Of a DNA stretch of 46,292 nt, positions 1-46,292 are shown in pieces (positions within the stretch are counted from its first letter, which is position 1; each line of letters begins with the position of its first letter). Position numbers and translations under genes: made by a program. Source of the stretch: a virus; the IMG/VR virus record IMGVR_UViG_3300031464_000003; one strand, written 5' to 3'. The notes under the pieces are model-generated. The model did not search any database and was not told the origin of the DNA. It worked only from the letters and a program-made list of their open reading frames with translations.

Positions 1-127
1 CCGCGCCTGCCGCTCTGGGAGCATGCGGAGTTTCGCCGCCGACTCCTCGATGAGGAGTTCTTCGAGTACGAGGCCGCGTCTTATGGCTTCTCGCTGGAGA
101 AGATCGCGAACGCCCTCGCAGACATGG
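1..127. repeat. Terminal direct repeat, copy 1 (identical to 46166-46292); circular-assembly overlap
   Basis: All 127 nt (ccgcgcctgccgctctgg...ctcgcagacatgg) recur exactly at the 3' end of the window, and the repeat lies inside one continuous ORF. Confidence 0.95.
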
Positions 128-330
128 TGTACGACATCTACGGCACCGCCCTCGTCTACGGCATCCCGCTGGACGATGTGATCGCCGAGGTGCACCGCTC
201 CAATATGACCAAGCTCGGGGCGGACGGGAAGCCGATCTATGACGAGCGTGGAAAGGTCCTCGAAGGGCCGAACTACGAGCCACCGAGGATCGCTGAGGTG
301 CTGGCCCGAGCCGAGCGGAGCAATGGATGA
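1..330 (+). CDS. MazG-like NTP pyrophosphohydrolase, 3' part (gene crosses the circular junction; 5' part at 46103-46292)
   Basis: Frame 1 is open from nt 1 and continues the ORF starting at GTG 46103. The acidic helix LLDEEFFEYEAA and the ADMVYDIYG segment are typical of all-alpha MazG/HisE-type NTP-PPases. Stop is TGA 328-330. Confidence 0.65.
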   Translation, partial: PRLPLWEHAEFRRRLLDEEFFEYEAASYGFSLEKIANALADMVYDIYGTALVYGIPLDDVIAEVHRSNMTKLGADGKPIYDERGKVLEGPNYEPPRIAEVLARAERSNG

Positions 331-442
331 CCTCGAACTGATCGAGATTGGGCGTTGGCTCCAGGACCACGGGTTCAGGGTTGTGCGTATTGATCGCACG
401 AGTGGCGAGATTGTGGTGAAGGTCGAAGAGGATGGCGCTTGA
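323..442 (+). CDS. Hypothetical protein (39 aa)
   Basis: ATG 323 overlaps the upstream stop (ATGGATGA). Sequence MDDLELIEIGRWLQDHGFRVVRIDRTSGEIVVKVEEDGA. The 3' end overlaps the next start, consistent with translational coupling. Confidence 0.45.
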   Translation: MDDLELIEIGRWLQDHGFRVVRIDRTSGEIVVKVEEDGA

Positions 443-1175
443 GTGGGTTGTACTCCCAGACTTCCAGGTCCCTTTTCATGACGAGGGGTTTCTGGATGAG
501 CTGGTGGAGTACATCAAGTGGGCGAAGCCCAACAGGGGTTTGCTCCACGTTGGCGATGAGATCGACCAGCCTCAGACGTCCCGCTACTGCAAGGGCAAGG
601 CTGGCGAGTTCGAGGGAACGCTACAGGAGCACATTGACATGACGCGGGAGGTGATGGCCCGTTTTCGGGCCGCCATCCCGCGGACCAGGGAGTTCCACGT
701 GAGCCGGTCCAACCACACAGACCGGCTAGAGAAGTACGTCAAGGATTACGCGCCCGCGATCGCGGGCCTGCGGGAAGTGCAGACTGAGGTTCTGCTTGGC
801 TACGACAAGCTGGGGATTATCTACCACCGGCAGCCGTGGGAGTTCGCTCCTGGCTGGATGCTGGCCCACGGGGATGAGGGCAGCCTGTCACGGATCGCCG
901 GCCGCACGGCCGCCAACCTCGCGGCCAAGTGGGGCAAGAGCGTGGTCTGTGGTCACACCCACAGGTTGGGGCTCATCCCCCACAGCGTGGGCGTGAACGG
1001 TGAGCTGACCACCTACTGGGGCGTGGAGGTTGGTCACGCCATGGATGTACGCAAGGCCAGCTACCTGAAGGCCGGTTCCGCGGACTGGCAGCAGGGGTTT
1101 GGCTTGGTGTTTCGCAACGGGGACCGCGTGACCGTCCAGGCGGTCCCCCGCGAAGGGTTGGGTGGTTTCCGGTGA
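432..1175 (+). CDS. Calcineurin-like metallophosphoesterase
   Basis: 247 aa carrying the ordered motifs DFQVPFHD, GDEID, SNHTDR, HGDE and GHTH. Confidence 0.8.
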   Translation: MALEWVVLPDFQVPFHDEGFLDELVEYIKWAKPNRGLLHVGDEIDQPQTSRYCKGKAGEFEGTLQEHIDMTREVMARFRAAIPRTREFHVSRSNHTDRLEKYVKDYAPAIAGLREVQTEVLLGYDKLGIIYHRQPWEFAPGWMLAHGDEGSLSRIAGRTAANLAAKWGKSVVCGHTHRLGLIPHSVGVNGELTTYWGVEVGHAMDVRKASYLKAGSADWQQGFGLVFRNGDRVTVQAVPREGLGGFR

Positions 1176-1861
1176 GCCTGAGGGAGGAGGACATTGAGTT
1201 CCTGACGCCGCTCGTGGCGCAGGTGGCGAACCACCTCAAGGGCAAGTATCCGATGCTGGATCGAGCGGATCTAGCTCAGGAGTGCTGGGCGTGGGCGCTG
1301 TCCCGCCCCAAGAAGGTTGCCGAGTTGGCCGACGAGGGCAACGAGGCGCTGACCGTCTGGCTGATGAGGCAGGCGGTGCGCGCCTGGGCTGAGAAGGAGA
1401 AGGCGGCCCGGGCCGGGTACAGCGTTGACGACCTCTACTGGTACACCACCAGGGAGCTGGCCGTGCTCGTGGAGGCGATGCTTGACCCTGCGGCTTGGCA
1501 CAAGCCCCTCCAGGACGGCCTGGAGGGGCGCTCTGGCGGCGGAGATCCGGCCGTAGGGGGCAACTGGGTGGCCACCCTGGCGGACGTCTCTAGGGCTTTC
1601 TCCAGGCTGTCTGAGCCTGACCGCCGGCTACTGTTCCAGCGGTACCGCATGGGCTTGTCCGCCCAGGAGTTGGCCCGCTGGTATGGGGTGAGCAAGGCAA
1701 CCACCTACCGGTGGGTGGAGGGTGCCCTGCGGCGCCTCCAGGAGCAGTTGGGTGGCGAGCGTCCCGAGGTGGATCGGGTGGATGACCCGTCGCCGATTCC
1801 GCGGAGGCACCGCAGAGCCTCTGACCTAGCGACGATTGCTAAACAGTATGACGACGAGTAA
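1172..1861 (+). CDS. Sigma-70-family (ECF-like) sigma factor candidate
   Basis: GTGA start/stop overlap with the upstream gene. C-terminal region-4-like HTH: RLLFQRYRMGLSAQELARWYGVSKATTYRWVEGALRRLQ. It is the last gene of the rightward operon, before the hairpin zone. Confidence 0.6.
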   Translation: MSLREEDIEFLTPLVAQVANHLKGKYPMLDRADLAQECWAWALSRPKKVAELADEGNEALTVWLMRQAVRAWAEKEKAARAGYSVDDLYWYTTRELAVLVEAMLDPAAWHKPLQDGLEGRSGGGDPAVGGNWVATLADVSRAFSRLSEPDRRLLFQRYRMGLSAQELARWYGVSKATTYRWVEGALRRLQEQLGGERPEVDRVDDPSPIPRRHRRASDLATIAKQYDDE

Positions 1862-1866
1862 GACGA

Positions 1867-1890
1867 AGCCCCAGCCATACGGCTGGGGCT
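1867..1890 (+). terminator. Hairpin after the sigma-factor gene (first of about 6 hairpins in 1862-2100)
   Basis: 10-bp stem agccccagcc/ggctggggct with loop atac, 6 nt after the stop. There is no T tract, so it is factor-independent only by analogy with actinobacterial terminators. Confidence 0.5.
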
Positions 1891-2071
1891 CGGTCGTCTA
1901 GTCCCCTCGAAGGGGCGATAAGGCCCCCACTAGTGTGGGGAGGTGTTGCGGAACCCTCTCGGGTCACCCCCACAGTGGGGACGTTGCAAGCGATGCCCGC
2001 AACGCTGCGACCCCTCGCAGGGTCGATGATGCGGAGCATCATAGCAGGCGGCTGCGGGTTCGTCTAGAGAC

Positions 2072-2100
2072 ACAAAAACGACCCCGCCGAAGCGGGGCCG
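2072..2100 (-). terminator. Canonical intrinsic terminator (minus strand)
   Basis: Minus-strand reading: cggccccgc-ttcg-gcggggtcg followed by TTTTT. Confidence 0.75.
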
Positions 2101-2164
2101 TCAGGGCCAGGCCATTGCTGACCTGGTGAGGAATACCTACAGGATAGCACGTCCTGTCAACAGG

Positions 2165-2192
2165 AAAACACCCCCACCCGAAGGTGGGGGTG
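2165..2192 (-). terminator. Canonical intrinsic terminator of the 37-codon ORF
   Basis: Minus-strand reading: cacccccacc-ttcg-ggtgggggtg followed by TTTT, 30 nt after the stop at 2222. Confidence 0.8.
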
Positions 2193-2221
2193 TCGTGATA
2201 CCTAAAGGATACCGCTTCTTG

Positions 2222-2335
2222 TCAAGCGCCCTCGCCCTTGTCGGGCTTGCCGAGTACCCAGTGGCAGAACGCCCCCAGGATGATCATGAAGACCCAGGTC
2301 ATGAGGACGATCGCGAAACCATCGACGTAGTCCAT
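2222..2335 (-). CDS. Small hydrophobic peptide (37 aa), toxin-like/moron candidate
   Basis: Below the ORF-track cutoff. Sequence MDYVDGFAIVLMTWVFMIILGAFCHWVLGKPDKGEGA, with one TM helix. SD GGGAGGA sits 6 nt before the ATG. It has its own promoter (2470-2498) and terminator (2165-2192). Confidence 0.55.
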   Translation of the reverse strand: MDYVDGFAIVLMTWVFMIILGAFCHWVLGKPDKGEGA

Positions 2336-2355
2336 TGGCAGTCCTCCCTAACGCA

Positions 2356-2394
2356 GGAAGCCCCCGTCGGGGGGTGGGGTGGACGGGGGCTTCC
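2356..2394 (-). other. 13-bp GC hairpin in the 5' UTR of the 37-codon ORF
   Basis: ggaagcccccgtc / gacgggggcttcc with a 13-nt loop, lying between the promoter and the SD. Confidence 0.7.
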
Positions 2395-2469
2395 GCTGGG
2401 CCTGACCTGGGAGCATCTGTAAGGCACTGGAATGGGAGGTAGGGCTTACGCCCCAGGTCATTCCCCCGA

Positions 2470-2498
2470 ATAGTAGCATTGGAAGTTGCTTTTGTCAA
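2470..2498 (-). promoter_or_regulatory. Sigma-70-type promoter TTGACA-17-TACTAT
   Basis: Minus-strand reading: gcTTGACAaaagcaacttccaatgcTACTATtcg. The -35 is at 2493-2498 and the -10 at 2470-2475. Confidence 0.65.
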
Positions 2499-2505
2499 GC
2501 CAAAT

Positions 2506-2536
2506 GAAGCCCCGAGGACCCCCACCTCGGGGCTTC
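2506..2536 (-). terminator. Hairpin terminator downstream of whiB
   Basis: 12-bp stem gaagccccgagg/cctcggggcttc, followed on the minus strand by ATTTGG. Confidence 0.6.
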
Positions 2537-2616
2537 GCGACGGAGTTAGGCCGGCTGCTGGACAGCAGACCCGCGGGTCACCCACGAATCCGACCGGACC
2601 TGCGCTCCCTCAGTGC

Positions 2617-2871
2617 TCATGCGACCTCCCCGGCTCGCTGCCCAGCCGCTGTCAGCGGCACAGGCCGGCCAAACTTCAGGAAGACCCCGCCCCAGACGCC
2701 CCACTCGCGGCGTCGACGGGCGCCCCGGTAGCACTCCCGCCTCAGCGGGCAGTCCTGGCAGACCGCGATAGCCTCCTTCAGGTCTTCAGGGTTCTCGGAA
2801 AAAAACAACTCAGGGTCATAATCGGTGCACGGGGGCGCGCCTTTAAGCGCAGCGACGATCTCTTGAAACAT
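2617..2871 (-). CDS. whiB: WhiB-family (Wbl) transcription factor
   Basis: 84 aa with four Cys in the Wbl pattern (PPCTDYDPELFF ... AIAVCQDCPLRRECY) followed by the WGVWGG turn and a basic tail. Confidence 0.85.
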   Translation of the reverse strand: MFQEIVAALKGAPPCTDYDPELFFSENPEDLKEAIAVCQDCPLRRECYRGARRRREWGVWGGVFLKFGRPVPLTAAGQRAGEVA

Positions 2872-3136
2872 CGCTTTGTGCTTCTACCTTCCCGGTGTTC
2901 CGTAGATACTCCATGACCGCGCCGAAGGCCGCCAAGCGGCCCTCAATTACTGGCGCGTAAGGTGAACGATTCCCCCGTGTCGAAAGGAACTTCTCACAGT
3001 CCTGCATTTTGGCTCGGCAGAACCTGACCAGGTCCTTCCGAAATCGCTCTTCGATGCGGCGGGAGGCCACCTCCTTGGCCTCCCGCACGCGCTCCGCCAT
3101 CTCCGTTGGTGTGTAAAACCGCCTCGGGGCCGTCAC
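2843..3136 (-). CDS. Hypothetical protein (97 aa)
   Basis: ORF in the leftward block. ATGA overlap with the upstream gene at 3133-3136 and a 29-nt overlap with whiB. Confidence 0.5.
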   Translation of the reverse strand: MTAPRRFYTPTEMAERVREAKEVASRRIEERFRKDLVRFCRAKMQDCEKFLSTRGNRSPYAPVIEGRLAAFGAVMEYLRNTGKVEAQSDVSRDRRCA

Positions 3137-3537
3137 GCGGCCCTCCCGCGTCGCTTGGCGCGTCTCGCGGACTCCTCCACCGCCTTCTGGTGAGCCGGCG
3201 GCAGCTCGGGCATCCTGACCGGCTCGTCAGCCGCCTCGACCGCCTTCTCAGCGTGTCGCTCGGGCCAGAGCTTGCAGATTCCGAAACGTTGCCCCTCGAT
3301 CAGTGGGACCTTGCCTTTGGCCACCGCGGTCTCGGCTTGTTTCTGGGTGCCGAATGGCCCGTAGGCGTACATCAGCCGCCCGTCTCCGGTGGCCACAACC
3401 ACCGCCCAGGAGGGCCGGTCGGACCGCAGGTCCTCCAGGGCCTGGATGATCCGACCGGCAAGCTCCTCGGCGTCCTCGGCAGGCTCCTGGAGGAGCGCTG
3501 CCACGGCACGTACCTCAGTGGGGCGCGGCCTCGCCAC
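3133..3537 (-). CDS. Hypothetical protein (134 aa from GTG 3537)
   Basis: The track start ATG 3555 lies inside the SD-like motif GAATGGGAGGGAGG. GTG 3537 sits 6 nt after that SD. The start remains uncertain (3555, 3537 or 3504). Confidence 0.55.
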   Translation of the reverse strand: MARPRPTEVRAVAALLQEPAEDAEELAGRIIQALEDLRSDRPSWAVVVATGDGRLMYAYGPFGTQKQAETAVAKGKVPLIEGQRFGICKLWPERHAEKAVEAADEPVRMPELPPAHQKAVEESARRAKRRGRAA

Positions 3538-3706
3538 GCCTCGCCTCCCTCCCATTCAACGTCAGCGCGGTGCTCACCGCCTCCCGTTCCGTGTAGTGGT
3601 GGCTGACTGGTTGCCCCGTCAGCGTGTCTGTGACCTGCCACTGGTAGTTACCAGGCCCTAAGTCCAGCTCGACGATGTACCGTTCAGGTGTGATAGACTC
3701 GCTCAC
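3515..3706 (-). CDS. Hypothetical protein (63 aa)
   Basis: GTG start preceded by GGAAGGAGAG. Confidence 0.55.
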   Translation of the reverse strand: MSESITPERYIVELDLGPGNYQWQVTDTLTGQPVSHHYTEREAVSTALTLNGREARRGEAAPH

Positions 3707-3730
3707 GATCTCTCCTTCCCGGTGAGATTG

Positions 3731-3757
3731 CAGGCCCCCGGCCCGTCCGGGGGCCTG
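3731..3757 (-). terminator. Intercistronic 11-bp hairpin
   Basis: caggcccccgg / ccgggggcctg with loop cccgt, 9 nt after the stop at 3766. Confidence 0.5.
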
Positions 3758-3765
3758 CCCGTTTC

Positions 3766-3912
3766 CTAGCCATTCTCGGTAGCGATTTCCCTGCGCCAGC
3801 GCTGCCGGTCCCGCCGCTTCCTGCGGCGGCGTTCCCGCCTATCGAGCGGGCGCCGGCAGTCTGGGCAGACGCAGAGGCCGATCCGGTGCAGCCGACGCCC
3901 GATCCATCTCAT
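3766..3912 (-). CDS. Small basic Cys-containing protein (48 aa)
   Basis: ATGA overlap with the upstream stop (3909-3912). Sequence MRWIGRRLHRIGLCVCPDCRRPLDRRERRRRKRRDRQRWRREIATENG. Confidence 0.5.
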   Translation of the reverse strand: MRWIGRRLHRIGLCVCPDCRRPLDRRERRRRKRRDRQRWRREIATENG

Positions 3913-4346
3913 GGCTCCAGCCACCCGCGCTTGTTTGCCGCGTGCAAGGCGGCGCCCAGGGCGCACGTCTCTTCGACATTCCCGTACCTGCCGAAGCATT
4001 GCCTGGTGTCCTCGCAGCCCTCGCGAATCAAGTCCGCCAGGGTGATGGACTGCTTTTCCCCGCTTGGGGCGACGACCCGAAGGTCAATCGGCAAGGTGTC
4101 AAGCCAATCTGCGATCTGCTCTCGCTTCCACTTGTGATCATCGTTAAGGTGTACAGCCACCGTGTCGAGGGAGCCTCCCTGCCACTCGTCATCGCATGCC
4201 GGGCAGTCCTGATACTCAGCAGACCCGGGTACGAGTTCAATGACTCGCCCACCCCACCAGGCGTAGTACCGCTCCGACGTCGGCTCCGGTGGCGTGGTGT
4301 TGTCGCAGGTGTCAGGGTCGGGGCAATGGAATCCGTACTCGCACAT
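3909..4346 (-). CDS. Hypothetical protein (145 aa)
   Basis: SD GGAGGAG lies before ATG 4346. Acidic and Cys-rich (CPDPDTC, CPAC). Confidence 0.6.
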   Translation of the reverse strand: MCEYGFHCPDPDTCDNTTPPEPTSERYYAWWGGRVIELVPGSAEYQDCPACDDEWQGGSLDTVAVHLNDDHKWKREQIADWLDTLPIDLRVVAPSGEKQSITLADLIREGCEDTRQCFGRYGNVEETCALGAALHAANKRGWLEP

Positions 4347-4362
4347 AGCTCCTCCAATCAGA

Positions 4363-4397
4363 ACGGCGCCCCCGGGGCGGTTCCCCGAGGGCGCCGT
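4363..4397 (-). terminator. Long intercistronic hairpin
   Basis: Outer stem acggcgccc / gggcgccgt (9 bp) plus an inner 5-bp stem, 13 nt after the stop at 4410. Confidence 0.55.
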
Positions 4398-4409
4398 GGC
4401 GGTTGATTC

Positions 4410-5051
4410 CTACTGCAAGCTGCGGGCTACCCGCAATTCATCGCGAAGCTCGGTCAGGTAGTCTTTGCAACCGAAGAGGATTTGACACACGAAAGGATTC
4501 GACTTCGCCTCCTCGGCCTGCTCGGCGGCGATCCTCTCCAACTCCTCATCGGTCGTGTCCGCGGTGATCCCCAATTCGTCGACGGTGCAGTAGTGGAGAT
4601 AGTCCGCCGCATCCGTCTCGACGACCCGCCCACCGTCCTCAGCAATGCGATCGATCGCCTGCTGGGCCTCCCCCCGGGCGCGCTCGCCATCAGCGTCCAG
4701 GTACCCGTAGCGGGTCCCGTTCTCCCAATGGACTTTGGCCCCAGAGAGAATGCGGCGAGCGATCGGGGCAACGGCATCCAGAATTTCGTTCGCCGTCTTC
4801 GCCGTCGGGATGGTTGGCACGGGCCAGCGGAGCACAACATTCTCGTACTCGCCGTAGACCTTGCTCCCCCCGGGGATCGGGTCGGTCTCAATCGTAAGGT
4901 CCCCGGTTGCCAGGTCCAGGAAAACGCCCACCTGTTGTGCGAAGCCATCCCCTGTGTAGTGGATGTAGAGGGCGTCCGGCTCCAGCTCGGTTACGTAGGT
5001 GACCTTCAGCCGGTCGGCACGGATGTTTTCGAGATCCTTCGATTCGGTCAT
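4410..5051 (-). CDS. Hypothetical protein (213 aa)
   Basis: Long ORF with the SD-like leader AGGAATGAGAGGAAACCA before the ATG. Confidence 0.65.
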   Translation of the reverse strand: MTESKDLENIRADRLKVTYVTELEPDALYIHYTGDGFAQQVGVFLDLATGDLTIETDPIPGGSKVYGEYENVVLRWPVPTIPTAKTANEILDAVAPIARRILSGAKVHWENGTRYGYLDADGERARGEAQQAIDRIAEDGGRVVETDAADYLHYCTVDELGITADTTDEELERIAAEQAEEAKSNPFVCQILFGCKDYLTELRDELRVARSLQ

Positions 5052-5078
5052 TGGTTTCCTCTCATTCCTGGTTGTTGG

Positions 5079-5131
5079 CTAGTGGTCCAGTGAGGCCCAC
5101 GTGCAAGACGTGGGCCAGGCTGGAGCGCTAG
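5079..5131 (-). repeat. CTAG-flanked extended intercistronic hairpin, family A
   Basis: CTAGTGGTCCAGTGA-[ggcccacgt gcaag acgtgggcc]-AGGCTGGAGCGCTAG. The right CTAG contains the stop of the 5128 gene. Confidence 0.8.
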
Positions 5132-5775
5132 TCGTCGCCCGCCTCCCCCTTCATCCAATTGCTGACCATCTCGTGCGCCTCGTCCATGTCGGCGCACAGG
5201 GTAAAGGCGTAGACATCCCCGTAGCGGTACACCACATACCAGTCGTCACCACCTTTCGCCGTGACGGCGCCGAGAGCTGGCGTAAGCATGATCGGGGTAT
5301 CGTCCGTGGTGCTCCACAGCAGGCTACCCACCTCCTGAAGGAGGTGATCACGGCCTTCCGCTAGATCGCGGTAGAAAAAGTGCTGGGTGGTGCGTGGATT
5401 GGAGATCCGGCCCACCGGGCCGAACTGGGGCACGTCGAACAGCGCGTATTCCTCCTCGCTGATCCACAGCGACCAGACGGGATTCCTGCCGCTCAGCACC
5501 TCCCTGATCTCGTTGCTCCTGTCTTCGCTGACCCAGACGACGTTCCGGCGGTCGCTGTGAACCTTGTCAAGCCATTTCCTGGCCAGATCCAGGTTCTCAA
5601 AGTGCGCCCGAAACTCGTCATAGGTGCGAAGTGGGAACCAGGGGAACCCTGCCGCACCCCAAAGCCCCTCGCCGTCTTCGTTGGTTCGGAAGCTCATCTC
5701 GTGACCACCCGGGTAGCGGACGACCCACTCATAGCCCTTCTCCCCGTACTGCCGAATATCAGCGACTTTGTTCAT
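5128..5775 (-). CDS. Hypothetical protein (215 aa from ATG 5775)
   Basis: ATG 5775 is preceded by GGTGATGGAGGAGCG. The upstream ATG 5802 lacks an SD. Confidence 0.65.
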   Translation of the reverse strand: MNKVADIRQYGEKGYEWVVRYPGGHEMSFRTNEDGEGLWGAAGFPWFPLRTYDEFRAHFENLDLARKWLDKVHSDRRNVVWVSEDRSNEIREVLSGRNPVWSLWISEEEYALFDVPQFGPVGRISNPRTTQHFFYRDLAEGRDHLLQEVGSLLWSTTDDTPIMLTPALGAVTAKGGDDWYVVYRYGDVYAFTLCADMDEAHEMVSNWMKGEAGDD

Positions 5776-5856
5776 CGCTCCTCCATCACCGCTCTTTCCC
5801 AACCTGTTCCATGACGATCCACTTGGCCTTCCAGTTGCCCCCTTGTGGAAGGGCCC

Positions 5857-5919
5857 CTAGTGACCCAGTGATGGGGCCAGTCTGCGCTGGCCCCAAGGCT
5901 GGACCACCAGGTACGCTAG
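5857..5919 (-). repeat. CTAG-flanked extended intercistronic hairpin, family A
   Basis: CTAGTGACCCAGTGA-[tggggccag tctgcg ctggcccca]-AGGCTGGA...CGCTAG. The flanks match 5079-5131 but the inner stem has a different sequence. Confidence 0.8.
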
Positions 5920-5922
5920 AGC

Positions 5923-6366
5923 CTAGTCGTCCACGCCCTCCTCCTCCTCCTCCGCCTCTAGCCACTCCACAAGCGCCCGCACGGCGTCTCGGTAGGCGCC
6001 GTACAGGGCCACCGCAACCGCATCGTGGGCGTAGACCGTGGCGTACTCGTGGTTACCGAACTGAAAGGCGCTCGCGTCCATCTCCACCTCTTGTAGGTCT
6101 TGATGCCAGGCCGCCGCGATAAGCGCGTACTCCTGCGCCTGCTTGCGGAAGTAGGCGGGGATCAGGCCGTCGGCAAGCTCATGGATAGCCTCAGCGCGCC
6201 TAGCCGGATCTGTCAGCATTCCCGCCTCGATCGCTTCGGCCACCTGGTCACGAACGCTTTCAAGGATCTGGCGCCCCAGCTTGGTTTCAATATCCTCCTC
6301 AATGCCCAGTCCGGTGATTGCGTCAATCTGGCCAAGGGTCAGGCCACGAACCTTCGCAGCGTCCAT
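5923..6366 (-). CDS. Hypothetical acidic protein (147 aa)
   Basis: The leader GGGAATAGAGGGAGAGATCA precedes the ATG. The C-terminus is EEEEEGVDD. Confidence 0.6.
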   Translation of the reverse strand: MDAAKVRGLTLGQIDAITGLGIEEDIETKLGRQILESVRDQVAEAIEAGMLTDPARRAEAIHELADGLIPAYFRKQAQEYALIAAAWHQDLQEVEMDASAFQFGNHEYATVYAHDAVAVALYGAYRDAVRALVEWLEAEEEEEGVDD

Positions 6367-6394
6367 TGATCTCTCCCTCTATTCCCGGTGTGTC

Positions 6395-6446
6395 CTAGCG
6401 GACAGGACGGGGCCGGGACCGTGCCCGGCCCCATGCTGACCGCTAG
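6395..6446 (-). repeat. CTAG-flanked extended intercistronic hairpin, family B
   Basis: CTAGCGGACAGGAC-[ggggccggg accgtg cccggcccc]-ATGCTGACCGCTAG. The outer stem is 7 bp and the inner stem 9 bp. Confidence 0.8.
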
Positions 6447-6450
6447 AGGC

Positions 6451-6885
6451 CTACCCTTCAATGATCTCTAGTTGGCTAGGCTGGTAGAAGCCAACTCTGG
6501 GATCCCCCATCATGTCCTGGAATTTCGCCACAATATCCTCGGACAGGTCCAGGTAGACGGCGATCGGAAACAGACGCACGTCGTCTCGCTCAACTCGAAG
6601 CACTTTCCCTGTAGCGTTTCCGTCGTAGCCATTCACGGGCTTCACGACCCGAACACGAGTTCCTTTCTGGAATCGGTGCAGATCCTTCCATGGCATGGCT
6701 TGCGTTTCCTCGATCGTCCGATTCCACGTGCCCAACAAATACTGGTCTTGGGCGCGGTCTACCGCCTTTTCAACTGCGAGGTGGGGGTCCCTCTCGTACG
6801 CGCTGCGCGGGACCGCCACAGTCGCGGTGTAGCGGCGCGTCTCAGTCCACGTAACGCAGACCTTCACCATGTCATCGTTTGCCAT
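6451..6885 (-). CDS. Hypothetical protein (144 aa from ATG 6885)
   Basis: ATG 6885 is preceded by AGGAACGGAGAGAAGGTC. The longer track ORF would run through the upstream hairpin element. Confidence 0.6.
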   Translation of the reverse strand: MANDDMVKVCVTWTETRRYTATVAVPRSAYERDPHLAVEKAVDRAQDQYLLGTWNRTIEETQAMPWKDLHRFQKGTRVRVVKPVNGYDGNATGKVLRVERDDVRLFPIAVYLDLSEDIVAKFQDMMGDPRVGFYQPSQLEIIEG

Positions 6886-6911
6886 GACCTTCTCTCCGTT
6901 CCTGTTGCGTC

Positions 6912-6965
6912 CTAGCGGACAGGGCGACGGCCGGCCTACCGTCCGGCCGCCACGCTGAGCGCTAG
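6912..6965 (-). repeat. CTAG-flanked extended intercistronic hairpin, family B
   Basis: CTAGCGGACAGGGCG-[cggccgg ... ccggccg]-CCACGCTGAGCGCTAG. The left flank is shared with 6395-6446. The right CTAG contains the stop of the 6962 gene. Confidence 0.75.
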
Positions 6966-7267
6966 CACTCATCTAGCAAGTCCCGGAAGCACGCGGCGCA
7001 GTACTCGCCACCCTCCAACTGGCTAGCGAAGACCACCTTCGGGAAGTCGCCAGAGTCAAACGCCCCTTCATCCTGCCGGTTGATCCCAAAGGCCGCCGCG
7101 ATCTCGTCTAGGTTTTCCTCGGCCGACATGCGGATTGCGGGTGCGACCTTCCATCCGTCGTACCGCGGATCCGACGTCACCACGTCACCGATACATCCCT
7201 GGCAGTAAGTGTCGGCCCGGAAGACGTATCCGACGATGTCGGTAGCGTGCACGTAGCTAGTGCGCAT
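6962..7267 (-). CDS. Hypothetical protein (101 aa from ATG 7267)
   Basis: GGGAATGGAGAGGGAAGTC precedes ATG 7267. Two CxxC-like pairs are present (CQGC, CAAC). Confidence 0.6.
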   Translation of the reverse strand: MRTSYVHATDIVGYVFRADTYCQGCIGDVVTSDPRYDGWKVAPAIRMSAEENLDEIAAAFGINRQDEGAFDSGDFPKVVFASQLEGGEYCAACFRDLLDEC

Positions 7268-7294
7268 GACTTCCCTCTCCATTCCCGGTGGGTC

Positions 7295-7519
7295 CTAGCG
7301 TGACTCACGCACGCGCGTCACTGCGTACTTTCCCAGATTGTCATTTCGTAGGCTGACCCCATATCCGCCCGGGCGGATGTGCGCCAACGCGGTTAGCGAA
7401 TTCGCCCAACCTAGGCTAGGGTCATTGTAGATTCGCCATACGGTCATCTCATAGGTGCGGCCATCGACCGTCACATTGATACGGTCGCCAACCCTCAGAT
7501 CGCTCACCGACGCGACCAT
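7295..7519 (-). CDS. Hypothetical protein (74 aa)
   Basis: GGGAAGGTGAGAA precedes the ATG. Confidence 0.55.
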   Translation of the reverse strand: MVASVSDLRVGDRINVTVDGRTYEMTVWRIYNDPSLGWANSLTALAHIRPGGYGVSLRNDNLGKYAVTRVRESR

Positions 7520-7546
7520 TTCTCACCTTCCCGGTTTGATTGCCCA

Positions 7547-7579
7547 ATGCATGGCCAGTCAGAGAGACCGGCCATGCAT
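7547..7579 (-). terminator. Intercistronic 10-bp hairpin
   Basis: atgcatggcc / ggccatgcat with a 13-nt loop. The downstream flank CTGAGCGCTAG (shared with 6954-6965) contains the stop of the 7599 gene. Confidence 0.5.
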
Positions 7580-7598
7580 AAGGCCGCCAAACTGAGCG

Positions 7599-7823
7599 CT
7601 AGGCGTCAACCACGAATAGGCCGTCCTTGTCTTGGTAGATGCCCGCCTCCACCGCCAGGATGGGGAATGAGAATGGCGTTCCGTCGTCATTCAATAGCTG
7701 GGCGCTACGGTGCGATAGCACCTGCACGTTCATGCGCTTTCCGGCAACCCTCATGTGCATGCAAACCTCGGACCATGGAAGCTCCACAGTCACAACGTCG
7801 CCAATAGCCACAGTACGGCGCAT
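7599..7823 (-). CDS. Hypothetical protein (74 aa)
   Basis: The leader CTGGAAATGGGAGGTAGGGACA precedes the ATG. Confidence 0.55.
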   Translation of the reverse strand: MRRTVAIGDVVTVELPWSEVCMHMRVAGKRMNVQVLSHRSAQLLNDDGTPFSFPILAVEAGIYQDKDGLFVVDA

Positions 7824-7851
7824 TGTCCCTACCTCCCATTTCCAGTTTGGG

Positions 7852-7905
7852 GTGAGTCCCCATGGCCACGCTCACGCGGCGGTGAGCGTGACAAAGGCGA
7901 CTCAC
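7852..7905 (-). repeat. Extended intercistronic hairpin, family C
   Basis: GTGAGTCCCCATGGC-[cacgctcac gcggcg gtgagcgtg]-ACAAAGGCGACTCAC. The outer 7-bp stem is gtgagtc/gactcac. Confidence 0.8.
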
Positions 7906-8105
7906 TCTGTCGTTTCGTAGACGTAGCCTCGCTGGGCCTCGCTCACATAGCTGACCGGGCGGCCGGCAAAACGCTCGGCCGCGTCACGGTGAGGATTGCT
8001 GGACCCATAGTCATAGGCGTATGTGGCCTGCTCGCCGCCCCCGTAGACGCGGATACGCGCACCCTTGGTGTCGGTAGCGGGCAGATACTCAGTCTTAATA
8101 CGCAT
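7902..8105 (-). CDS. Hypothetical protein (67 aa from ATG 8105)
   Basis: GGAATTGGGAGG sits 7 nt before ATG 8105. The longer track ORF would cross hairpin 8142-8195. Confidence 0.55.
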   Translation of the reverse strand: MRIKTEYLPATDTKGARIRVYGGGEQATYAYDYGSSNPHRDAAERFAGRPVSYVSEAQRGYVYETTE

Positions 8106-8141
8106 GGCCATACCTCCCAATTCCAGGTGGGATTGGGGAAC

Positions 8142-8195
8142 GTGAGTCCCCATGACGGGGACCGGATCATGCCGGTCCCCACCAAGGCGACTCAC
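8142..8195 (-). repeat. Extended intercistronic hairpin, family C
   Basis: GTGAGTCCCCATGAC-[ggggaccgg atcatg ccggtcccc]-ACCAAGGCGACTCAC. The flanks match 7852-7905 but the inner stem differs. Confidence 0.8.
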
Positions 8196-8380
8196 TCTGC
8201 GCTCTCCCTAGCCCAGGCATATGGCAGGTGTCCACCCTTGGCTAGCCATTCGTCAAGCGCCTCCGCGAATTCAGCGATGTCTTCTGCGACGGCCGCCCTA
8301 GCTTCCGTAGCGCTTTCCGGGAGTGACTTAAATGTGTGAATCGCTCCGCGAAGTTCCCGCAGGGTGACGTCAGGATCCAT
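8192..8380 (-). CDS. Hypothetical protein (62 aa from ATG 8380)
   Basis: GAATGGGAGGTATGGTC precedes ATG 8380. Confidence 0.5.
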   Translation of the reverse strand: MDPDVTLRELRGAIHTFKSLPESATEARAAVAEDIAEFAEALDEWLAKGGHLPYAWARESAE

Positions 8381-8404
8381 GACCATACCTCCCATTCATC
8401 GTGC

Positions 8405-8515
8405 CTACGGTTGCACGTACCATGTGGCCGTACACGCGCTTGGTATTACCCACCATGCTAGATAGACGGTGGCCACTAGCAACGTCGCGTAGGCGAATGC
8501 CAGAAACCCACGCAT
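8405..8515 (-). CDS. Small membrane peptide (36 aa)
   Basis: Below the track cutoff. Sequence MRGFLAFAYATLLVATVYLAWWVIPSACTATWYVQP. SD GGACGGGAGAGACC precedes the ATG. Its stop abuts the SD of the next gene. Confidence 0.45.
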   Translation of the reverse strand: MRGFLAFAYATLLVATVYLAWWVIPSACTATWYVQP

Positions 8516-8536
8516 GGTCTCTCCCGTCCTGCCTGC

Positions 8537-8593
8537 CCTAGGCAGGCGTGGCAGTGACCATGCCGGAGCATGGTCACCACCATGCGCGCCTAG
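8537..8593 (-). repeat. CTAG-flanked extended intercistronic hairpin, family D
   Basis: CCTAGGCAGGCGTGGCA-[gtgaccatgc cgga gcatggtcac]-CACCATGCGCGCCTAG. Confidence 0.8.
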
Positions 8594-8596
8594 TGT

Positions 8597-8869
8597 CTAG
8601 GCCGTGACTTCGTGAGGGTAGAACAGGCCATGCGCCAGGCGCTTTTCATCTGCCATAGGCTTAACCTGGTCAGGCCGCAAGTAACGGATATGCTTAACGT
8701 ACGGTCCCCCGATCATCAGGTAGACCGGTCCGTTATCCGGAATCCGCGTCTCCCCTACGACAAGTCCGATCCCGCGATCGGACCGCCAGACTCCCCGTTC
8801 CGTCCTGTAGGGGATACACCATTCAACGGCGGTAATCTTTTCCGGGGTCTCCCAGTACCAAGTGGCCAT
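8597..8869 (-). CDS. Hypothetical protein (90 aa from ATG 8869)
   Basis: ACGGAATGGGAGAAAATC precedes ATG 8869. The longer track ORF would cross hairpin 8901-8959. Confidence 0.55.
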   Translation of the reverse strand: MATWYWETPEKITAVEWCIPYRTERGVWRSDRGIGLVVGETRIPDNGPVYLMIGGPYVKHIRYLRPDQVKPMADEKRLAHGLFYPHEVTA

Positions 8870-8900
8870 GATTTTCTCCCATTCCGTTCGGTCTCGCCCG

Positions 8901-8959
8901 CCTAGGCAGGCGTGGCAACGGCCAGGCCGGATATCCTGGCCGTCACCATGCGCGCCTAG
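8901..8959 (-). repeat. CTAG-flanked extended intercistronic hairpin, family D
   Basis: CCTAGGCAGGCGTGGCA-[acggccagg ccggatat cctggccgt]-CACCATGCGCGCCTAG. The flanks are identical to 8537-8593 and the inner stem is unrelated. Confidence 0.8.
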
Positions 8960-9336
8960 CAGTCGCACCCTAGATTGGCCTCACGTGCCGCGTCCTGCAC
9001 AACGCGGTAAACCGCGTCATAAAAGCGGCGGAGTTGGCCCCAACCGCCGCTGGCCGTCTCCCATTGGAAAGATCGCTCACCGGTGCTCTCTACCCAACCA
9101 AGATGGCGGTAGCAAAGCGGACCGGACACGGTTACCCGCCATGCATTGTGGCCGGCCAGCATTGGCCACACACTGTGGCGTTCGCCGCTCACATAGACGT
9201 CCAGAACCTCACCATCATCGTCCCGGATAATTTGTGGTCCATTGCCCAGTGAACGGGTGCGGGCCACTTCGTGAGCCTCCCGGAGCGTGGCAAACTCGGT
9301 TCGGGCGCCAGTGATCGGGTCACCAACAATCGCCAT
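8956..9336 (-). CDS. Hypothetical protein (126 aa from ATG 9336); first gene of the leftward block
   Basis: ACGGAATGGGAGAGTAGGA precedes ATG 9336. Confidence 0.6.
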   Translation of the reverse strand: MAIVGDPITGARTEFATLREAHEVARTRSLGNGPQIIRDDDGEVLDVYVSGERHSVWPMLAGHNAWRVTVSGPLCYRHLGWVESTGERSFQWETASGGWGQLRRFYDAVYRVVQDAAREANLGCDC

Positions 9337-9842
9337 TCCTACTCTCCCATTCCGTGCGTGCACTTGCCCTACCTACACTCCCCATCCGCGGCAGGATGGC
9401 GAGCCTAGGCAGGGGCCACGCGGCGGGCCAGCGGATACGCCGAGAAAGGCACTCTGCCTTAGGTTGACCGCGCCATTGGTCGGCGCCTCAGTGACGCTAG
9501 CAACGCTGGGTGAGACTCCCGCACACGTGGCCACGCACGCTCTCTATGGCCACGGCTCCACTGTGGAGTTGTCAAACTTCATATCCGCTCCGAGGGTCCG
9601 CCACCGTGGCCGCTACGCGGCCCTTGCGGGGGTTTCCCTCGCGGGTTGGTTACATCATGGCGGAGTCGCCATCAGGATGCAACCATCGCGATGAAACTTC
9701 TCACATAGTGAGACAGCATGGCTGTGACCTGGGCAAACGCGGCGCGGTGCGCGCCGCGAGTGGCGATGACAGAGAAGGCTCTGAGAGCGCGTTGGTGGGA
9801 TGGTTTGTGTGTGGCTTTCGGCCGCAACGGAAGCGGCGCGTT

Positions 9843-9892
9843 GGGGAGAGGGGAAAGCGACGCGCGTATGCGCGTCGCGAGGGGAGAGGGGA
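9843..9892. repeat. 12-nt direct repeat GGGGAGAGGGGA (x2) flanking a 9-bp hairpin
   Basis: Copies at 9843-9854 and 9881-9892. The hairpin gcgacgcgc-gtat-gcgcgtcgc lies at 9857-9878. Confidence 0.85.
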
Positions 9893-9959
9893 GAGAAAAC
9901 GCGGCGACGGATAACGGCGCCGCGTATCGGATTTGTCGAGAATTTTGACTCTCCGGGGT

Positions 9960-10027
9960 ACCGACTTTCGGTCGGGACCGTTTCGTTTCGGTCCTGACCG
10001 AAAGTTTCTGTGACCGTTTCCGGTCAC
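9960..10027. promoter_or_regulatory. Operator-like array: seven alternating GACCG/CGGTC half-sites ending in the palindrome GTGACCG-TTTC-CGGTCAC
   Basis: Component palindromes: ACCGA-ctt-TCGGT (9960-9972), CGGTC-gg-GACCG (9969-9980), GGACCG-n8-CGGTCC (9975-9994), TCGGTC-ct-GACCGA (9988-10001), GTGACCG-tttc-CGGTCAC (10010-10027). The array ends 5 nt before the -35 of the 10033 promoter. Confidence 0.5.
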
Positions 10028-10032
10028 GGGTC

Positions 10033-10061
10033 TTGACTACCCGTCGGTAACATGGTATAAT
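10033..10061 (+). promoter_or_regulatory. Near-perfect sigma-70-type promoter TTGACT-17-(TGg)TATAAT
   Basis: tcTTGACTacccgtcggtaacaTGgTATAATg. The -35 is at 10033-10038, the extended -10 TG at 10053-10054 and the -10 at 10056-10061. Confidence 0.7.
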
Positions 10062-10086
10062 GACCCCCGGTTTTTAACCGGGGGTC
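10062..10086. promoter_or_regulatory. 25-bp near-perfect palindrome over the predicted +1
   Basis: GACCCCCGGTT-ttt-AACCGGGGGTC begins 1 nt after the -10 hexamer. Confidence 0.5.
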
Positions 10087-10094
10087 CCCCAACC

Positions 10095-10165
10095 CCCCCA
10101 TGACTCCCGCCACAAAATCGCGGCTAATTGGTGAGCCGCTGGCGGTCGTCATGGGGGTCTTTTCT
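10095..10165 (+). terminator. Rod-like structure with a U-rich tail (terminator-like end of a roughly 100-nt leader RNA)
   Basis: cccccatgac (10095-10104) pairs with gtcatggggg (10148-10157). Inner helices are ccgcc/ggcgg and gcggct/agccgc. The structure is followed by TCTTTTCT. Confidence 0.4.
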
Positions 10166-10175
10166 GGTCATCGAC

Positions 10176-10201
10176 CACCATGTGACGAACGTCACATGGT
10201 G
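10176..10201. repeat. Perfect 12-bp-arm inverted repeat
   Basis: CACCATGTGACG-aa-CGTCACATGGTG, followed by TATTTCC. Confidence 0.9.
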
Positions 10202-10255
10202 TATTTCCGCAGGTCAGAGGGTGTTTCACAAGTTCACAAAAGATTTTACCTTTGA

Positions 10256-10435
10256 CCGTGAGACAGATCAATTTTTTCTCACGGACGTATAGGGTGAGGG
10301 GTTCTAGCGAACCCCTCTAAGCCCACGAAGTGGGCTAGTGAACGAAGTGAACGTTAGAGGGGTGAAGCTAGAACCCCGAACCCAGCGGTGAGGGAACTCG
10401 ATGTTCCCGAACCGCTACCCCCTTGGAGGGGGGTA
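10256..10435 (+). other. Series of six stem-loops in the leader upstream of terL
   Basis: Stems at 10256-10284 (8 bp), 10296-10317 (8 bp), 10320-10336 (7 bp), 10359-10377 (5 bp), 10384-10416 (6+6 bp) and 10416-10435 (7 bp). A direct repeat GTGAACG x2 lies at 10338-10353. Confidence 0.8.
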
Positions 10436-10611
10436 GCGAGCGACCGCCCTAGCGGGAGCGAGCGTAGGGGGGAACCAACAAAGATTCGCGTTGGGTGGGG
10501 TTTCTGCGGTTCTCGCTGGCGCTGATTCTGGCCCCTTTTCTGCGGTGTGCTAGGCGCCCCCTCACCCACCCCCCTAATTTTCCCCATGTTGTTCTCCCTG
10601 GAGTTTGGTCG

Positions 10612-12558
10612 TTGAGCACCGGCAAGGTCTACTCTGCGAGGTCCCGCGGTGGGCAGCGTAGGACGACCGGCGTCCGGTATGACGTCCGGACCGCGAAGGC
10701 GCGGACGATCGAGTTCATCGAGGCTGGGCTGACGGTCCAGGCCGCGATGGACAAGGTTGGCAGGTCGGTCAAGACCTACGAGTATTGGCGCCGGACGGAC
10801 CCGGATTTTAAAGCCAGGGTCGACCTGGCGATGCAGACCCGGAAGGTCGATGACTCTTCCCGGGAGGGCTACCGTCGCCGGGCTCGGGAGATGGGCTTTG
10901 CCGCCTGGCGCAAGGAATACCTTGGCCAGGAGGTTCCCTGGCACCAGCAGCAGTGGGTGGATCTGCTGGAGGGCCGGGAGCCGCGGGACCTGCACCCGGC
11001 TCAGATCTACGAGCCGGGACGCAGGAACCGGATCATCGTCAACACCCCGCCCTATCACGGCAAGAGCATCACGCTCACCGTGGACTACGCGACGTACCGG
11101 ATCTGCTGTGACCCGAGCGTCCGCATCCGTATCGTCTCGAAGACCGCGACGCTGGCGTCCCAGTTCCTGGGCGCCATCAAGATGCGGCTCACCCACCCGC
11201 GGTACGCGAAGCTAATCGAGCATTTCGCCCCCGAGGGCGGGTTCAAGGCTACGGCGGAGTCGTGGACCCAGGACCAGATCTTCCTGGACATCATGGACCG
11301 GGACGGGATCGAGAAGGACCCGACGGTCCAGGCCGCTGGTATCGGGAAGCAGATCTACGGCACCCGGGCTGACCTGATCATCCTTGATGACTGCGTTGAC
11401 CTGGAGAACTCCAGCCAGCACGAGAAGCAGCGGCTGTGGTTGACGCAGGAGGTCGAGTCTCGGCTCGGGCCGGGCGGGGTGATCCTGGTCATCGGCACCC
11501 GCGTCAACCCGATCGACCTTTACCGGGAGCTTCGCAACGGGGAGCACTACGCCTCGGGCAAGTCCCCGTGGACCTATCTGTCCCAGCCGGCGATCCTGGA
11601 GGAGGTCGGCGAACCCAAGGACTGGGTGACTCTGTGGCCGAAGGCGCTCGACTCGTGGGGCGAGGACTGTGACTGCGGGACGCCAGAGTGTCGCGAGGGC
11701 TACGGCGACGGCTATTACCCGCGGTGGGATGGCGTGCACCTGGCCCGCATGCGGGACGGCTGGGATCCCCGCCGGTTTGCCTTGGTGTTTCAGCAGACCG
11801 AGGTGGATGAGGACGCCACCTTTCCCCACTACGCGGTCGCCGCGAGCATCAACAACCGGCGCCGCTGGGGCAAGGACGGCGGGCTCGACCGGGTGCCGGA
11901 CGGCTGCTACTGGATCGGGTCGCTGGACCCCGCCACCTCCGGCCACGCCGCCGGCATCGTCTACGCGGTCGACCCGCGCACCCGCAGACGCTACGTGGTG
12001 GACGCGGCGAATATCAAAGCCCCGACCCCGCTGCGGCTCAAGCAGTTGATCAAGAGCTGGTCGGTCGAGTATCCGATCCGCGAGTGGCGGGTCGAAAAGA
12101 CCGGCCTGCTGACCATGTTCACCCAGGACGCGGAGCTGCGGGCCTGGCTGGCTGGTCACGGGATCGTCTTCAAACCCCACTACACGGGCACCAACAAGTG
12201 GGACGCGGAGTTCGGTGTGGCCTCGATGGCGCCGCTGTTCGGGTCGTGGGACCGCACCGAGGACGGCGAGATCAAGTGCATCGTCGAGCCGATCATCGAG
12301 CTACCCAGGCTTGATAAGACGGCGCTGCGCACCCTGGTGGCCCAGCTTGAGTCCTGGTCGCCGGAGCTGGACCCGAAGAGAACCCCCTGCGACTTGGTGA
12401 TGGCGCTGTGGTTCGCGGAGGTCGGCGCCCGCGAGGTGTTGAAGTCGGGGCAGCGGGGCGCCCCCCACTTCCAACGCTCCAAGTGGTTGACCCCCGCCCA
12501 GCGGGCGAAGCAGCGAGTTATCAACCTGGCTGACTACATCTCCGGGACGGTTTGGTAA
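10612..12558 (+). CDS. terL: Terminase large subunit with N-terminal HTH (TerS-like) extension
   Basis: Walker A PPYHGKS and Walker B LIILDD, with a nuclease-domain-sized C-terminus. N-terminal HTH: TAKARTIEFIEAGLTVQAAMDKVGRSVKTYEYWRR. Start chosen at TTG 10612 (GGAG 8 nt upstream). The ORF is open from GTG 10495, so the start is uncertain. Confidence 0.85.
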   Translation: MSTGKVYSARSRGGQRRTTGVRYDVRTAKARTIEFIEAGLTVQAAMDKVGRSVKTYEYWRRTDPDFKARVDLAMQTRKVDDSSREGYRRRAREMGFAAWRKEYLGQEVPWHQQQWVDLLEGREPRDLHPAQIYEPGRRNRIIVNTPPYHGKSITLTVDYATYRICCDPSVRIRIVSKTATLASQFLGAIKMRLTHPRYAKLIEHFAPEGGFKATAESWTQDQIFLDIMDRDGIEKDPTVQAAGIGKQIYGTRADLIILDDCVDLENSSQHEKQRLWLTQEVESRLGPGGVILVIGTRVNPIDLYRELRNGEHYASGKSPWTYLSQPAILEEVGEPKDWVTLWPKALDSWGEDCDCGTPECREGYGDGYYPRWDGVHLARMRDGWDPRRFALVFQQTEVDEDATFPHYAVAASINNRRRWGKDGGLDRVPDGCYWIGSLDPATSGHAAGIVYAVDPRTRRRYVVDAANIKAPTPLRLKQLIKSWSVEYPIREWRVEKTGLLTMFTQDAELRAWLAGHGIVFKPHYTGTNKWDAEFGVASMAPLFGSWDRTEDGEIKCIVEPIIELPRLDKTALRTLVAQLESWSPELDPKRTPCDLVMALWFAEVGAREVLKSGQRGAPHFQRSKWLTPAQRAKQRVINLADYISGTVW

Positions 12559-14363
12559 TGGCACTGACTCCTAAGCAGGTTGTGGAGCGCGTGGAGTACA
12601 TGCGCGCCCGCGACGCTGAGCGGAACGCCGCCCAGGAAGATGTGCTGGCCGTCCGCGAGGGCCGCTGGAACGACGTCTCCTGTGCGATCGGCAAGTTCCC
12701 CGAGGATTGGCCGAAGCCGATCGTCAGCAACATGATCGACATCGCCGCCAAGGACTTCAGCGAGAACCTTGGCCCGCTGCCGACGTTCGAGTCGCGGCCC
12801 ACCAACATGGCCTCCGACGCGGCGAAGCGTTTCGCCGACAAGCTGACGAAGATCATCAACGGTCACGTCGAGGCCAGCAACCTCCAGGCCCAGATGTACG
12901 GGGCCGCCGACCGGCTCATCACCTACGGCTTCACCGCGTTCATCGTCGAGCCCGACTTCGAGGAGAAGACCCCGAAGATCCGCGCCGACGACAATTTCCG
13001 CGCCCACTATCAGCTTGACCGCTGGGGGCGCAGAACCCTCTACTACTGTCGGGTCTTCTGCCGCAACCTGGACGAGCTGGCGCGGGAGTTCCCGGAGGCG
13101 GCGGGCCAGCTCTACGCCCTCCGCCCGTACGGCGACAACCGCGACCACGAGGTCGAGGTCGCCTACTGGTACGACGACGACCAGCAGATGCTGGTCACCC
13201 TAGAGGATGCGATCGTCCTGTATCGGGTGGAGAACCCGATTGGCCGCTGCCCCGTCAGGGTCGTGGAGATGCCCAAGCTGGGCAAGACGGTCCGCGGCCA
13301 GTTCGACGACGCCATCCCTGTGCAGGTCGCCCGAGCGGTGACCCAGAACTTCATCGTCCAGGCGACCGAGGAGATCGTCAACGCGCCCCTCGTGGCCCCG
13401 CTGGATGTGCAGGAGGTTCCTTTCGGGCCGGGGGCGGTTATTCGCACCGAGAATCCGAACGGTGTCGCCAAGGTCCAGTTGGCAATCCCCGCGGGCCTTT
13501 TTGCCGAGCTTCAGAACCTGGCGCTGGAGCAGCGGCTCGCCCTCCGCTACCCGGAGGGCCGCTCCGGCAACATCGACGCCAGCATCATCACCGGCCAGGG
13601 TGTTGAGGCCCTCATGGGCACGTTCTCCTCGGTGGTGCAGACGGCCCAGTTGATGCTGGCTGCTGGTCTCCGGGACGTCATGTCGATGGTCCTGGAGATG
13701 GACGAGAAGCTGTTCGGCAACGTCCGCAAGACGGTCCGCGGCCGGTTGAGCGGCGCCCCCTACGAGGTCACCTACACCCCTGCCCGCGACATTCGCGGCA
13801 ACTACCACTGTGAGGTCACCTACGGGCTGACCGCGGGGCTGGACCCGAACCGGGCGCTGGTGTTCATCCTCCAGTCGCTGGGCGCCGGTGTGATCAGCCA
13901 CGACACCGCGATGCGCCACCTCCCGGTTGACATCAACGTCGAGGAAGAGAAGCGCCAGATCGACATCGAGTCTGTGCGGATGGCGCTCACCCAGGCGGTG
14001 GCCGGCTACGCCCAGGCGATCCCGATGATGGCCACCCAGGGCATGGACCCGGCGATGCCGGTGCTCCAGATCGCTGAGGTGATGCGGCTCCGCCAGGAAG
14101 GCAAGTCGATCGAGGAGGCGGTGCAGCAGGTGTTCGCCCCGCCGCCGCCCGAGCCCAGCGAAGAGGCCACCGCTGCGGGTGGCGCCGCCACCGAGTCGGA
14201 GATCTTCAACGAGCAAACAGGCCTTCCCGAGGGTATCGCCCCCGGCCAGGCCCAGTTCGGCCAGGGCGGGGCAGCAGACCTCCTGATGGCTCTCGTCGGT
14301 ACCACGCCATCAGGGGCGCCGAATTTGGCGCTGAACGTTAGCCGAAGGATTCCAGCGGCGTAA
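12558..14363 (+). CDS. Portal protein (by position and size)
   Basis: 601 aa. ATG overlaps the terL stop (TAATG). It lies immediately downstream of terL and has an acidic/Gly-Ala-rich C-terminal tail. Confidence 0.7.
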   Translation: MALTPKQVVERVEYMRARDAERNAAQEDVLAVREGRWNDVSCAIGKFPEDWPKPIVSNMIDIAAKDFSENLGPLPTFESRPTNMASDAAKRFADKLTKIINGHVEASNLQAQMYGAADRLITYGFTAFIVEPDFEEKTPKIRADDNFRAHYQLDRWGRRTLYYCRVFCRNLDELAREFPEAAGQLYALRPYGDNRDHEVEVAYWYDDDQQMLVTLEDAIVLYRVENPIGRCPVRVVEMPKLGKTVRGQFDDAIPVQVARAVTQNFIVQATEEIVNAPLVAPLDVQEVPFGPGAVIRTENPNGVAKVQLAIPAGLFAELQNLALEQRLALRYPEGRSGNIDASIITGQGVEALMGTFSSVVQTAQLMLAAGLRDVMSMVLEMDEKLFGNVRKTVRGRLSGAPYEVTYTPARDIRGNYHCEVTYGLTAGLDPNRALVFILQSLGAGVISHDTAMRHLPVDINVEEEKRQIDIESVRMALTQAVAGYAQAIPMMATQGMDPAMPVLQIAEVMRLRQEGKSIEEAVQQVFAPPPPEPSEEATAAGGAATESEIFNEQTGLPEGIAPGQAQFGQGGAADLLMALVGTTPSGAPNLALNVSRRIPAA

Positions 14364-14374
14364 GGAGAAGGGAC

Positions 14375-14536
14375 ATGGCTTTCGGCCAGAAGGGTGGCAT
14401 GGCGAGCGCCCACGAGGCGCAGCCGATCACCTCGGGCGCGCCCAAGGAGGTCGCCACCACGAAGACCCCGAAGGGCCAGGTGCTGTTCGGTAGCCGGCCC
14501 GGCGGGATCGGCGGCACCGGCCGGGGCGCCCGGTGA
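14375..14536 (+). CDS. Hypothetical protein (53 aa)
   Basis: Below the track cutoff. Strong SD AAGGAGAAGGG precedes ATG 14375. Sequence MAFGQKGGMASAHEAQPITSGAPKEVATTKTPKGQVLFGSRPGGIGGTGRGAR. Confidence 0.5.
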   Translation: MAFGQKGGMASAHEAQPITSGAPKEVATTKTPKGQVLFGSRPGGIGGTGRGAR

Positions 14537-14790
14537 TGAGTGACGAGTCTGGCCAGGTCGGCTCGTTCGACCTGGCCAACTACATCAACCCAGACCACTG
14601 CCTCGTCGGGTTCGTTGCCGCTGTCAAGACGATCGGGCCAGATGGCGAAGTCAACACGGAGTTCGTCTACGACGGCGTGAACTCGTACGAGGTCGTCGGG
14701 ATGCTTCAGACGCATCTCGACACCATGCGGGCTGTGAACACGGCGAACTTGTTTGTGACCCAGACGGATCACCAGGAGGAGGACGGCTAG
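14536..14790 (+). CDS. Hypothetical protein (84 aa)
   Basis: TGATG stop/start overlap with the upstream ORF. Confidence 0.55.
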   Translation: MSDESGQVGSFDLANYINPDHCLVGFVAAVKTIGPDGEVNTEFVYDGVNSYEVVGMLQTHLDTMRAVNTANLFVTQTDHQEEDG

Positions 14791-15237
14791 ATGGCTGAGC
14801 GCGGCGGATACAGGGCGCCCCGCAACCCGGCGCCAGTGAGCGGGCCTGGCTCGCTGTCGCGTCGCACCGATGGCGGCCCTGGCGACCGGCAGCCGATCCG
14901 CCGCCTCCCGAACGCCAGGTACGGCGAGAGCCGAGAGTTTGAGTCCATCCAGGCTGGGGCTCCGCTGCCCGAGCGGCAGCAGCCGGAAGCCCCGCAGATG
15001 GACCGGTCGATGCTCATCCCATTCACCGCCGACTCGGCTCGCCCCGACGAGCCGGTCACCGCCGGCGCCGACGCTGGCGAAGGACCCGGCTCCGAAATCC
15101 TTGGCCTGCTTGGGAACCCGGACGCGAACATCGCCGCCATCGTCAAGTACCTGCCGCTGCTGGAGCACATGGCCAGCCGGCCCCACGCATCCCCCGAGAC
15201 GCGAGCGCTGATTCGACGGATAAAGGCACGGCTCTAA
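14791..15237 (+). CDS. Hypothetical virion-module protein (148 aa)
   Basis: ATG directly follows the upstream stop. TAATG overlap with the next gene. Confidence 0.55.
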   Translation: MAERGGYRAPRNPAPVSGPGSLSRRTDGGPGDRQPIRRLPNARYGESREFESIQAGAPLPERQQPEAPQMDRSMLIPFTADSARPDEPVTAGADAGEGPGSEILGLLGNPDANIAAIVKYLPLLEHMASRPHASPETRALIRRIKARL

Positions 15238-18200
15238 TGGGCTTCTGGTCTGAGATTTTCGACGCTGTAGCCAAGACCACCACGAGTACGCTCACGCTCG
15301 GGCCGCTTGCGCCTCTCGGCCTCATCCGGGACACCGCGGACATGGCGGCAGCCGAGGACCTGCCCGAGGACAGGAACGCCATTGTGCGCGCCGTTAACGC
15401 GGTGATGCATGGCGCTGGCGCAGCAGCAGGTGCTGTGGCCAAGGTGGCCACCGCGCCAGCCGAGTGGGCCACCCAGGAGGTTCTGGAGCCGGCGTACGAC
15501 TGGGTGACCTTCCAGCCGCGGCGGGCGATGGTGGCTGCCCGCCTGGCCCGCGCACGGGCCGTCGAGGCCGGCCACGAGCCTGGTGGCGTCCTTGAGTGGA
15601 CGCTGTTCTACGATCCCCAGACGTGGGAGGACGCCGCTGAGATCGCGGAGAACACCTCCCTTGGGCAGGCGTTCACCGAGCTGCTGGGCAGCTCCACGCT
15701 GGTGCGTGAGGACTCAGCCGTTTTCCATGCAACCGGCGCCGCGAACTTCGAGAATCGGTTTGCCCCGACCGAGGAAGAGATCCGTCGGCTGCGGGAGAGC
15801 CACCCCGGCTACAACATCACTTCTGGTGCGTTCGACTTCGCGGCCCGCTGGTATCTCGACCCGTTGATGATGGCCACCAAGGCGGGCCGGTTTGTTAGGC
15901 TGCGCAGAGTGCGCCCGATCCAGCCAGGCGAGGATATTGCCGCGGCATTCGAGCTTGAGGGCGCTGACGTGCCTGATGGCCGGCTTCGCCGCCTGTGGTA
16001 CAACTTTAGCCGCGGTGAAAACATCTACCAGCGGGTTAGCAAACTCTGGTCAGAAGAGACCAAGAGCTGGGGGCCTTTTGATTTCATCCTCGCATCGGAC
16101 GCGGTTGCCAAGTCGTCGAACCCGGTAGCGTTCGGCTGGGCGCTGGCTGAGGCTAACCAGTTCGAAGGCGCTGTGCGGGTCGAGACAATGAAGCTTGTAC
16201 TCCGCACCGCTCTCGGTGACGCCAAGGCTTTGGCGGAGTTGCGGGAGCGTCGGCCAGTGATTGCCGATGCGCTACTCGCCGCCCAGGACGACTTCGACGC
16301 CGCTAAGGCGGAGCTTTTGTACGAGCGTGGTCTGTCGAAGGACCCGCAGCTCCTCCTGTTCGACCAAAAGCTGCGCCCGCTTGTCGGCAATTTCGAGGAC
16401 AACCCCCTGGTCCGCAAGGTCCGCAGGCAGCGCTACAGGATGCTGAAGCAGCGTCTTGAGCAGGTCCAGCGGGAAGCGGATTTCAGGAGTGTGCTGGAGA
16501 AGGACGTCTTTGGCGTCGCTCGCGGCTCCGTGCCGACCATCAACAGGCGAGGCGCCAAGCGGATCGAGCGTAAGTTCCCGGTCGAGTTCGAGTACAGGGC
16601 GTCCCCGTGGAGCACTCCCGTCCGGTGGATCAGGTACGGCCGCGACGAGGTTGACTCGCTGCTCAACATGCGGGCGAACGGCTTCATCCACTTGGATGCG
16701 CCGGACTCCTACCGGGAGCTTGACGCCTACTTTACGCTGGCGAGGCGCCTCTTCAAGGACAACATAAGCCCTGAGGCTCACCGAGCGTTCCTCAACAGGT
16801 ACACGAAGGCCCGCACGCCAATTGAGCGGATGGCCGTCGTGGAAAAGGCCGAGCAGTACGCGCTCAAGCGGATCGCCGCTAACTACGGCATCCCGCAGGA
16901 GTTTGCGGTTGAGCTGTTTAAGCGGCTTCAGCAGGAGCGTAGCCGGCTTTTCGGCTCTAGGGAGCGCATCTACTCGGCCGCCCCGAGCCCGGACCCGCTT
17001 GACCCGATGGGCACCACCGCCGACATGGTGTACTCAGACGGCGCGTATGTTCATCTGCCGATCCTCTCTACCCAGCAGCCGAACATCGTACCGATGTCGG
17101 ATTTGGCCGAACTGAAGCGGCTGATGGACAAGGAGGCTGCGCGGGTTCGAGGACTGCTCCGCCAACTCCAGGAGCAGGGTGCCACGCTCAAGGAGGTCCT
17201 CGACGGCACAGTGGCCGGGACCGCCAAATACCGGGCGAGCCTGTCGGATTTGGTTTTTGAGACGCTCGACCGCTACAGCTCATTCTGGAAGCTCACCACG
17301 CTGCTCCGCCCCTCGTACCCGATGCGGAGCATCCTGGAGTCGAACCTGCGGTCATTCGCGAGCTTCCGTTCGGCGGCTCTGTTGGCGTGGCTGGAGGGCA
17401 CCAGAAACTTCGTCTCGAACCTTGCCAACCGCGGTAAGAACGGCCGTATCGTCGCGGAGCACATTTTCGAAGAGCGGATGCGGCTTGAGCTGCTGCGGGA
17501 CCAACTGGAGGTGCTTGAGGAGCAGTACGCCAAGGCGCCGAAGCGCAAGAAGAGAGAGCTTAAGGTTGAGGTAGAGCGCGCCCGCGGCTCCCTCAGGGAG
17601 CAGCAGGCGAAGGTTGAGCGCCTTAGCAAGGCGAAGACCAGCGAAATCATCGAGGAACTTGGCCTTAAAAAGGAGCTTGGCGCCAACCCATTCAAGGTTC
17701 CCGGTGGTGGCACCTTCGAGGGTCCGTTTGATTCGCCGGAAGGCGCGTTCCGCAAGACTCAAACCGCGGCCAACGGCATGTACTGGCGCCTCTACCTGAG
17801 TGGCCGAGGCGATGAACAAGCCCGCGGCGAGCTACTTCGCCGCATGGCGGAGCGCGGCGACGCGGTTGAACAATGGCGGGTCTTGATGAACTGGAGCGAC
17901 CCGAAGACCTATCTGCCATCGGACCGCGAGCACTCCGCGGTGTGGCAGCGGATTATCAACTTCCAGTTCCGCAATGACCCGCTGATTATGGGCAGTGGGA
18001 ACTTCCCTGGGCTGATCGGCGGCGCCACCACTGAGGAAGCGATTCGCTGGCTGCGCCTGACCCCTGAGGGGCAGGCGCATTGGCGGAGCATCCCGCCGCA
18101 GCATCGGCGTGACATAGAGCGGTTTGTCAACGGGGTCCGCTCTACAGTTGACTACTACCTGCCGACGCAGGATCTGCGGAACATCGTCCGTGATCGAGAG

Positions 18201-20183
18201 TTGACGCTCGGGGACATCGAGGCCCACAAGGCCGTTAGGGGCAATCCTGTCCCAATGGTGCATGGCCCCAGCGTTGAGGCGACACTTGGGCGGGGCAAGA
18301 CGCCAAACTTGTGGACCCGCACTATAGGAACGTGGCTTGATTACATCTCCTCGGGTCCGGAGACGAAGTTGGCACGCCACCCGCACTATGTGATCGCCTA
18401 CCGGGAGGCGGTGCGCAAGGAGATTGACTACCTCCTTAAGGATCCGAACCGGAAGCTCCTCGGGCTGGACGACAAGATTCTCATCGAGGAACTGGAGGGC
18501 CACATCAAGCAGCGCGCCCACCAGGCCGCGTTGAAAAACCTGAAAGAGACGCTGTATGACGCCTCTGAGCGGTCGAATGCTGCACACCTTCTGCGGTGGG
18601 CTTCCCCGTTCCTCGCCGCCCACCAGGACGCGCTGAGCGTGTGGTGGAGACTCGTCAAAGACGACCCGCGCCTGCTCGGCTGGGCAAACTTGCTGTGGAT
18701 GTTCCCAGCCAAGGCGGGCGTCGTCATCGACGAGGATGGCAACCTCGTCAAGGGACGCGACTACGCGGACACCGATAGGGTGATCCTGGCGCTACCGGCG
18801 TGGGCTGGTGGCCCCACCGAACGCGACCCCGACCGTGGGGTGTTCACGATCATGGACTCCCGGGCGACGATCAGCCTCGACACCATGAACGTGGTGTTTC
18901 CGGGCAGTCCCTGGTGGTCGCCGGGTGTCGGCCCCCTGGTGACGATCCCGCTCTCTTGGTACCGCAAGCAGCAGCCAGGGATCGACAAATACGTCTCCTG
19001 GATGGACCCCTACGGTCCTATCGAGGGTGGCGCGTTGGGCTACATTGAGGCTGCGTTCCTGCCCCCGTGGGCGCAGCGTGCCGCTGGCCTGATCCTCGGC
19101 AAAAACGACCACCAGTACGCCGGGTACGTCAACTGGATGTACATGACCGACCTGGCGGAGTGGCATCTGAACGGCCAGATTGGCCCCGAGCCGACGCCGG
19201 AGGAGGCGGCCGAAAAGGTCAATGTCCTTTACGGGCTGAAGATCGCGTCGCTGCTCGGCTCCCCGTTCCAGGTGAACTTCCAGTCCAAGTACCAGTTCGC
19301 CCAGGACGCCTACAATAACCTTCAGGACGAGGCGCAGCGTCGCGGCCTGGGCGAGGAATGGGTCTTCGAGCAGTTCCGCGAGAAGTACCACGACGCCCTG
19401 ATGTTGATGGCATCCGGCACCGGCAAAAACAACGCCGGACTGGTCACCTCTCCTGAGGCGATCGCCGCCAAGGAGAAGTACCAGCACATCATCAACAGCT
19501 ACAATCCACGGTTCGCCGCGGGCATCGTCGGCACCGAGGGTCAGATCGGCGAATGGAACCCCTCCGCGCAGGCCCGCGTCTACGAGGAGCCCATCGTCGA
19601 GGGCGGCTCCATCATGTGGCGTGAACGTCGCGGCACCGAAGAGGTGGTGCAAGCGAACTACGCCCGCATCGGATGGCACGACTACCGGCAGATCATGAAC
19701 CTCATCGAAGCCTATGCCGAGGAGCATGGGCTTAGGACTTACCGGGAGTCGCCCGCTCTTGTGCAGCTCCGTGCTGCTGTCATCGCAGAGTTGAAGGAGC
19801 AGAACCCTTATTGGTGGGAGGAATACGACTCGGGCCGCGAGAGCTTCGACCGGAACCTGTTGGAGATCGCCAAGATCGCTGAGGATAAGCGGTGGCTGGA
19901 CTACCCGGAGCGGAACGACATTGTGACGCTTCGGGAGTACCTGGCTCTCCGCCGCATGTTCGAGCAGCAATTGGAGGAGCGGCGGAGGGCCGGTGGCGAC
20001 AAGACCATGCAGGCCAAGTCCAATTCCGATCTGCGGAAACTGTGGACGCTTGCGGTCGGGGAGCTGGTCGAGCGGGACATTACATTCGCGGACTCCTGGT
20101 TTTACCGCTACCTGGAGTATGACCCCTGGCTGGATGACGCGCTTCTCGCAGAGGAGGTGACGACTAGTGGCGCAGGAGGATGA
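15237..20183 (+). CDS. Very large virion-module protein (1648 aa); possible internal/ejection protein, function unknown
   Basis: A single uninterrupted ORF between portal and capsid genes, with a hydrophobic N-terminus and long coiled-coil stretches. I recognised no motif. Confidence 0.6.
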   Translation: MGFWSEIFDAVAKTTTSTLTLGPLAPLGLIRDTADMAAAEDLPEDRNAIVRAVNAVMHGAGAAAGAVAKVATAPAEWATQEVLEPAYDWVTFQPRRAMVAARLARARAVEAGHEPGGVLEWTLFYDPQTWEDAAEIAENTSLGQAFTELLGSSTLVREDSAVFHATGAANFENRFAPTEEEIRRLRESHPGYNITSGAFDFAARWYLDPLMMATKAGRFVRLRRVRPIQPGEDIAAAFELEGADVPDGRLRRLWYNFSRGENIYQRVSKLWSEETKSWGPFDFILASDAVAKSSNPVAFGWALAEANQFEGAVRVETMKLVLRTALGDAKALAELRERRPVIADALLAAQDDFDAAKAELLYERGLSKDPQLLLFDQKLRPLVGNFEDNPLVRKVRRQRYRMLKQRLEQVQREADFRSVLEKDVFGVARGSVPTINRRGAKRIERKFPVEFEYRASPWSTPVRWIRYGRDEVDSLLNMRANGFIHLDAPDSYRELDAYFTLARRLFKDNISPEAHRAFLNRYTKARTPIERMAVVEKAEQYALKRIAANYGIPQEFAVELFKRLQQERSRLFGSRERIYSAAPSPDPLDPMGTTADMVYSDGAYVHLPILSTQQPNIVPMSDLAELKRLMDKEAARVRGLLRQLQEQGATLKEVLDGTVAGTAKYRASLSDLVFETLDRYSSFWKLTTLLRPSYPMRSILESNLRSFASFRSAALLAWLEGTRNFVSNLANRGKNGRIVAEHIFEERMRLELLRDQLEVLEEQYAKAPKRKKRELKVEVERARGSLREQQAKVERLSKAKTSEIIEELGLKKELGANPFKVPGGGTFEGPFDSPEGAFRKTQTAANGMYWRLYLSGRGDEQARGELLRRMAERGDAVEQWRVLMNWSDPKTYLPSDREHSAVWQRIINFQFRNDPLIMGSGNFPGLIGGATTEEAIRWLRLTPEGQAHWRSIPPQHRRDIERFVNGVRSTVDYYLPTQDLRNIVRDRELTLGDIEAHKAVRGNPVPMVHGPSVEATLGRGKTPNLWTRTIGTWLDYISSGPETKLARHPHYVIAYREAVRKEIDYLLKDPNRKLLGLDDKILIEELEGHIKQRAHQAALKNLKETLYDASERSNAAHLLRWASPFLAAHQDALSVWWRLVKDDPRLLGWANLLWMFPAKAGVVIDEDGNLVKGRDYADTDRVILALPAWAGGPTERDPDRGVFTIMDSRATISLDTMNVVFPGSPWWSPGVGPLVTIPLSWYRKQQPGIDKYVSWMDPYGPIEGGALGYIEAAFLPPWAQRAAGLILGKNDHQYAGYVNWMYMTDLAEWHLNGQIGPEPTPEEAAEKVNVLYGLKIASLLGSPFQVNFQSKYQFAQDAYNNLQDEAQRRGLGEEWVFEQFREKYHDALMLMASGTGKNNAGLVTSPEAIAAKEKYQHIINSYNPRFAAGIVGTEGQIGEWNPSAQARVYEEPIVEGGSIMWRERRGTEEVVQANYARIGWHDYRQIMNLIEAYAEEHGLRTYRESPALVQLRAAVIAELKEQNPYWWEEYDSGRESFDRNLLEIAKIAEDKRWLDYPERNDIVTLREYLALRRMFEQQLEERRRAGGDKTMQAKSNSDLRKLWTLAVGELVERDITFADSWFYRYLEYDPWLDDALLAEEVTTSGAGG

Positions 20184-21084
20184 GCCTACGCCGACGCCAC
20201 GGCCTCAGAGCCCCCCGAGGGGCGGTGGCGTCCTAGACCGTCTCCGCCAGGGTGATATCGAGGCTGCCTTCGCCGCGGCAGGTATTACTATTGACAATTC
20301 CGGAGCCGAGCGGGAAGCCAGGGTTCCAAGGGTGTGGATGCCTGACCTCAGAACCGAGGTCACCACCCACTACCTGCCCGGCGGGGAGGAGCGTGCTCAC
20401 GGTATGCCCTCCCCCACCCCGCTCAAGGTGAAAACCCTGCGGGCGCATGAAGTCACGATCGACCGGGCCAGGTCATTCATCTACAACGAAAACTTTCGCA
20501 GCCAGATCCTGGAATTCCTCCAGCGGCAGGGCTTCCAAGTCCAAAGCTTCGAGGAGTTGCAAAAGATCTGGTACACCGCAGTCAATATGGCTGCGGATGC
20601 TTGGGCGAACGGCCAGGGTTCCAAGGTCACCGTTTTCGATATTCTGGAAAGCCTGGCCCCAACCGGGGCTGGAGGCCCGCCCAAGGGGCAGCGTTGGAGT
20701 CAGACGGTCACCGAAACCAACATTACGGAGATCGGTCCGGAGACCGCCCGGGCGATCCTCACCAACGCCCTCACCGAGCACCTGGGCAGGGCGCCCACCC
20801 AGGAGGAGATCGAGGACTTCGCCTCGCGGGCGAACGCCATCGTCTCTGCCAACCCGCAGGTGACCGAAACGACGACAACCCAGGAGTGGGACCCAGAGCT
20901 GGGCGACTACGTGCCAACCGAGAGGACCACCCGCCAGATCGGCCCGTCCGCGGAGGAGGTCCGCAACATGGTTCAGCAGGCCGCGGTTGACGAGGCGATG
21001 GAATCGGACGAGTACGGCGCCTTCCAGGCCGCCACCACCTACTTCAACGCCCTGCTTCAGGCGATCGCCTCACCGACGGGGTGA
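20167..21084 (+). CDS. Hypothetical virion-module protein (305 aa)
   Basis: GTG start overlapping the end of the 1648-aa ORF by 17 nt. Confidence 0.6.
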   Translation: MAQEDEPTPTPRPQSPPRGGGVLDRLRQGDIEAAFAAAGITIDNSGAEREARVPRVWMPDLRTEVTTHYLPGGEERAHGMPSPTPLKVKTLRAHEVTIDRARSFIYNENFRSQILEFLQRQGFQVQSFEELQKIWYTAVNMAADAWANGQGSKVTVFDILESLAPTGAGGPPKGQRWSQTVTETNITEIGPETARAILTNALTEHLGRAPTQEEIEDFASRANAIVSANPQVTETTTTQEWDPELGDYVPTERTTRQIGPSAEEVRNMVQQAAVDEAMESDEYGAFQAATTYFNALLQAIASPTG

Positions 21085-21089
21085 GGTAG

Positions 21090-22196
21090 ATGGCCAACCC
21101 TTCGAGTAACCGCGGGCGTAGCTGGTCTGCGGAGCAGATCCAGAACGCCCGCATCATCGCCCAGGTGGGCAGGGCGATGGGCATGTCGTCGAGAGACATT
21201 CTCATCGCGTTGATGACCGCCCTCCAGGAGTCCGGGCTCCGCAACCTCAACTACGGTGACCGCGACTCGCTGGGCCTGTTCCAGCAGCGACCCAGCCAGG
21301 GCTGGGGCACACCCCAACAGATCATGGACCCCCGCTACGCGGCGAGAAAGTTCTTCGAGCGGTTGGCGCAGATCCGCAACCGCAACAACCTGGAGCTGTG
21401 GCAGGCGGCCCAGAAGGTCCAGATCTCCGCATTCCCGCGAGCGTACGCCAAGTGGGAGTCGTCGGCCCGCCAGCTACTGAGCCAGATCGGGAACGTCGCC
21501 CCAGACCTGGGCGGCTTCACCTCGACGCCGATGGAGTTCGGTATCGGGATGGAGCCCCAACAGCCGAGCCCGATGGGCCAGCCGGGCACGCTAGAGGCGT
21601 CCCCGGGCGGAGATAGCCCCATGGTGTCCGCCATGGACAAGCTCCTGGAAGAGCGGGCCGGCGCCGGCGACCAGCAGGGCGACCCGGAGGCGCTAGGCAC
21701 GCAGGCCGCCGACGAGGCTATTGACTGGTCCCAGTGGACCGTCCAGGACATGCTGATGCCCGAGGCGCAGGGCATCCCCGGTGGGCCGCTGGATCTCATC
21801 GGCGAGGCCGGCGAGGGGGCGACCGGCATCCGGGCCGCGGTGATCAACCTCGCGAAACGCTTCATCGGGGTCCCCTACCGGTGGGGTGGCGCAGACCCGA
21901 GCGGGTTCGACTGCTCGGGGCTCGTCCAGTACGTGCTCGGGCAGATGGGTGTCCACGTGCCCCGCCTCGCCTACCAGCAGGCCAACTACGGGGAACAGAC
22001 GAGCATCGCCAACCTGCGCCCCGGCGACCTCGTGTTCTGGGGGAACAGCCGCCGGACACAGGGCAACCACATCGCCTTCTACCTCGGCAACGGGATGATC
22101 CTCGAGGCTCCGCGCCCGGGGCTCTCGGTTCGGATCAGGCGCCTGGGCCAGTGGGACAAGGATGACGGCGCCATAGGCGTCAGGCTGAACTACTGA
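21090..22196 (+). CDS. Virion-associated peptidoglycan hydrolase (N-terminal lysozyme-like region + C-terminal NlpC/P60)
   Basis: The C-terminus GVPYRWGGADPSGFDCSGLVQY ... GNHIAFYLGNGMILEAP carries the NlpC/P60 Cys-His core. The N-terminal segment GDRDSLGLFQQRPSQGWG resembles transglycosylase-like domains. Confidence 0.8.
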   Translation: MANPSSNRGRSWSAEQIQNARIIAQVGRAMGMSSRDILIALMTALQESGLRNLNYGDRDSLGLFQQRPSQGWGTPQQIMDPRYAARKFFERLAQIRNRNNLELWQAAQKVQISAFPRAYAKWESSARQLLSQIGNVAPDLGGFTSTPMEFGIGMEPQQPSPMGQPGTLEASPGGDSPMVSAMDKLLEERAGAGDQQGDPEALGTQAADEAIDWSQWTVQDMLMPEAQGIPGGPLDLIGEAGEGATGIRAAVINLAKRFIGVPYRWGGADPSGFDCSGLVQYVLGQMGVHVPRLAYQQANYGEQTSIANLRPGDLVFWGNSRRTQGNHIAFYLGNGMILEAPRPGLSVRIRRLGQWDKDDGAIGVRLNY

Positions 22197-22207
22197 GAGG
22201 GTTCTGA

Positions 22208-23092
22208 GTGGCACCACGTATTGACATGGAGGAGCTGGCGGCCAGCTACGGCTGGTCGTATGCGGTCCTCCAGTCCAACCCCGAGCTGCGCAGGATCTTC
22301 CAGCGCGCCGTCAAGGAGTCGTGGACAGCCCCTCGATTCGTCGCAGCGATCCGCAACACCAAGTGGTATCGGACGCATGGTGAGTCCGCCCGGCAGGCGC
22401 TGATCCTCCAGAAGACGGACCCGGCCGAGTGGAACCGCCGCGTCAAGCAGATGCGCTACCACATCCGGGCGGTCTACGGCGAGATCGCCGGCGGCATGCG
22501 GCTCAACCCGCGGTTCCTCGATAAGGCCGCTGTCCAGGCGGTCATGTTCGGGTGGACCGAGGAGGAGGTCCGTTTCCACGTCGCCCGGGCGACGGACTAT
22601 GGCCGGCTGATGAACCAGGGCCGGCTCGGCGGCCAGGCTGGTCAGCTTGAGCAGTTCATCCGCAGGGCGTTGGGCGAATACGGGGTGAAGGCCTCCAATC
22701 GCTGGATCGCCACCAGAATCAAGAACTCGATGATGGGTCTCGACTCCCAGGAGGCGATCCTGGAGACCATCAAGCGCTGGGCGAAGGCCCAGTACCGGGC
22801 GTTCGCCGACGACATCGACCGCGGCATGACGGTGCAAGACATCGCGGAGCCGTACCGCCAGTCGATGGCGCGGCTGCTGGAACTCAACCCCGAGAGCGTG
22901 GATCTCAACGACTCGATGATCCGGCGAGCGTTGACGGCCACCGACCAGAACGGCAAGCCGGTCGCCATGCCGCTGTGGGAGTTCGAGAACAAGGTCCGCG
23001 AGGATCCGCGCTGGGTGCGGACGAAGAACGCCCAGGACACCTTCATGAGCGTCGGCCGTAGCATCCTCACGCAGATGGGGCTGGTCGCATGA
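22208..23092 (+). CDS. Hypothetical virion-module protein (294 aa)
   Basis: GTG start with GAGGG upstream. ATGA overlap with the next gene. Confidence 0.6.
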   Translation: MAPRIDMEELAASYGWSYAVLQSNPELRRIFQRAVKESWTAPRFVAAIRNTKWYRTHGESARQALILQKTDPAEWNRRVKQMRYHIRAVYGEIAGGMRLNPRFLDKAAVQAVMFGWTEEEVRFHVARATDYGRLMNQGRLGGQAGQLEQFIRRALGEYGVKASNRWIATRIKNSMMGLDSQEAILETIKRWAKAQYRAFADDIDRGMTVQDIAEPYRQSMARLLELNPESVDLNDSMIRRALTATDQNGKPVAMPLWEFENKVREDPRWVRTKNAQDTFMSVGRSILTQMGLVA

Positions 23093-24129
23093 GCATGCTG
23101 CTTCCCGAGCCGCCCATCGATAGCGATGGGGACGGCCAGATCGGCTATCGCGAACGCCTCCAGGATCGGCGCCGAACGGCAACCGCAACGAGCGCCGAGG
23201 TTGACTCCGGTCCACAGTGGCGGCCGAACGTCGTCATGTCCGCCACCGGCGGGGCGGGTGCCGCCGCCCCCAGCGGGGGCAGCACCTCGATCGACACGCG
23301 GCGTCTACTCCAGTCGCTGAGCGGGTCTCAGCGGGACGCCGCGTCGGCGTTGATCCTCATCTTCCGCCAGTATGGCCTGGAGTCGCTGGCCCCGAAGATC
23401 ATCGACTTCATCAAGAAGGGCTACTCCGAGGACACTATCTACCTGCTGCTCCAGGACACCCCGGAGTGGAAACGCCGGTTCAAGGGAAACGAGCTGCGGC
23501 GCCAGCGGGGTCTCCCGGTGTTGTCCCCCGCGGAGTATCTGGCGACTGAGCGGGCCTACCGGCAGGTGCTGGCGCAGTACGGTTTCCCGCCCGGGTTCTA
23601 CGACACCTACGACGATTTCGCGGAGATGATCGGCCGCGACTTGTCGCCGGCTGAGCTGGGTGAGCGAGCCCAGATCGCGGTCCAGTGGGCGAACAGCCGG
23701 GACCAGGCGGCGAGGGAGGCCGCCCGGCGCTTGTACGGGCTTGGGCCGGGCGACTTCGCGGCCTACGCCTTGGACCCATCGCGGGCGCTGCCGCTGCTCC
23801 AGAAGCAGGCTGCGGCGGTTTCTGTGGGTGCTGCTGCGCTGCGCCGTGGGCTTGGTATCACGCGGGAGCGTGCGGAGTACCTGGCGGATCTTGGTGTCAC
23901 CGCGGACGCTGCGGAGCAGGGCTACGCGACGGTGGCCCAGATGCTGCCGGCGTACCAGCTTCTCGGAAACATCTACGGCGAGGCCTACGACCAGCTCACC
24001 GCCGAGCAGGAAGTTTTCGAGGGCGACGCTGAGGCTACGCAGAGGCGCCGCCGACTGGCGAGCCAGGAGCGCGCCGCGTTCTCCGGCTCCAGTCGCGGCC
24101 AGGTTGGCCGGTCCTCAAGAAGCTACTGA
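23089..24129 (+). CDS. Hypothetical virion-module protein (346 aa)
   Basis: Coupled to the upstream gene. Helical, Ala/Arg-rich. Confidence 0.6.
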   Translation: MSMLLPEPPIDSDGDGQIGYRERLQDRRRTATATSAEVDSGPQWRPNVVMSATGGAGAAAPSGGSTSIDTRRLLQSLSGSQRDAASALILIFRQYGLESLAPKIIDFIKKGYSEDTIYLLLQDTPEWKRRFKGNELRRQRGLPVLSPAEYLATERAYRQVLAQYGFPPGFYDTYDDFAEMIGRDLSPAELGERAQIAVQWANSRDQAAREAARRLYGLGPGDFAAYALDPSRALPLLQKQAAAVSVGAAALRRGLGITRERAEYLADLGVTADAAEQGYATVAQMLPAYQLLGNIYGEAYDQLTAEQEVFEGDAEATQRRRRLASQERAAFSGSSRGQVGRSSRSY

Positions 24130-24305
24130 TCTTCTCCATGGTCGTTGAGGACGAGCCACCAGGAGCCGGCTCGCTCAACGACGTTGACGCGGTAACGCGG
24201 AGCAAGGCGCCTTTCCCGGAGAAGCGCGGCATACATGTGCCAATCGGACATAGCGGCAGACTTCTCGTCCTTGTCGTAAGTGCGCAGCACCTGCATGCTG
24301 CGCAT
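24123..24305 (-). CDS. Reverse-oriented small protein (60 aa), accessory island
   Basis: SD GGGAGGG sits 7 nt before the ATG. G/C-rich third codon positions. Convergent with the virion operon, overlapping it by 7 nt. Confidence 0.4.
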   Translation of the reverse strand: MRSMQVLRTYDKDEKSAAMSDWHMYAALLRERRLAPRYRVNVVERAGSWWLVLNDHGEDQ

Positions 24306-24308
24306 AGT

Positions 24309-24378
24309 ACGCCCTCCCGTTGGCGTGGCAGCGGGTCTCCAAAACCTGGCTGGCGGGGTTCAAATCCTCGGGGGCGTG
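24309..24378 (+). tRNA. tRNA-Trp(CCA)-like with a compressed D-arm
   Basis: Acceptor ACGCCCT/GGGGCGT. Anticodon arm CGGGT-CTCCAAA-ACCTG. T arm CGGGG-TTCAAAT-CCTCG. Only 16 nt lie between the acceptor and anticodon stems. No encoded CCA. Confidence 0.55.
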
Positions 24379-24401
24379 CGGGAATAACCTAGCATCGGAT
24401 G

Positions 24402-24410
24402 TGGTATCAT
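24402..24410 (+). promoter_or_regulatory. Extended -10-like element TGgTATCAT
   Basis: Resembles the TGgTATAAT of the 10033 promoter. No convincing -35. It lies 19 nt upstream of the 24429 RNA-like element. Confidence 0.35.
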
Positions 24411-24505
24411 AGTTCCGAGGCAACGGTGGCCACCGTGGGTGGTCACAAGTCCTCCGCCCAGTCGGCCTGGGGTATGACCGGGAGGCTGGGCGGTGGCACC
24501 ATCAA

Positions 24506-24577
24506 GGTCCGTTCGTCTAGTGGTGAGGATGCCTCCCTGTCCAGGAGGAGGCGCGGGTTCGATTCCCGCACGGACCG
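24506..24577 (+). tRNA. tRNA-Asp(GTC) with an unusual anticodon loop (C37)
   Basis: Acceptor GGTCCGT/ACGGACC. D arm contains GG. Anticodon arm CCTCC-CTGTCCA-GGAGG. T arm GCGGG-TTCGATT-CCCGC. Discriminator G. No encoded CCA. Confidence 0.75.
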
Positions 24578-24603
24578 CGCACGCCGCACTAGCGTCGTGA
24601 AGT

Positions 24604-24642
24604 GAGCCCGGCAGCCGGCCGGACGGCCGGTGAGCCGGGCTC
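24604..24642. terminator. Bidirectional long hairpin between tRNA-Asp and the convergent moron
   Basis: gagcccggc / gccgggctc (9 bp) enclosing ccggcc/ggccgg. Confidence 0.55.
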
Positions 24643-24649
24643 GCGACTA

Positions 24650-25138
24650 TCAGGGGACGGCTAGCTCTGTCTTCTGTTCCGGACCAGCTTTGTTGCGGTC
24701 TGGGAACCACGTAATCTTCAACCGTTCCAACGGGTTGAACGCATTCGTCTTGAGGAAGAAGAGCGGGACCGAGCTTCCCGGCCCAACCTCATCAAGTTCG
24801 AGCCGGTTGCGGTCTTCCTTAAGCCACGTGTGTTCCAAGCGCACATGGTAAGCCGTGTCCCTGGCGCTTTGGTTGATGAGTTCGTACCTCATCCCGCCCA
24901 GATGGACAAGCTGCCATGTCACCTTATGGCGGCGTAGCTCCTCTTCGATGAGCTTGGTCCGCTGCTCCGACGCGGCTGCTGTGCGTTCCGCGATCTCGAT
25001 AGAGCGCTTCGAGTCTTTGCGGGTGCGCACACTCATCACAGTGTTGACCGCGGTTGAGAGGACGCCAAGGGCGCCACCGATGGCGCCCAGGTTGTCGATG
25101 AAAGCGTCCCAGACGTCACTGAGAAGGTCCAAAGCCAT
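24650..25138 (-). CDS. Reverse-oriented membrane-anchored protein (162 aa), moron candidate
   Basis: N-terminal TM helix GAIGGALGVLSTAVNTVM, then a coiled coil and a beta-rich C-terminal domain. Visibly lower G+C than its neighbours. Flanked by RNA genes. Confidence 0.6.
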   Translation of the reverse strand: MALDLLSDVWDAFIDNLGAIGGALGVLSTAVNTVMSVRTRKDSKRSIEIAERTAAASEQRTKLIEEELRRHKVTWQLVHLGGMRYELINQSARDTAYHVRLEHTWLKEDRNRLELDEVGPGSSVPLFFLKTNAFNPLERLKITWFPDRNKAGPEQKTELAVP

Positions 25139-25191
25139 GGAGCTTGATCCTAGCAGCTAGCTGTCCATGGCGGTTCACATCGGTACGCGCA

Positions 25192-25271
25192 GGGGCTGAG
25201 ACGGTTTCGACGGGGCGGTAGACCCGCACGCGGGTCCGCCCTGGATGAGGGTTCGACTCCCTCCAGCTCCA
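25192..25271 (+). ncRNA. tmRNA tRNA-like-domain-only RNA (SsrA-like, no mRNA-like domain)
   Basis: The 5' end GGGGCTGAGACGGTTTCGACGGG and the 3' end GGATGAGGGTTCGACTCCCTCCAGCTCCA match the conserved tmRNA termini. A 7-bp acceptor stem carries G3:U70 and A73. T arm is GAGGG-TTCGACT-CCCTC. The interior is a single capped helix. Confidence 0.7.
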
Positions 25272-25395
25272 CTCCTCACCCGGACCGACCGGCCCCGGGG
25301 AGCGTAGAAGACCGGTAGTGGGAGCCAAACGCGATTTCCTCCGGTCGCGTTTGAGGCCCGCGATTTCCTCTTTCGACGAAACGGAGAGTGTATTC

Positions 25396-25884
25396 ATGAC
25401 TCAGTACGACGACGACTTCGACTTCGACAACGAGAACGAGCAGCAGGACGACGGTAGCCTTCCTGCCCAGCTCCGGAAGAAGATCAAGGCCCTTCAGAAG
25501 GAATTGGATGCTGCGAACCGCGAGAAGCAGGAGGCGCTTTCGCAGTTGTCGAGGTTGAAGGCTCGCGACGTCCTGAGGGAACGCAAGGTCGAGGATCCTC
25601 GGGTCATCCGCTTCATGGAGAAGGATGGCGTCGACTTCTCGGATGAGAGCGCCATCGATAAGTGGCTTGAGGAGAACGGCGACCTTTTTGGATACCAGGC
25701 AGGCAAGGCGTCCCCGCAGGATGAGCAGATGCGTGAGGGGCTAGAGCGGATGGCTGCCGCCGAAGACAAGGGCGAGCCGTCGACCCGCTACAAGCAGCTC
25801 CTCGCGGAGATCCAGAACGCCAACTCTAAGGAGGAGTTGGACGCCATCTTGCAGCGGAACGCCGACATTAGAGTGTCGACGTAG
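25396..25884 (+). CDS. Scaffolding protein candidate (162 aa)
   Basis: SD GGAGAG 8 nt upstream. Acidic N-terminus (DDDFDFDNENEQQDD) and a coiled-coil body. Lies immediately upstream of the capsid gene. Confidence 0.6.
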   Translation: MTQYDDDFDFDNENEQQDDGSLPAQLRKKIKALQKELDAANREKQEALSQLSRLKARDVLRERKVEDPRVIRFMEKDGVDFSDESAIDKWLEENGDLFGYQAGKASPQDEQMREGLERMAAAEDKGEPSTRYKQLLAEIQNANSKEELDAILQRNADIRVST

Positions 25885-25892
25885 AGGAAGCG

Positions 25893-26840
25893 ATGGCCTT
25901 CGACGCAAACACGAACTACACCTCGGGCGGGTTTGGTCTTGGTGTAATCAAGGCCGCCTACGACCGGTATTTTGAGCTGGCCCTCCGGCACGCCCCGATC
26001 CTGCGTGACATCGCGGACAAGCGGCCGGTGCAGGTTGACAAGCCTGGCGACTCGGTGACCTTGAGCATCCACAAGGATCTCCCTGTGGTGACCGGCACCC
26101 TGACGGAGAACGCGGACGTCACCCCGGCGACGCTGCCGCCGCCGACGCCCGTGACGATCGTGCTCAAGGAGCGCGGTAACGCTGTCGTCACGCACAAGCT
26201 GCTCCGCGAGTACGCGATGACGGACGTCGACCCCTACGTGGCGAACCAGGTCGCGTATAACATGCGGGACTCGCTGGACTACCAGTTCCAGCAGGAGCTG
26301 ATCGGCGGCAGCAACGTCCGCTACGCGGGCGCCGCGACCTCCACCGCGACGGTCACCGACAATGACGTCATCACCTCCGATGACGTGCGGGTGATTGTCA
26401 CCAAGCTGCGTGGCGCCGCGGCGGTGCCTCGCCGGGACGACCTGTACGGCTGCTGGATCCACCCGGATGTGGCCTTCGACCTGAAGAAGGAGACCGGGCA
26501 GGCGGCGTGGCGTGGTCCCCACGAGTACACCGCCCCGGATGCGATTTGGCGCCACGTCGTGGGCGTGTACGAGGGCGCGTACTTCATTGAGTCCGCCCGC
26601 ATGCACAACGACACCGACGGGGAGAGTGGTGCCCGGGTTTACCGGACGATCTTCGCCGGCCAACAGGCGATGGCTGAGGCTGTGGCGATCGAGCCTCACC
26701 TTGTCATGGACGGCAAGGTCGGCCAGGACCTGCTGAGCCGCCTGTACACGATCGGCTGGTACGGCGTGCTCGGCTGGGCTCGCTACCGCGAGGCCGCGCT
26801 GTGGCGGCTGGAGTCCGGGTCGACGATCAACGCAGCCTGA
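25893..26840 (+). CDS. Major capsid protein (by position and size)
   Basis: 315 aa. It follows the scaffold-like gene and is followed by a strong terminator, as expected for the most highly expressed late gene. Confidence 0.7.
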   Translation: MAFDANTNYTSGGFGLGVIKAAYDRYFELALRHAPILRDIADKRPVQVDKPGDSVTLSIHKDLPVVTGTLTENADVTPATLPPPTPVTIVLKERGNAVVTHKLLREYAMTDVDPYVANQVAYNMRDSLDYQFQQELIGGSNVRYAGAATSTATVTDNDVITSDDVRVIVTKLRGAAAVPRRDDLYGCWIHPDVAFDLKKETGQAAWRGPHEYTAPDAIWRHVVGVYEGAYFIESARMHNDTDGESGARVYRTIFAGQQAMAEAVAIEPHLVMDGKVGQDLLSRLYTIGWYGVLGWARYREAALWRLESGSTINAA

Positions 26841-26848
26841 CGAGGCTA

Positions 26849-26870
26849 GGGGCGGGCTTCGGCCCGCCCC
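26849..26870 (+). terminator. Intrinsic terminator after the capsid gene
   Basis: ggggcgggc-ttcg-gcccgcccc followed by ACTCTTTGG. Confidence 0.7.
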
Positions 26871-26886
26871 ACTCTTTGGAGGCTGA

Positions 26887-27210
26887 ATGCCGATCCTGAA
26901 CCCCCCGTACACGCCTACCGGCGCGTTTCACGACGGCATCCGCCGCTACAACCACTCGGACCTCTGGCGGTTCTACGGCTTCAACCAGGGCCTCGCGATC
27001 GTGAAGATCAATGGCGTCTGGACGACCGCATACACGGTGGACCTTGGCCGGGTAGAAGAATTCTACCAGGGCGGCATGGTCCACGAGATCAGCGTCGAGA
27101 AGGCCAACGAGCTAACAGAGGCCGGGTTCGGCGAGTACATCGACTGGCAGAACTATGACCCCCCGGGTTATGGCAAAGGCCCGTATGGGGCGGGACGGTA
27201 CGGGTACTGA
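26887..27210 (+). CDS. Hypothetical structural protein (107 aa)
   Basis: SD GGAGG precedes the ATG. TGATG coupling to the next gene. Confidence 0.55.
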   Translation: MPILNPPYTPTGAFHDGIRRYNHSDLWRFYGFNQGLAIVKINGVWTTAYTVDLGRVEEFYQGGMVHEISVEKANELTEAGFGEYIDWQNYDPPGYGKGPYGAGRYGY

Positions 27211-27800
27211 TGGCGATTGTAAAACCGGAGATCGGTCAGGAGGAGTGGGGCGAAACCCTCAACAACGCCCTGGACCAGCTTGACGAGCAAAGCACCCGGG
27301 CCGCGGAGGATGCCGAGTCTGCGGTGAACGCGATCGTCGGGCTCGACTCCCGGGTGGAGATGCTGGAGAACGAGAACGCCAACGACTGGGGCAAGACTGT
27401 CACCTTGCCAAACTCCAGCACCCAGTATCGGCGGATCAATATCCCCGACGACGGCAGTGATACATCCACCTGGCCGGACCGGATTGCATTCTTCTTCAAC
27501 GGGACCCGCACTGGGGCGTTCAACGAGTACGGTGAGGGCCGCTTCCGGCCCGCCAAGCAGGGCAACGTGTCCCTGCGGGCGATGGCCCACGTGAACGGCT
27601 CAACTGGGGATATCTTCCAGGTAGGCCCGTACAACCAGCCCTCCACACCGTTTTTCCGCGTCTCGCAGACGATCGCTGAGGCGACCGTGCCGCTATCGAC
27701 AACCCAGTACATCCAGGTGGCTGGCACTCGGGTGTACGTAGGCGGGGCTGAGCCCACGGACGCCCCCGAGGGCTCGATCTGGATACGGGAGGCCCAGTAA
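27210..27800 (+). CDS. Tail fibre/minor tail-like protein (196 aa)
   Basis: The N-terminus MAIVKPEIGQEEWGETLNNALDQLDE matches the P-x-x-G-x-x-x-WG-x-x-LN-x-x-L-x-x-LD motif common in actinophage tail fibre proteins. Confidence 0.5.
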   Translation: MAIVKPEIGQEEWGETLNNALDQLDEQSTRAAEDAESAVNAIVGLDSRVEMLENENANDWGKTVTLPNSSTQYRRINIPDDGSDTSTWPDRIAFFFNGTRTGAFNEYGEGRFRPAKQGNVSLRAMAHVNGSTGDIFQVGPYNQPSTPFFRVSQTIAEATVPLSTTQYIQVAGTRVYVGGAEPTDAPEGSIWIREAQ

Positions 27801-28585
27801 TGGCGGTGGCCTTCAGGGCCGCCTCGTCCGGGTTTGCCGGCGCCCAAACCGGGGGCGTTCAGATCCTCGACCTCGACATCCCCAGCACCGTCCAGGCTGG
27901 AGATGTTCTGTTGATGGTCGTTGGCGTGAACGACACGAAGGCGAACTACACTCTGTCGACGCCGACCGGCTGGGCGGTCCTCCACGACGTCACCGCGGGA
28001 TCGCAGTACACGGTGCTGCTGTACAAGGTGGCCGGCGCAGGCGACGCCGGCTCCTCGGTGCAGTTCCAGGTGACCGCGGTCTCTGGCGGCACGGGCGCCA
28101 AGGTGCAGGGCGTCCTGGTCGCCTACAGCGGCGCCTCGCTCGACCAGCACCAAGCCCTCGGTGCCTCCGGTAGTAGCGAGTCCCACGCCACCCCAGTGGT
28201 CACCCCGTCGTCGTACCCGGCTGTGGGTGTGATCGCTATCGGCAAGAAGTCCTCGTCGCTGACCTCGATCACGGTTCCCTCCGGCTACACGGAGCGCCGG
28301 TCGGCCCTGTCAACCGGTGGCGGCGCCATGGGCGTGGTCGTAGCGGACAGGGCTGTGTCGAGCGGGAGTGTCGGCGGCGAGTCGTTCACCGCGCCGGGCG
28401 CCGCAAGCGCGGCGGCCACCACGTTCACGATCACCCTCACCGAACAGGCCACCAGTCCGGGGAATGGGCTGGAGATTGTGGTTCGAAGAAACGGCCAATG
28501 GGTGGCCGGTGAAATTTTGATGCGTTCTGGCGGCCAGTGGGTTCCGGCTGAAATCTCGCTCCGCAGAAACGGTACCTGGGAGTAA
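27800..28585 (+). CDS. Hypothetical tail-associated protein (261 aa)
   Basis: TAATG coupling. Gly/Ser/Thr-rich and beta-like. Confidence 0.5.
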   Translation: MAVAFRAASSGFAGAQTGGVQILDLDIPSTVQAGDVLLMVVGVNDTKANYTLSTPTGWAVLHDVTAGSQYTVLLYKVAGAGDAGSSVQFQVTAVSGGTGAKVQGVLVAYSGASLDQHQALGASGSSESHATPVVTPSSYPAVGVIAIGKKSSSLTSITVPSGYTERRSALSTGGGAMGVVVADRAVSSGSVGGESFTAPGAASAAATTFTITLTEQATSPGNGLEIVVRRNGQWVAGEILMRSGGQWVPAEISLRRNGTWE

Positions 28586-28591
28586 GGCTGA

Positions 28592-29293
28592 ATGCCCTCC
28601 ATTGAAACTGTTAAAACCAAACTCGGCAACGTTCGTCCCCACACGAGAAAGGTCTTTGAGGAGATCTGCTCCCTTTGGGACCTGTATTTCGTGTGGGGTA
28701 TCGGCACCTCTGGTGAGCATAAAGAGGGCCGCGCCCTCGACTTCATGGTGTTCGATGACGGCACCGTGCAGAAGCCTGGCCCGATGCGCCCCTGGATCGG
28801 CGACGCGATTGCCAACTACCTGTGGGAGCACCGGAAGCGGCTCGGTGTCTGGTACGTGATCTGGAATCGGCGAATCATCTCGATCCGCGACAACAGCTAC
28901 GGCAAAGCCGGCAACTGGAATCCGTACACCGGGTCGAATCCGCACATCGATCACGTACATGTCTCGTTCTTGAATGACCCGCCCCCTTACGTTCCTCCGG
29001 AGGATGACGAGTTGGCTGGCAAGGCTGACGAGATTTTGAAGCGCATTGCCAAGGTCGAGAAGGACATCGCCGAGGCTCGCAAGGCGCTTGGGCTTCGGGC
29101 CAACAAGCTGGAGGCCGAGCACAAGACCCGCCGCAAGGAATTCACCGATGTGTTGAAGAATGTCCAGCAGCAGGACCCCTGGATTCTGGAGATCAAGGAG
29201 ACGGTCCTCGGTCTCGCGGAGCAGGTTGCGGGGATTGCTGCCGCGGTGGACGAGCTGCGCGGCAAGTGCTGCGGCAAGGGAGGTGGCGAGTGA
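28592..29293 (+). CDS. Endolysin, LAS/M15-type zinc peptidase with C-terminal coiled coil
   Basis: Zinc-ligand motifs SGEHKEGRALD (H-x6-D) and HIDHVHVS (H-x-H). Lies adjacent to the holin. Confidence 0.7.
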   Translation: MPSIETVKTKLGNVRPHTRKVFEEICSLWDLYFVWGIGTSGEHKEGRALDFMVFDDGTVQKPGPMRPWIGDAIANYLWEHRKRLGVWYVIWNRRIISIRDNSYGKAGNWNPYTGSNPHIDHVHVSFLNDPPPYVPPEDDELAGKADEILKRIAKVEKDIAEARKALGLRANKLEAEHKTRRKEFTDVLKNVQQQDPWILEIKETVLGLAEQVAGIAAAVDELRGKCCGKGGGE

Positions 29294-29511
29294 GAGCCTT
29301 CCTCGCCGACCTCCTGGAGCGGACGATCGCCACTTATCTTCAGGCGTTCTTCGGCCTCCTGCTCGCGGGCGAGACGCTGGACCTCAGTGTTGACGCTGTG
29401 CAGGCGGCGGCGATCGCCGCTCTGCCAGCGGCCCTCGCGGTGCTGAAGGCCGCGGCGAAGCCGGCCGCGGATCTGGTGCTGGCTTGGCTGCGGGAGCGTC
29501 GCAATGGCTAG
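29290..29511 (+). CDS. Holin candidate (73 aa)
   Basis: GTGA overlap with the endolysin stop, with SD GGGAGGTGG. Two hydrophobic helices (TYLQAFFGLLLAG, AAAIAALPAALAVL) and a basic C-terminus. Confidence 0.55.
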   Translation: MRAFLADLLERTIATYLQAFFGLLLAGETLDLSVDAVQAAAIAALPAALAVLKAAAKPAADLVLAWLRERRNG

Positions 29512-29695
29512 GCGTGGTGTCCGCAAGGGCATGGGCTTCGAGGCGGCAGCCCGGAGCATCGCCCGCCGCGAGGGCGTGAGCATGGAGCGGGCTCGGGCGA
29601 TCCTCGCCGCCGCCACCCGCAGGGCAAGCCCCGAGGCGAAGCGCCGCAACCCGAACCTGAAGAAGGTTAAGCCGGCGAAGAGAGGACGGCGGTGA
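29504..29695 (+). CDS. Small basic protein (63 aa)
   Basis: Coupled ORF, Arg/Lys-rich. Confidence 0.45.
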   Translation: MARRGVRKGMGFEAAARSIARREGVSMERARAILAAATRRASPEAKRRNPNLKKVKPAKRGRR

Positions 29696-29982
29696 GTAGC
29701 GGCCACGTGTGCCGCTGCGGTGTGGCCGACCCGCACACCACTTTCGGGCAGTGTATGCGCTGGAAGGGTGTGCGGGTCGCCTACTGCCAGTCGGCGGCGA
29801 ACAAGGACTACACGGCGCAGAAGCGCTGGGACCGCGATCTGGACCGGTACGAGGCGGCCCGCAGGCAGGGCATCCAGCCGGAGACGACGCTCCGCTCTGC
29901 TGTGGAGGCTGCGGAGCGGTGGAGCGACAAGCATGGCCGGGCCTACACCCCTGAGGCGTTGAGCAGCCTCCCGGCCGCGTAG
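29692..29982 (+). CDS. Hypothetical Cys-containing protein (96 aa)
   Basis: GTGA coupling. Contains HVCRCG...C...C. Confidence 0.5.
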   Translation: MSSGHVCRCGVADPHTTFGQCMRWKGVRVAYCQSAANKDYTAQKRWDRDLDRYEAARRQGIQPETTLRSAVEAAERWSDKHGRAYTPEALSSLPAA

Positions 29983-29989
29983 GAGTGCC

Positions 29990-30871
29990 ATGGCAACCGT
30001 TGGCGAGTTGATCCGCGAAACCCTCTCGTGGGTTCACAGTTTCACCGGCATTCGCGAGCAGGTCACCTACCTGACCGCGCCGGTCAACTCCACCGATCTT
30101 GTTCTGGAGGTGGCGGACGGCAACCGCATCTCCCGCGGCCTTATTGAGGTCGACGAGGAGCTGATGCTGGTCGAGGGTGTGGACGCCAACAGTGTGAGGA
30201 TCTACCCGTTCGGGCGCGGCCAGGAAGGCTCACAGGCCACCTCACACGCGGCCGAGGCGAAGGTCGTCAACGACCCCTTGTTCCCGGTGGTGAACGTCCT
30301 CCAGGCGATGAAGGCAACGGTGCTCCAGCTTCACCCGGACCTGTTCCAGGTGAAGGCGGTCGAGATTGACTACTCCCCTGCACGCATCGCGTACGAGCTG
30401 CCGGCCGACTGCGACCGGGTGTTGCAGGTGACGGCGGACATCCCCGGCCCTACGGGGCTGTGGCCTCAGGTGACCCGCTGGCGGTTCGAGAAAGGCGCCG
30501 CCTCGCCCTACGCCAGCGGCAAGGTGATCGAGATCTACCAGCCCCTCATCCCCGGCCGGAAGTTCCGTGTCGTCTACGCGGCGCCGTACGGGACGCCCGT
30601 GTCCACCACCCAGGATCTCGCCGACCTCGGCATCCAGGACTCGGTGCAGGAGGTTGTGCTGCTGGGGACCGCGTGGCGGCTGACGCAGACGCTGGAGGGC
30701 CAGCGGCTCCAGATGCAGTCGGTGGAGCAGCTAGCCCGCCAGGAGGCTGTGCCGCCTGGGGCGGCCACGAACCTCGCCAAGCAGATCTACGCCATGTATG
30801 CGCTGCGCCGGGATGAGGAGCGCAGACGCCTGTTGACACTGCACCCGCAGCAGCCCCACTTCACGAGGTAG
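29990..30871 (+). CDS. Tail structural protein candidate (293 aa)
   Basis: First of three consecutive large late genes after the lysis cassette. Confidence 0.5.
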   Translation: MATVGELIRETLSWVHSFTGIREQVTYLTAPVNSTDLVLEVADGNRISRGLIEVDEELMLVEGVDANSVRIYPFGRGQEGSQATSHAAEAKVVNDPLFPVVNVLQAMKATVLQLHPDLFQVKAVEIDYSPARIAYELPADCDRVLQVTADIPGPTGLWPQVTRWRFEKGAASPYASGKVIEIYQPLIPGRKFRVVYAAPYGTPVSTTQDLADLGIQDSVQEVVLLGTAWRLTQTLEGQRLQMQSVEQLARQEAVPPGAATNLAKQIYAMYALRRDEERRRLLTLHPQQPHFTR

Positions 30872-30873
30872 GT

Positions 30874-32109
30874 ATGGCGATCCGGCACTACAGCAACGCC
30901 GGCCGGACAACCCTGGTCGGCGACATCGGCGCCACCGACACCACGATCACGGTCGCAGACGCGAGTGGTTTTCCGGCGCTAACACCGTTCACGCTCATCC
31001 TGGATCTGGATGAGGTGACTGAGGAGGTTGTCGAGGTCACCTCCAAGGTCGGCAATCAGTTGACCGTGACCCGTGGCGTGGACGGGACTACTGCGTTCCC
31101 GCACAGCGACGGCGCCGCGGTTGCGCATGGTGTGAGCGCTCGCGATTTCCGCGAGGTCAACACCCACGTCAACACCACCGGTGGTGTGCACGGTGTGCAG
31201 GGTGACCTGGTGGGCACGACGGACACGCAGACGCTCACCAACAAGACGCTGACCGGGGCGACCATCAACGGTGGGACGATCACCGCCGCCGCGATCCGCG
31301 AGGCGACTGTCATCCAGCCCACCACCCCCTCGGGCCAGGTGATCCTGCGCGACTCGGCTGGGATCGACCGAGGTTTCATCGACGGGAACGCTGTCATCCA
31401 GGGCCAGCGCCTGCGGGCGATGAACGAGGACCCCGCGAACATTCCGCTGATTGTTCGCGGCGCCAGCGAGCAGACACTAGAGCTGGTCGCGGTCCGAGAC
31501 AACAGCAACAACCCTGTCTTCATCGTCCACAGCAACAAGCGGGTTGGGGTTAACACCGCCGCGGGCTCGGCCGTGACAGTGTGGGTGAAGCCGGTGGCCG
31601 CCACGGATGTTGGGATGATCATCCAGGGGGTCGACGGCCAGTCCGGCCACTTGCTGCGGATGTCGAACTCGGCGTCTCAGCCGGTGGCGTGGTTCGACGC
31701 CAACGGCCGGTTGACGGCCGCCAACTTCGAGGCGACCGACTGGCAGAGCTACGAGCCAGGTTTCAGCGGCTCGGGTTCCCCGAGTTTCACCCACGCTGGC
31801 CGCTGGAAGCGGGTCGGGACCAAGACGGTGGCATTCCGGATCCAGATCACGTTCCACGCCGCTGGCGCCGGCTCGGGCATTTGCTCGTTCATGCTGCCAA
31901 CCACGCCCAACAGGACGATCCGGCAAACGTTCCACGGCCACATGGAAGGCCCGGGCGGCCACCTCCAGGCGGTGGTGTTCACCGGTGGGTCTGGCAGGGT
32001 GGTTGACCGCATCCTGCTCAACCGTGGCAGCGAGACCCACAACCTGATCGGTAGCGACATCACCGCGAACACGATCATCACTATCCAGGGCACCTACGAG
32101 GAGGCGTAG
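30874..32109 (+). CDS. Tail fibre/spike protein candidate (411 aa)
   Basis: The N-terminus (TTITVADASGFPALTPFTLILDLDEVTEEVVEVTSKVGNQLTVTRGVDGTTAFPH) is the widespread phage tail-fibre N-terminal module. Downstream is Thr/Gly-rich. Confidence 0.55.
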   Translation: MAIRHYSNAGRTTLVGDIGATDTTITVADASGFPALTPFTLILDLDEVTEEVVEVTSKVGNQLTVTRGVDGTTAFPHSDGAAVAHGVSARDFREVNTHVNTTGGVHGVQGDLVGTTDTQTLTNKTLTGATINGGTITAAAIREATVIQPTTPSGQVILRDSAGIDRGFIDGNAVIQGQRLRAMNEDPANIPLIVRGASEQTLELVAVRDNSNNPVFIVHSNKRVGVNTAAGSAVTVWVKPVAATDVGMIIQGVDGQSGHLLRMSNSASQPVAWFDANGRLTAANFEATDWQSYEPGFSGSGSPSFTHAGRWKRVGTKTVAFRIQITFHAAGAGSGICSFMLPTTPNRTIRQTFHGHMEGPGGHLQAVVFTGGSGRVVDRILLNRGSETHNLIGSDITANTIITIQGTYEEA

Positions 32110-34049
32110 TGGACATCATCAGCCGCCTACCGGCGCCGCTGTCCACCCGCCTCGCGGAGACCTCCAGCCGCATCACCACCCTCGCCGGCCGCAAGATCGA
32201 CTATGCGATCGCCGGGGTCCCGTTCCTGTCGGCGGCGACCAGGGAGCTGCCGCTGATCATCGAGACCGCGGAGATGCGGCGGGAGCAGGTGGACCAGGAG
32301 CCAGAGCCGGGGGAGCAGAGTCTTCAGGGCTGGTGGTTGCGGTCGCAGGACTCGTGGCACCACGGGGCCGGCGCCAAGTTCCAGGAGTCGAGGCGCGGCG
32401 TCGTGTCCTCGAACCGGTTCTGGGACTCCAAGGGCATCGACCCGTGGGAGCAGGGTGAGCTGCGGCTGCTGCGCCGCATGGTGTCCTCGGAGAACCTGCC
32501 CGCGAGCGCCACCTGCGTGCAGGTGGTGGGTGGCAAGGTGTACCTGGCGGTCGGGTCGGAGATCCACCAGGCGGACTTGGGCTCGTCCACGACCACCACC
32601 CTGGCGACGCTCGCGGGCCAGACGATCCAGGACCTCGCGGTTGGCCGCGAGAGCTGGTACGGGATCACCGCTCAGGGGAACGTCTTCACCCGCCCGATCG
32701 CGGGCGGCGCCACGAAGACCTGGCCGCTGGTGAATGACGACCCAGTGATCCCAGTGCCCGGCAGGGTGGCGTGGGCTAAGCACAGGCTGTTCGCCACTTA
32801 TGGGCGTAGGGCGTACGTGGTGGACGTCACGGCAGCGGACGCGACCGAGGTGCAGCCGCTGTACAGCCACCCGACCACCGACTGGGTGTTCACGGACATC
32901 GCCGAGGGGCCGAGCTGCGTCTACCTCGCCGGCTACAGCGACTTGGAGTCGGCGATCCAGCGCATCACCCTGGACAGCGACGGGGGCATCCCGCAGTTGT
33001 CCGCTGGCGTGACCACAGCGGTTCTGCCCCGCGGAGAGCGGGTGCAGCGGATCGCGGTCCTGGCCGGCACGTGGATCGGCATCGGCACCAACCAGGGATT
33101 TCGCGTAGGGGCGATAGACGAGAACGGTGACATCGCCTATGGCCCCCTCTTCCTGGCCCCTGAGGGCGTCGTAGAGACGACAGCGATCGCCACCTGGGGT
33201 AGATGGTTCTACGTGGCGTTCAGGACCGAGGACGCCCGTTCTGTGGTCTACAGGGTGGACGTCTCCGCCCAGCCCGAGGAGGACGGCGTATTCGCCTGGG
33301 CGCCTGATGTGGAGCTGGACACGCCCGGGTGTTTCGTGGACTTGGATGTGGCGAACGACGGCCGCGTCGTGGCGGCCTACGAGGCGGGCGAGTACGGCAA
33401 CCAGTCGCCGGCCCCATTCTGTTTCCAGCACGAGTCTGAGCTGGTGGAGCAGGGCTGGATTGAGTTCAGCCAGATCCGGTACCGCACTGTCGAGCCCAAG
33501 CTGTTCAAATACGTCACGCTGGTCACGGATCCCCTGCAAGGCTCCATTGTGGTGGACGCGGTGCTGCCGGACGGCTCCACCAATCGTGTGCGGGTCTATG
33601 ACCGCCAAGGGGTGCCGGTACCGGACCGAGCCCCGATCTCCCCGACCCTTGGCCCGCAGCGCAGCATGGGTTTCCGATTCACCTTGCACAGGTCGGCCAG
33701 CGACCCCACCACAGGGCCGGTGATCCGCGGCTACAGCGTGCAGGCGCTGCCCGCGGTGAGGCCGCAGCGGATCATGCAGGTGCCGCTACTGTGTTTTGAC
33801 CACGAGCGCTGGGTGACTGGCCAGATGGACGGCCGGGACGGCTGGGCCAGGGACCGGCTAGCCATGCTCCACGCGATCGAGGACAGCGGCGACCTCGTGC
33901 TGTTCCAGGATCTCTCTGAGCCCGGCCACACCGGGCGGTTGGTGCGGATCGACAACGTGCGGTTCGTCCAGCACGCGCCGCCGCACGCCACTGAGGTTGG
34001 CCGCGGCTACGGCGGCATCGTGATCCTGACGCTGCGGACGATGGACTAG
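32109..34049 (+). CDS. Large tail protein candidate (646 aa)
   Basis: GTG start overlapping the upstream stop by 1 nt (TAGTG). Largest distal late gene. Confidence 0.5.
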   Translation: MDIISRLPAPLSTRLAETSSRITTLAGRKIDYAIAGVPFLSAATRELPLIIETAEMRREQVDQEPEPGEQSLQGWWLRSQDSWHHGAGAKFQESRRGVVSSNRFWDSKGIDPWEQGELRLLRRMVSSENLPASATCVQVVGGKVYLAVGSEIHQADLGSSTTTTLATLAGQTIQDLAVGRESWYGITAQGNVFTRPIAGGATKTWPLVNDDPVIPVPGRVAWAKHRLFATYGRRAYVVDVTAADATEVQPLYSHPTTDWVFTDIAEGPSCVYLAGYSDLESAIQRITLDSDGGIPQLSAGVTTAVLPRGERVQRIAVLAGTWIGIGTNQGFRVGAIDENGDIAYGPLFLAPEGVVETTAIATWGRWFYVAFRTEDARSVVYRVDVSAQPEEDGVFAWAPDVELDTPGCFVDLDVANDGRVVAAYEAGEYGNQSPAPFCFQHESELVEQGWIEFSQIRYRTVEPKLFKYVTLVTDPLQGSIVVDAVLPDGSTNRVRVYDRQGVPVPDRAPISPTLGPQRSMGFRFTLHRSASDPTTGPVIRGYSVQALPAVRPQRIMQVPLLCFDHERWVTGQMDGRDGWARDRLAMLHAIEDSGDLVLFQDLSEPGHTGRLVRIDNVRFVQHAPPHATEVGRGYGGIVILTLRTMD

Positions 34050-34058
34050 GGGTGGGGC

Positions 34059-34316
34059 ATGGTAGACGAGCCCGGGGTGACAGTCACCCTACGCGAGATC
34101 TACGACGTCGTGAGAAGCACAGAGAAGGAAGTTCAAGCCCTCCACCAGAAGGTGGAGGTGGTGCTGGCGCAGACAGCGGACCACGACAAGCGTATCGAGG
34201 CGCTGGAGCAGACGGCGATCACCAGGCGTGGCGCCCTGGCGTTGATCTCCGCCGCGGGCGCCCTCAGCGGCGTCGCGGCGTTCATCGTGAACCTCGGCAA
34301 CCAGCTTTGGCAGTAG
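34059..34316 (+). CDS. Coiled-coil protein with C-terminal TM helix (85 aa)
   Basis: GALALISAAGALSGVAAFIVNLG lies at the C-terminus. Last gene of the late operon. Confidence 0.5.
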   Translation: MVDEPGVTVTLREIYDVVRSTEKEVQALHQKVEVVLAQTADHDKRIEALEQTAITRRGALALISAAGALSGVAAFIVNLGNQLWQ

Positions 34317-34318
34317 CA

Positions 34319-34340
34319 GCCCGCCCCTTCGGGGGCGGGC
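34319..34340. terminator. Bidirectional terminator between the late operon and the GntR-like gene
   Basis: gcccgcccc-ttcg-ggggcgggc. On the plus strand it is followed by CTATTTGCGTTT. Confidence 0.7.
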
Positions 34341-34640
34341 CTATTTGCGTTTCGGATTCCTGTTCACGATCGTGCCGCGCCCCGCGCGCTTGTAGACCAG
34401 GCCCTTTTCCACTAGGACCTGGAGCGCCCTGCGCACTGTGCCGCGGGCGAGGTTGTACTCCTGCATCAGTTGTTTCTCGCTCGGCAGGAGTGTGCCCGGC
34501 TCCCACTCGCCGCTTTTGATCCTCTCCTCCAGGTCTGCGGCGAGCTGCTCGTAATACCAATCCGCTGTGTTCCGCTTGATCACATCTCTCGGCCCCACCC
34601 TGTCCACGCTAGGACAGGTGTAGCTGTCTAGCCGGCTCAT
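34341..34640 (-). CDS. GntR-family winged-HTH regulator (repressor candidate)
   Basis: LPSEKQLMQEYNLARGTVRRALQVLVEKGLVYKRAGRGTIV is a classic GntR N-terminal domain. Only 99 aa, so there is no effector domain. The start ATG 34640 is uncertain. Confidence 0.7.
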   Translation of the reverse strand: MSRLDSYTCPSVDRVGPRDVIKRNTADWYYEQLAADLEERIKSGEWEPGTLLPSEKQLMQEYNLARGTVRRALQVLVEKGLVYKRAGRGTIVNRNPKRK

Positions 34641-34819
34641 ACCCAGTCCACGCATAAACCGGCATGGACAAGCGTAAACCGGGGGGGTACGGTGTGACCA
34701 GAGCCCGGTGGTTGGTCGACCCAACCACGAGGGAGGCCCACCTGCCCACGGGCCGGCCCCACACCCCTCTCGTCGCCAGGTCCTGGCCACCGGGCTCACC
34801 CCACCACCGGGAGGTAGGG

Positions 34820-35053
34820 ATGACGACGGAGGTAGATCCACTCGACTCAGGTGTAGTCGATTGGGTGTTCGATGGCCGCCTGGCCCAGGAAGGCTGGGGA
34901 CAAGCTGATCTGCGCACGCTTGCCCATGTCCTGTCGCGGCCATGCCCCCACTGCAAGGCGCAGCCTGGCCAATGGTGTGAAACCCAGTCGGGGAGGTTGA
35001 TCAAGAGCCTGGACGATCTTCATGTAGCCCGGCGCCTACCGGGCTTCGCGTAG
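34820..35053 (+). CDS. Small zinc-finger-like protein (77 aa)
   Basis: SD GGGAGG precedes ATG 34820. Contains a CPHC-x7-C cluster. Confidence 0.5.
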   Translation: MTTEVDPLDSGVVDWVFDGRLAQEGWGQADLRTLAHVLSRPCPHCKAQPGQWCETQSGRLIKSLDDLHVARRLPGFA

Positions 35054-35067
35054 CCCCCTCTACACCA

Positions 35068-35098
35068 AGAGCCCCCATCCGCGGAGGATGGGGGCTCT
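35068..35098. terminator. Bidirectional 13-bp terminator between convergent genes
   Basis: agagcccccatcc-gcgga-ggatgggggctct followed by TTT. Confidence 0.75.
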
Positions 35099-35118
35099 TT
35101 GGGCTTCTAAGGGGGTTT

Positions 35119-35349
35119 CTAGGCGATAGGAATCTCGTCCAGGTCCTCGTATACCCGGAAGCGCTTCCGAGGCTCTGAGGCGGCGTCTAGCGCCTTCCAG
35201 AGGGCCTTGAGTGGCTTCGCGTGCTCTGGGCAGAGCAGGGGGCGCCGCCGCTCGCCATCGGGGTCCACGAGGCTCCATTTCTTGAGGCCCCGCGACTCGC
35301 CGCATCCGCGGACGTCGCAGACGACCCGACGCTCAACGATCACCGCCAT
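35119..35349 (-). CDS. Hypothetical protein downstream of int (76 aa); RDF/Xis role possible but unsupported
   Basis: SD GAGGG 4 nt upstream. Overlaps the int 3' end by 17 nt. Contains C-x4-C ... C-x2-H. Confidence 0.5.
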   Translation of the reverse strand: MAVIVERRVVCDVRGCGESRGLKKWSLVDPDGERRRPLLCPEHAKPLKALWKALDAASEPRKRFRVYEDLDEIPIA

Positions 35350-36598
35350 ACGCCCTCAACTCCACTACGTTCTTGGCTCGGAGGCTCGGGTACATGTAGC
35401 GCCCCCGCATCAGCAGGTCGCGGTCCAGCCGGTCTGGCTCACATCCAATGTAGTGCTCGGTCATCATCTGGGTCTTGTGGTGGAGGGCGGCCTGGACGGG
35501 GCGTATGGGGTGGGCCACCGGCCGGACTACCCTGCCGGTGGCCGGGTCCATCCACGGCTCCATCGCCTGTAGCTCGTCATACCAGGCCCGAGCGCCCGAC
35601 CGCCGCAGGGTGTGCATACCCTCACCCTTGAGGGTCCCCTCCGGGGAATCATCGACCGGGAAGTCGATCTTCCTCAGCGCAGCCTTGGCGACCTTCTCCA
35701 GGTGGGTCCGTAGAGGCTGCGACGGGTCTAGCTGGGGGCGGGGAACCGGACCAGGCTGAATGAACCTGGACCCCGGGGGCCGCACGCCCACTCGCTTCCT
35801 CTTGTGGGGGATCAGCGGCCACTCGGGCCGAAGCGGCTCGCCGACGTCCCAGGTATAGAACTCCAGCCACTCGCGTAGCTCCTCGTCCAGCTCCTTCGGG
35901 ATGGGCATCAGGTCATCCTTCTTGGTCTTCTGAACCCGGACGAGGATGGAGCCGCCTTTGAGATCCAACCGCCCAATGGTCAGGGTGGCCATCTCGCTCT
36001 GGCGGAGGAACAGGTAGAGCCCGAGAGCGATCATGATCCGGTCCCGCTTGTGCTCCTGCTCGGCTGCGTCCAACAGCCGCGGGAAGTCGGAGACGTGGAC
36101 GCGCTTGCGCTCCCGCTCGAACGGCTCGAACGCCTCGATGTCCCACATCGGGTCGGAGTCCGGCGGCATCAGCCGGGACCTGCGGCACCACTTGAAGAAG
36201 GTGTTCAGGACCGACCGGTGAACGTTCAGCGATGACGCCTGACGGGTGCGGCCGGCCTCCGCGAAGAAGTTGATCACATGCCGCTCGTCGATGTTCTTGA
36301 CGAGGAGGTTCCCGGTAGTGCTGAGGAACCTATTGAGAGTCTGGGTGTGGTTCTTGATCGTGTTAGGCTGCCGCCTCTTGACTCTCATCGAGGCCAGGTA
36401 CTGGTCGATCGCCCAGCTCAACCGGCCTGGGCTCTCCCCAACTCTGGATGCCACAACCGCCTCCTTTAGGTAGGACTTCGCGGCAATAGTAGCATCCGGC
36501 GTTGACCTGCGGTGCACCAGGAGATCCTCGGACCGCATGATTGTCGAGGAAGTCCTTCTACCGGACGCGACCTGCCGCTTTGCAGACGACCCGGGCAT
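35333..36598 (-). CDS. int: Tyrosine integrase
   Basis: Catalytic signature in order: LFLRQSE (Arg), HTLRRSGA (His-x-x-Arg), HHKTQMMTEHY (His ... Tyr). N-terminal SAM-like core-binding region. Start uncertain (ATG 36598 or 36538). Confidence 0.9.
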   Translation of the reverse strand: MPGSSAKRQVASGRRTSSTIMRSEDLLVHRRSTPDATIAAKSYLKEAVVASRVGESPGRLSWAIDQYLASMRVKRRQPNTIKNHTQTLNRFLSTTGNLLVKNIDERHVINFFAEAGRTRQASSLNVHRSVLNTFFKWCRRSRLMPPDSDPMWDIEAFEPFERERKRVHVSDFPRLLDAAEQEHKRDRIMIALGLYLFLRQSEMATLTIGRLDLKGGSILVRVQKTKKDDLMPIPKELDEELREWLEFYTWDVGEPLRPEWPLIPHKRKRVGVRPPGSRFIQPGPVPRPQLDPSQPLRTHLEKVAKAALRKIDFPVDDSPEGTLKGEGMHTLRRSGARAWYDELQAMEPWMDPATGRVVRPVAHPIRPVQAALHHKTQMMTEHYIGCEPDRLDRDLLMRGRYMYPSLRAKNVVELRAYGGDR

Positions 36599-36750
36599 CG
36601 TAGCACGTCAGAAACTGTCTCGTATAGAGTCATACTCCGGACGCATCATGGCGTCCGCCGCAAGCCGATCTGTTGCGATCGGATCTTGACGTCCCCCCGA
36701 AGCAAGCTCACACTACTTGCTGTGAGGTTGCAGAAAGCCAGGAGATTGAC

Positions 36751-37191
36751 ATGCCCCCTAGACGTCAAGGGCCAGACAAGGAGTGGCTCGCCGATCGGGT
36801 CGCTGAAGGGTACAGCGACCAGGAGATCGCGAACCTCTGGGCCGAAAAGACTGGAGTCCTGTTGACCCGCCAGGGGATCAACCGGCTAGTCAACAAGTGG
36901 GACCTGAGAGGCGAAGAAAAGAAGCGTCAGCGTTACGACGATCTACTCCCCTGGAAGGTCAAGGCCGAGCACGACGGCCACTGGTACCAGCGACTCCTCC
37001 GCGTCGAAGCGAAGCTGAGACGCGGGGAGGAGGTACCGGAGGTCTGGAAGGAACGGGTCGAGAGGTGGAAGGCGAAGTTGAAGGAGTTGAACGCAGTTGT
37101 CGCTTATGTTCCAGATAGTCCGAATGGCTTCTACTTGGTGAAGGCTAAGCCTGGGGAAGAGCTGATCACGCTGAGACAGCGTGGAGACTGA
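36751..37191 (+). CDS. HTH DNA-binding protein divergent from int (146 aa)
   Basis: SD AGGAG precedes ATG 36751. HTH-like segment YSDQEIANLWAEKTGVLLTRQGINRLVNKW. Confidence 0.55.
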   Translation: MPPRRQGPDKEWLADRVAEGYSDQEIANLWAEKTGVLLTRQGINRLVNKWDLRGEEKKRQRYDDLLPWKVKAEHDGHWYQRLLRVEAKLRRGEEVPEVWKERVERWKAKLKELNAVVAYVPDSPNGFYLVKAKPGEELITLRQRGD

Positions 37192-37193
37192 CA

Positions 37194-37221
37194 GGGCCGG
37201 CGCCATCAACGGTGCCGGCCC
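37194..37221 (+). terminator. Terminator after the HTH gene
   Basis: 11-bp stem gggccggcgcc/ggtgccggccc followed by CTTCTTC. Confidence 0.7.
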
Positions 37222-37281
37222 CTTCTTCATGTCCAGGAACGACAACGCCCGGCCTTTGATGGCCGGGCTGGTCTCTCCCCT

Positions 37282-37312
37282 TACACGCGCGCACGCGCAC
37301 GCGCGCGTATAT
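37282..37312. repeat. 31-nt perfectly alternating purine-pyrimidine tract (Z-DNA-prone)
   Basis: tacacgcgcgcacgcgcacgcgcgcgtatat alternates Py/Pu at every position. Confidence 0.9.
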
Positions 37313-37362
37313 CTAGTAACTATTAACTAACACTATTAGTAACTTACTACTAGTACTAGTTA
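37308..37362. other. AT-rich island (13 G/C in 55 nt, 24% GC) with short internal repeats
   Basis: tatatctagtaactattaactaacactattagtaacttactactagtactagtta. TAGTAAC, ACTATTA and ACTAGT each occur twice. Confidence 0.9.
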
Positions 37363-37482
37363 GGCGGCCCTTCAGGGCCGCCCTACTACCTACCTCTTCT
37401 CTGGCGGCCCTTCTGAGGGCCGCCTACCTACCAGTCCTGTCCGGCGGCCCCTGAGGGGCCGCCCTGGTCCAGCTCCCTCACT
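37363..37482. repeat. Three tandem 40-bp units, each starting with the hairpin GGCGGCCC-loop-GGGCCGCC (iteron-like)
   Basis: Units start at 37363, 37403 and 37443. The hairpin halves are conserved, and CTACCTACC-like tails follow units 1 and 2. Confidence 0.85.
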
Positions 37483-37496
37483 TCGTTCGGTCGCTG

Positions 37497-37523
37497 CCCC
37501 CACCCCCCTTTCCCCCCTCCCCC
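37497..37523 (-). other. G-quadruplex motif (minus strand G5-N1-G6-N3-G6-N1-G5)
   Basis: The plus strand reads ccccc a cccccc ttt cccccc t ccccc, immediately downstream of the minus-strand promoter at 37528-37555. Confidence 0.6.
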
Positions 37524-37527
37524 ACGC

Positions 37528-37555
37528 ATGATACACAACGTCGGGTGCTTGTCAA
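37528..37555 (-). promoter_or_regulatory. Sigma-70-type promoter TTGACA-16-TATCAT (leftward)
   Basis: Minus-strand reading: cTTGACAagcacccgacgttgtgTATCATgcg. The spacer resembles that of the 10033 promoter (acccgtcgg vs acccgacg). Confidence 0.6.
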
Positions 37556-37565
37556 GTCGGGAGTT

Positions 37566-37583
37566 GTGACCGGTTCCGGTCGC
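37566..37583. promoter_or_regulatory. Second copy of the 18-bp operator (GTGACCG-gttc-CGGTCGC)
   Basis: Matches GTGACCG-tttc-CGGTCAC at 10010-10027. Lies 10 nt upstream of the -35 of the 37528 promoter and is flanked by the direct repeats GAGTTG. Confidence 0.5.
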
Positions 37584-37682
37584 GAGTTGCAAACTCCTCC
37601 GGATGCAAGTAACATGTGCCCTGCACCTCGAACCCCTGGGTGCAACAGAGTGACGTAGCTCACATGACGAGTCCGTTACGGC

Positions 37683-37727
37683 CCCTGTTAACAAACAGGG
37701 TCCTTACTAGATAATCCCTGACCAGGG
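37683..37727 (+). promoter_or_regulatory. Early rightward promoter candidate TTAACA-16-GATAAT bracketed by CCCTG/CAGGG inverted repeats
   Basis: The -35 is at 37688-37693 and the -10 at 37710-37715. IR CCCTGTT-aaca-AACAGGG (37683-37700) overlaps the -35. IR CCCTG-ac-CAGGG (37716-37727) abuts the -10. Confidence 0.55.
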
Positions 37728-37819
37728 CATAGTTTGTGGCTCAACTTTCTAACGAAGTAACGAGCCACTAGTTACGGCCAACTTGTGAAGAACCGGTCGC
37801 ATGAGAAGGGCAGGACCAC

Positions 37820-37951
37820 TTGACTGCGCCAAGGGGGGTAGAGGCTGAACTGGAGGTGACCGGGAGCAAAGAGGCGGAAGAGTTCGAGAACCTCCTCGAC
37901 CACCTCCACGAGGCTGTCTACGAGGACATCGACCAGATCCCACGGGTCTGA
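37820..37951 (+). CDS. Possible small acidic protein (43 aa from TTG 37820, or 31 aa from GTG 37856)
   Basis: Strong G/C bias at third codon positions (…EAEEFENLLDHLHEAVYEDIDQIPRV). Weak start signals. Confidence 0.3.
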   Translation: MTAPRGVEAELEVTGSKEAEEFENLLDHLHEAVYEDIDQIPRV

Positions 37952-37957
37952 CAGACG

Positions 37958-37998
37958 CTAGGGAGCGGGGCGCGGGGGTTGCAAGCCCCCGCTTCTAG
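37958..37998 (+). repeat. CTAG-flanked hairpin in the rightward operon
   Basis: CTAGggagcggggc-gcggggg ttgcaag cccccgc-ttCTAG. Same architecture as the leftward intercistronic elements. Confidence 0.7.
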
Positions 37999-38020
37999 CC
38001 AACCAAGGAGGAAGGAGAAC

Positions 38021-38203
38021 ATGAGCGGACTGCCAGAGTGGTGGCCACCCGCCGCGGGCGCTGTGCTTGAGGACGCCGACCATGGGCGAGGCATCGTCTG
38101 CGAAGACGCTGTTGTGCAGTGGTCTGACGGCCATCGTGACCTGGACGTCTTCGACCTTCGGGAGGACGTCGAGGAGGGCCGCGTCATCCTTTTGATGGCC
38201 TGA
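38021..38203 (+). CDS. Hypothetical protein (60 aa)
   Basis: Strong SD AAGGAGGAAGGAG precedes ATG 38021. Confidence 0.5.
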   Translation: MSGLPEWWPPAAGAVLEDADHGRGIVCEDAVVQWSDGHRDLDVFDLREDVEEGRVILLMA

Positions 38204-38255
38204 TTGTTGCATCAATCGTTGTGCCAACGTCTGAACGCATGGTAAGGTGTCTCCC

Positions 38256-39107
38256 ATGACAGACATGTCCCTGGACATTCAGGGTCGACCATTCTCGTAC
38301 ACTGCATTCTCGACCTGGCTTAGCTGCGGTAAGCGGTTCGAGCTGGAGAAGCTTCGCGGCGTCCAGCGAATCCCCGCCTGGTACAACGTCGGCGGCACCG
38401 TCTTCCACGAGTGGGCTGAGGCGTACGACCGGGGCGAGGAGCCGCCGCCGATCAAGCTGATGTTCATCGACGCGATTTGGAAGACCGAGGAGGAGAGCGG
38501 AGTCGAGCGCGCTCACTGGTACGCGGGCGGCAAGGCCACCAAGCAGAATCCCGACAAGGAGAGCCAGGCCTGGTGGGAAAGCAACCTCCCGCTGATGGCG
38601 GACCGCTATGTCGAGTGGCGCAAGCAGACTGGCTGGACGATCTGGGAGCCCAAGGAGGGTGTCCCCGCCATCGAGTTGAAGGTCGAATTCAGCCTCGGCG
38701 AGGTGAGGGTCAAGGGCTACATCGACCGGGTTTTCGTGCTCAAGTCCGGTGAGCTTGCGATCACTGACCTCAAAACCGGCTCGCGACAGCCAGAGAACAA
38801 CCTTCAGCTCGGCACCTACGCCACCGCCATTCAGGTGGTGTACGGGGTCCGCCCCAGCTACGGCTACTACTACCTCGCCCGCAAGGGCGAGCACACGCCG
38901 GTCGTCAAGCTGGACGACTACAGCCCAGCGGTGTTGGCAGAGATGCTGCGCCTGTTCAAGGTCGCGGTCGAGAACGAGATCTTCATCCCCAACGTGACCG
39001 GCAAGTGCAACCAGTGTGGCGTCCGCCACGCCTGCGCCATCGCCGGAGGCGGCGAAGCCGCTCGACAGCACGACAAGCTTGCCAGCCTTTTGGAAGTCCC
39101 GTTCTGA
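38256..39107 (+). CDS. Cas4/RecB-family PD-(D/E)XK exonuclease
   Basis: YIDRVFV...ELAITDLKTG (D, E-x-K-type core) and QLGTY. N-terminal Cys (LSCGKRF) plus a C-terminal C-x2-C-x5-C cluster, as in Cas4 Fe-S nucleases. Start is ATG 38256 or GTG 38247. Confidence 0.8.
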   Translation: MTDMSLDIQGRPFSYTAFSTWLSCGKRFELEKLRGVQRIPAWYNVGGTVFHEWAEAYDRGEEPPPIKLMFIDAIWKTEEESGVERAHWYAGGKATKQNPDKESQAWWESNLPLMADRYVEWRKQTGWTIWEPKEGVPAIELKVEFSLGEVRVKGYIDRVFVLKSGELAITDLKTGSRQPENNLQLGTYATAIQVVYGVRPSYGYYYLARKGEHTPVVKLDDYSPAVLAEMLRLFKVAVENEIFIPNVTGKCNQCGVRHACAIAGGGEAARQHDKLASLLEVPF

Positions 39108-39116
39108 GAGGACGAC

Positions 39117-39617
39117 ATGACCGAAACCTTCGAGGCCTACAAGGCGACCTTCAAGGGTGAGGGATACGAGGCGCCGTGGTTCACCGTCGCTGGCCGCGAC
39201 GTCGAGGAGTTCCGCAACAACCTTGAGGCAATCGACGAAGAAACCATGGAGATCATTGCCACCATCGGCAAGACCTTCCGTGGCATGACCCTCGTCGAGG
39301 TCCGCGAGGACCGTCGAGGAAGCCGTCCCGCTCGCCACGATGACTACGACGACGACCACCCTCGGCGGTCAAGCAGCGGCGGCAGCCGCTGGAGCGGCGG
39401 GACCCGTGGTGGGACTGGGCGAGCCAGCTCCAGCCGTGGTGGCTACCGCGACGATGAGCCACCCGAGGAACACCCTGAGGGCTTGGAGTGTGAGGCGTGC
39501 GGCGCCGTACTGGTCCGTCGCGAGGGCGAGAACGACTGGGGCCGCTACGCCGGCTGGGTGTGCCCAAACGGCCGACGCAAGGGCGACGGCCACACCCGGA
39601 AGTGGGATCGGCGGTAG
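39117..39617 (+). CDS. Hypothetical protein with Gly/Arg/Ser-rich linker and C-terminal Cys cluster (166 aa)
   Basis: Contains CEAC ... C-x-N-G. Function unknown. Confidence 0.55.
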   Translation: MTETFEAYKATFKGEGYEAPWFTVAGRDVEEFRNNLEAIDEETMEIIATIGKTFRGMTLVEVREDRRGSRPARHDDYDDDHPRRSSSGGSRWSGGTRGGTGRASSSRGGYRDDEPPEEHPEGLECEACGAVLVRREGENDWGRYAGWVCPNGRRKGDGHTRKWDRR

Positions 39618-39626
39618 GGGGACAAG

Positions 39627-39848
39627 ATGGCTGTCAGAATCCGCGAGGCCTTCGCCCAGCCGATCTTCGGGAAAAGGCCGCACGACCTCATCTACCGGCT
39701 CACGTTCACCAACGAGGACGGCATCGCAGCCGACTTCGACCTCGACCCGGGCGTAGTCGAGCAGCTTTCCCAGGCGATGCTCGGCGCCGTCTTTCAGGTG
39801 AGAGCGAAGTACCCGAATTTTTGCTTCGAGCACATGGAGGAGCACTAG
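39627..39848 (+). CDS. Hypothetical protein (73 aa)
   Basis: SD GGGGGA precedes the ATG. Confidence 0.5.
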   Translation: MAVRIREAFAQPIFGKRPHDLIYRLTFTNEDGIAADFDLDPGVVEQLSQAMLGAVFQVRAKYPNFCFEHMEEH

Positions 39849-39851
39849 TAC

Positions 39852-40679
39852 GTGCGGTCGCTTCTGCGGGTCGCATCGAAGCCGGGGGCGGCGGGCGCCC
39901 CACTGCCCCCGGTCTTCACCAGGTTCGAGGAGTTTGGCATCAAGCCCCGTAGGGGGCAGGTCACGATGATAGTCGCCCCGCCCAACGGGGGCAAGAGTTT
40001 TCTCGCCCTGTACTGGGTGGTCCGGCTCGTCGAGCGGGAGGGAATGACCGGGCTCTATTTCTCCGCGGACACCGACGACTTCACGATGAAACTGCGTGCC
40101 ACCGCGATCCTCACCGGTGAGCACATGGCCGACATCGAGACAGATCTCCTGCGGGGCAGGGGCCGCAAGTACCACGACGTGCTGGCGAAGCTCACGCCGC
40201 TTCGCTTCGACTTCGAGCCGGATCCCACCTACCAGCACATGGCTGAGGAGATCCAGGCGTTCGAGGAGGCGTGGGGTGACTATCCCCAGATCATCGTCGT
40301 GGACAACCTCATGAACGTGGTGTCCACGAATGAGAACGAGTGGAGCGGGATGAAGGAGGTCACGAAGGCCCTCCACCGGATTGCGCGCCAGACGGGCGCG
40401 GCGGTGTTCGTCCTTCACCACATGAACGAGTCTGACGTGAAGGACCCCCGGTTTCCGGCGCCGCGGAAGGCGGTCGCCGGCAAGGTGAACCAGCTCCCCG
40501 AGGTGATTCTCTCCCTCGGGTTTGACTCCACGTACGGCCGGCTGCGGGTCGCGAAAGTCAAGGACCGCAACGGGCGCCACGATCCGACCGGGACCGATTA
40601 CGTGGAGGTGTTCGTCGACGTGGCCCATGGGGCCATTTACGAGAACAAGTGGGCCCGTGACGAGGGTCGAGCTGCTTAG
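39852..40679 (+). CDS. RecA-fold ATPase, DnaB-like helicase C-terminal domain type
   Basis: Walker A APPNGGKS and Walker B QIIVVDNLMN, with VFVLHHMN downstream. Domain order is typical of DnaB/RepA/KaiC-like loaders and helicases. Confidence 0.7.
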   Translation: MRSLLRVASKPGAAGAPLPPVFTRFEEFGIKPRRGQVTMIVAPPNGGKSFLALYWVVRLVEREGMTGLYFSADTDDFTMKLRATAILTGEHMADIETDLLRGRGRKYHDVLAKLTPLRFDFEPDPTYQHMAEEIQAFEEAWGDYPQIIVVDNLMNVVSTNENEWSGMKEVTKALHRIARQTGAAVFVLHHMNESDVKDPRFPAPRKAVAGKVNQLPEVILSLGFDSTYGRLRVAKVKDRNGRHDPTGTDYVEVFVDVAHGAIYENKWARDEGRAA

Positions 40680-40690
40680 AGGAGTTTGGC

Positions 40691-40870
40691 ATGTCGACTA
40701 GCACCGAGAAGAACACGGCTGTGGGGCGTGCCGCTGCGCAGATCCGCGACAACGCGAGGAATGCATGGCGGGCGGGCCGAATCAACCTTGAGACGTTCCG
40801 CGTGAAGGTCGAGACGGTCAACGAGATGAAGCAGCGTGTGCGGAAAATCGAGGCGGAGGCTTCGGAGTGA
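40691..40870 (+). CDS. Hypothetical helical protein (59 aa)
   Basis: Below the track cutoff. SD AGAGGAG precedes ATG 40691. Confidence 0.45.
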   Translation: MSTSTEKNTAVGRAAAQIRDNARNAWRAGRINLETFRVKVETVNEMKQRVRKIEAEASE

Positions 40871-40971
40871 AGGCGAAGGAGGTTTTCTGGTTCGTGGCGT
40901 CGGCCTTCCTGATTGGAATGCTTGCTGGCGCTCTTGCGAAGCACGGTGCGATCCAGGGGATCCAATGGTGA
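40867..40971 (+). CDS. Small membrane peptide (34 aa)
   Basis: GTGA coupling, with SD GGAGG 7 nt upstream. Sequence VKAKEVFWFVASAFLIGMLAGALAKHGAIQGIQW. Confidence 0.4.
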   Translation: MKAKEVFWFVASAFLIGMLAGALAKHGAIQGIQW

Positions 40972-41291
40972 ACAGCCGTGTGCGCCGCGGGCGTGAGACC
41001 CAGGTGCTGTTGGCGGAGTACTGGCGGCCCTACTGGCCCGAGGCGGCGAGCAACCCGGCCTCTCTGCGAGGCCGGGACATCCTAGGGGTCCCGTTCTCCT
41101 GCGAGGTGAAGGCACGGCGGGAGTTCCGCCCAGTCGAGTGGGCGAAGCAGGCCGCCAAGAACTCCGTGGAGGACGCGCCGACGGTGGTGGTCATGCGGCC
41201 CGACGGGATGGGCCGCGAGCAGATCGACAACTGGCTGATGTTCATGCGGCTCGTCGAGGGAACCGAGCTGCTGCGGAAGGCGGGGTTCTGA
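40965..41291 (+). CDS. PD-(D/E)XK nuclease, Holliday-junction-resolvase-like (108 aa)
   Basis: GRDILGVPFSCEVKARR gives a D ... E-x-K arrangement. The size and replication-module context fit phage resolvases. Confidence 0.45.
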   Translation: MVNSRVRRGRETQVLLAEYWRPYWPEAASNPASLRGRDILGVPFSCEVKARREFRPVEWAKQAAKNSVEDAPTVVVMRPDGMGREQIDNWLMFMRLVEGTELLRKAGF

Positions 41292-41488
41292 TGTTTGTGA
41301 CGCGGAGGTGGCACCGCCGCCAGGTCGAGCGGTTGCAGGGCGACCTCGACCACGCGCGGGTGATCATTGAGGGCCAGCGCCGTGCCCTCAAAAGTCTCCA
41401 GGATCGGTTGGATAAGCAGAGCGAGCGGATCGCAGAGCTTGAGGCCGAGATCAAGAATCGGAAACCAGAGGTGGGGGACCTCAAGTGA
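41291..41488 (+). CDS. Coiled-coil protein (65 aa)
   Basis: TGATG coupling. Confidence 0.45.
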   Translation: MFVTRRWHRRQVERLQGDLDHARVIIEGQRRALKSLQDRLDKQSERIAELEAEIKNRKPEVGDLK

Positions 41489-41847
41489 GCGAACAGCTTA
41501 ATGAGTATGTCGCCCTGTTTTATCGCCGCAGCGGCGAAGACATCTGGGAGTACATTGACGGAGTTCACCTGAACGCCCGCTCACATTCGGACGCCCTGGC
41601 CTTGGTTTTCGAGGGCTGGCAGTTCGACTTGAATGTCGAGTACGAGGTGACTCTGTTCCTCTGCGATCCAGAGGATGACGACAAGCTCGACTACGTGACC
41701 ACGGTCGTCCTCCGGAGGCAGGAGGAAGCCCTGGATGACAGAGCGGACATTGCTGCCGCGGAGGAGGCGCTGAAGCGTATCGAGGCGGGTGAGCCCACGG
41801 TCCCGTGGGAGCAGTTGAAGTTGGAGCTGGGGTTGGGGGACGAGTGA
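41485..41847 (+). CDS. Hypothetical protein (120 aa)
   Basis: GTGA coupling. The C-terminus AAAEEALKRIEAGEPTVPWEQLKLELGL resembles C-terminal tails seen in some antitoxin-like proteins (weak resemblance). Confidence 0.5.
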   Translation: MSEQLNEYVALFYRRSGEDIWEYIDGVHLNARSHSDALALVFEGWQFDLNVEYEVTLFLCDPEDDDKLDYVTTVVLRRQEEALDDRADIAAAEEALKRIEAGEPTVPWEQLKLELGLGDE

Positions 41848-42716
41848 GCGAGGTTCGTAAGTATCTGGAGCGCAAGCGGGATCAGTTTCGAGCCGAGGCG
41901 CAGGCACAGGATCGCGTTGGCGGCATTCGAGGAGTAATGCCCGGCGTTTTCGCCAGGCTGATTGATGAGCTGCTTGAGGGGGCTCCGCGGGAGCCCGAGT
42001 TGGAGGAGCTGAGCGAGGAGCTTCAGGCGACCAAGAGGCAGTTTGCCACGGTTTCCTCACGGCTCGGCGAGGAGCGCAAGCGGAACCGCGATCTGGAGAT
42101 CCGGCTCCGCGTGAAGGACGCGGAGGTTAGCCGCCTTGGGCGGGCGGTGGAGTGCCTGACCGCGAACGTCGACAAGCCATGCAAGTGTATCGGCCCGGAT
42201 CCAGACTTCAAAGGGTGCAACGACTCCTGTGTTCCTCGCTGGTACCACGTGAGCGAGGTTGAGGACGCTCAGATGCGGGCAGCGATGCACGCGGACGACA
42301 GAATCCGCGAACTGGAGGCCGAGGTACAACACCTGAGGTCAGAGAGGAACAAGCTCCAGCGTGAGCGGGACTTACTCACGCGGGATGCCGCCGAGCTGGA
42401 TGCGATGGGCAAAAAGCTGGAACGCAGGGACGCTCGTATCCAGAAGCTGGAGGCCGAGCTTGAGGAGGCTCGCGGGCAGGCGAATGCTCTGCACGCCCAG
42501 CTCGCGATGGCGGAGAGCAGAGCGGAGAACGCCAAGGGCCTGAAGGCGAAGGTGGAGGAGTTAGAGGCCGCCCTAGCCGAGGAGAAGAAGTGGCGCAAGC
42601 ACTATGAGGACGGACAGGAGGATTGGGTCAAGCGCTACTGGGGCCTGTGGGAGTACATCGCCGAGTTGGGTGAGAAGCTTCAGAAGAAGGCCAGCGAGGA
42701 GTGGGAGGCGATCTGA
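41844..42716 (+). CDS. Long coiled-coil protein (290 aa)
   Basis: GTGA coupling. Heptad-rich (ELEAEVQHLRSERNKLQRERDLL ...). Confidence 0.55.
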   Translation: MSEVRKYLERKRDQFRAEAQAQDRVGGIRGVMPGVFARLIDELLEGAPREPELEELSEELQATKRQFATVSSRLGEERKRNRDLEIRLRVKDAEVSRLGRAVECLTANVDKPCKCIGPDPDFKGCNDSCVPRWYHVSEVEDAQMRAAMHADDRIRELEAEVQHLRSERNKLQRERDLLTRDAAELDAMGKKLERRDARIQKLEAELEEARGQANALHAQLAMAESRAENAKGLKAKVEELEAALAEEKKWRKHYEDGQEDWVKRYWGLWEYIAELGEKLQKKASEEWEAI

Positions 42717-43195
42717 TGAGCCGCTTGGTTACTGAGGTTCTGGCGCGTTCGCTGCGCAACGCCTGGGAGCGTATCGATGCGCTTCGGGATGAGTTGGCTC
42801 AGACTCGCCGGGCGGTTGCCGACGCTGAGGAGTCTGCGCAGTCGTCGGACGCTGCGTACGCTGACTTGTCTCGTGACTATGCGCAGCTTAAGGACGAGCT
42901 AGCCGAGGCCCGACGGCAGCTTGCTGAGTTGGAGCGTGCTCGTAACGAGGATGCTTACCGGTCGTCGCGTATCGAGCGGGGCGTGAGGGCACTTGTTGAC
43001 TACGCCTTCAAGCGTGCTGCGTCGGCAGAGGCTGACGGTGACGATGACGTTTACAGAGCCTATGACGACATGCAGCTACGTCTAGAGGAAGTGCTGAGTT
43101 TGGACGACTACTCGAACCCTTCAGCACCGCGAGAGCCGCTGGCAGAGCGGGTCGACGAGGCGCTCAGCGTGGTGAACGGCGAGGAGGGCGCCTGA
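42716..43195 (+). CDS. Coiled-coil protein (159 aa)
   Basis: TGATG coupling. Confidence 0.55.
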   Translation: MSRLVTEVLARSLRNAWERIDALRDELAQTRRAVADAEESAQSSDAAYADLSRDYAQLKDELAEARRQLAELERARNEDAYRSSRIERGVRALVDYAFKRAASAEADGDDDVYRAYDDMQLRLEEVLSLDDYSNPSAPREPLAERVDEALSVVNGEEGA

Positions 43196-43196
43196 C

Positions 43197-43565
43197 ATGC
43201 CTTGCGTGGAGGCTGAGCCCGGTGTGGTTGTGTGCCGGGCCGGCGTCAAGGAGATTCTGCGGCGGATCGAGTACTGCCCGACGTGCAAGCGGCGGCGCCG
43301 CGTGGTGGATGTGACTCCAGAGAATCCGTACGTAGCTCCGTGGATGACATGCCTCGCCTGCGGCGACTCGTGGGATCTGGAGGGGCTCCACACGCGCCCA
43401 TCCGAGCCTGGCTGGAGGGAGAAGGCCAGGGCGAGGGCTCGCGAGTACTGGAACAACCCGTTCACCATGACTCCTGAGCAGGAGGCCGAGTGGATGCGCC
43501 GGTGGTTCGGCATCGAGGTCGACCCCGCCGAGCTTCGGAAGGTTAAGAGAGCTGTACCTCGATGA
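43197..43565 (+). CDS. Zinc-ribbon protein (122 aa)
   Basis: Contains CPTC ... CLAC. Confidence 0.55.
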   Translation: MPCVEAEPGVVVCRAGVKEILRRIEYCPTCKRRRRVVDVTPENPYVAPWMTCLACGDSWDLEGLHTRPSEPGWREKARARAREYWNNPFTMTPEQEAEWMRRWFGIEVDPAELRKVKRAVPR

Positions 43566-43753
43566 GTGACAGTGTTGAGGCTGTCGAACTAACCGAGGAG
43601 CAGGGCAAGGCCCTCCTCGATAAGCGATGCCGGAAGCTCCTAGGTATCGGCGCTGAGGAGTTCCTGCGGGAGTACGACGCGGGAACCGCGGAGGACCGCT
43701 GGGACCACGACAAGGTAATCGAGCTGGGGATGCTTATCCCCTTCTACCGGTAG
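43562..43753 (+). CDS. Hypothetical protein (63 aa)
   Basis: ATGA coupling. Confidence 0.5.
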   Translation: MSDSVEAVELTEEQGKALLDKRCRKLLGIGAEEFLREYDAGTAEDRWDHDKVIELGMLIPFYR

Positions 43754-43762
43754 GGAGGGCTA

Positions 43763-44128
43763 GTGAACACCCTGGAGCAGTTGAAGGCCGACCTTGCAGA
43801 GTACCTTCGCGAGCGTGAGGGGTATACGTCGCTCGCCCGTGTGGTCGACTTCAATGAGGACATCTACGAGTTTGGGTGCGAGACGTGCCTGTCTCGGTCG
43901 ATCGTCATTGAGGTTAAGTGGGAGGACGAGGGCGGCAAGGCCCACAACACCAGCATCGACATGTCCCTAGCGGAGTTTCTGCGGCACGTGTCCGGGGAAT
44001 CCGCGAACGCTACGGCTCAGCAGTGCGAAAGCTGCGGCGGGACAGCAGAGCCTTTCCGAAAGATCAACGGGGTAGAGCTGTGCTTTGACTGTTGGGCGAA
44101 GTGGGGGACCGTAGACGAGGAGGAGTAA
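43763..44128 (+). CDS. Hypothetical Cys-rich protein (121 aa)
   Basis: GTG start. Contains CETC ... CESC ... CFDC. Confidence 0.5.
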   Translation: MNTLEQLKADLAEYLREREGYTSLARVVDFNEDIYEFGCETCLSRSIVIEVKWEDEGGKAHNTSIDMSLAEFLRHVSGESANATAQQCESCGGTAEPFRKINGVELCFDCWAKWGTVDEEE

Positions 44129-44159
44129 AAATGGAGACCTTCCGGTTCTTCGTCTAGCT

Positions 44160-44519
44160 ATGGGCGACAAACCGAGTCTGCTGGAGGTGTGGGAGGCGCT
44201 GGGAGGTGAACCCCCGCGGGGCCGGAAAGCCAGGTGCATTCTTCCCGACCACGAGGATCGTATTCCCAGCGTCTCCCTGAACGAGGCCAAAGGCCTCTGG
44301 AAGTGTTTTGTGTGCGGCAAAGGCGGCGACGTCTACACCCTGATCATGGAGGTCGAGGGAGTTGCATTTCGAGAGGCTGTCCGACGAGCAGCGGAGATCA
44401 CTGGACAAGGCTACGAAGAGGTACGCGGAGGCACTGGAGGACTCCCCGGCTATCTCGTGGCTGGAGGACAGGGGAATCCCCGCCGACGTCGCCCGTACGT
44501 TCCGCCTTGGCTACGTTGA
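44160..44519 (+). CDS. DnaG-type primase, CHC2 zinc-finger part
   Basis: CILPDHEDRIPSVSLNEAKGLWKCFVCGKGGDVYTLIMEVEGVAFREAV is the CHC2 zinc-binding domain. The last roughly 40 residues are low-complexity and overlap the next ORF. Confidence 0.7.
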   Translation: MGDKPSLLEVWEALGGEPPRGRKARCILPDHEDRIPSVSLNEAKGLWKCFVCGKGGDVYTLIMEVEGVAFREAVRRAAEITGQGYEEVRGGTGGLPGYLVAGGQGNPRRRRPYVPPWLR

Positions 44520-45027
44520 CGAGCCGGAGGTGGGGCACGAGCAGGCGCAGGGCGCCCTGGCGATCCCGTACGTCACCCCCAGCGGCGTGGTGGGGATGCG
44601 GTTCCGTTACCTGGACGACCGCAAAGGTAAATACTGGCAGCCGCCAGGCTCCAGGACGCGCCTCTACGGGGTGGAAAACCTGCACCTGGGTGAGCCTTAC
44701 ATCGCCCTCTGTGAGGGCGAGCTTGACGCCCTCGTCATGACGGCCCTGTGCGATGTCCCCGCGGTGGGGCTGCCCGGTGTGAGCAACTGGAAACCGCACT
44801 TCAAGCGGCTCTTCGAGGACTACGAAACAGTCTTCATCGTCATGGACTTTTGGAAGAGAGACGAGGGCGAGATTGTTGAAGATGGTGCCGGCCGCGTTGC
44901 GGCCGAAAAGCTGAGGTCCGAGTTGCCGAATGGTGTGATCGTCGACCTCGGTATCGGTGATGTGAACGAGGCGTTCCTGGAAGAAGGACCGGAGTACGTG
45001 AGGGAAAGGCTGGGACTCGATGGCTGA
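44362..45027 (+). CDS. DnaG-type primase, TOPRIM part
   Basis: ISWLEDRGIPADVARTFRLGY and IALCEGELDALV (TOPRIM Glu), with an acidic cluster downstream. It is in the +1 frame relative to 44160-44519, with a 158-nt overlap. The only in-frame start is TTG 44362. Confidence 0.7.
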   Translation: MHFERLSDEQRRSLDKATKRYAEALEDSPAISWLEDRGIPADVARTFRLGYVDEPEVGHEQAQGALAIPYVTPSGVVGMRFRYLDDRKGKYWQPPGSRTRLYGVENLHLGEPYIALCEGELDALVMTALCDVPAVGLPGVSNWKPHFKRLFEDYETVFIVMDFWKRDEGEIVEDGAGRVAAEKLRSELPNGVIVDLGIGDVNEAFLEEGPEYVRERLGLDG

Positions 45028-45235
45028 GAAGATGACCCCGGAGGAGTTCGCCGACAAGGTTGAGTGGGAGGGTGACGTTATCGAGGCCCTGGAGTATGGG
45101 CTCACAGCCGAGGATCTCGTAGACGGCCCTCTCAAGACAGCGTGGGGGCGTCTCGAAGAGGCTTGGAAGGATTTCAAGCCCGCCCTTGACGCTGTGGAGG
45201 AGCTTCTAGACGAAGCCCGGGGGTTCGATGAGTGA
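45020..45235 (+). CDS. Hypothetical acidic protein (71 aa)
   Basis: Overlaps both neighbours by 8 nt. Confidence 0.5.
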   Translation: MAEKMTPEEFADKVEWEGDVIEALEYGLTAEDLVDGPLKTAWGRLEEAWKDFKPALDAVEELLDEARGFDE

Positions 45236-46106
45236 GCAGCAGGGCAGCAAGAGGGAGTTCAAGCTTGGTCAGGTCGTTCGCGATAAGGCGACTAGCCGCC
45301 TCGGTGTGATCGAAGAGCTTACCCTCTCGAACCATTTAGGAAGCTCCTACGTCGTCAAGTGGGAGGGTAGCTCTGAACCGGTGCGGTGTGCTCCCGAGGA
45401 GCTTGAGAACGCCGGGCTCGATCACGAGGTCGGCGATCGAGTCATCGACAAGCAGATTTTCAGGATTGGGGTGGTCGCCGACGTCATCTTCCGCGGAAAA
45501 AATTCGCTGTATTCAGTCAAATGGCACACCGGGCGGACAGAGTGGGTCTCGGGTGATCGACTGAGGCGCACCTTCAAGGTTGGGGATCGCGTCCGCCGCC
45601 GCACAGCCGATCACTTCGGCCGCATTGTTGCGGTCTCGGACGACCCCCAGGACCTCACCCCCTACATGGTGGAGTGGGAAGGGGGCACCAAGAGCTGGGT
45701 CCCTTTGATCTCCATAGAGCTGGAGCCAACATTCACCTTCTACGGAGTCCCTGTTCGCGACGACGAACTGAGGAAGGTACTCATCAACCACCCGTTTGAT
45801 GACCACGAGAATCGGATGATCGATAGTGGCGACGAGTTCGAGTCAGCAGTCGCAGCGGTGTTCAAGGAGGCGCGGGAGCTGCTCCTGAGGAAGCACCGGG
45901 ACTATGGCCCGCACAACATCGGCCGGTCGCCCGGCGGCCCGCTCAACGGGCTGCGGGTGCGCATGTGGGACAAGCTCGCCCGCATCAACAACCTGATCGA
46001 CAAGGGCGCCGAGCCTGAGAACGAGTCTCTGCGGGACTCATTCATGGATCTGATGAACTACGCAGCCATCGGGCTGCTGGTGATTGACGGGAGGTGGCCA
46101 GAGTGA
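45228..46106 (+). CDS. Three tandem SH3/Tudor-like repeats fused to a MazG-like/DUF1599-like all-alpha domain (292 aa)
   Basis: The three repeats are FKLGQVVRD...YVVKWEG, HEVGDRVID...YSVKWHTG and FKVGDRVRR...YMVEWEGG. The C-terminus is RKHRDYGPHNI...RVRMWDKLARINNL...DSFMDLMNYAAIGLL. Confidence 0.6.
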   Translation: MSEQQGSKREFKLGQVVRDKATSRLGVIEELTLSNHLGSSYVVKWEGSSEPVRCAPEELENAGLDHEVGDRVIDKQIFRIGVVADVIFRGKNSLYSVKWHTGRTEWVSGDRLRRTFKVGDRVRRRTADHFGRIVAVSDDPQDLTPYMVEWEGGTKSWVPLISIELEPTFTFYGVPVRDDELRKVLINHPFDDHENRMIDSGDEFESAVAAVFKEARELLLRKHRDYGPHNIGRSPGGPLNGLRVRMWDKLARINNLIDKGAEPENESLRDSFMDLMNYAAIGLLVIDGRWPE

Positions 46107-46292
46107 GCGTCATGGACATGGTGCGGGAGTTCCACGAGACATTCGGACTCCCGATCAGCGATGAGCCGCGCCTGCCGCTCTGGGAGCATGCGGAGTTTCG
46201 CCGCCGACTCCTCGATGAGGAGTTCTTCGAGTACGAGGCCGCGTCTTATGGCTTCTCGCTGGAGAAGATCGCGAACGCCCTCGCAGACATGG
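46103..46292 (+). CDS. MazG-like NTP pyrophosphohydrolase, 5' part (continues at nt 1-330 across the circular junction; about 130 aa in total)
   Basis: GTGA coupling, with SD GGGAGG 8 nt upstream. Begins VSVMDMVREFHETFGLPISDEPRLPLWEHAEFRRRLLDEE. Confidence 0.65.
   Translation, partial: MSVMDMVREFHETFGLPISDEPRLPLWEHAEFRRRLLDEEFFEYEAASYGFSLEKIANALADM
46166..46292. repeat. Terminal direct repeat, copy 2 (identical to 1-127)
   Basis: Exact 127/127 identity with the window start. Confidence 0.95.

What the first reader, a model, noticed from the sequence alone, without database searches (positions are those of the whole stretch)
9960..10086. Super-consensus promoter behind a seven-half-site GACCG/CGGTC operator array, with a paralogous copy at 37.5 kb
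Seen:
- TTGACT-17-TGgTATAAT (10033-10061) is almost the textbook sigma-70 promoter, in a genome where such AT-rich hexamers are rare.
- Directly upstream are seven alternating GACCG/CGGTC half-sites. They end in the palindrome GTGACCG-tttc-CGGTCAC (10010-10027).
- A 25-bp palindrome GACCCCCGGTT-ttt-AACCGGGGGTC covers the predicted +1.
- The same 18-bp operator (GTGACCG-gttc-CGGTCGC, 37566-37583) sits upstream of a second consensus promoter, TTGACA-16-TATCAT (37528-37555, minus strand). Its spacer is also similar (acccgtcgg vs acccgacg).

Inference: one DNA-binding protein co-regulates both promoters. Candidates are the GntR-like protein (34341-34640; GntR operators are typically GT-Nx-AC palindromes) and the HTH protein (36751-37191). 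This may be the central lysis/lysogeny or late-gene switch.
Basis: partly seen in the sequence, partly recalled or inferred. Interest (0 to 1): 0.65.

Follow-up and report, generated by a model that had tools for sequence, protein, structure and literature searches.

The report
Shared operator at two phage promoters
A temperate Streptomyces-type phage carries the same 18-base palindrome next to its two strongest promoters, most likely a binding site for its own repressor; this is an ordinary kind of phage switch in an unusual place, the genome's probable terminal-repeat region.

Summary
P1 (TTGACT-17-TGgTATAAT, 10033-10061) and P2 (TTGACA-16-TATCAT, 37555-37528, minus strand) are the only two 11/12 sigma-70 matches in the genome (0.01 expected). 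GACCG-N4-CGGTC occurs only twice, once beside each promoter.

The "seven half-sites" are six exact pentamers: two CGGTC-N2-GACCG palindromes 20 bp apart, then the 18-mer.

New context:
- The window is a complete temperate phage related to lytic BF-cluster Streptomyces podoviruses.
- P1 lies in the non-coding region upstream of terL. Weak homology places this region inside the terminal repeat.
- The palindrome over +1 belongs to a block conserved in relatives that lack P1.
- The two sites align best in the same orientation (20/23). At 37.5 kb the palindrome sits between back-to-back divergent promoters, just downstream of an immunity-repressor gene.
- A relative with a 35%-identical repressor has a different motif in the same two zones. 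It has no GntR gene.

Best reading (about 0.5): a shared operator, bound most likely by the immunity repressor rather than the GntR-like protein.

Nothing is shown experimentally. This is a new member of a known kind, of moderate interest.

The parts
9969..9980 (.). Upstream palindrome 1, CGGTC-GG-GACCG (core GGTC-N2-GACC)
   Evidence: Exact matches to CGGTC-N2-GACCG occur only here and at 9989.
9989..10000 (.). Upstream palindrome 2, CGGTC-CT-GACCG, extended to TTTCGGT-CCTG-ACCGAAA (9986-10003). It lies 20 bp from palindrome 1.
   Evidence: With palindrome 1 it forms an inverted repeat with 17-nt arms (9964-9980 / 9989-10005).
10010..10027 (.). 18-bp perfect palindrome GTGACCG-TTTC-CGGTCAC, the putative operator copy 1. 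It is centred about -49.5 from the predicted P1 start and ends 5 bp before the -35.
   Evidence: The shared block 10008-10030 is 20/23 identical to 37564-37586.
10033..10061 (+). P1, a near-consensus sigma-70 (HrdB-type) promoter: TTGACT-17-TGgTATAAT. Predicted start is about 10068.
   Evidence: 11/12; expected count 0.01. Conserved in the 98-99% variant L056. Absent at this position in relatives rel57 and L004.
10062..10086 (.). 25-bp perfect palindrome GACCCCCGGTT-TTT-AACCGGGGGTC. Its left arm and AT centre belong to a non-coding block conserved among relatives.
   Evidence: One substitution in the outer right arm in variant L056.
10061..10140 (+). Conserved non-coding block (TGACCCCCGG..TTTTWAA.., ATGACTCCCNCCACAAAA, GGCTAATTGG). 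The inferred right boundary of the terminal repeat is near 10102/10103.
   Evidence: Alignment to rel57 has z=14; also aligns to L004. The boundary is transferred from the Dennebes DTR by weak collinear blocks only, z about 2.
10095..10165 (+). Long hairpin followed by UCUUUUCU, a predicted intrinsic terminator about 100 nt downstream of P1.
   Evidence: repeat I2; MFE -54 kcal/mol, z -4.4. Not conserved in rel57.
37528..37555 (-). P2(-), a leftward near-consensus promoter TTGACA-16-TATCAT. It points at three hairpins, the 3' end of the repressor gene and, beyond that, int.
   Evidence: The analogous leftward promoter in rel57 is TTGACA-17-TACACT.
37566..37583 (.). 18-bp palindrome GTGACCG-GTTC-CGGTCGC (1 mismatch), the putative operator copy 2. 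It lies between the two divergent -35 boxes: 10 bp from the left one and 3 bp from the right one.
37587..37615 (+). P2(+), a weak rightward promoter-like site TTGCAA-17-TAACAT (8/12) facing the early replication genes. The operator is centred about -47.5 from its predicted start, close to the spacing at P1.
   Evidence: A second rightward candidate, TTAACA-16-GATAAT, is at 37688-37715.
36751..37191 (+). [quoted passage not shown] It is the prime candidate binder.
   Evidence: phrog_3929 'transcriptional repressor', E 3.6e-19. 30-34% identity to annotated immunity repressors of 172 Streptomyces phages. Model pLDDT 81; best PDB fold hit is 7r6r, the cluster A2 mycobacteriophage repressor-DNA complex.
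34341..34640 (-). GntR-like winged-HTH-only protein (99 aa). It is the alternative binder, especially for the two CGGTC-N2-GACCG sites.
   Evidence: Pfam GntR, E 3e-19. Best PDB matches are YvoA/NagR and DasR, the HutC subfamily. The gene is absent from relatives L048 and rel57.

Best explanation
The 18-bp palindrome GTGACCG-N4-CGGTC(A/G)C is a shared operator for a phage-encoded regulator. The most likely binder is the immunity repressor encoded at 36751-37191.

One copy sits 5 bp upstream of the -35 of P1. P1 is a near-consensus host-sigma promoter in the non-coding, probably terminal-repeat, region that reads toward terL. The other copy sits between two back-to-back divergent promoters just downstream of the repressor gene. 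One of these points left toward int; the other points right toward the early replication genes.

A bound regulator would cover about -58 to -41. From there it would hinder RNA polymerase (alpha-CTD and sigma region 4 contacts) at all three promoters, so these strong constitutive promoters would be silent in a lysogen.

The two CGGTC-N2-GACCG palindromes 20 bp apart upstream of P1 are auxiliary sites. They could act by cooperative binding of the same protein, or they could be targets of the GntR-like protein.

Shown: the sequence facts, their statistics, the gene context and the parallel in relatives. Inferred: that a protein binds, which protein it is, and that the effect is repression.
For: - The two promoters are the only 11/12 sigma-70 matches in the genome (expected 0.01).
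- The only two GACCG-N4-CGGTC sites lie 5 and 10 bp from their -35 boxes.
- Identity extends to 20/23 in the same orientation.
- RNA-level roles do not fit both sites. No plus-strand gene lies upstream of 10010, and no minus-strand gene reads across 37566.
- Copy 2 lies 375 bp downstream of a gene homologous to annotated Streptomyces-phage immunity repressors. Its predicted fold is closest to the cluster A mycobacteriophage repressor bound to DNA.
- In relative rel57 (TerL 70%, repressor 35% identical) the most repeated 14-mer of the whole 45.8-kb genome is ACTGCACATGTCAA, which contains a TTGACA -35. It occurs three times: at two divergent promoters just after the repressor gene, and at one promoter in the terL-upstream non-coding region. 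All 12 copies of the heptamer CATGTCA lie in those two zones.
- The two-zone design is therefore conserved while the motif changes with the repressor. rel57 and the L048 lineage lack the GntR gene.
- The 98-99% variant L056 keeps every element.
Against: - There is no binding, transcription-start or expression data.
- The repressor's closest solved relative binds asymmetric 13-mers as a monomer at many sites (PMC9283540). Here the site is palindromic, there are only two copies, and no stoperator-like repeat exists.
- The operator lies upstream of the -35, not over the core promoter. An activating role, or no effect, cannot be excluded.
- There is no copy near the repressor's own promoter.
- Palindromes with 7-nt arms and a 4-nt spacer are common in this genome (28 observed against 5 in shuffles). 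The geometry alone, and the matching palindrome in L048, therefore carry little weight.
- Short-repeat arrays at the equivalent place exist in the terminal repeat of a lytic relative that has no repressor.
- All other contigs of this phage are identical at P2, so there is no variation to test.
Confidence: 0.5

Rival explanations
1. The GntR-like winged-HTH protein (34341-34640) is the binder. It would recognise the GACC/GGTC cores of the two upstream CGGTC-N2-GACCG palindromes and the 18-mer, and regulate P1 and P2.
For: - Its wHTH is closest to the HutC-type regulators YvoA/NagR and DasR. From my own knowledge, their dre operators have the core GGTC-TA-GACC.
- Exact CGGTC-N2-GACCG occurs only at 9969 and 9989.
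- GGTC-N2-GACC has only 4 hits in the genome, two of them here.
Against: - The 18-mer has its half-sites in the opposite arrangement (GACCG-N4-CGGTC), which is not a HutC-type geometry.
- The protein has no dimerisation or effector domain (99 aa).
- The gene sits in a variable slot and is missing from relatives that keep the two-zone motif design.
- No such motif lies near its own gene.
- The count of 4 GGTC-N2-GACC sites is not significant (11 of 100 shuffles reach 4).
Confidence: 0.15
2. The array and palindromes at 9960-10086 are terminal-repeat elements for packaging, concatemer processing or replication. On this reading they are not transcriptional operators, and the copy at 37.5 kb is a secondary or unrelated use.
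For: - terL is T7-like, and its nearest isolated relatives are BF-cluster podoviruses with direct terminal repeats of 253-254 bp that end about 380 bp before terL.
- The Dennebes repeat contains five ATGTCC units at 10-bp spacing, at the same relative position.
- The GACCC..TTTTAA block after P1 is conserved in rel57 and L004, which lack P1.
- L004 and rel57 also have a palindrome 52-54 bp upstream of that block.
Against: - It does not explain why the same 18-23-bp block sits between divergent promoters in the immunity region.
- The array motif does not follow TerL relatedness. rel57 (70% TerL) shares its motif type with Dennebes (40% TerL), not with the window.
- The homology used to place the repeat boundary is weak (z about 2).
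- Palindromes are dense in these regions, so positional coincidence is cheap.
Confidence: 0.17
3. The palindromes are structural hairpins, acting as bidirectional terminators or insulators. They would belong to the genome's abundant hairpin families and have no dedicated binding protein.
For: - The genome has a five-fold excess of palindromes with 7-nt arms and a 4-nt spacer.
- 9986-10003 scores as terminator-like.
- The A-to-G change in copy 2 keeps a G-U pair in plus-strand RNA.
Against: - No transcript is expected to cross both copies on the same strand.
- The loops are not the UUCG/GNRA types of the GC-rich intercistronic hairpins.
- Two hairpins sharing 13 of 14 stem bases and their flanks, each beside a top promoter, is not expected for generic hairpins.
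Confidence: 0.1

Closest known systems
Lambdoid CI/Cro-type repressor-operator control of early promoters
   Same: - Palindromic sites of about 17-18 bp are repeated at separate promoter regions.
- One site lies beside the repressor gene.
- Divergent promoters share an operator region.
   Different: - The site lies just upstream of the -35, not over the core promoter.
- Each region has only one full copy.
- The second region is upstream of terL, in a probable terminal repeat.
- The candidate repressor is unrelated in sequence to CI.
Cluster A mycobacteriophage (L5/TipsytheTRex) immunity repressor and stoperators (PDB 7r6r; PMC9283540)
   Same: - It is the best fold match of the candidate repressor model.
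- Both proteins have two domains with an N-terminal HTH.
- In relative rel57 the repeated motif is an asymmetric 14-mer ending in TGTCAA(G/A) that overlaps a TTGACA -35, as the L5 operator at Pleft does (L5 site recalled from my own knowledge).
   Different: - In the window the site is palindromic, not asymmetric.
- There are two copies, not more than twenty.
- No stoperator-like repeat exists.
- The fold match is weak: 25% identity in the structural alignment, TM-score about 0.4.
Immunity cassette of BD-cluster Streptomyces siphoviruses (for example Janus gp30)
   Same: - The repressor is homologous at 30-34% identity.
- The gene order is the same: repressor, small ORF, exonuclease, DnaB-like helicase, primase.
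   Different: - No equivalent palindrome was found downstream of the Janus repressor gene.
- I found no report of operators for this repressor family.
- The virion and packaging modules are different.
Direct terminal repeats of BF-cluster (Beephvirinae) Streptomyces podoviruses, and more loosely the T7 terminal region with strong host promoters near the entering end
   Same: - terL is T7-like.
- A long non-coding region precedes terL.
- It contains short-repeat arrays at helical spacing and a conserved block at the repeat's right edge.
   Different: - BF phages are not annotated with an integrase or repressor.
- They show no consensus sigma-70 promoter at this position.
- The terminal repeat of the window itself has not been demonstrated.
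GntR/HutC dre operators (DasR, NagR/YvoA)
   Same: - The two upstream sites have a GGTC-N2-GACC core.
- The phage encodes a HutC-like wHTH.
   Different: - The protein has no effector or dimerisation domain.
- The shared 18-mer has the half-sites inverted, with a 4-bp spacer.

Membership tests
Sigma-70 (HrdB-type) promoter | -35 TTGACA and -10 TATAAT hexamers separated by 16-18 bp | tested here: met
   P1 scores 11/12 with a TG extension. P2(-) scores 11/12. The genome-wide expectation is 0.01.
Sigma-70 (HrdB-type) promoter | A transcription start 6-8 nt downstream of the -10 | not testable with these tools
Phage repressor-operator switch (CI type) | The same palindromic site recurs at separately located promoters that the repressor controls | tested here: met
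   Two copies only, one beside each of the two top promoters. A block around them is 20/23 identical.
Phage repressor-operator switch (CI type) | The operator overlaps the core promoter (-35 to +1) | tested here: not met
   The 18-mer ends 5 bp (P1), 10 bp (P2-) and 3 bp (P2+) upstream of the -35.
Phage repressor-operator switch (CI type) | A repressor gene lies adjacent to an operator region | tested here: met
   An immunity-repressor homologue at 36751-37191 lies 375 bp upstream of copy 2.
Phage repressor-operator switch (CI type) | Demonstrated binding and repression | not testable with these tools
   This needs EMSA or footprinting and reporter assays.
Cluster A stoperator system | Two-domain repressor fold (HTH plus Stoperator domain) | tested here: inconclusive
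   The top Foldseek hit is 7r6r, with E 1e-3 and probability 1.0 but TM-score only 0.39-0.43. The model has pLDDT 81 and was built from 5 sequences.
Cluster A stoperator system | An asymmetric 13-mer present at many (more than 20) oriented sites across the genome | tested here: not met
   A k-mer census finds no such repeat. The shared site is palindromic and has two copies.
GntR/HutC dre operator | A HutC-type winged-HTH regulator is present | tested here: met
   Pfam GntR, E 3e-19. Best PDB matches are YvoA/NagR and DasR.
GntR/HutC dre operator | A palindrome with the core GGTC-N2-GACC | tested here: inconclusive
   Met by the sites at 9969 and 9989. Not met by the shared 18-mer, whose half-sites are in the opposite arrangement.
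GntR/HutC dre operator | A C-terminal effector-binding and dimerisation domain | tested here: not met
   The protein is 99 aa and consists of the wHTH only.
BF-cluster direct terminal repeat | A sequence duplicated at both physical genome ends, about 250 bp long and ending a few hundred bp before terL | tested here: inconclusive
   The Dennebes DTR is 254 bp and BF DTRs are 253 bp. The mapping to the window rests on short collinear blocks, z about 2. Read termini were unavailable.
BF-cluster direct terminal repeat | An internal array of short repeats at helical spacing near the right edge of the repeat | tested here: met
   Window: sites centred at 9974.5, 9994.5 and 10018.5. Dennebes: five ATGTCC units at 145-187.
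Lambda PR'-tR' type late antitermination cassette | A strong constitutive promoter followed by a terminator upstream of the late operon, together with a Q-like antiterminator | tested here: inconclusive
   The promoter and a terminator-like hairpin are present. No Q-like gene appeared among the ORFs scanned, but the scan was not exhaustive.

The most novel reading that the evidence does not exclude
P1 lies inside the terminal repeat at the end of the genome that enters the cell first. Like the A1-A3 promoters of T7, it is the host-polymerase promoter that starts transcription, and possibly transcription-driven DNA entry, on infection. By placing its operator there, the resident prophage's repressor would block a superinfecting genome at this first step, as well as silencing the prophage's own early promoters. 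That would link a podovirus terminal repeat directly to lysogenic immunity.
Probability: 0.1. Interest if true: 0.7.

Novelty: new member of a known kind. Interest (0 to 1): 0.35.

Why it matters
If confirmed, this gives the operator sequence and promoter layout for a large family of Streptomyces-phage immunity repressors. The family is annotated in 172 isolated phages, and I found no report of its operators. It also documents a temperate relative of the lytic BF-cluster podoviruses, in which a repressor-controlled consensus promoter sits in the probable terminal-repeat region. In practice, the P1 and P2 fragments together with the repressor could serve as a compact, tightly repressible promoter system for actinobacteria. 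As biology, it is a standard kind of switch rather than a new principle.

Tried and rejected
- DNA searches of the isolated-phage collection with the region and with the whole window found no useful relatives.
- An exact-pattern scan of viral contigs for the operator plus -35 found nothing.
- terL-based scans of viral and metagenome contigs gave relatives at 53% identity or less, plus one 96% fragment without the upstream region. None carries GACCG-N4-CGGTC.
- A repressor scan of viral contigs found nothing. An exonuclease-profile scan found only distant hits.
- Other contigs of the same phage are 100% identical, so they give no covariation. Contigs of the 66%-repressor relative (L044-L046) stop before P2.
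- Walking the L048-lineage contig toward terL showed that it ends inside terL. Its terminal region could not be checked for a second copy of TTGTGAATTCATTCACAA.
- An L5-like stoperator reading was rejected because no repeated asymmetric motif exists.
- An asymmetric site shared by the window's promoters just after the -35 (CCCG-W-CG) was rejected because its register varies by 1-4 nt.
- The palindrome at the same offset in L004 has no remote second copy. This positional match was downweighted once palindromes with 7-nt arms and a 4-nt spacer proved common.
- BD-cluster phage Janus shows no comparable palindrome after its repressor gene.
- No homologue of the small terminase annotated in Dennebes was found in the window or in rel57.
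Transcription starts, coverage and read termini could not be examined.
- No whole genome or handle was held for the window or for the Logan and metagenome records.

Full report
**What the window is**

The first and last 127 bases are identical, so the window is a circularly assembled complete genome of 46,165 bp. It is a metagenomic contig, and identical copies occur in several other samples. No whole host genome is held for it.

Gene content:
- A minus-strand block at 9363-2617, including an HNH endonuclease (8192-8395) and a WhiB-like protein (2617-2871).
- A plus-strand virion and packaging block from terL (ORF from 10495; called start 10612) to about 34.3 kb. It has no tape-measure gene.
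- A lysogeny module: GntR-like wHTH (34341-34640, minus), a 76-aa protein, a tyrosine integrase (35333-36598, minus) and a repressor-like protein (36751-37191, plus).
- A plus-strand early block with exonuclease, DnaB-like helicase and primase. It runs across the contig ends to a metallophosphoesterase and a sigma-like protein (1172-1861).

TerL is about 40% identical to that of BF-cluster (Beephvirinae) Streptomyces phages. [quoted passage not shown] No close relative exists among isolated phages.

**Checking the observation**

- My own genome-wide scan found four promoters scoring 10/12 or better and only two scoring 11/12: P1 and P2(-). One hundred dinucleotide shuffles gave means of 0.54 and 0.01 respectively.
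- GACCG-N4-CGGTC has two hits against 0.26 expected.
- The full 18-mer has hits with 0 and 1 mismatches, none with 2, and chance-level hits with 3.
- Six exact pentamers fall in 57 bp. Only 1 of 300 shuffles reaches six in a 62-bp span.
- By simple reasoning, the chance that both rare 14-mers fall within 40 bp of the two top promoters is about 1e-5.

- The seventh half-site is imperfect.
- The array is two CGGTC-N2-GACCG palindromes with centres 20 bp apart, followed 24 bp later by the 18-mer. The first two form one inverted repeat with 17-nt arms.

**Anatomy at 37.5 kb**

The best local alignment of the two loci is plus strand against plus strand: TGTGACCGTTTCCGGTCACGGGT against TGTGACCGGTTCCGGTCGCGAGT, 20 of 23.
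- In that orientation the palindrome is followed after 3 bp by TTGCAA-17-TAACAT (37587-37615, 8/12). This promoter faces the early genes. The operator is centred about -47.5 from its predicted start, compared with -49.5 at P1.
- The strong leftward promoter has its -35 10 bp on the other side of the palindrome.
- One palindrome therefore sits between back-to-back divergent promoters.
- The leftward transcript would meet three GC hairpins, then run antisense through the repressor gene and sense into int.
- The rightward side has a second candidate promoter, TTAACA-16-GATAAT, at 37688-37715.

**Anatomy at 10 kb**

P1 lies in a 1.25-kb non-coding region between the minus-strand block and terL.
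- Downstream of P1 the RNA would form a 5' hairpin and then a long hairpin (10095-10157) followed by UCUUUUCU (z -4.4). This suggests a transcript of about 100 nt unless the terminator is read through.
- The stretch from the -10 onward is strongly conserved in a relative with 70% TerL identity, called rel57 here (locus L057; z = 14). It is recognisable in L004, which has 53% TerL identity. The conserved blocks are TGACCCCCGG..TTTTWAA.., ATGACTCCCNCCACAAAA and GGCTAATTGG.
- Neither relative has a sigma-70 promoter at this position. P1 is therefore lineage-specific, and the left arm of the palindrome over +1 belongs to an older conserved element rather than to P1 regulation.
- In BF-cluster phage Dennebes the 254-bp terminal repeat ends at GAGTG|AGTCCCC, within a chain of short blocks collinear with this region.
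- That chain would put the right edge of a repeat near 10102/10103, and P1, the 18-mer and the array inside the repeat.
- The alignment statistics for this transfer are weak, z about 2, so I treat it as an inference.
- Dennebes carries five ATGTCC units at 10-bp spacing at the corresponding place in its repeat, and nowhere else in its genome.

**Who binds?**

The repressor-like protein:
- It matches PHROG 3929, 'transcriptional repressor'.
- It is 30-34% identical to proteins annotated as immunity repressors in 172 Streptomyces phages, mostly of the Janus/Alvy type. Those phages share the gene order repressor, exonuclease, DnaB, primase.
- That family binds asymmetric 13-mers as monomers through two domains (PMC9283540). 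This does not sit easily with a palindromic site, and the window has no stoperator-like repeat.

The GntR-like protein:
- It is a 99-aa wHTH closest to the HutC-type regulators YvoA/NagR and DasR.
- From my own knowledge, their operators have a GGTC-TA-GACC core. The two upstream 12-mers resemble this core; the 18-mer does not.

**Comparative test**

I walked along the 47-kb contig of rel57. It has an integrase and a repressor 35% identical to the window's, in the same arrangement, and no GntR gene.
- The most repeated 12- to 14-mer in its whole genome is ACTGCACATGTCAA, the reverse complement of a TTGACA -35 plus eight further bases.
- That 14-mer occurs three times: at two divergent promoters just after the repressor gene, and once at a leftward promoter in the terL-upstream non-coding region.
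- All 12 copies of the heptamer CATGTCA lie in these two zones. They include the spacers of the int and repressor promoters and the edge of the conserved terminal block.
- The design 'one phage-specific motif shared by the immunity region and the terL-upstream region' is therefore conserved, while the motif itself differs along with the repressor.

A third lineage, L048 (repressor 46% identical, no GntR), has a perfect TTGTGAA-TTCA-TTCACAA palindrome at the P2-equivalent place. I give its geometry little weight, because perfect palindromes with 7-nt arms and a 4-nt spacer are common in these genomes: 28 in the window against 5 in shuffles. The L048 contig ends inside terL, so its terminal region could not be checked.

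The 98-99% variant L056 keeps all elements. Its only nearby changes are one substitution between sites and one in the outer arm of the +1 palindrome.

**Weighing the readings**

- An RNA-level role is unlikely, because no transcript should cross both copies on the same strand.
- A purely packaging or replication role fits the location and the arrays in lytic relatives. It does not explain the copy between the immunity-region promoters.
- The array motif also fails to follow TerL relatedness.
- A shared operator explains both sites and the parallel in rel57.
- I put about 0.5 on a shared operator bound by the immunity repressor, 0.15 on the GntR-like protein, about 0.17 on a terminal-repeat function and 0.1 on structural hairpins.
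- The direction of control is inferred only. I favour repression, because the promoters are near-consensus and need no activator.

**Comparison with what is known, and novelty**

Functionally this works like a classical phage repressor-operator arrangement. It fails the feature 'operator overlaps the core promoter'. It also fails the defining stoperator features of the family that its repressor fold resembles. It is best filed as a new member of a known kind.

Points of some interest:
- It is a temperate relative of lytic BF-cluster podoviruses, carrying a BD-type immunity and replication cassette.
- A consensus host promoter with an operator sits in the probable terminal repeat.
- It offers a candidate operator for a widely annotated repressor family; a literature search found no report of operators for it.

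**Limits**

The P2 region shows no sequence variation among the available contigs.

Noticed in passing
window 9699-9715: The 17-mer TCTCACATAGTGAGACA (palindrome TCTCAC-ATA-GTGAGA) is identical in relatives L004 and L002, whose TerL is only 53% identical. There it lies on the other side of the conserved GACCC block. GTGAGACAG recurs at 10259-10267.
   Followed up: partly
window 10243-10271 (minus strand): A leftward promoter-like site, TTGATC-17-TAAAAT (9/12), faces P1. The predicted starts are about 170 bp apart and convergent. No good leftward sigma-70 promoter was found between 9364 and 10000 for the minus-strand gene block.
   Followed up: partly
window 37079-37441: The 3' end of the repressor gene and the AT-rich and hairpin region after it are 94-97.5% identical in contigs L044-L046. 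The repressor in those contigs is otherwise only 66% identical and their int region 79% identical. This looks like a recombination boundary or a conserved site such as attP.
   Followed up: no
window 36666-36713: An 18-bp palindrome, CCGATC-TGTTGC-GATCGG, sits 3 bp upstream of TTGACG-17-CACACT, the likely promoter of the repressor gene. The layout matches P1 and P2, but the sequence is different.
   Followed up: no
window 37784-37800: A degenerate third copy of the operator's right half, TGTGAAGAACCGGTCGC. CCGGTCGC is identical to 37576-37583. It lies about 20 bp upstream of a TTGACT at 37821.
   Followed up: no
whole window; loci L060 (Dennebes), L066 (Janus): The genome is mosaic. The virion, terL, metallophosphoesterase and sigma-like genes resemble lytic BF-cluster podoviruses. 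The repressor-exonuclease-DnaB-primase cassette resembles temperate BD-cluster siphoviruses. Relative to Dennebes, the replication genes are inverted.
   Followed up: partly
window 1172-1861: A sigma-like HTH protein (PHROG 'sigma-K factor', E 8.5e-13) is 26% identical to Dennebes gp74. Late transcription may depend on it rather than on P1.
   Followed up: no
whole window and rel57: There is a large excess of perfect palindromes with 7-nt arms and a 4-nt spacer: 28 in the window against about 5 in shuffles, and 60 in the relative rel57.
   Followed up: partly
window 2470-2498 (minus strand): A third strong promoter, TTGACA-17-TACTAT with a TG extension (10/12), has no GACCG-type palindrome. 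It is followed by a hairpin and a small hydrophobic ORF starting at about 2337.
   Followed up: no
L004 3600-3990: In the 53% TerL relative, the region upstream of terL contains several tRNA-like T-arm sequences (GGTTCGAGCCC, GGTTCGAATCC, GGTTCAAGTCC). The window has only hairpins at this place.
   Followed up: no

What the first reader, a model, noticed from the sequence alone, without database searches (positions are those of the whole stretch)
25192..25271. A tmRNA reduced to its tRNA-like domain: 80-nt SsrA-like RNA gene with no tag reading frame
Seen:
- nt 25192-25214 (GGGGCTGAGACGGTTTCGACGGG) reproduce the conserved 5' end of bacterial tmRNA. From memory, E. coli is GGGGCUGAUUCUGGAUUCGACGGG and mycobacteria are GGGGCUGAACGGUUUCGAC.
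- nt 25243-25271 (GGATGAGGGTTCGACTCCCTCCAGCTCCA) reproduce the 3' end (...GGACGCGGGUUCAACUCCCGCCAGCUCCA).
- The two ends pair into a 7-bp acceptor stem carrying G3:U70 and discriminator A, which is the alanine identity set. A 5-bp T stem and a TTCGACT loop follow.
- Only about 35 nt separate the D-loop analogue from the T arm. They form one helix (25213-25217 with 25237-25241) capped by GACCCG-CACG-CGGGTC. There is no resume codon, tag ORF or pseudoknot.

Established: the tRNA-like domain is what AlaRS, SmpB and EF-Tu recognise, while tagging needs the mRNA-like domain. Full-length tmRNAs occur in some large phages. Domain-only ssrA is known from jakobid mitochondria. I know of no described phage TLD-only RNA.

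Inference: a phage-made alanyl-TLD could titrate SmpB or enter stalled ribosomes without tagging. That would block or rewire host trans-translation, as a takeover or anti-defence function.
Basis: partly seen in the sequence, partly recalled or inferred. Interest (0 to 1): 0.88.

Follow-up and report, generated by a model that had tools for sequence, protein, structure and literature searches.

The report
Phage tmRNA lacking its tag template
This temperate phage carries a real 80-nt gene for a transfer-messenger RNA cut down to its tRNA-like half; the type was already reported in mycobacteriophage DS6A and shown to block the bacterial ribosome-rescue system, so this is a new member of a known, poorly annotated kind.

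Summary
Window 25192-25271 (+) hits Rfam tmRNA at 65 bits (threshold 47, E 3e-23) with both termini matched and 294 internal model positions deleted. ARAGORN finds no tag.

It is not a scar or chance match. A pattern scan and my own covariance model recovered 51 distinct ~80-nt relatives, nearly all on viral contigs. They share the same layout, with compensatory changes in the acceptor, T and P2 helices. G1-C72, G2-C71, G3:U70 and discriminator A are invariant.

Cultured phages with unannotated copies include Streptomyces phages Shaeky, BRock and LuckySocke, Stenotrophomonas phage Jojan60 and mycobacteriophage DS6A.

DS6A's "TLD only" tmRNA was reported in 2009 and 2014, and is reported to inhibit host tmRNA in E. 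coli, perhaps by titrating SmpB.

Most likely mechanism (inferred): host enzymes process the RNA and add CCA, AlaRS charges it, SmpB binds it, and it competes with host tmRNA, so stalled ribosomes are not tagged.

The invariant alanine identity set suggests charging matters, which goes beyond a passive SmpB sponge.

Verdict: real, a new member of a known kind, moderate interest.

The parts
25192..25198 (+). Acceptor stem, 5' strand (GGGGCTG); G3 of the G3:U70 pair is at 25194
   Evidence: Pairs 7/7 with 25264-25270. Pairs 1-3 are invariant and pairs 4-7 covary across 44-51 distinct relatives.
25199..25202 (+). Linker AGAC (3-5 nt in relatives, usually GAW)
   Evidence: Structure-anchored alignment.
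25203..25210 (+). D-loop analogue GGTTTCGA, the tmRNA-specific conserved 5' motif
   Evidence: Matches the Rfam tmRNA consensus GGaUUCGAC. It was fixed by my search pattern, so its conservation in the family set is not independent evidence.
25211..25218 (+). P2 helix, 5' strand (CGGGGCGG)
   Evidence: Pairs with 25236-25243. 6 of 8 P2 pairs (manual alignment) or 6 of 7 (model alignment) show compensatory changes in the family.
25219..25221 (+). Internal loop TAG (purine/A-rich loop in relatives: TAAA, GAAA)
   Evidence: A stop triplet here is not universal in the family, so it is not a conserved stop codon.
25222..25235 (+). Inner hairpin ACCCG-CACG-CGGGT capping P2
   Evidence: CCGCAYGCGG or a close variant is present in 21 of 51 distinct relatives, including DS6A. 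Same-phage variants L088, L089 and L091 carry A25222G, which keeps the pair (A:U to G:U).
25236..25243 (+). P2 helix, 3' strand (CCGCCCTG)
25243..25246 (+). GGAT, the counterpart of the tmRNA-conserved GGAC preceding the T arm
   Evidence: GGA is present in 43 of 44 relatives although my pattern did not constrain it. It matches the Rfam consensus GGAC.
25247..25263 (+). T arm: stem GAGGG/CCCTC with 7-nt loop TTCGACT
   Evidence: 100% canonical pairing, with compensatory changes at the three outer pairs in the family.
25264..25271 (+). Acceptor stem 3' strand CAGCTCC (U70 at 25268) plus discriminator A (25271); no encoded CCA (next bases are CTC)
   Evidence: The window's own tRNA genes also lack an encoded CCA.
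24309..24578 (+). Context: tRNA-Trp (24309-24379) and tRNA-Asp (24506-24578), same strand, about 600 nt upstream
   Evidence: ARAGORN. In Beephvirinae relatives the syntenic site holds 21-23 tRNA genes.
24650..25138 (-). Context: divergent 162-aa ORF of unknown function; its start lies 53 nt from the RNA gene
   Evidence: Called as a gene in independent assemblies. No Pfam or PHROG family.
25396..26840 (+). Context: downstream scaffold-like gene (25396-25884, phrog_7813) and major head protein gene (25893-26840)

Best explanation
Window 25192-25271 is a phage gene for a tmRNA that consists only of the tRNA-like domain (TLD). It belongs to the same family as the 'TLD only' tmRNA of mycobacteriophage DS6A.

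Proposed mechanism:
1. The RNA is transcribed within or next to the phage's tRNA locus.
2. Host tRNA-processing enzymes trim it, and the host CCA-adding enzyme adds CCA.
3. Host alanyl-tRNA synthetase charges it with alanine through G3:U70, G2:C71 and A73.
4. Host SmpB binds it at the conserved GGUUUCGAC/GGA elbow, and EF-Tu binds as well.
5. With no mRNA-like domain it cannot template a degradation tag. It therefore competes with host tmRNA for SmpB and for stalled ribosomes.
6. Host trans-translation, meaning tagging and normal rescue, is blocked or bypassed during infection.

Shown here: the RNA's identity, its conserved structure, its family membership and its phage specificity. Taken from literature on related molecules: inhibition of tmRNA, ribosome entry and peptidyl transfer by TLD-only constructs. 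Inferred: expression, charging and the effect in this phage's host.
For: Identity:
- Rfam tmRNA at 65 bits, above the gathering score of 47, with both termini matched and 294 model positions deleted.
- No tag found by ARAGORN.

Conserved function:
- A scan of IMG/VR with a pattern that only short forms can match gave 79 contigs.
- Of 45 unique sequences, 44 are TLD-only elements (the 45th, L019, is an ordinary tRNA). All 44 have a 7/7 acceptor stem, G3:U70 and discriminator A.
- The acceptor and T stems are 100% canonical, with compensatory changes at every variable pair. P2 is 90% canonical.
- On the model-based alignment of 51 distinct sequences, 94.8% of cells are paired against 68.3% in shuffles (0/500) and 37-52% with slid partners. 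17 of 22 pairs show double changes.

Same family as DS6A: my model hits JN698994 28478-28557 at 52.6 bits, and that element has the same A-rich loop and CCGCACGCGG hairpin.

Phage-specific: 72 of 84 viral-set matches are genuine against 2 of 81 bacterial-genome hits, both on tiny MAG contigs.

tRNA-like biogenesis: the element lies inside or beside same-strand tRNA arrays in Shaeky, Jojan60 and at least 12 viral contigs.

Not a substitute for tRNA-Ala: those arrays also carry a tRNA-Ala.

Host factors are needed: no SmpB, Pth, ArfB, RtcB or CCA-adding enzyme was found among 66 window ORFs, and no protein gene recurs beside the element across lineages.

Constraint within this phage: there is 1 pair-preserving change in 80 nt, against 6 changes in the adjacent 53-nt spacer.

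Literature:
- The DS6A-type molecule strongly inhibits tmRNA in E. coli, perhaps by titrating SmpB (PMC4131195; PMC11915505).
- A TLD-only tmRNA accepts the peptide in vitro (PMC3895274).
- A truncated tmRNA with SmpB and EF-Tu binds the ribosome (PMC8363625).
Against: - There is no expression evidence for this element. No sigma-70-type promoter or intrinsic terminator was found nearby, although such scans are weak for high-GC hosts.
- The host is unknown, because the window is a metagenome contig. Host SmpB and AlaRS compatibility is therefore assumed.
- The reported inhibition did not require chargeability. The strict conservation of the alanine identity set is thus not explained by simple SmpB titration, and may point to a different ribosome-level function (see rivals).
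- Why a phage would benefit from blocking ribosome rescue is not established.
- The window's closest cultured relatives (Beephvirinae) lack the element, so it is not essential to that phage type.
- I could not read the primary paper, Mao et al. 2009.
Confidence: 0.55

Rival explanations
1. Tag-free rescue helper. The charged TLD-SmpB complex enters stalled ribosomes and accepts the nascent chain. The peptidyl-TLD is then released by drop-off and peptidyl-tRNA hydrolase, or by a release-factor-like route. This frees ribosomes for phage translation without marking proteins for degradation. In this reading the RNA adds rescue capacity instead of blocking it.
For: - G1-C72, G2-C71, G3:U70 and A73 are invariant in 51 of 51 distinct sequences while pairs 4-7 vary freely. 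This argues that charging is under selection, which a passive sponge would not need.
- The element is frequently embedded in large tRNA arrays of phages that import translation capacity.
- Peptidyl transfer to a TLD-only tmRNA occurs in vitro.
- CDS-less tmRNAs in jakobid mitochondria and some plastids are thought to still help with incomplete mRNAs.
Against: - A similar molecule inhibits rather than complements tmRNA function when expressed in E. coli.
- No release mechanism for a peptidyl-TLD is known.
- The window phage encodes no Pth- or ArfB-like protein.
Confidence: 0.22
2. Player in phage-defence conflict rather than in translation itself. The RNA would act as a decoy or antagonist for host systems that recognise or cleave tRNA or tmRNA, or that use SmpB-like RNA-binding domains. 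Alternatively it would modulate SmpB/tmRNA-dependent RNase R.
For: - CoCoNuT Type IV restriction systems carry SmpB-like OB-fold domains predicted to bind tmRNA, and RtcB's most frequent bacterial target is reported to be SsrA (PMC11090510).
- DS6A encodes an RtcB-like ligase.
- A staphylococcal phage anti-CRISPR uses tRNA and tmRNA fragments, and tmRNA-SmpB regulates RNase R (PMC11662646).
- The element is strongly phage-restricted.
Against: - All of this is circumstantial. No defence or anti-defence gene is consistently linked to the element.
- The window phage has no RtcB.
- The strict retention of every tmRNA TLD feature is explained more simply by use of the normal SmpB, AlaRS and EF-Tu partners.
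Confidence: 0.1
3. Non-functional remnant. The element would be a recombination scar joining the two ends of a host ssrA, a decayed full-length phage tmRNA, or an attP-associated ssrA fragment.
For: - Phages do integrate into ssrA and can carry ssrA fragments.
- The window phage has an integrase at 35333-36598.
- The host ssrA could not be obtained for a direct comparison.
Against: - The central module (P2, A/purine loop, CCGCAYGCGG-type hairpin) and the total length are shared with dozens of unrelated phage contigs and with DS6A. This is an inherited architecture, not a fresh junction.
- Covariation is strong in all helices.
- The 5' half is not needed for attP, and the integrase is about 10 kb away.
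- The element also occurs in large phage contigs inside tRNA arrays.
- Only one substitution, pair-preserving, is seen among variants of this phage, while the neighbouring spacer has six.
Confidence: 0.03
4. A degenerate or unusual tRNA-Ala (an acceptor/T-arm minihelix) that is unrelated to tmRNA.
For: It shares the G3:U70/A73 alanine identity set. Phage tRNA-Ala genes give weak hits to my model, at 26-29 bits.
Against: - Rfam's clan competition assigns the element to tmRNA at 65 bits, not to tRNA.
- ARAGORN calls no tRNA there.
- The tmRNA-specific GGUUUCGAC and GGA motifs are present.
- Carriers also have a normal tRNA-Ala.
Confidence: 0.02

Closest known systems
TLD-only (CDS-less) tmRNA of mycobacteriophage DS6A (tmRNA Website tmID 11587 / Phage__Mycobacterium.9; Mao et al. 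2009; Hudson, Lau & Williams 2014)
   Same: - Both are phage-encoded, about 80 nt, with both tmRNA termini forming a complete tRNA-like domain and no tag frame.
- Both have a P2 helix capped by an A-rich loop and a CCGCACGCGG hairpin.
- Both have G3:U70 and discriminator A.
- DS6A scores 52.6 bits and the window 73.2 bits on the same model.
- Both phages are temperate with high-GC genomes.
   Different: - The two elements are clearly diverged in sequence. No member of the set is more than 74% identical to the window element.
- DS6A has a divergent D-loop analogue (GGUGGUCGAC).
- The genomic sites differ. In DS6A the element lies between gp33 and a DNA polymerase III gene, with no tRNA genes annotated. 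In the window it lies between a tRNA pair and the scaffold and capsid genes.
- The phages are unrelated.
- Rfam's tmRNA model detects the window copy at its threshold but not the DS6A copy.
Canonical bacterial tmRNA (SsrA; Rfam RF00023)
   Same: The acceptor stem with the alanine identity set, the D-loop analogue GGUUUCGAC, GGA(C), the T arm and the start of helix P2 are all present. The element passes Rfam's gathering score.
   Different: It lacks the whole mRNA-like domain (resume codon, tag ORF, stop) and all pseudoknots, which amounts to 294 of 374 model positions. It therefore cannot tag proteins.
CDS-less organellar tmRNAs (jakobid mitochondria, Rfam RF02544; ~65-bp forms in Mallomonadaceae plastids)
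   Same: These are also tmRNAs reduced to the tRNA-like domain without a tag frame.
   Different: They are organellar, not viral. They are the cell's only tmRNA and work with a cognate SmpB. The phage RNA coexists and competes with a full-length host tmRNA. Sequence relatedness was not resolvable here, because Rfam keeps only the best clan hit, RF00023.
Full-length phage tmRNAs (e.g. Bxz1-like mycobacteriophages, ~131-kb Streptomyces phages such as Jay2Jay, Bacillus phage G)
   Same: They are phage-encoded ssrA homologues, often near tRNA genes. Their 3' ends match the window element over about 30 nt.
   Different: They retain a tag frame, for example ANSKFAFALAA* as annotated, and can perform complete trans-translation.
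Engineered TLD-only tmRNA fragments used in biochemistry and crystallography (Shimizu & Ueda 2006; Neubauer et al. 2012)
   Same: The design is the same: a tRNA-like domain with P2 closed by a short hairpin. These fragments bind SmpB and EF-Tu, enter stalled ribosomes and accept the peptide.
   Different: They are laboratory constructs derived from bacterial tmRNAs. The window RNA is a natural gene that has evolved with its own conserved cap.

Membership tests
tmRNA (Rfam RF00023), canonical | tRNA-like domain: 7-bp acceptor stem with G3:U70 and discriminator A, T arm, D-loop analogue | tested here: met
   Score is 65 bits against a gathering score of 47.
tmRNA (Rfam RF00023), canonical | mRNA-like domain with resume codon, tag reading frame and stop codon | tested here: not met
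   Only 32 nt lie between the D-loop analogue and GGAT, all in one capped helix. 294 model positions are deleted. ARAGORN finds no tmRNA or tag.
tmRNA (Rfam RF00023), canonical | Pseudoknots PK1-PK4 | tested here: not met
   There is no sequence available for them.
tmRNA (Rfam RF00023), canonical | Alanylation by AlaRS; binding by SmpB and EF-Tu | not testable with these tools
   Only the sequence determinants are present and invariant across the family.
Phage TLD-only tmRNA (DS6A type) | Both tmRNA termini joined by a short capped helix, with no tag frame, about 65-82 nt | tested here: met
Phage TLD-only tmRNA (DS6A type) | Homology to the DS6A element | tested here: met
   One covariance model, built without either sequence, hits both the window (73.2 bits) and DS6A JN698994 28478-28557 (52.6 bits). 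They share an A-rich loop and a CCGCACGCGG hairpin.
Phage TLD-only tmRNA (DS6A type) | Encoded by a phage genome | tested here: met
   Terminase, portal, major head protein and integrase genes are in the window. The capsid is 43% identical to those of Streptomyces phages.
Phage TLD-only tmRNA (DS6A type) | Structure maintained by selection (compensatory changes) | tested here: met
   94.8% paired, 17 of 22 pairs with double changes, 0 of 500 shuffles as high.
Phage TLD-only tmRNA (DS6A type) | Inhibits host tmRNA function when expressed | not testable with these tools
   Reported for the DS6A-type molecule in E. coli. The primary paper is not held.
Mitochondrial tmRNA (Rfam RF02544) | Best match to the mt-tmRNA model; organellar location | tested here: inconclusive
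   All Rfam families were searched. RF00023 is the best clan member, and lower-scoring clan hits are suppressed. The location is a phage genome, not an organelle.
tRNA-Ala | Anticodon arm with an alanine anticodon; recognised by tRNA detectors | tested here: not met
   No ARAGORN tRNA call at 25192-25271. Rfam assigns the element to tmRNA, not tRNA.

The most novel reading that the evidence does not exclude
The window RNA belongs to a widespread and largely uncatalogued phage family. I found at least 51 distinct sequences, including unannotated copies in cultured Streptomyces, Stenotrophomonas and Mycobacterium phages. The absolutely invariant alanine identity set implies that the RNA must be aminoacylated to work. 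On this reading it is not a passive SmpB sponge. It would be a phage-run, tag-free acceptor on stalled ribosomes: a viral rewiring of ribosome rescue that spares phage proteins from ssrA-directed proteolysis, or that releases ribosomes during host RNA-cleaving defence.
Probability: 0.3. Interest if true: 0.7.

Novelty: new member of a known kind. Interest (0 to 1): 0.4.

Why it matters
Trans-translation is the main bacterial ribosome-rescue pathway, and it is an antibiotic target. Phage interference with it is barely studied.

This element is one more natural example of a tmRNA stripped to its tRNA-like domain.

The comparative work done to evaluate it shows that such genes are not a DS6A oddity:
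- They form a conserved, phage-restricted family that standard tools mostly miss. ARAGORN called none of them correctly as a short form, and Rfam detects them inconsistently.
- GenBank records leave them unannotated or place them under 'hypothetical protein'.

Several carriers are cultured phages of tractable hosts, such as Streptomyces lividans, so the function is directly testable. The central question is whether the RNA is an inhibitor or a tag-free rescuer, and whether charging is required.

For genome annotation, the practical lesson is that gaps in phage tRNA arrays may hold these RNAs.

Tried and rejected
- **Close relatives by DNA.** Megablast of 24200-25400 against GenBank phages found no match. 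The phage has no close cultured relative, so comparison relied on distant blastn, pattern scans and covariance models.
- **MAFFT alignment of family members**. It misaligned the 5' acceptor strand because the linker length varies. I replaced it with a structure-anchored alignment and a model-based alignment.
- **Syntenic locus in Beephvirinae relatives** (FlowerPower, Kumquat). They have only tRNA arrays there and no TLD. tRNA-Ala gives weak hits of 26-29 bits.
- **Variant pattern GGATTCGACG**. It gave only 10 viral contigs, of which six score as family members with the model.
- **Conserved protein partner.** None recurs across lineages.
- **Conserved stop codon in the internal loop** (a zero-length tag). 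Rejected, because many members have no stop triplet there.
- **Promoter and terminator scan.** Nothing was found near the element.
- **Primary papers.** Mao et al. 2009 and Jacob et al. 2004 are not held. Their content is cited only through papers that describe them.
- **ARAGORN's 324-nt 'tmRNA' in L023.** Rejected as a mis-call built on a TLD-only gene.
Full report
**1. The observation**

GGGGCTGAGACGGTTTCGACGGG begins at 25192, and the element ends ...GGTTCGACTCCCTCCAGCTCCA at 25271.

A search of the whole window against all 4227 Rfam families gives a tmRNA (RF00023) match at 25192-25274 (+). It scores 65.0 bits against a gathering score of 47, E 3.3e-23. The match runs from model position 1 to 374, with 294 internal positions deleted (repeated).

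ARAGORN finds tRNA-Trp (24309-24379) and tRNA-Asp (24506-24578) but no tmRNA and no tag peptide.

The tRNA-like fold has these parts:
- a 7-bp acceptor stem
- a 4-nt linker
- the D-loop analogue GGTTTCGA
- an 8-bp P2 helix (25211-25218 with 25236-25243)
- a TAG loop
- the hairpin ACCCG-CACG-CGGGT
- GGAT
- a 5-bp T stem with a TTCGACT loop
- discriminator A

This fold evaluates to -42.4 kcal/mol, within 1 kcal/mol of the unconstrained MFE of -43.4.

**2. Genomic setting**

The window is a complete-looking phage genome of 46.3 kb and about 64% GC. It encodes a large terminase (10495-12558), a portal protein (12552-14363), a major head protein (25893-26840) and an integrase (35333-36598, minus strand). 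It also encodes a GntR-type regulator and a primase.

It is a JGI metagenome contig (3300033752, Ga0373396_000914). The same phage was assembled independently from several other samples.

It has no close cultured relative. Its capsid protein is about 43% identical to those of Streptomyces phages of the Beephvirinae, such as FlowerPower, Zeigle and Kumquat.

The RNA gene lies in a 257-nt intergenic gap. On one side is a divergent 162-aa ORF of unknown function (24650-25138, minus strand). On the other is a scaffold-like gene (25396-25884) that precedes the capsid gene. Gene callers place no gene over the element.

In FlowerPower and Kumquat, the syntenic site between a conserved hypothetical gene and the scaffold-like/capsid pair holds 21-23 tRNA genes and no TLD. 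The window RNA therefore sits in what is ancestrally a tRNA locus.

The window's two tRNA genes, like the TLD, lack an encoded CCA. No sigma-70 consensus promoter or intrinsic terminator was detected nearby, which says little for a high-GC host.

**3. Relatives and conservation**

A sensitive blastn search found two cultured phages with the same ~80-nt layout: Streptomyces phage Shaeky, in an unannotated gap of its tRNA array, and Stenotrophomonas phage Jojan60, just downstream of four tRNAs. Both pass Rfam's tmRNA threshold, at 59.3 and 61.8 bits.

I then scanned IMG/VR with GGTTTCGACG-N{22,50}-GGTTCGANTCC, a pattern that full-length tmRNAs cannot match. It returned 79 contigs.

Across the 84 matches held at that point (79 IMG/VR loci plus Shaeky, Jojan60 and the window), 72 have a paired acceptor stem. 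These collapse to 45 unique sequences, of which 44 are TLD-only elements; the 45th (L019) is an ordinary tRNA. All 44 have 7/7 acceptor pairs, G3:U70 and discriminator A. The pattern constrained none of these features.

Results on a structure-anchored alignment:
- The acceptor stem is 100% canonical. Pairs 1-3 are invariant (G-C, G-C, G-U) and pairs 4-7 each show three to six pair types.
- The T stem is 100% canonical, with compensatory changes at its three outer pairs.
- P2 is 90% canonical, with compensatory changes at 6 of 8 pairs.
- Pairing falls to 52-70% when the 3' strands are shuffled among sequences.

I built a covariance model from 21 cleanly alignable sequences, excluding the window. 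It scores the window element at 73.2 bits. It recovers 80 hits and 51 distinct sequences across the viral loci.

Results on that model-based alignment:
- 94.8% of cells are paired, against 68.3% in shuffles (0 of 500 as high) and 37-52% when partners are slid by 1-3 columns.
- 17 of 22 pairs show changes on both sides.
- G1-C72, G2-C71 and G3:U70 are present in 51 of 51 sequences.

The central segment is 28-32 nt in 40 of 44 sequences. A CCGCAYGCGG-type cap recurs in 21 of 51. No member of the set is more than 74% identical to the window element, so it is a divergent member.

Among variants of the same phage, the 80-nt gene carries a single substitution. This is A25222G, which converts an A:U pair in the inner hairpin to G:U. 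The 53-nt spacer just upstream carries six substitutions.

**4. Phage specificity and context**

Of the 81 hits returned, only 2 have a TLD, and both lie on 3-6 kb MAG contigs. The rest are chance matches with no acceptor stem. In the viral set, 72 of 84 matches are genuine, so the family is strongly phage-associated.

The element lies inside or next to same-strand tRNA arrays in Shaeky, Jojan60 and at least 12 viral contigs. Those arrays also contain a normal tRNA-Ala.

Using other family members as queries finds unannotated copies in Streptomyces phages LuckySocke, GiJojo, pSt2308, BRock and Alone3.

No protein gene recurs beside the element across lineages. The window's 66 ORFs of 90 aa or more include no SmpB, peptidyl-tRNA hydrolase, ArfB, RtcB or CCA-adding enzyme. 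The RNA must therefore work with host factors.

**5. Prior knowledge**

- Hudson, Lau & Williams (2014, PMC4131195) list 'Mycobacterium phage DS6A (TLD only)'. [quoted passage not shown] It also reports CDS-less tmRNAs in jakobid mitochondria and Mallomonadaceae plastids.

My model locates the DS6A element at JN698994 28478-28557, where it is unannotated. It has the same A-rich loop and CCGCACGCGG hairpin as the window and many others. The window RNA is therefore a member of the DS6A family, not a new kind.

In the held literature I found no description of the family beyond DS6A.

Detection by standard tools is patchy. ARAGORN called none of the elements as such in 48 loci, and mis-built one 324-nt 'tmRNA'. 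Rfam's tmRNA model misses the DS6A and L034 copies at its threshold.

**6. Mechanism**

What the sequence shows directly:
- The determinants for AlaRS are present and invariant: G3:U70 as the major determinant, with G2:C71 and A73. Their role is established tRNA-Ala identity knowledge.
- The tmRNA-specific elbow motifs GGUUUCGAC and GGA are present.
- An EF-Tu-compatible acceptor/T-arm is present.
- There is nothing that could serve as a template.

What the literature on related molecules shows:
- TLD-only constructs bind SmpB and EF-Tu on the ribosome (Neubauer 2012, as cited in PMC8363625).
- They accept the nascent peptide (Shimizu & Ueda 2006, as cited in PMC3895274).
- A DS6A-type molecule inhibits tmRNA in vivo.

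I infer that the window RNA is processed like the neighbouring tRNAs, has CCA added, and is charged and bound by SmpB. It then competes with host tmRNA, so that stalled ribosomes are not tagged.

The family analysis adds one new point. The reported inhibition did not need chargeability, yet nature keeps the alanine identity set invariant while the rest of the acceptor stem drifts. That argues that charging, and therefore ribosome entry, is part of the natural function. It leaves open the rival that the RNA provides tag-free rescue instead of blocking rescue.

A defence-related role is possible but purely circumstantial. The leads are defence systems with SmpB-like domains, RtcB acting on SsrA, and tmRNA fragments used by an anti-CRISPR.

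The family-wide conserved architecture and covariation effectively exclude a scar, a pseudogene or an attP fragment. The integrase lying 10 kb away and the presence of the 5' half also argue against those readings.

**7. Verdict**

The feature is real and correctly read as a tmRNA reduced to its tRNA-like domain. It is a new, divergent member of a known kind, the DS6A-type phage TLD-only tmRNA. The functional idea was already published and partly tested.

Interest is moderate, at 0.4. A tmRNA specialist would not be surprised by one more example. The breadth, the conservation and the poor annotation of the family are still worth reporting, as are the availability of cultured Streptomyces carriers and the unresolved question of whether charging is needed.

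Noticed in passing
L023 6093-6154 (-) (IMGVR_UViG_3300025873_000023): A Pistol self-cleaving ribozyme (RF02679, 51.9 bits against a gathering score of 34.5) lies about 105 nt upstream of that contig's TLD-only tmRNA (5905-5987) on the same strand. It could define the 5' end of the transcript.
   Followed up: partly
L023 5905-6228 (-): ARAGORN reports a 324-nt 'tmRNA' with the atypical tag AWDYNPMWVQCSA*. Its 3' end is the 80-nt TLD-only gene that Rfam scores at 81 bits, so the long call looks like a mis-assembly of halves.
   Followed up: partly
window 25330-25341 and 25359-25370: There is a perfect 12-nt direct repeat, CGCGATTTCCTC, spaced 29 nt apart between the RNA gene and the scaffold-like gene. 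This 124-nt spacer has no substitutions in diverged variants of the phage, while the 53-nt spacer upstream of the RNA has six. It may be a regulatory site for the late or capsid operon.
   Followed up: partly
L082 28478-28557 (DS6A, JN698994) and L034 3414-3492: Rfam's tmRNA model at its gathering threshold does not report these two TLD-only genes, although my family model scores them at 52.6 and 83.7 bits. ARAGORN called none of the elements as such in 48 loci. This class is largely invisible to standard annotation.
   Followed up: yes
GenBank ON045087 (Jojan60; L002 2382-2522) and PP725410 (GiJojo, gene 44): Annotated 'hypothetical protein' CDSs overlap the TLD-only RNA genes. In Shaeky, LuckySocke, pSt2308, BRock and Alone3 the site is simply unannotated. 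The CDS calls are probably mis-annotations.
   Followed up: partly
L084 1263-3334 (FlowerPower) and L085 1317-3330 (Kumquat), against window 24309-25271: The Beephvirinae relatives carry 21-23 tRNA genes at the site where the window phage has only tRNA-Trp, tRNA-Asp, a reverse-strand ORF and the TLD. This looks like large-scale loss or replacement of a tRNA array.
   Followed up: partly
L009, L010, L027, L057, L076 and L080 lineage (e.g. L076 5290-5368): In this unrelated phage lineage the TLD gene sits between a prohead-protease-like ORF and the major capsid gene, about 200 nt upstream of the capsid gene. This echoes its position upstream of the scaffold and capsid genes in the window, and may point to late, high-level expression.
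   Followed up: no
window 15237-20183 (+): A 1648-aa ORF between the portal gene and the tail/lysin genes has no significant Pfam family. The only hit is a weak sub-threshold one to DrmE_C.
   Followed up: no
L082 49300 to L083 502 (DS6A gp76): DS6A, the founding carrier of a TLD-only tmRNA, also encodes an RtcB-like RNA ligase. RtcB's most frequent bacterial substrate is reported to be SsrA (PMC11090510). The window phage has no RtcB.
   Followed up: partly
L038 13732-13974 (also L016, L039): Three tandem ~90-nt repeat units matched the search pattern by chance and have no acceptor stem. Separately, a conserved non-TLD sequence is shared by L015, L063, L066, L071, L077 and Stenotrophomonas maltophilia L127. 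Both are false positives of unknown nature.
   Followed up: no
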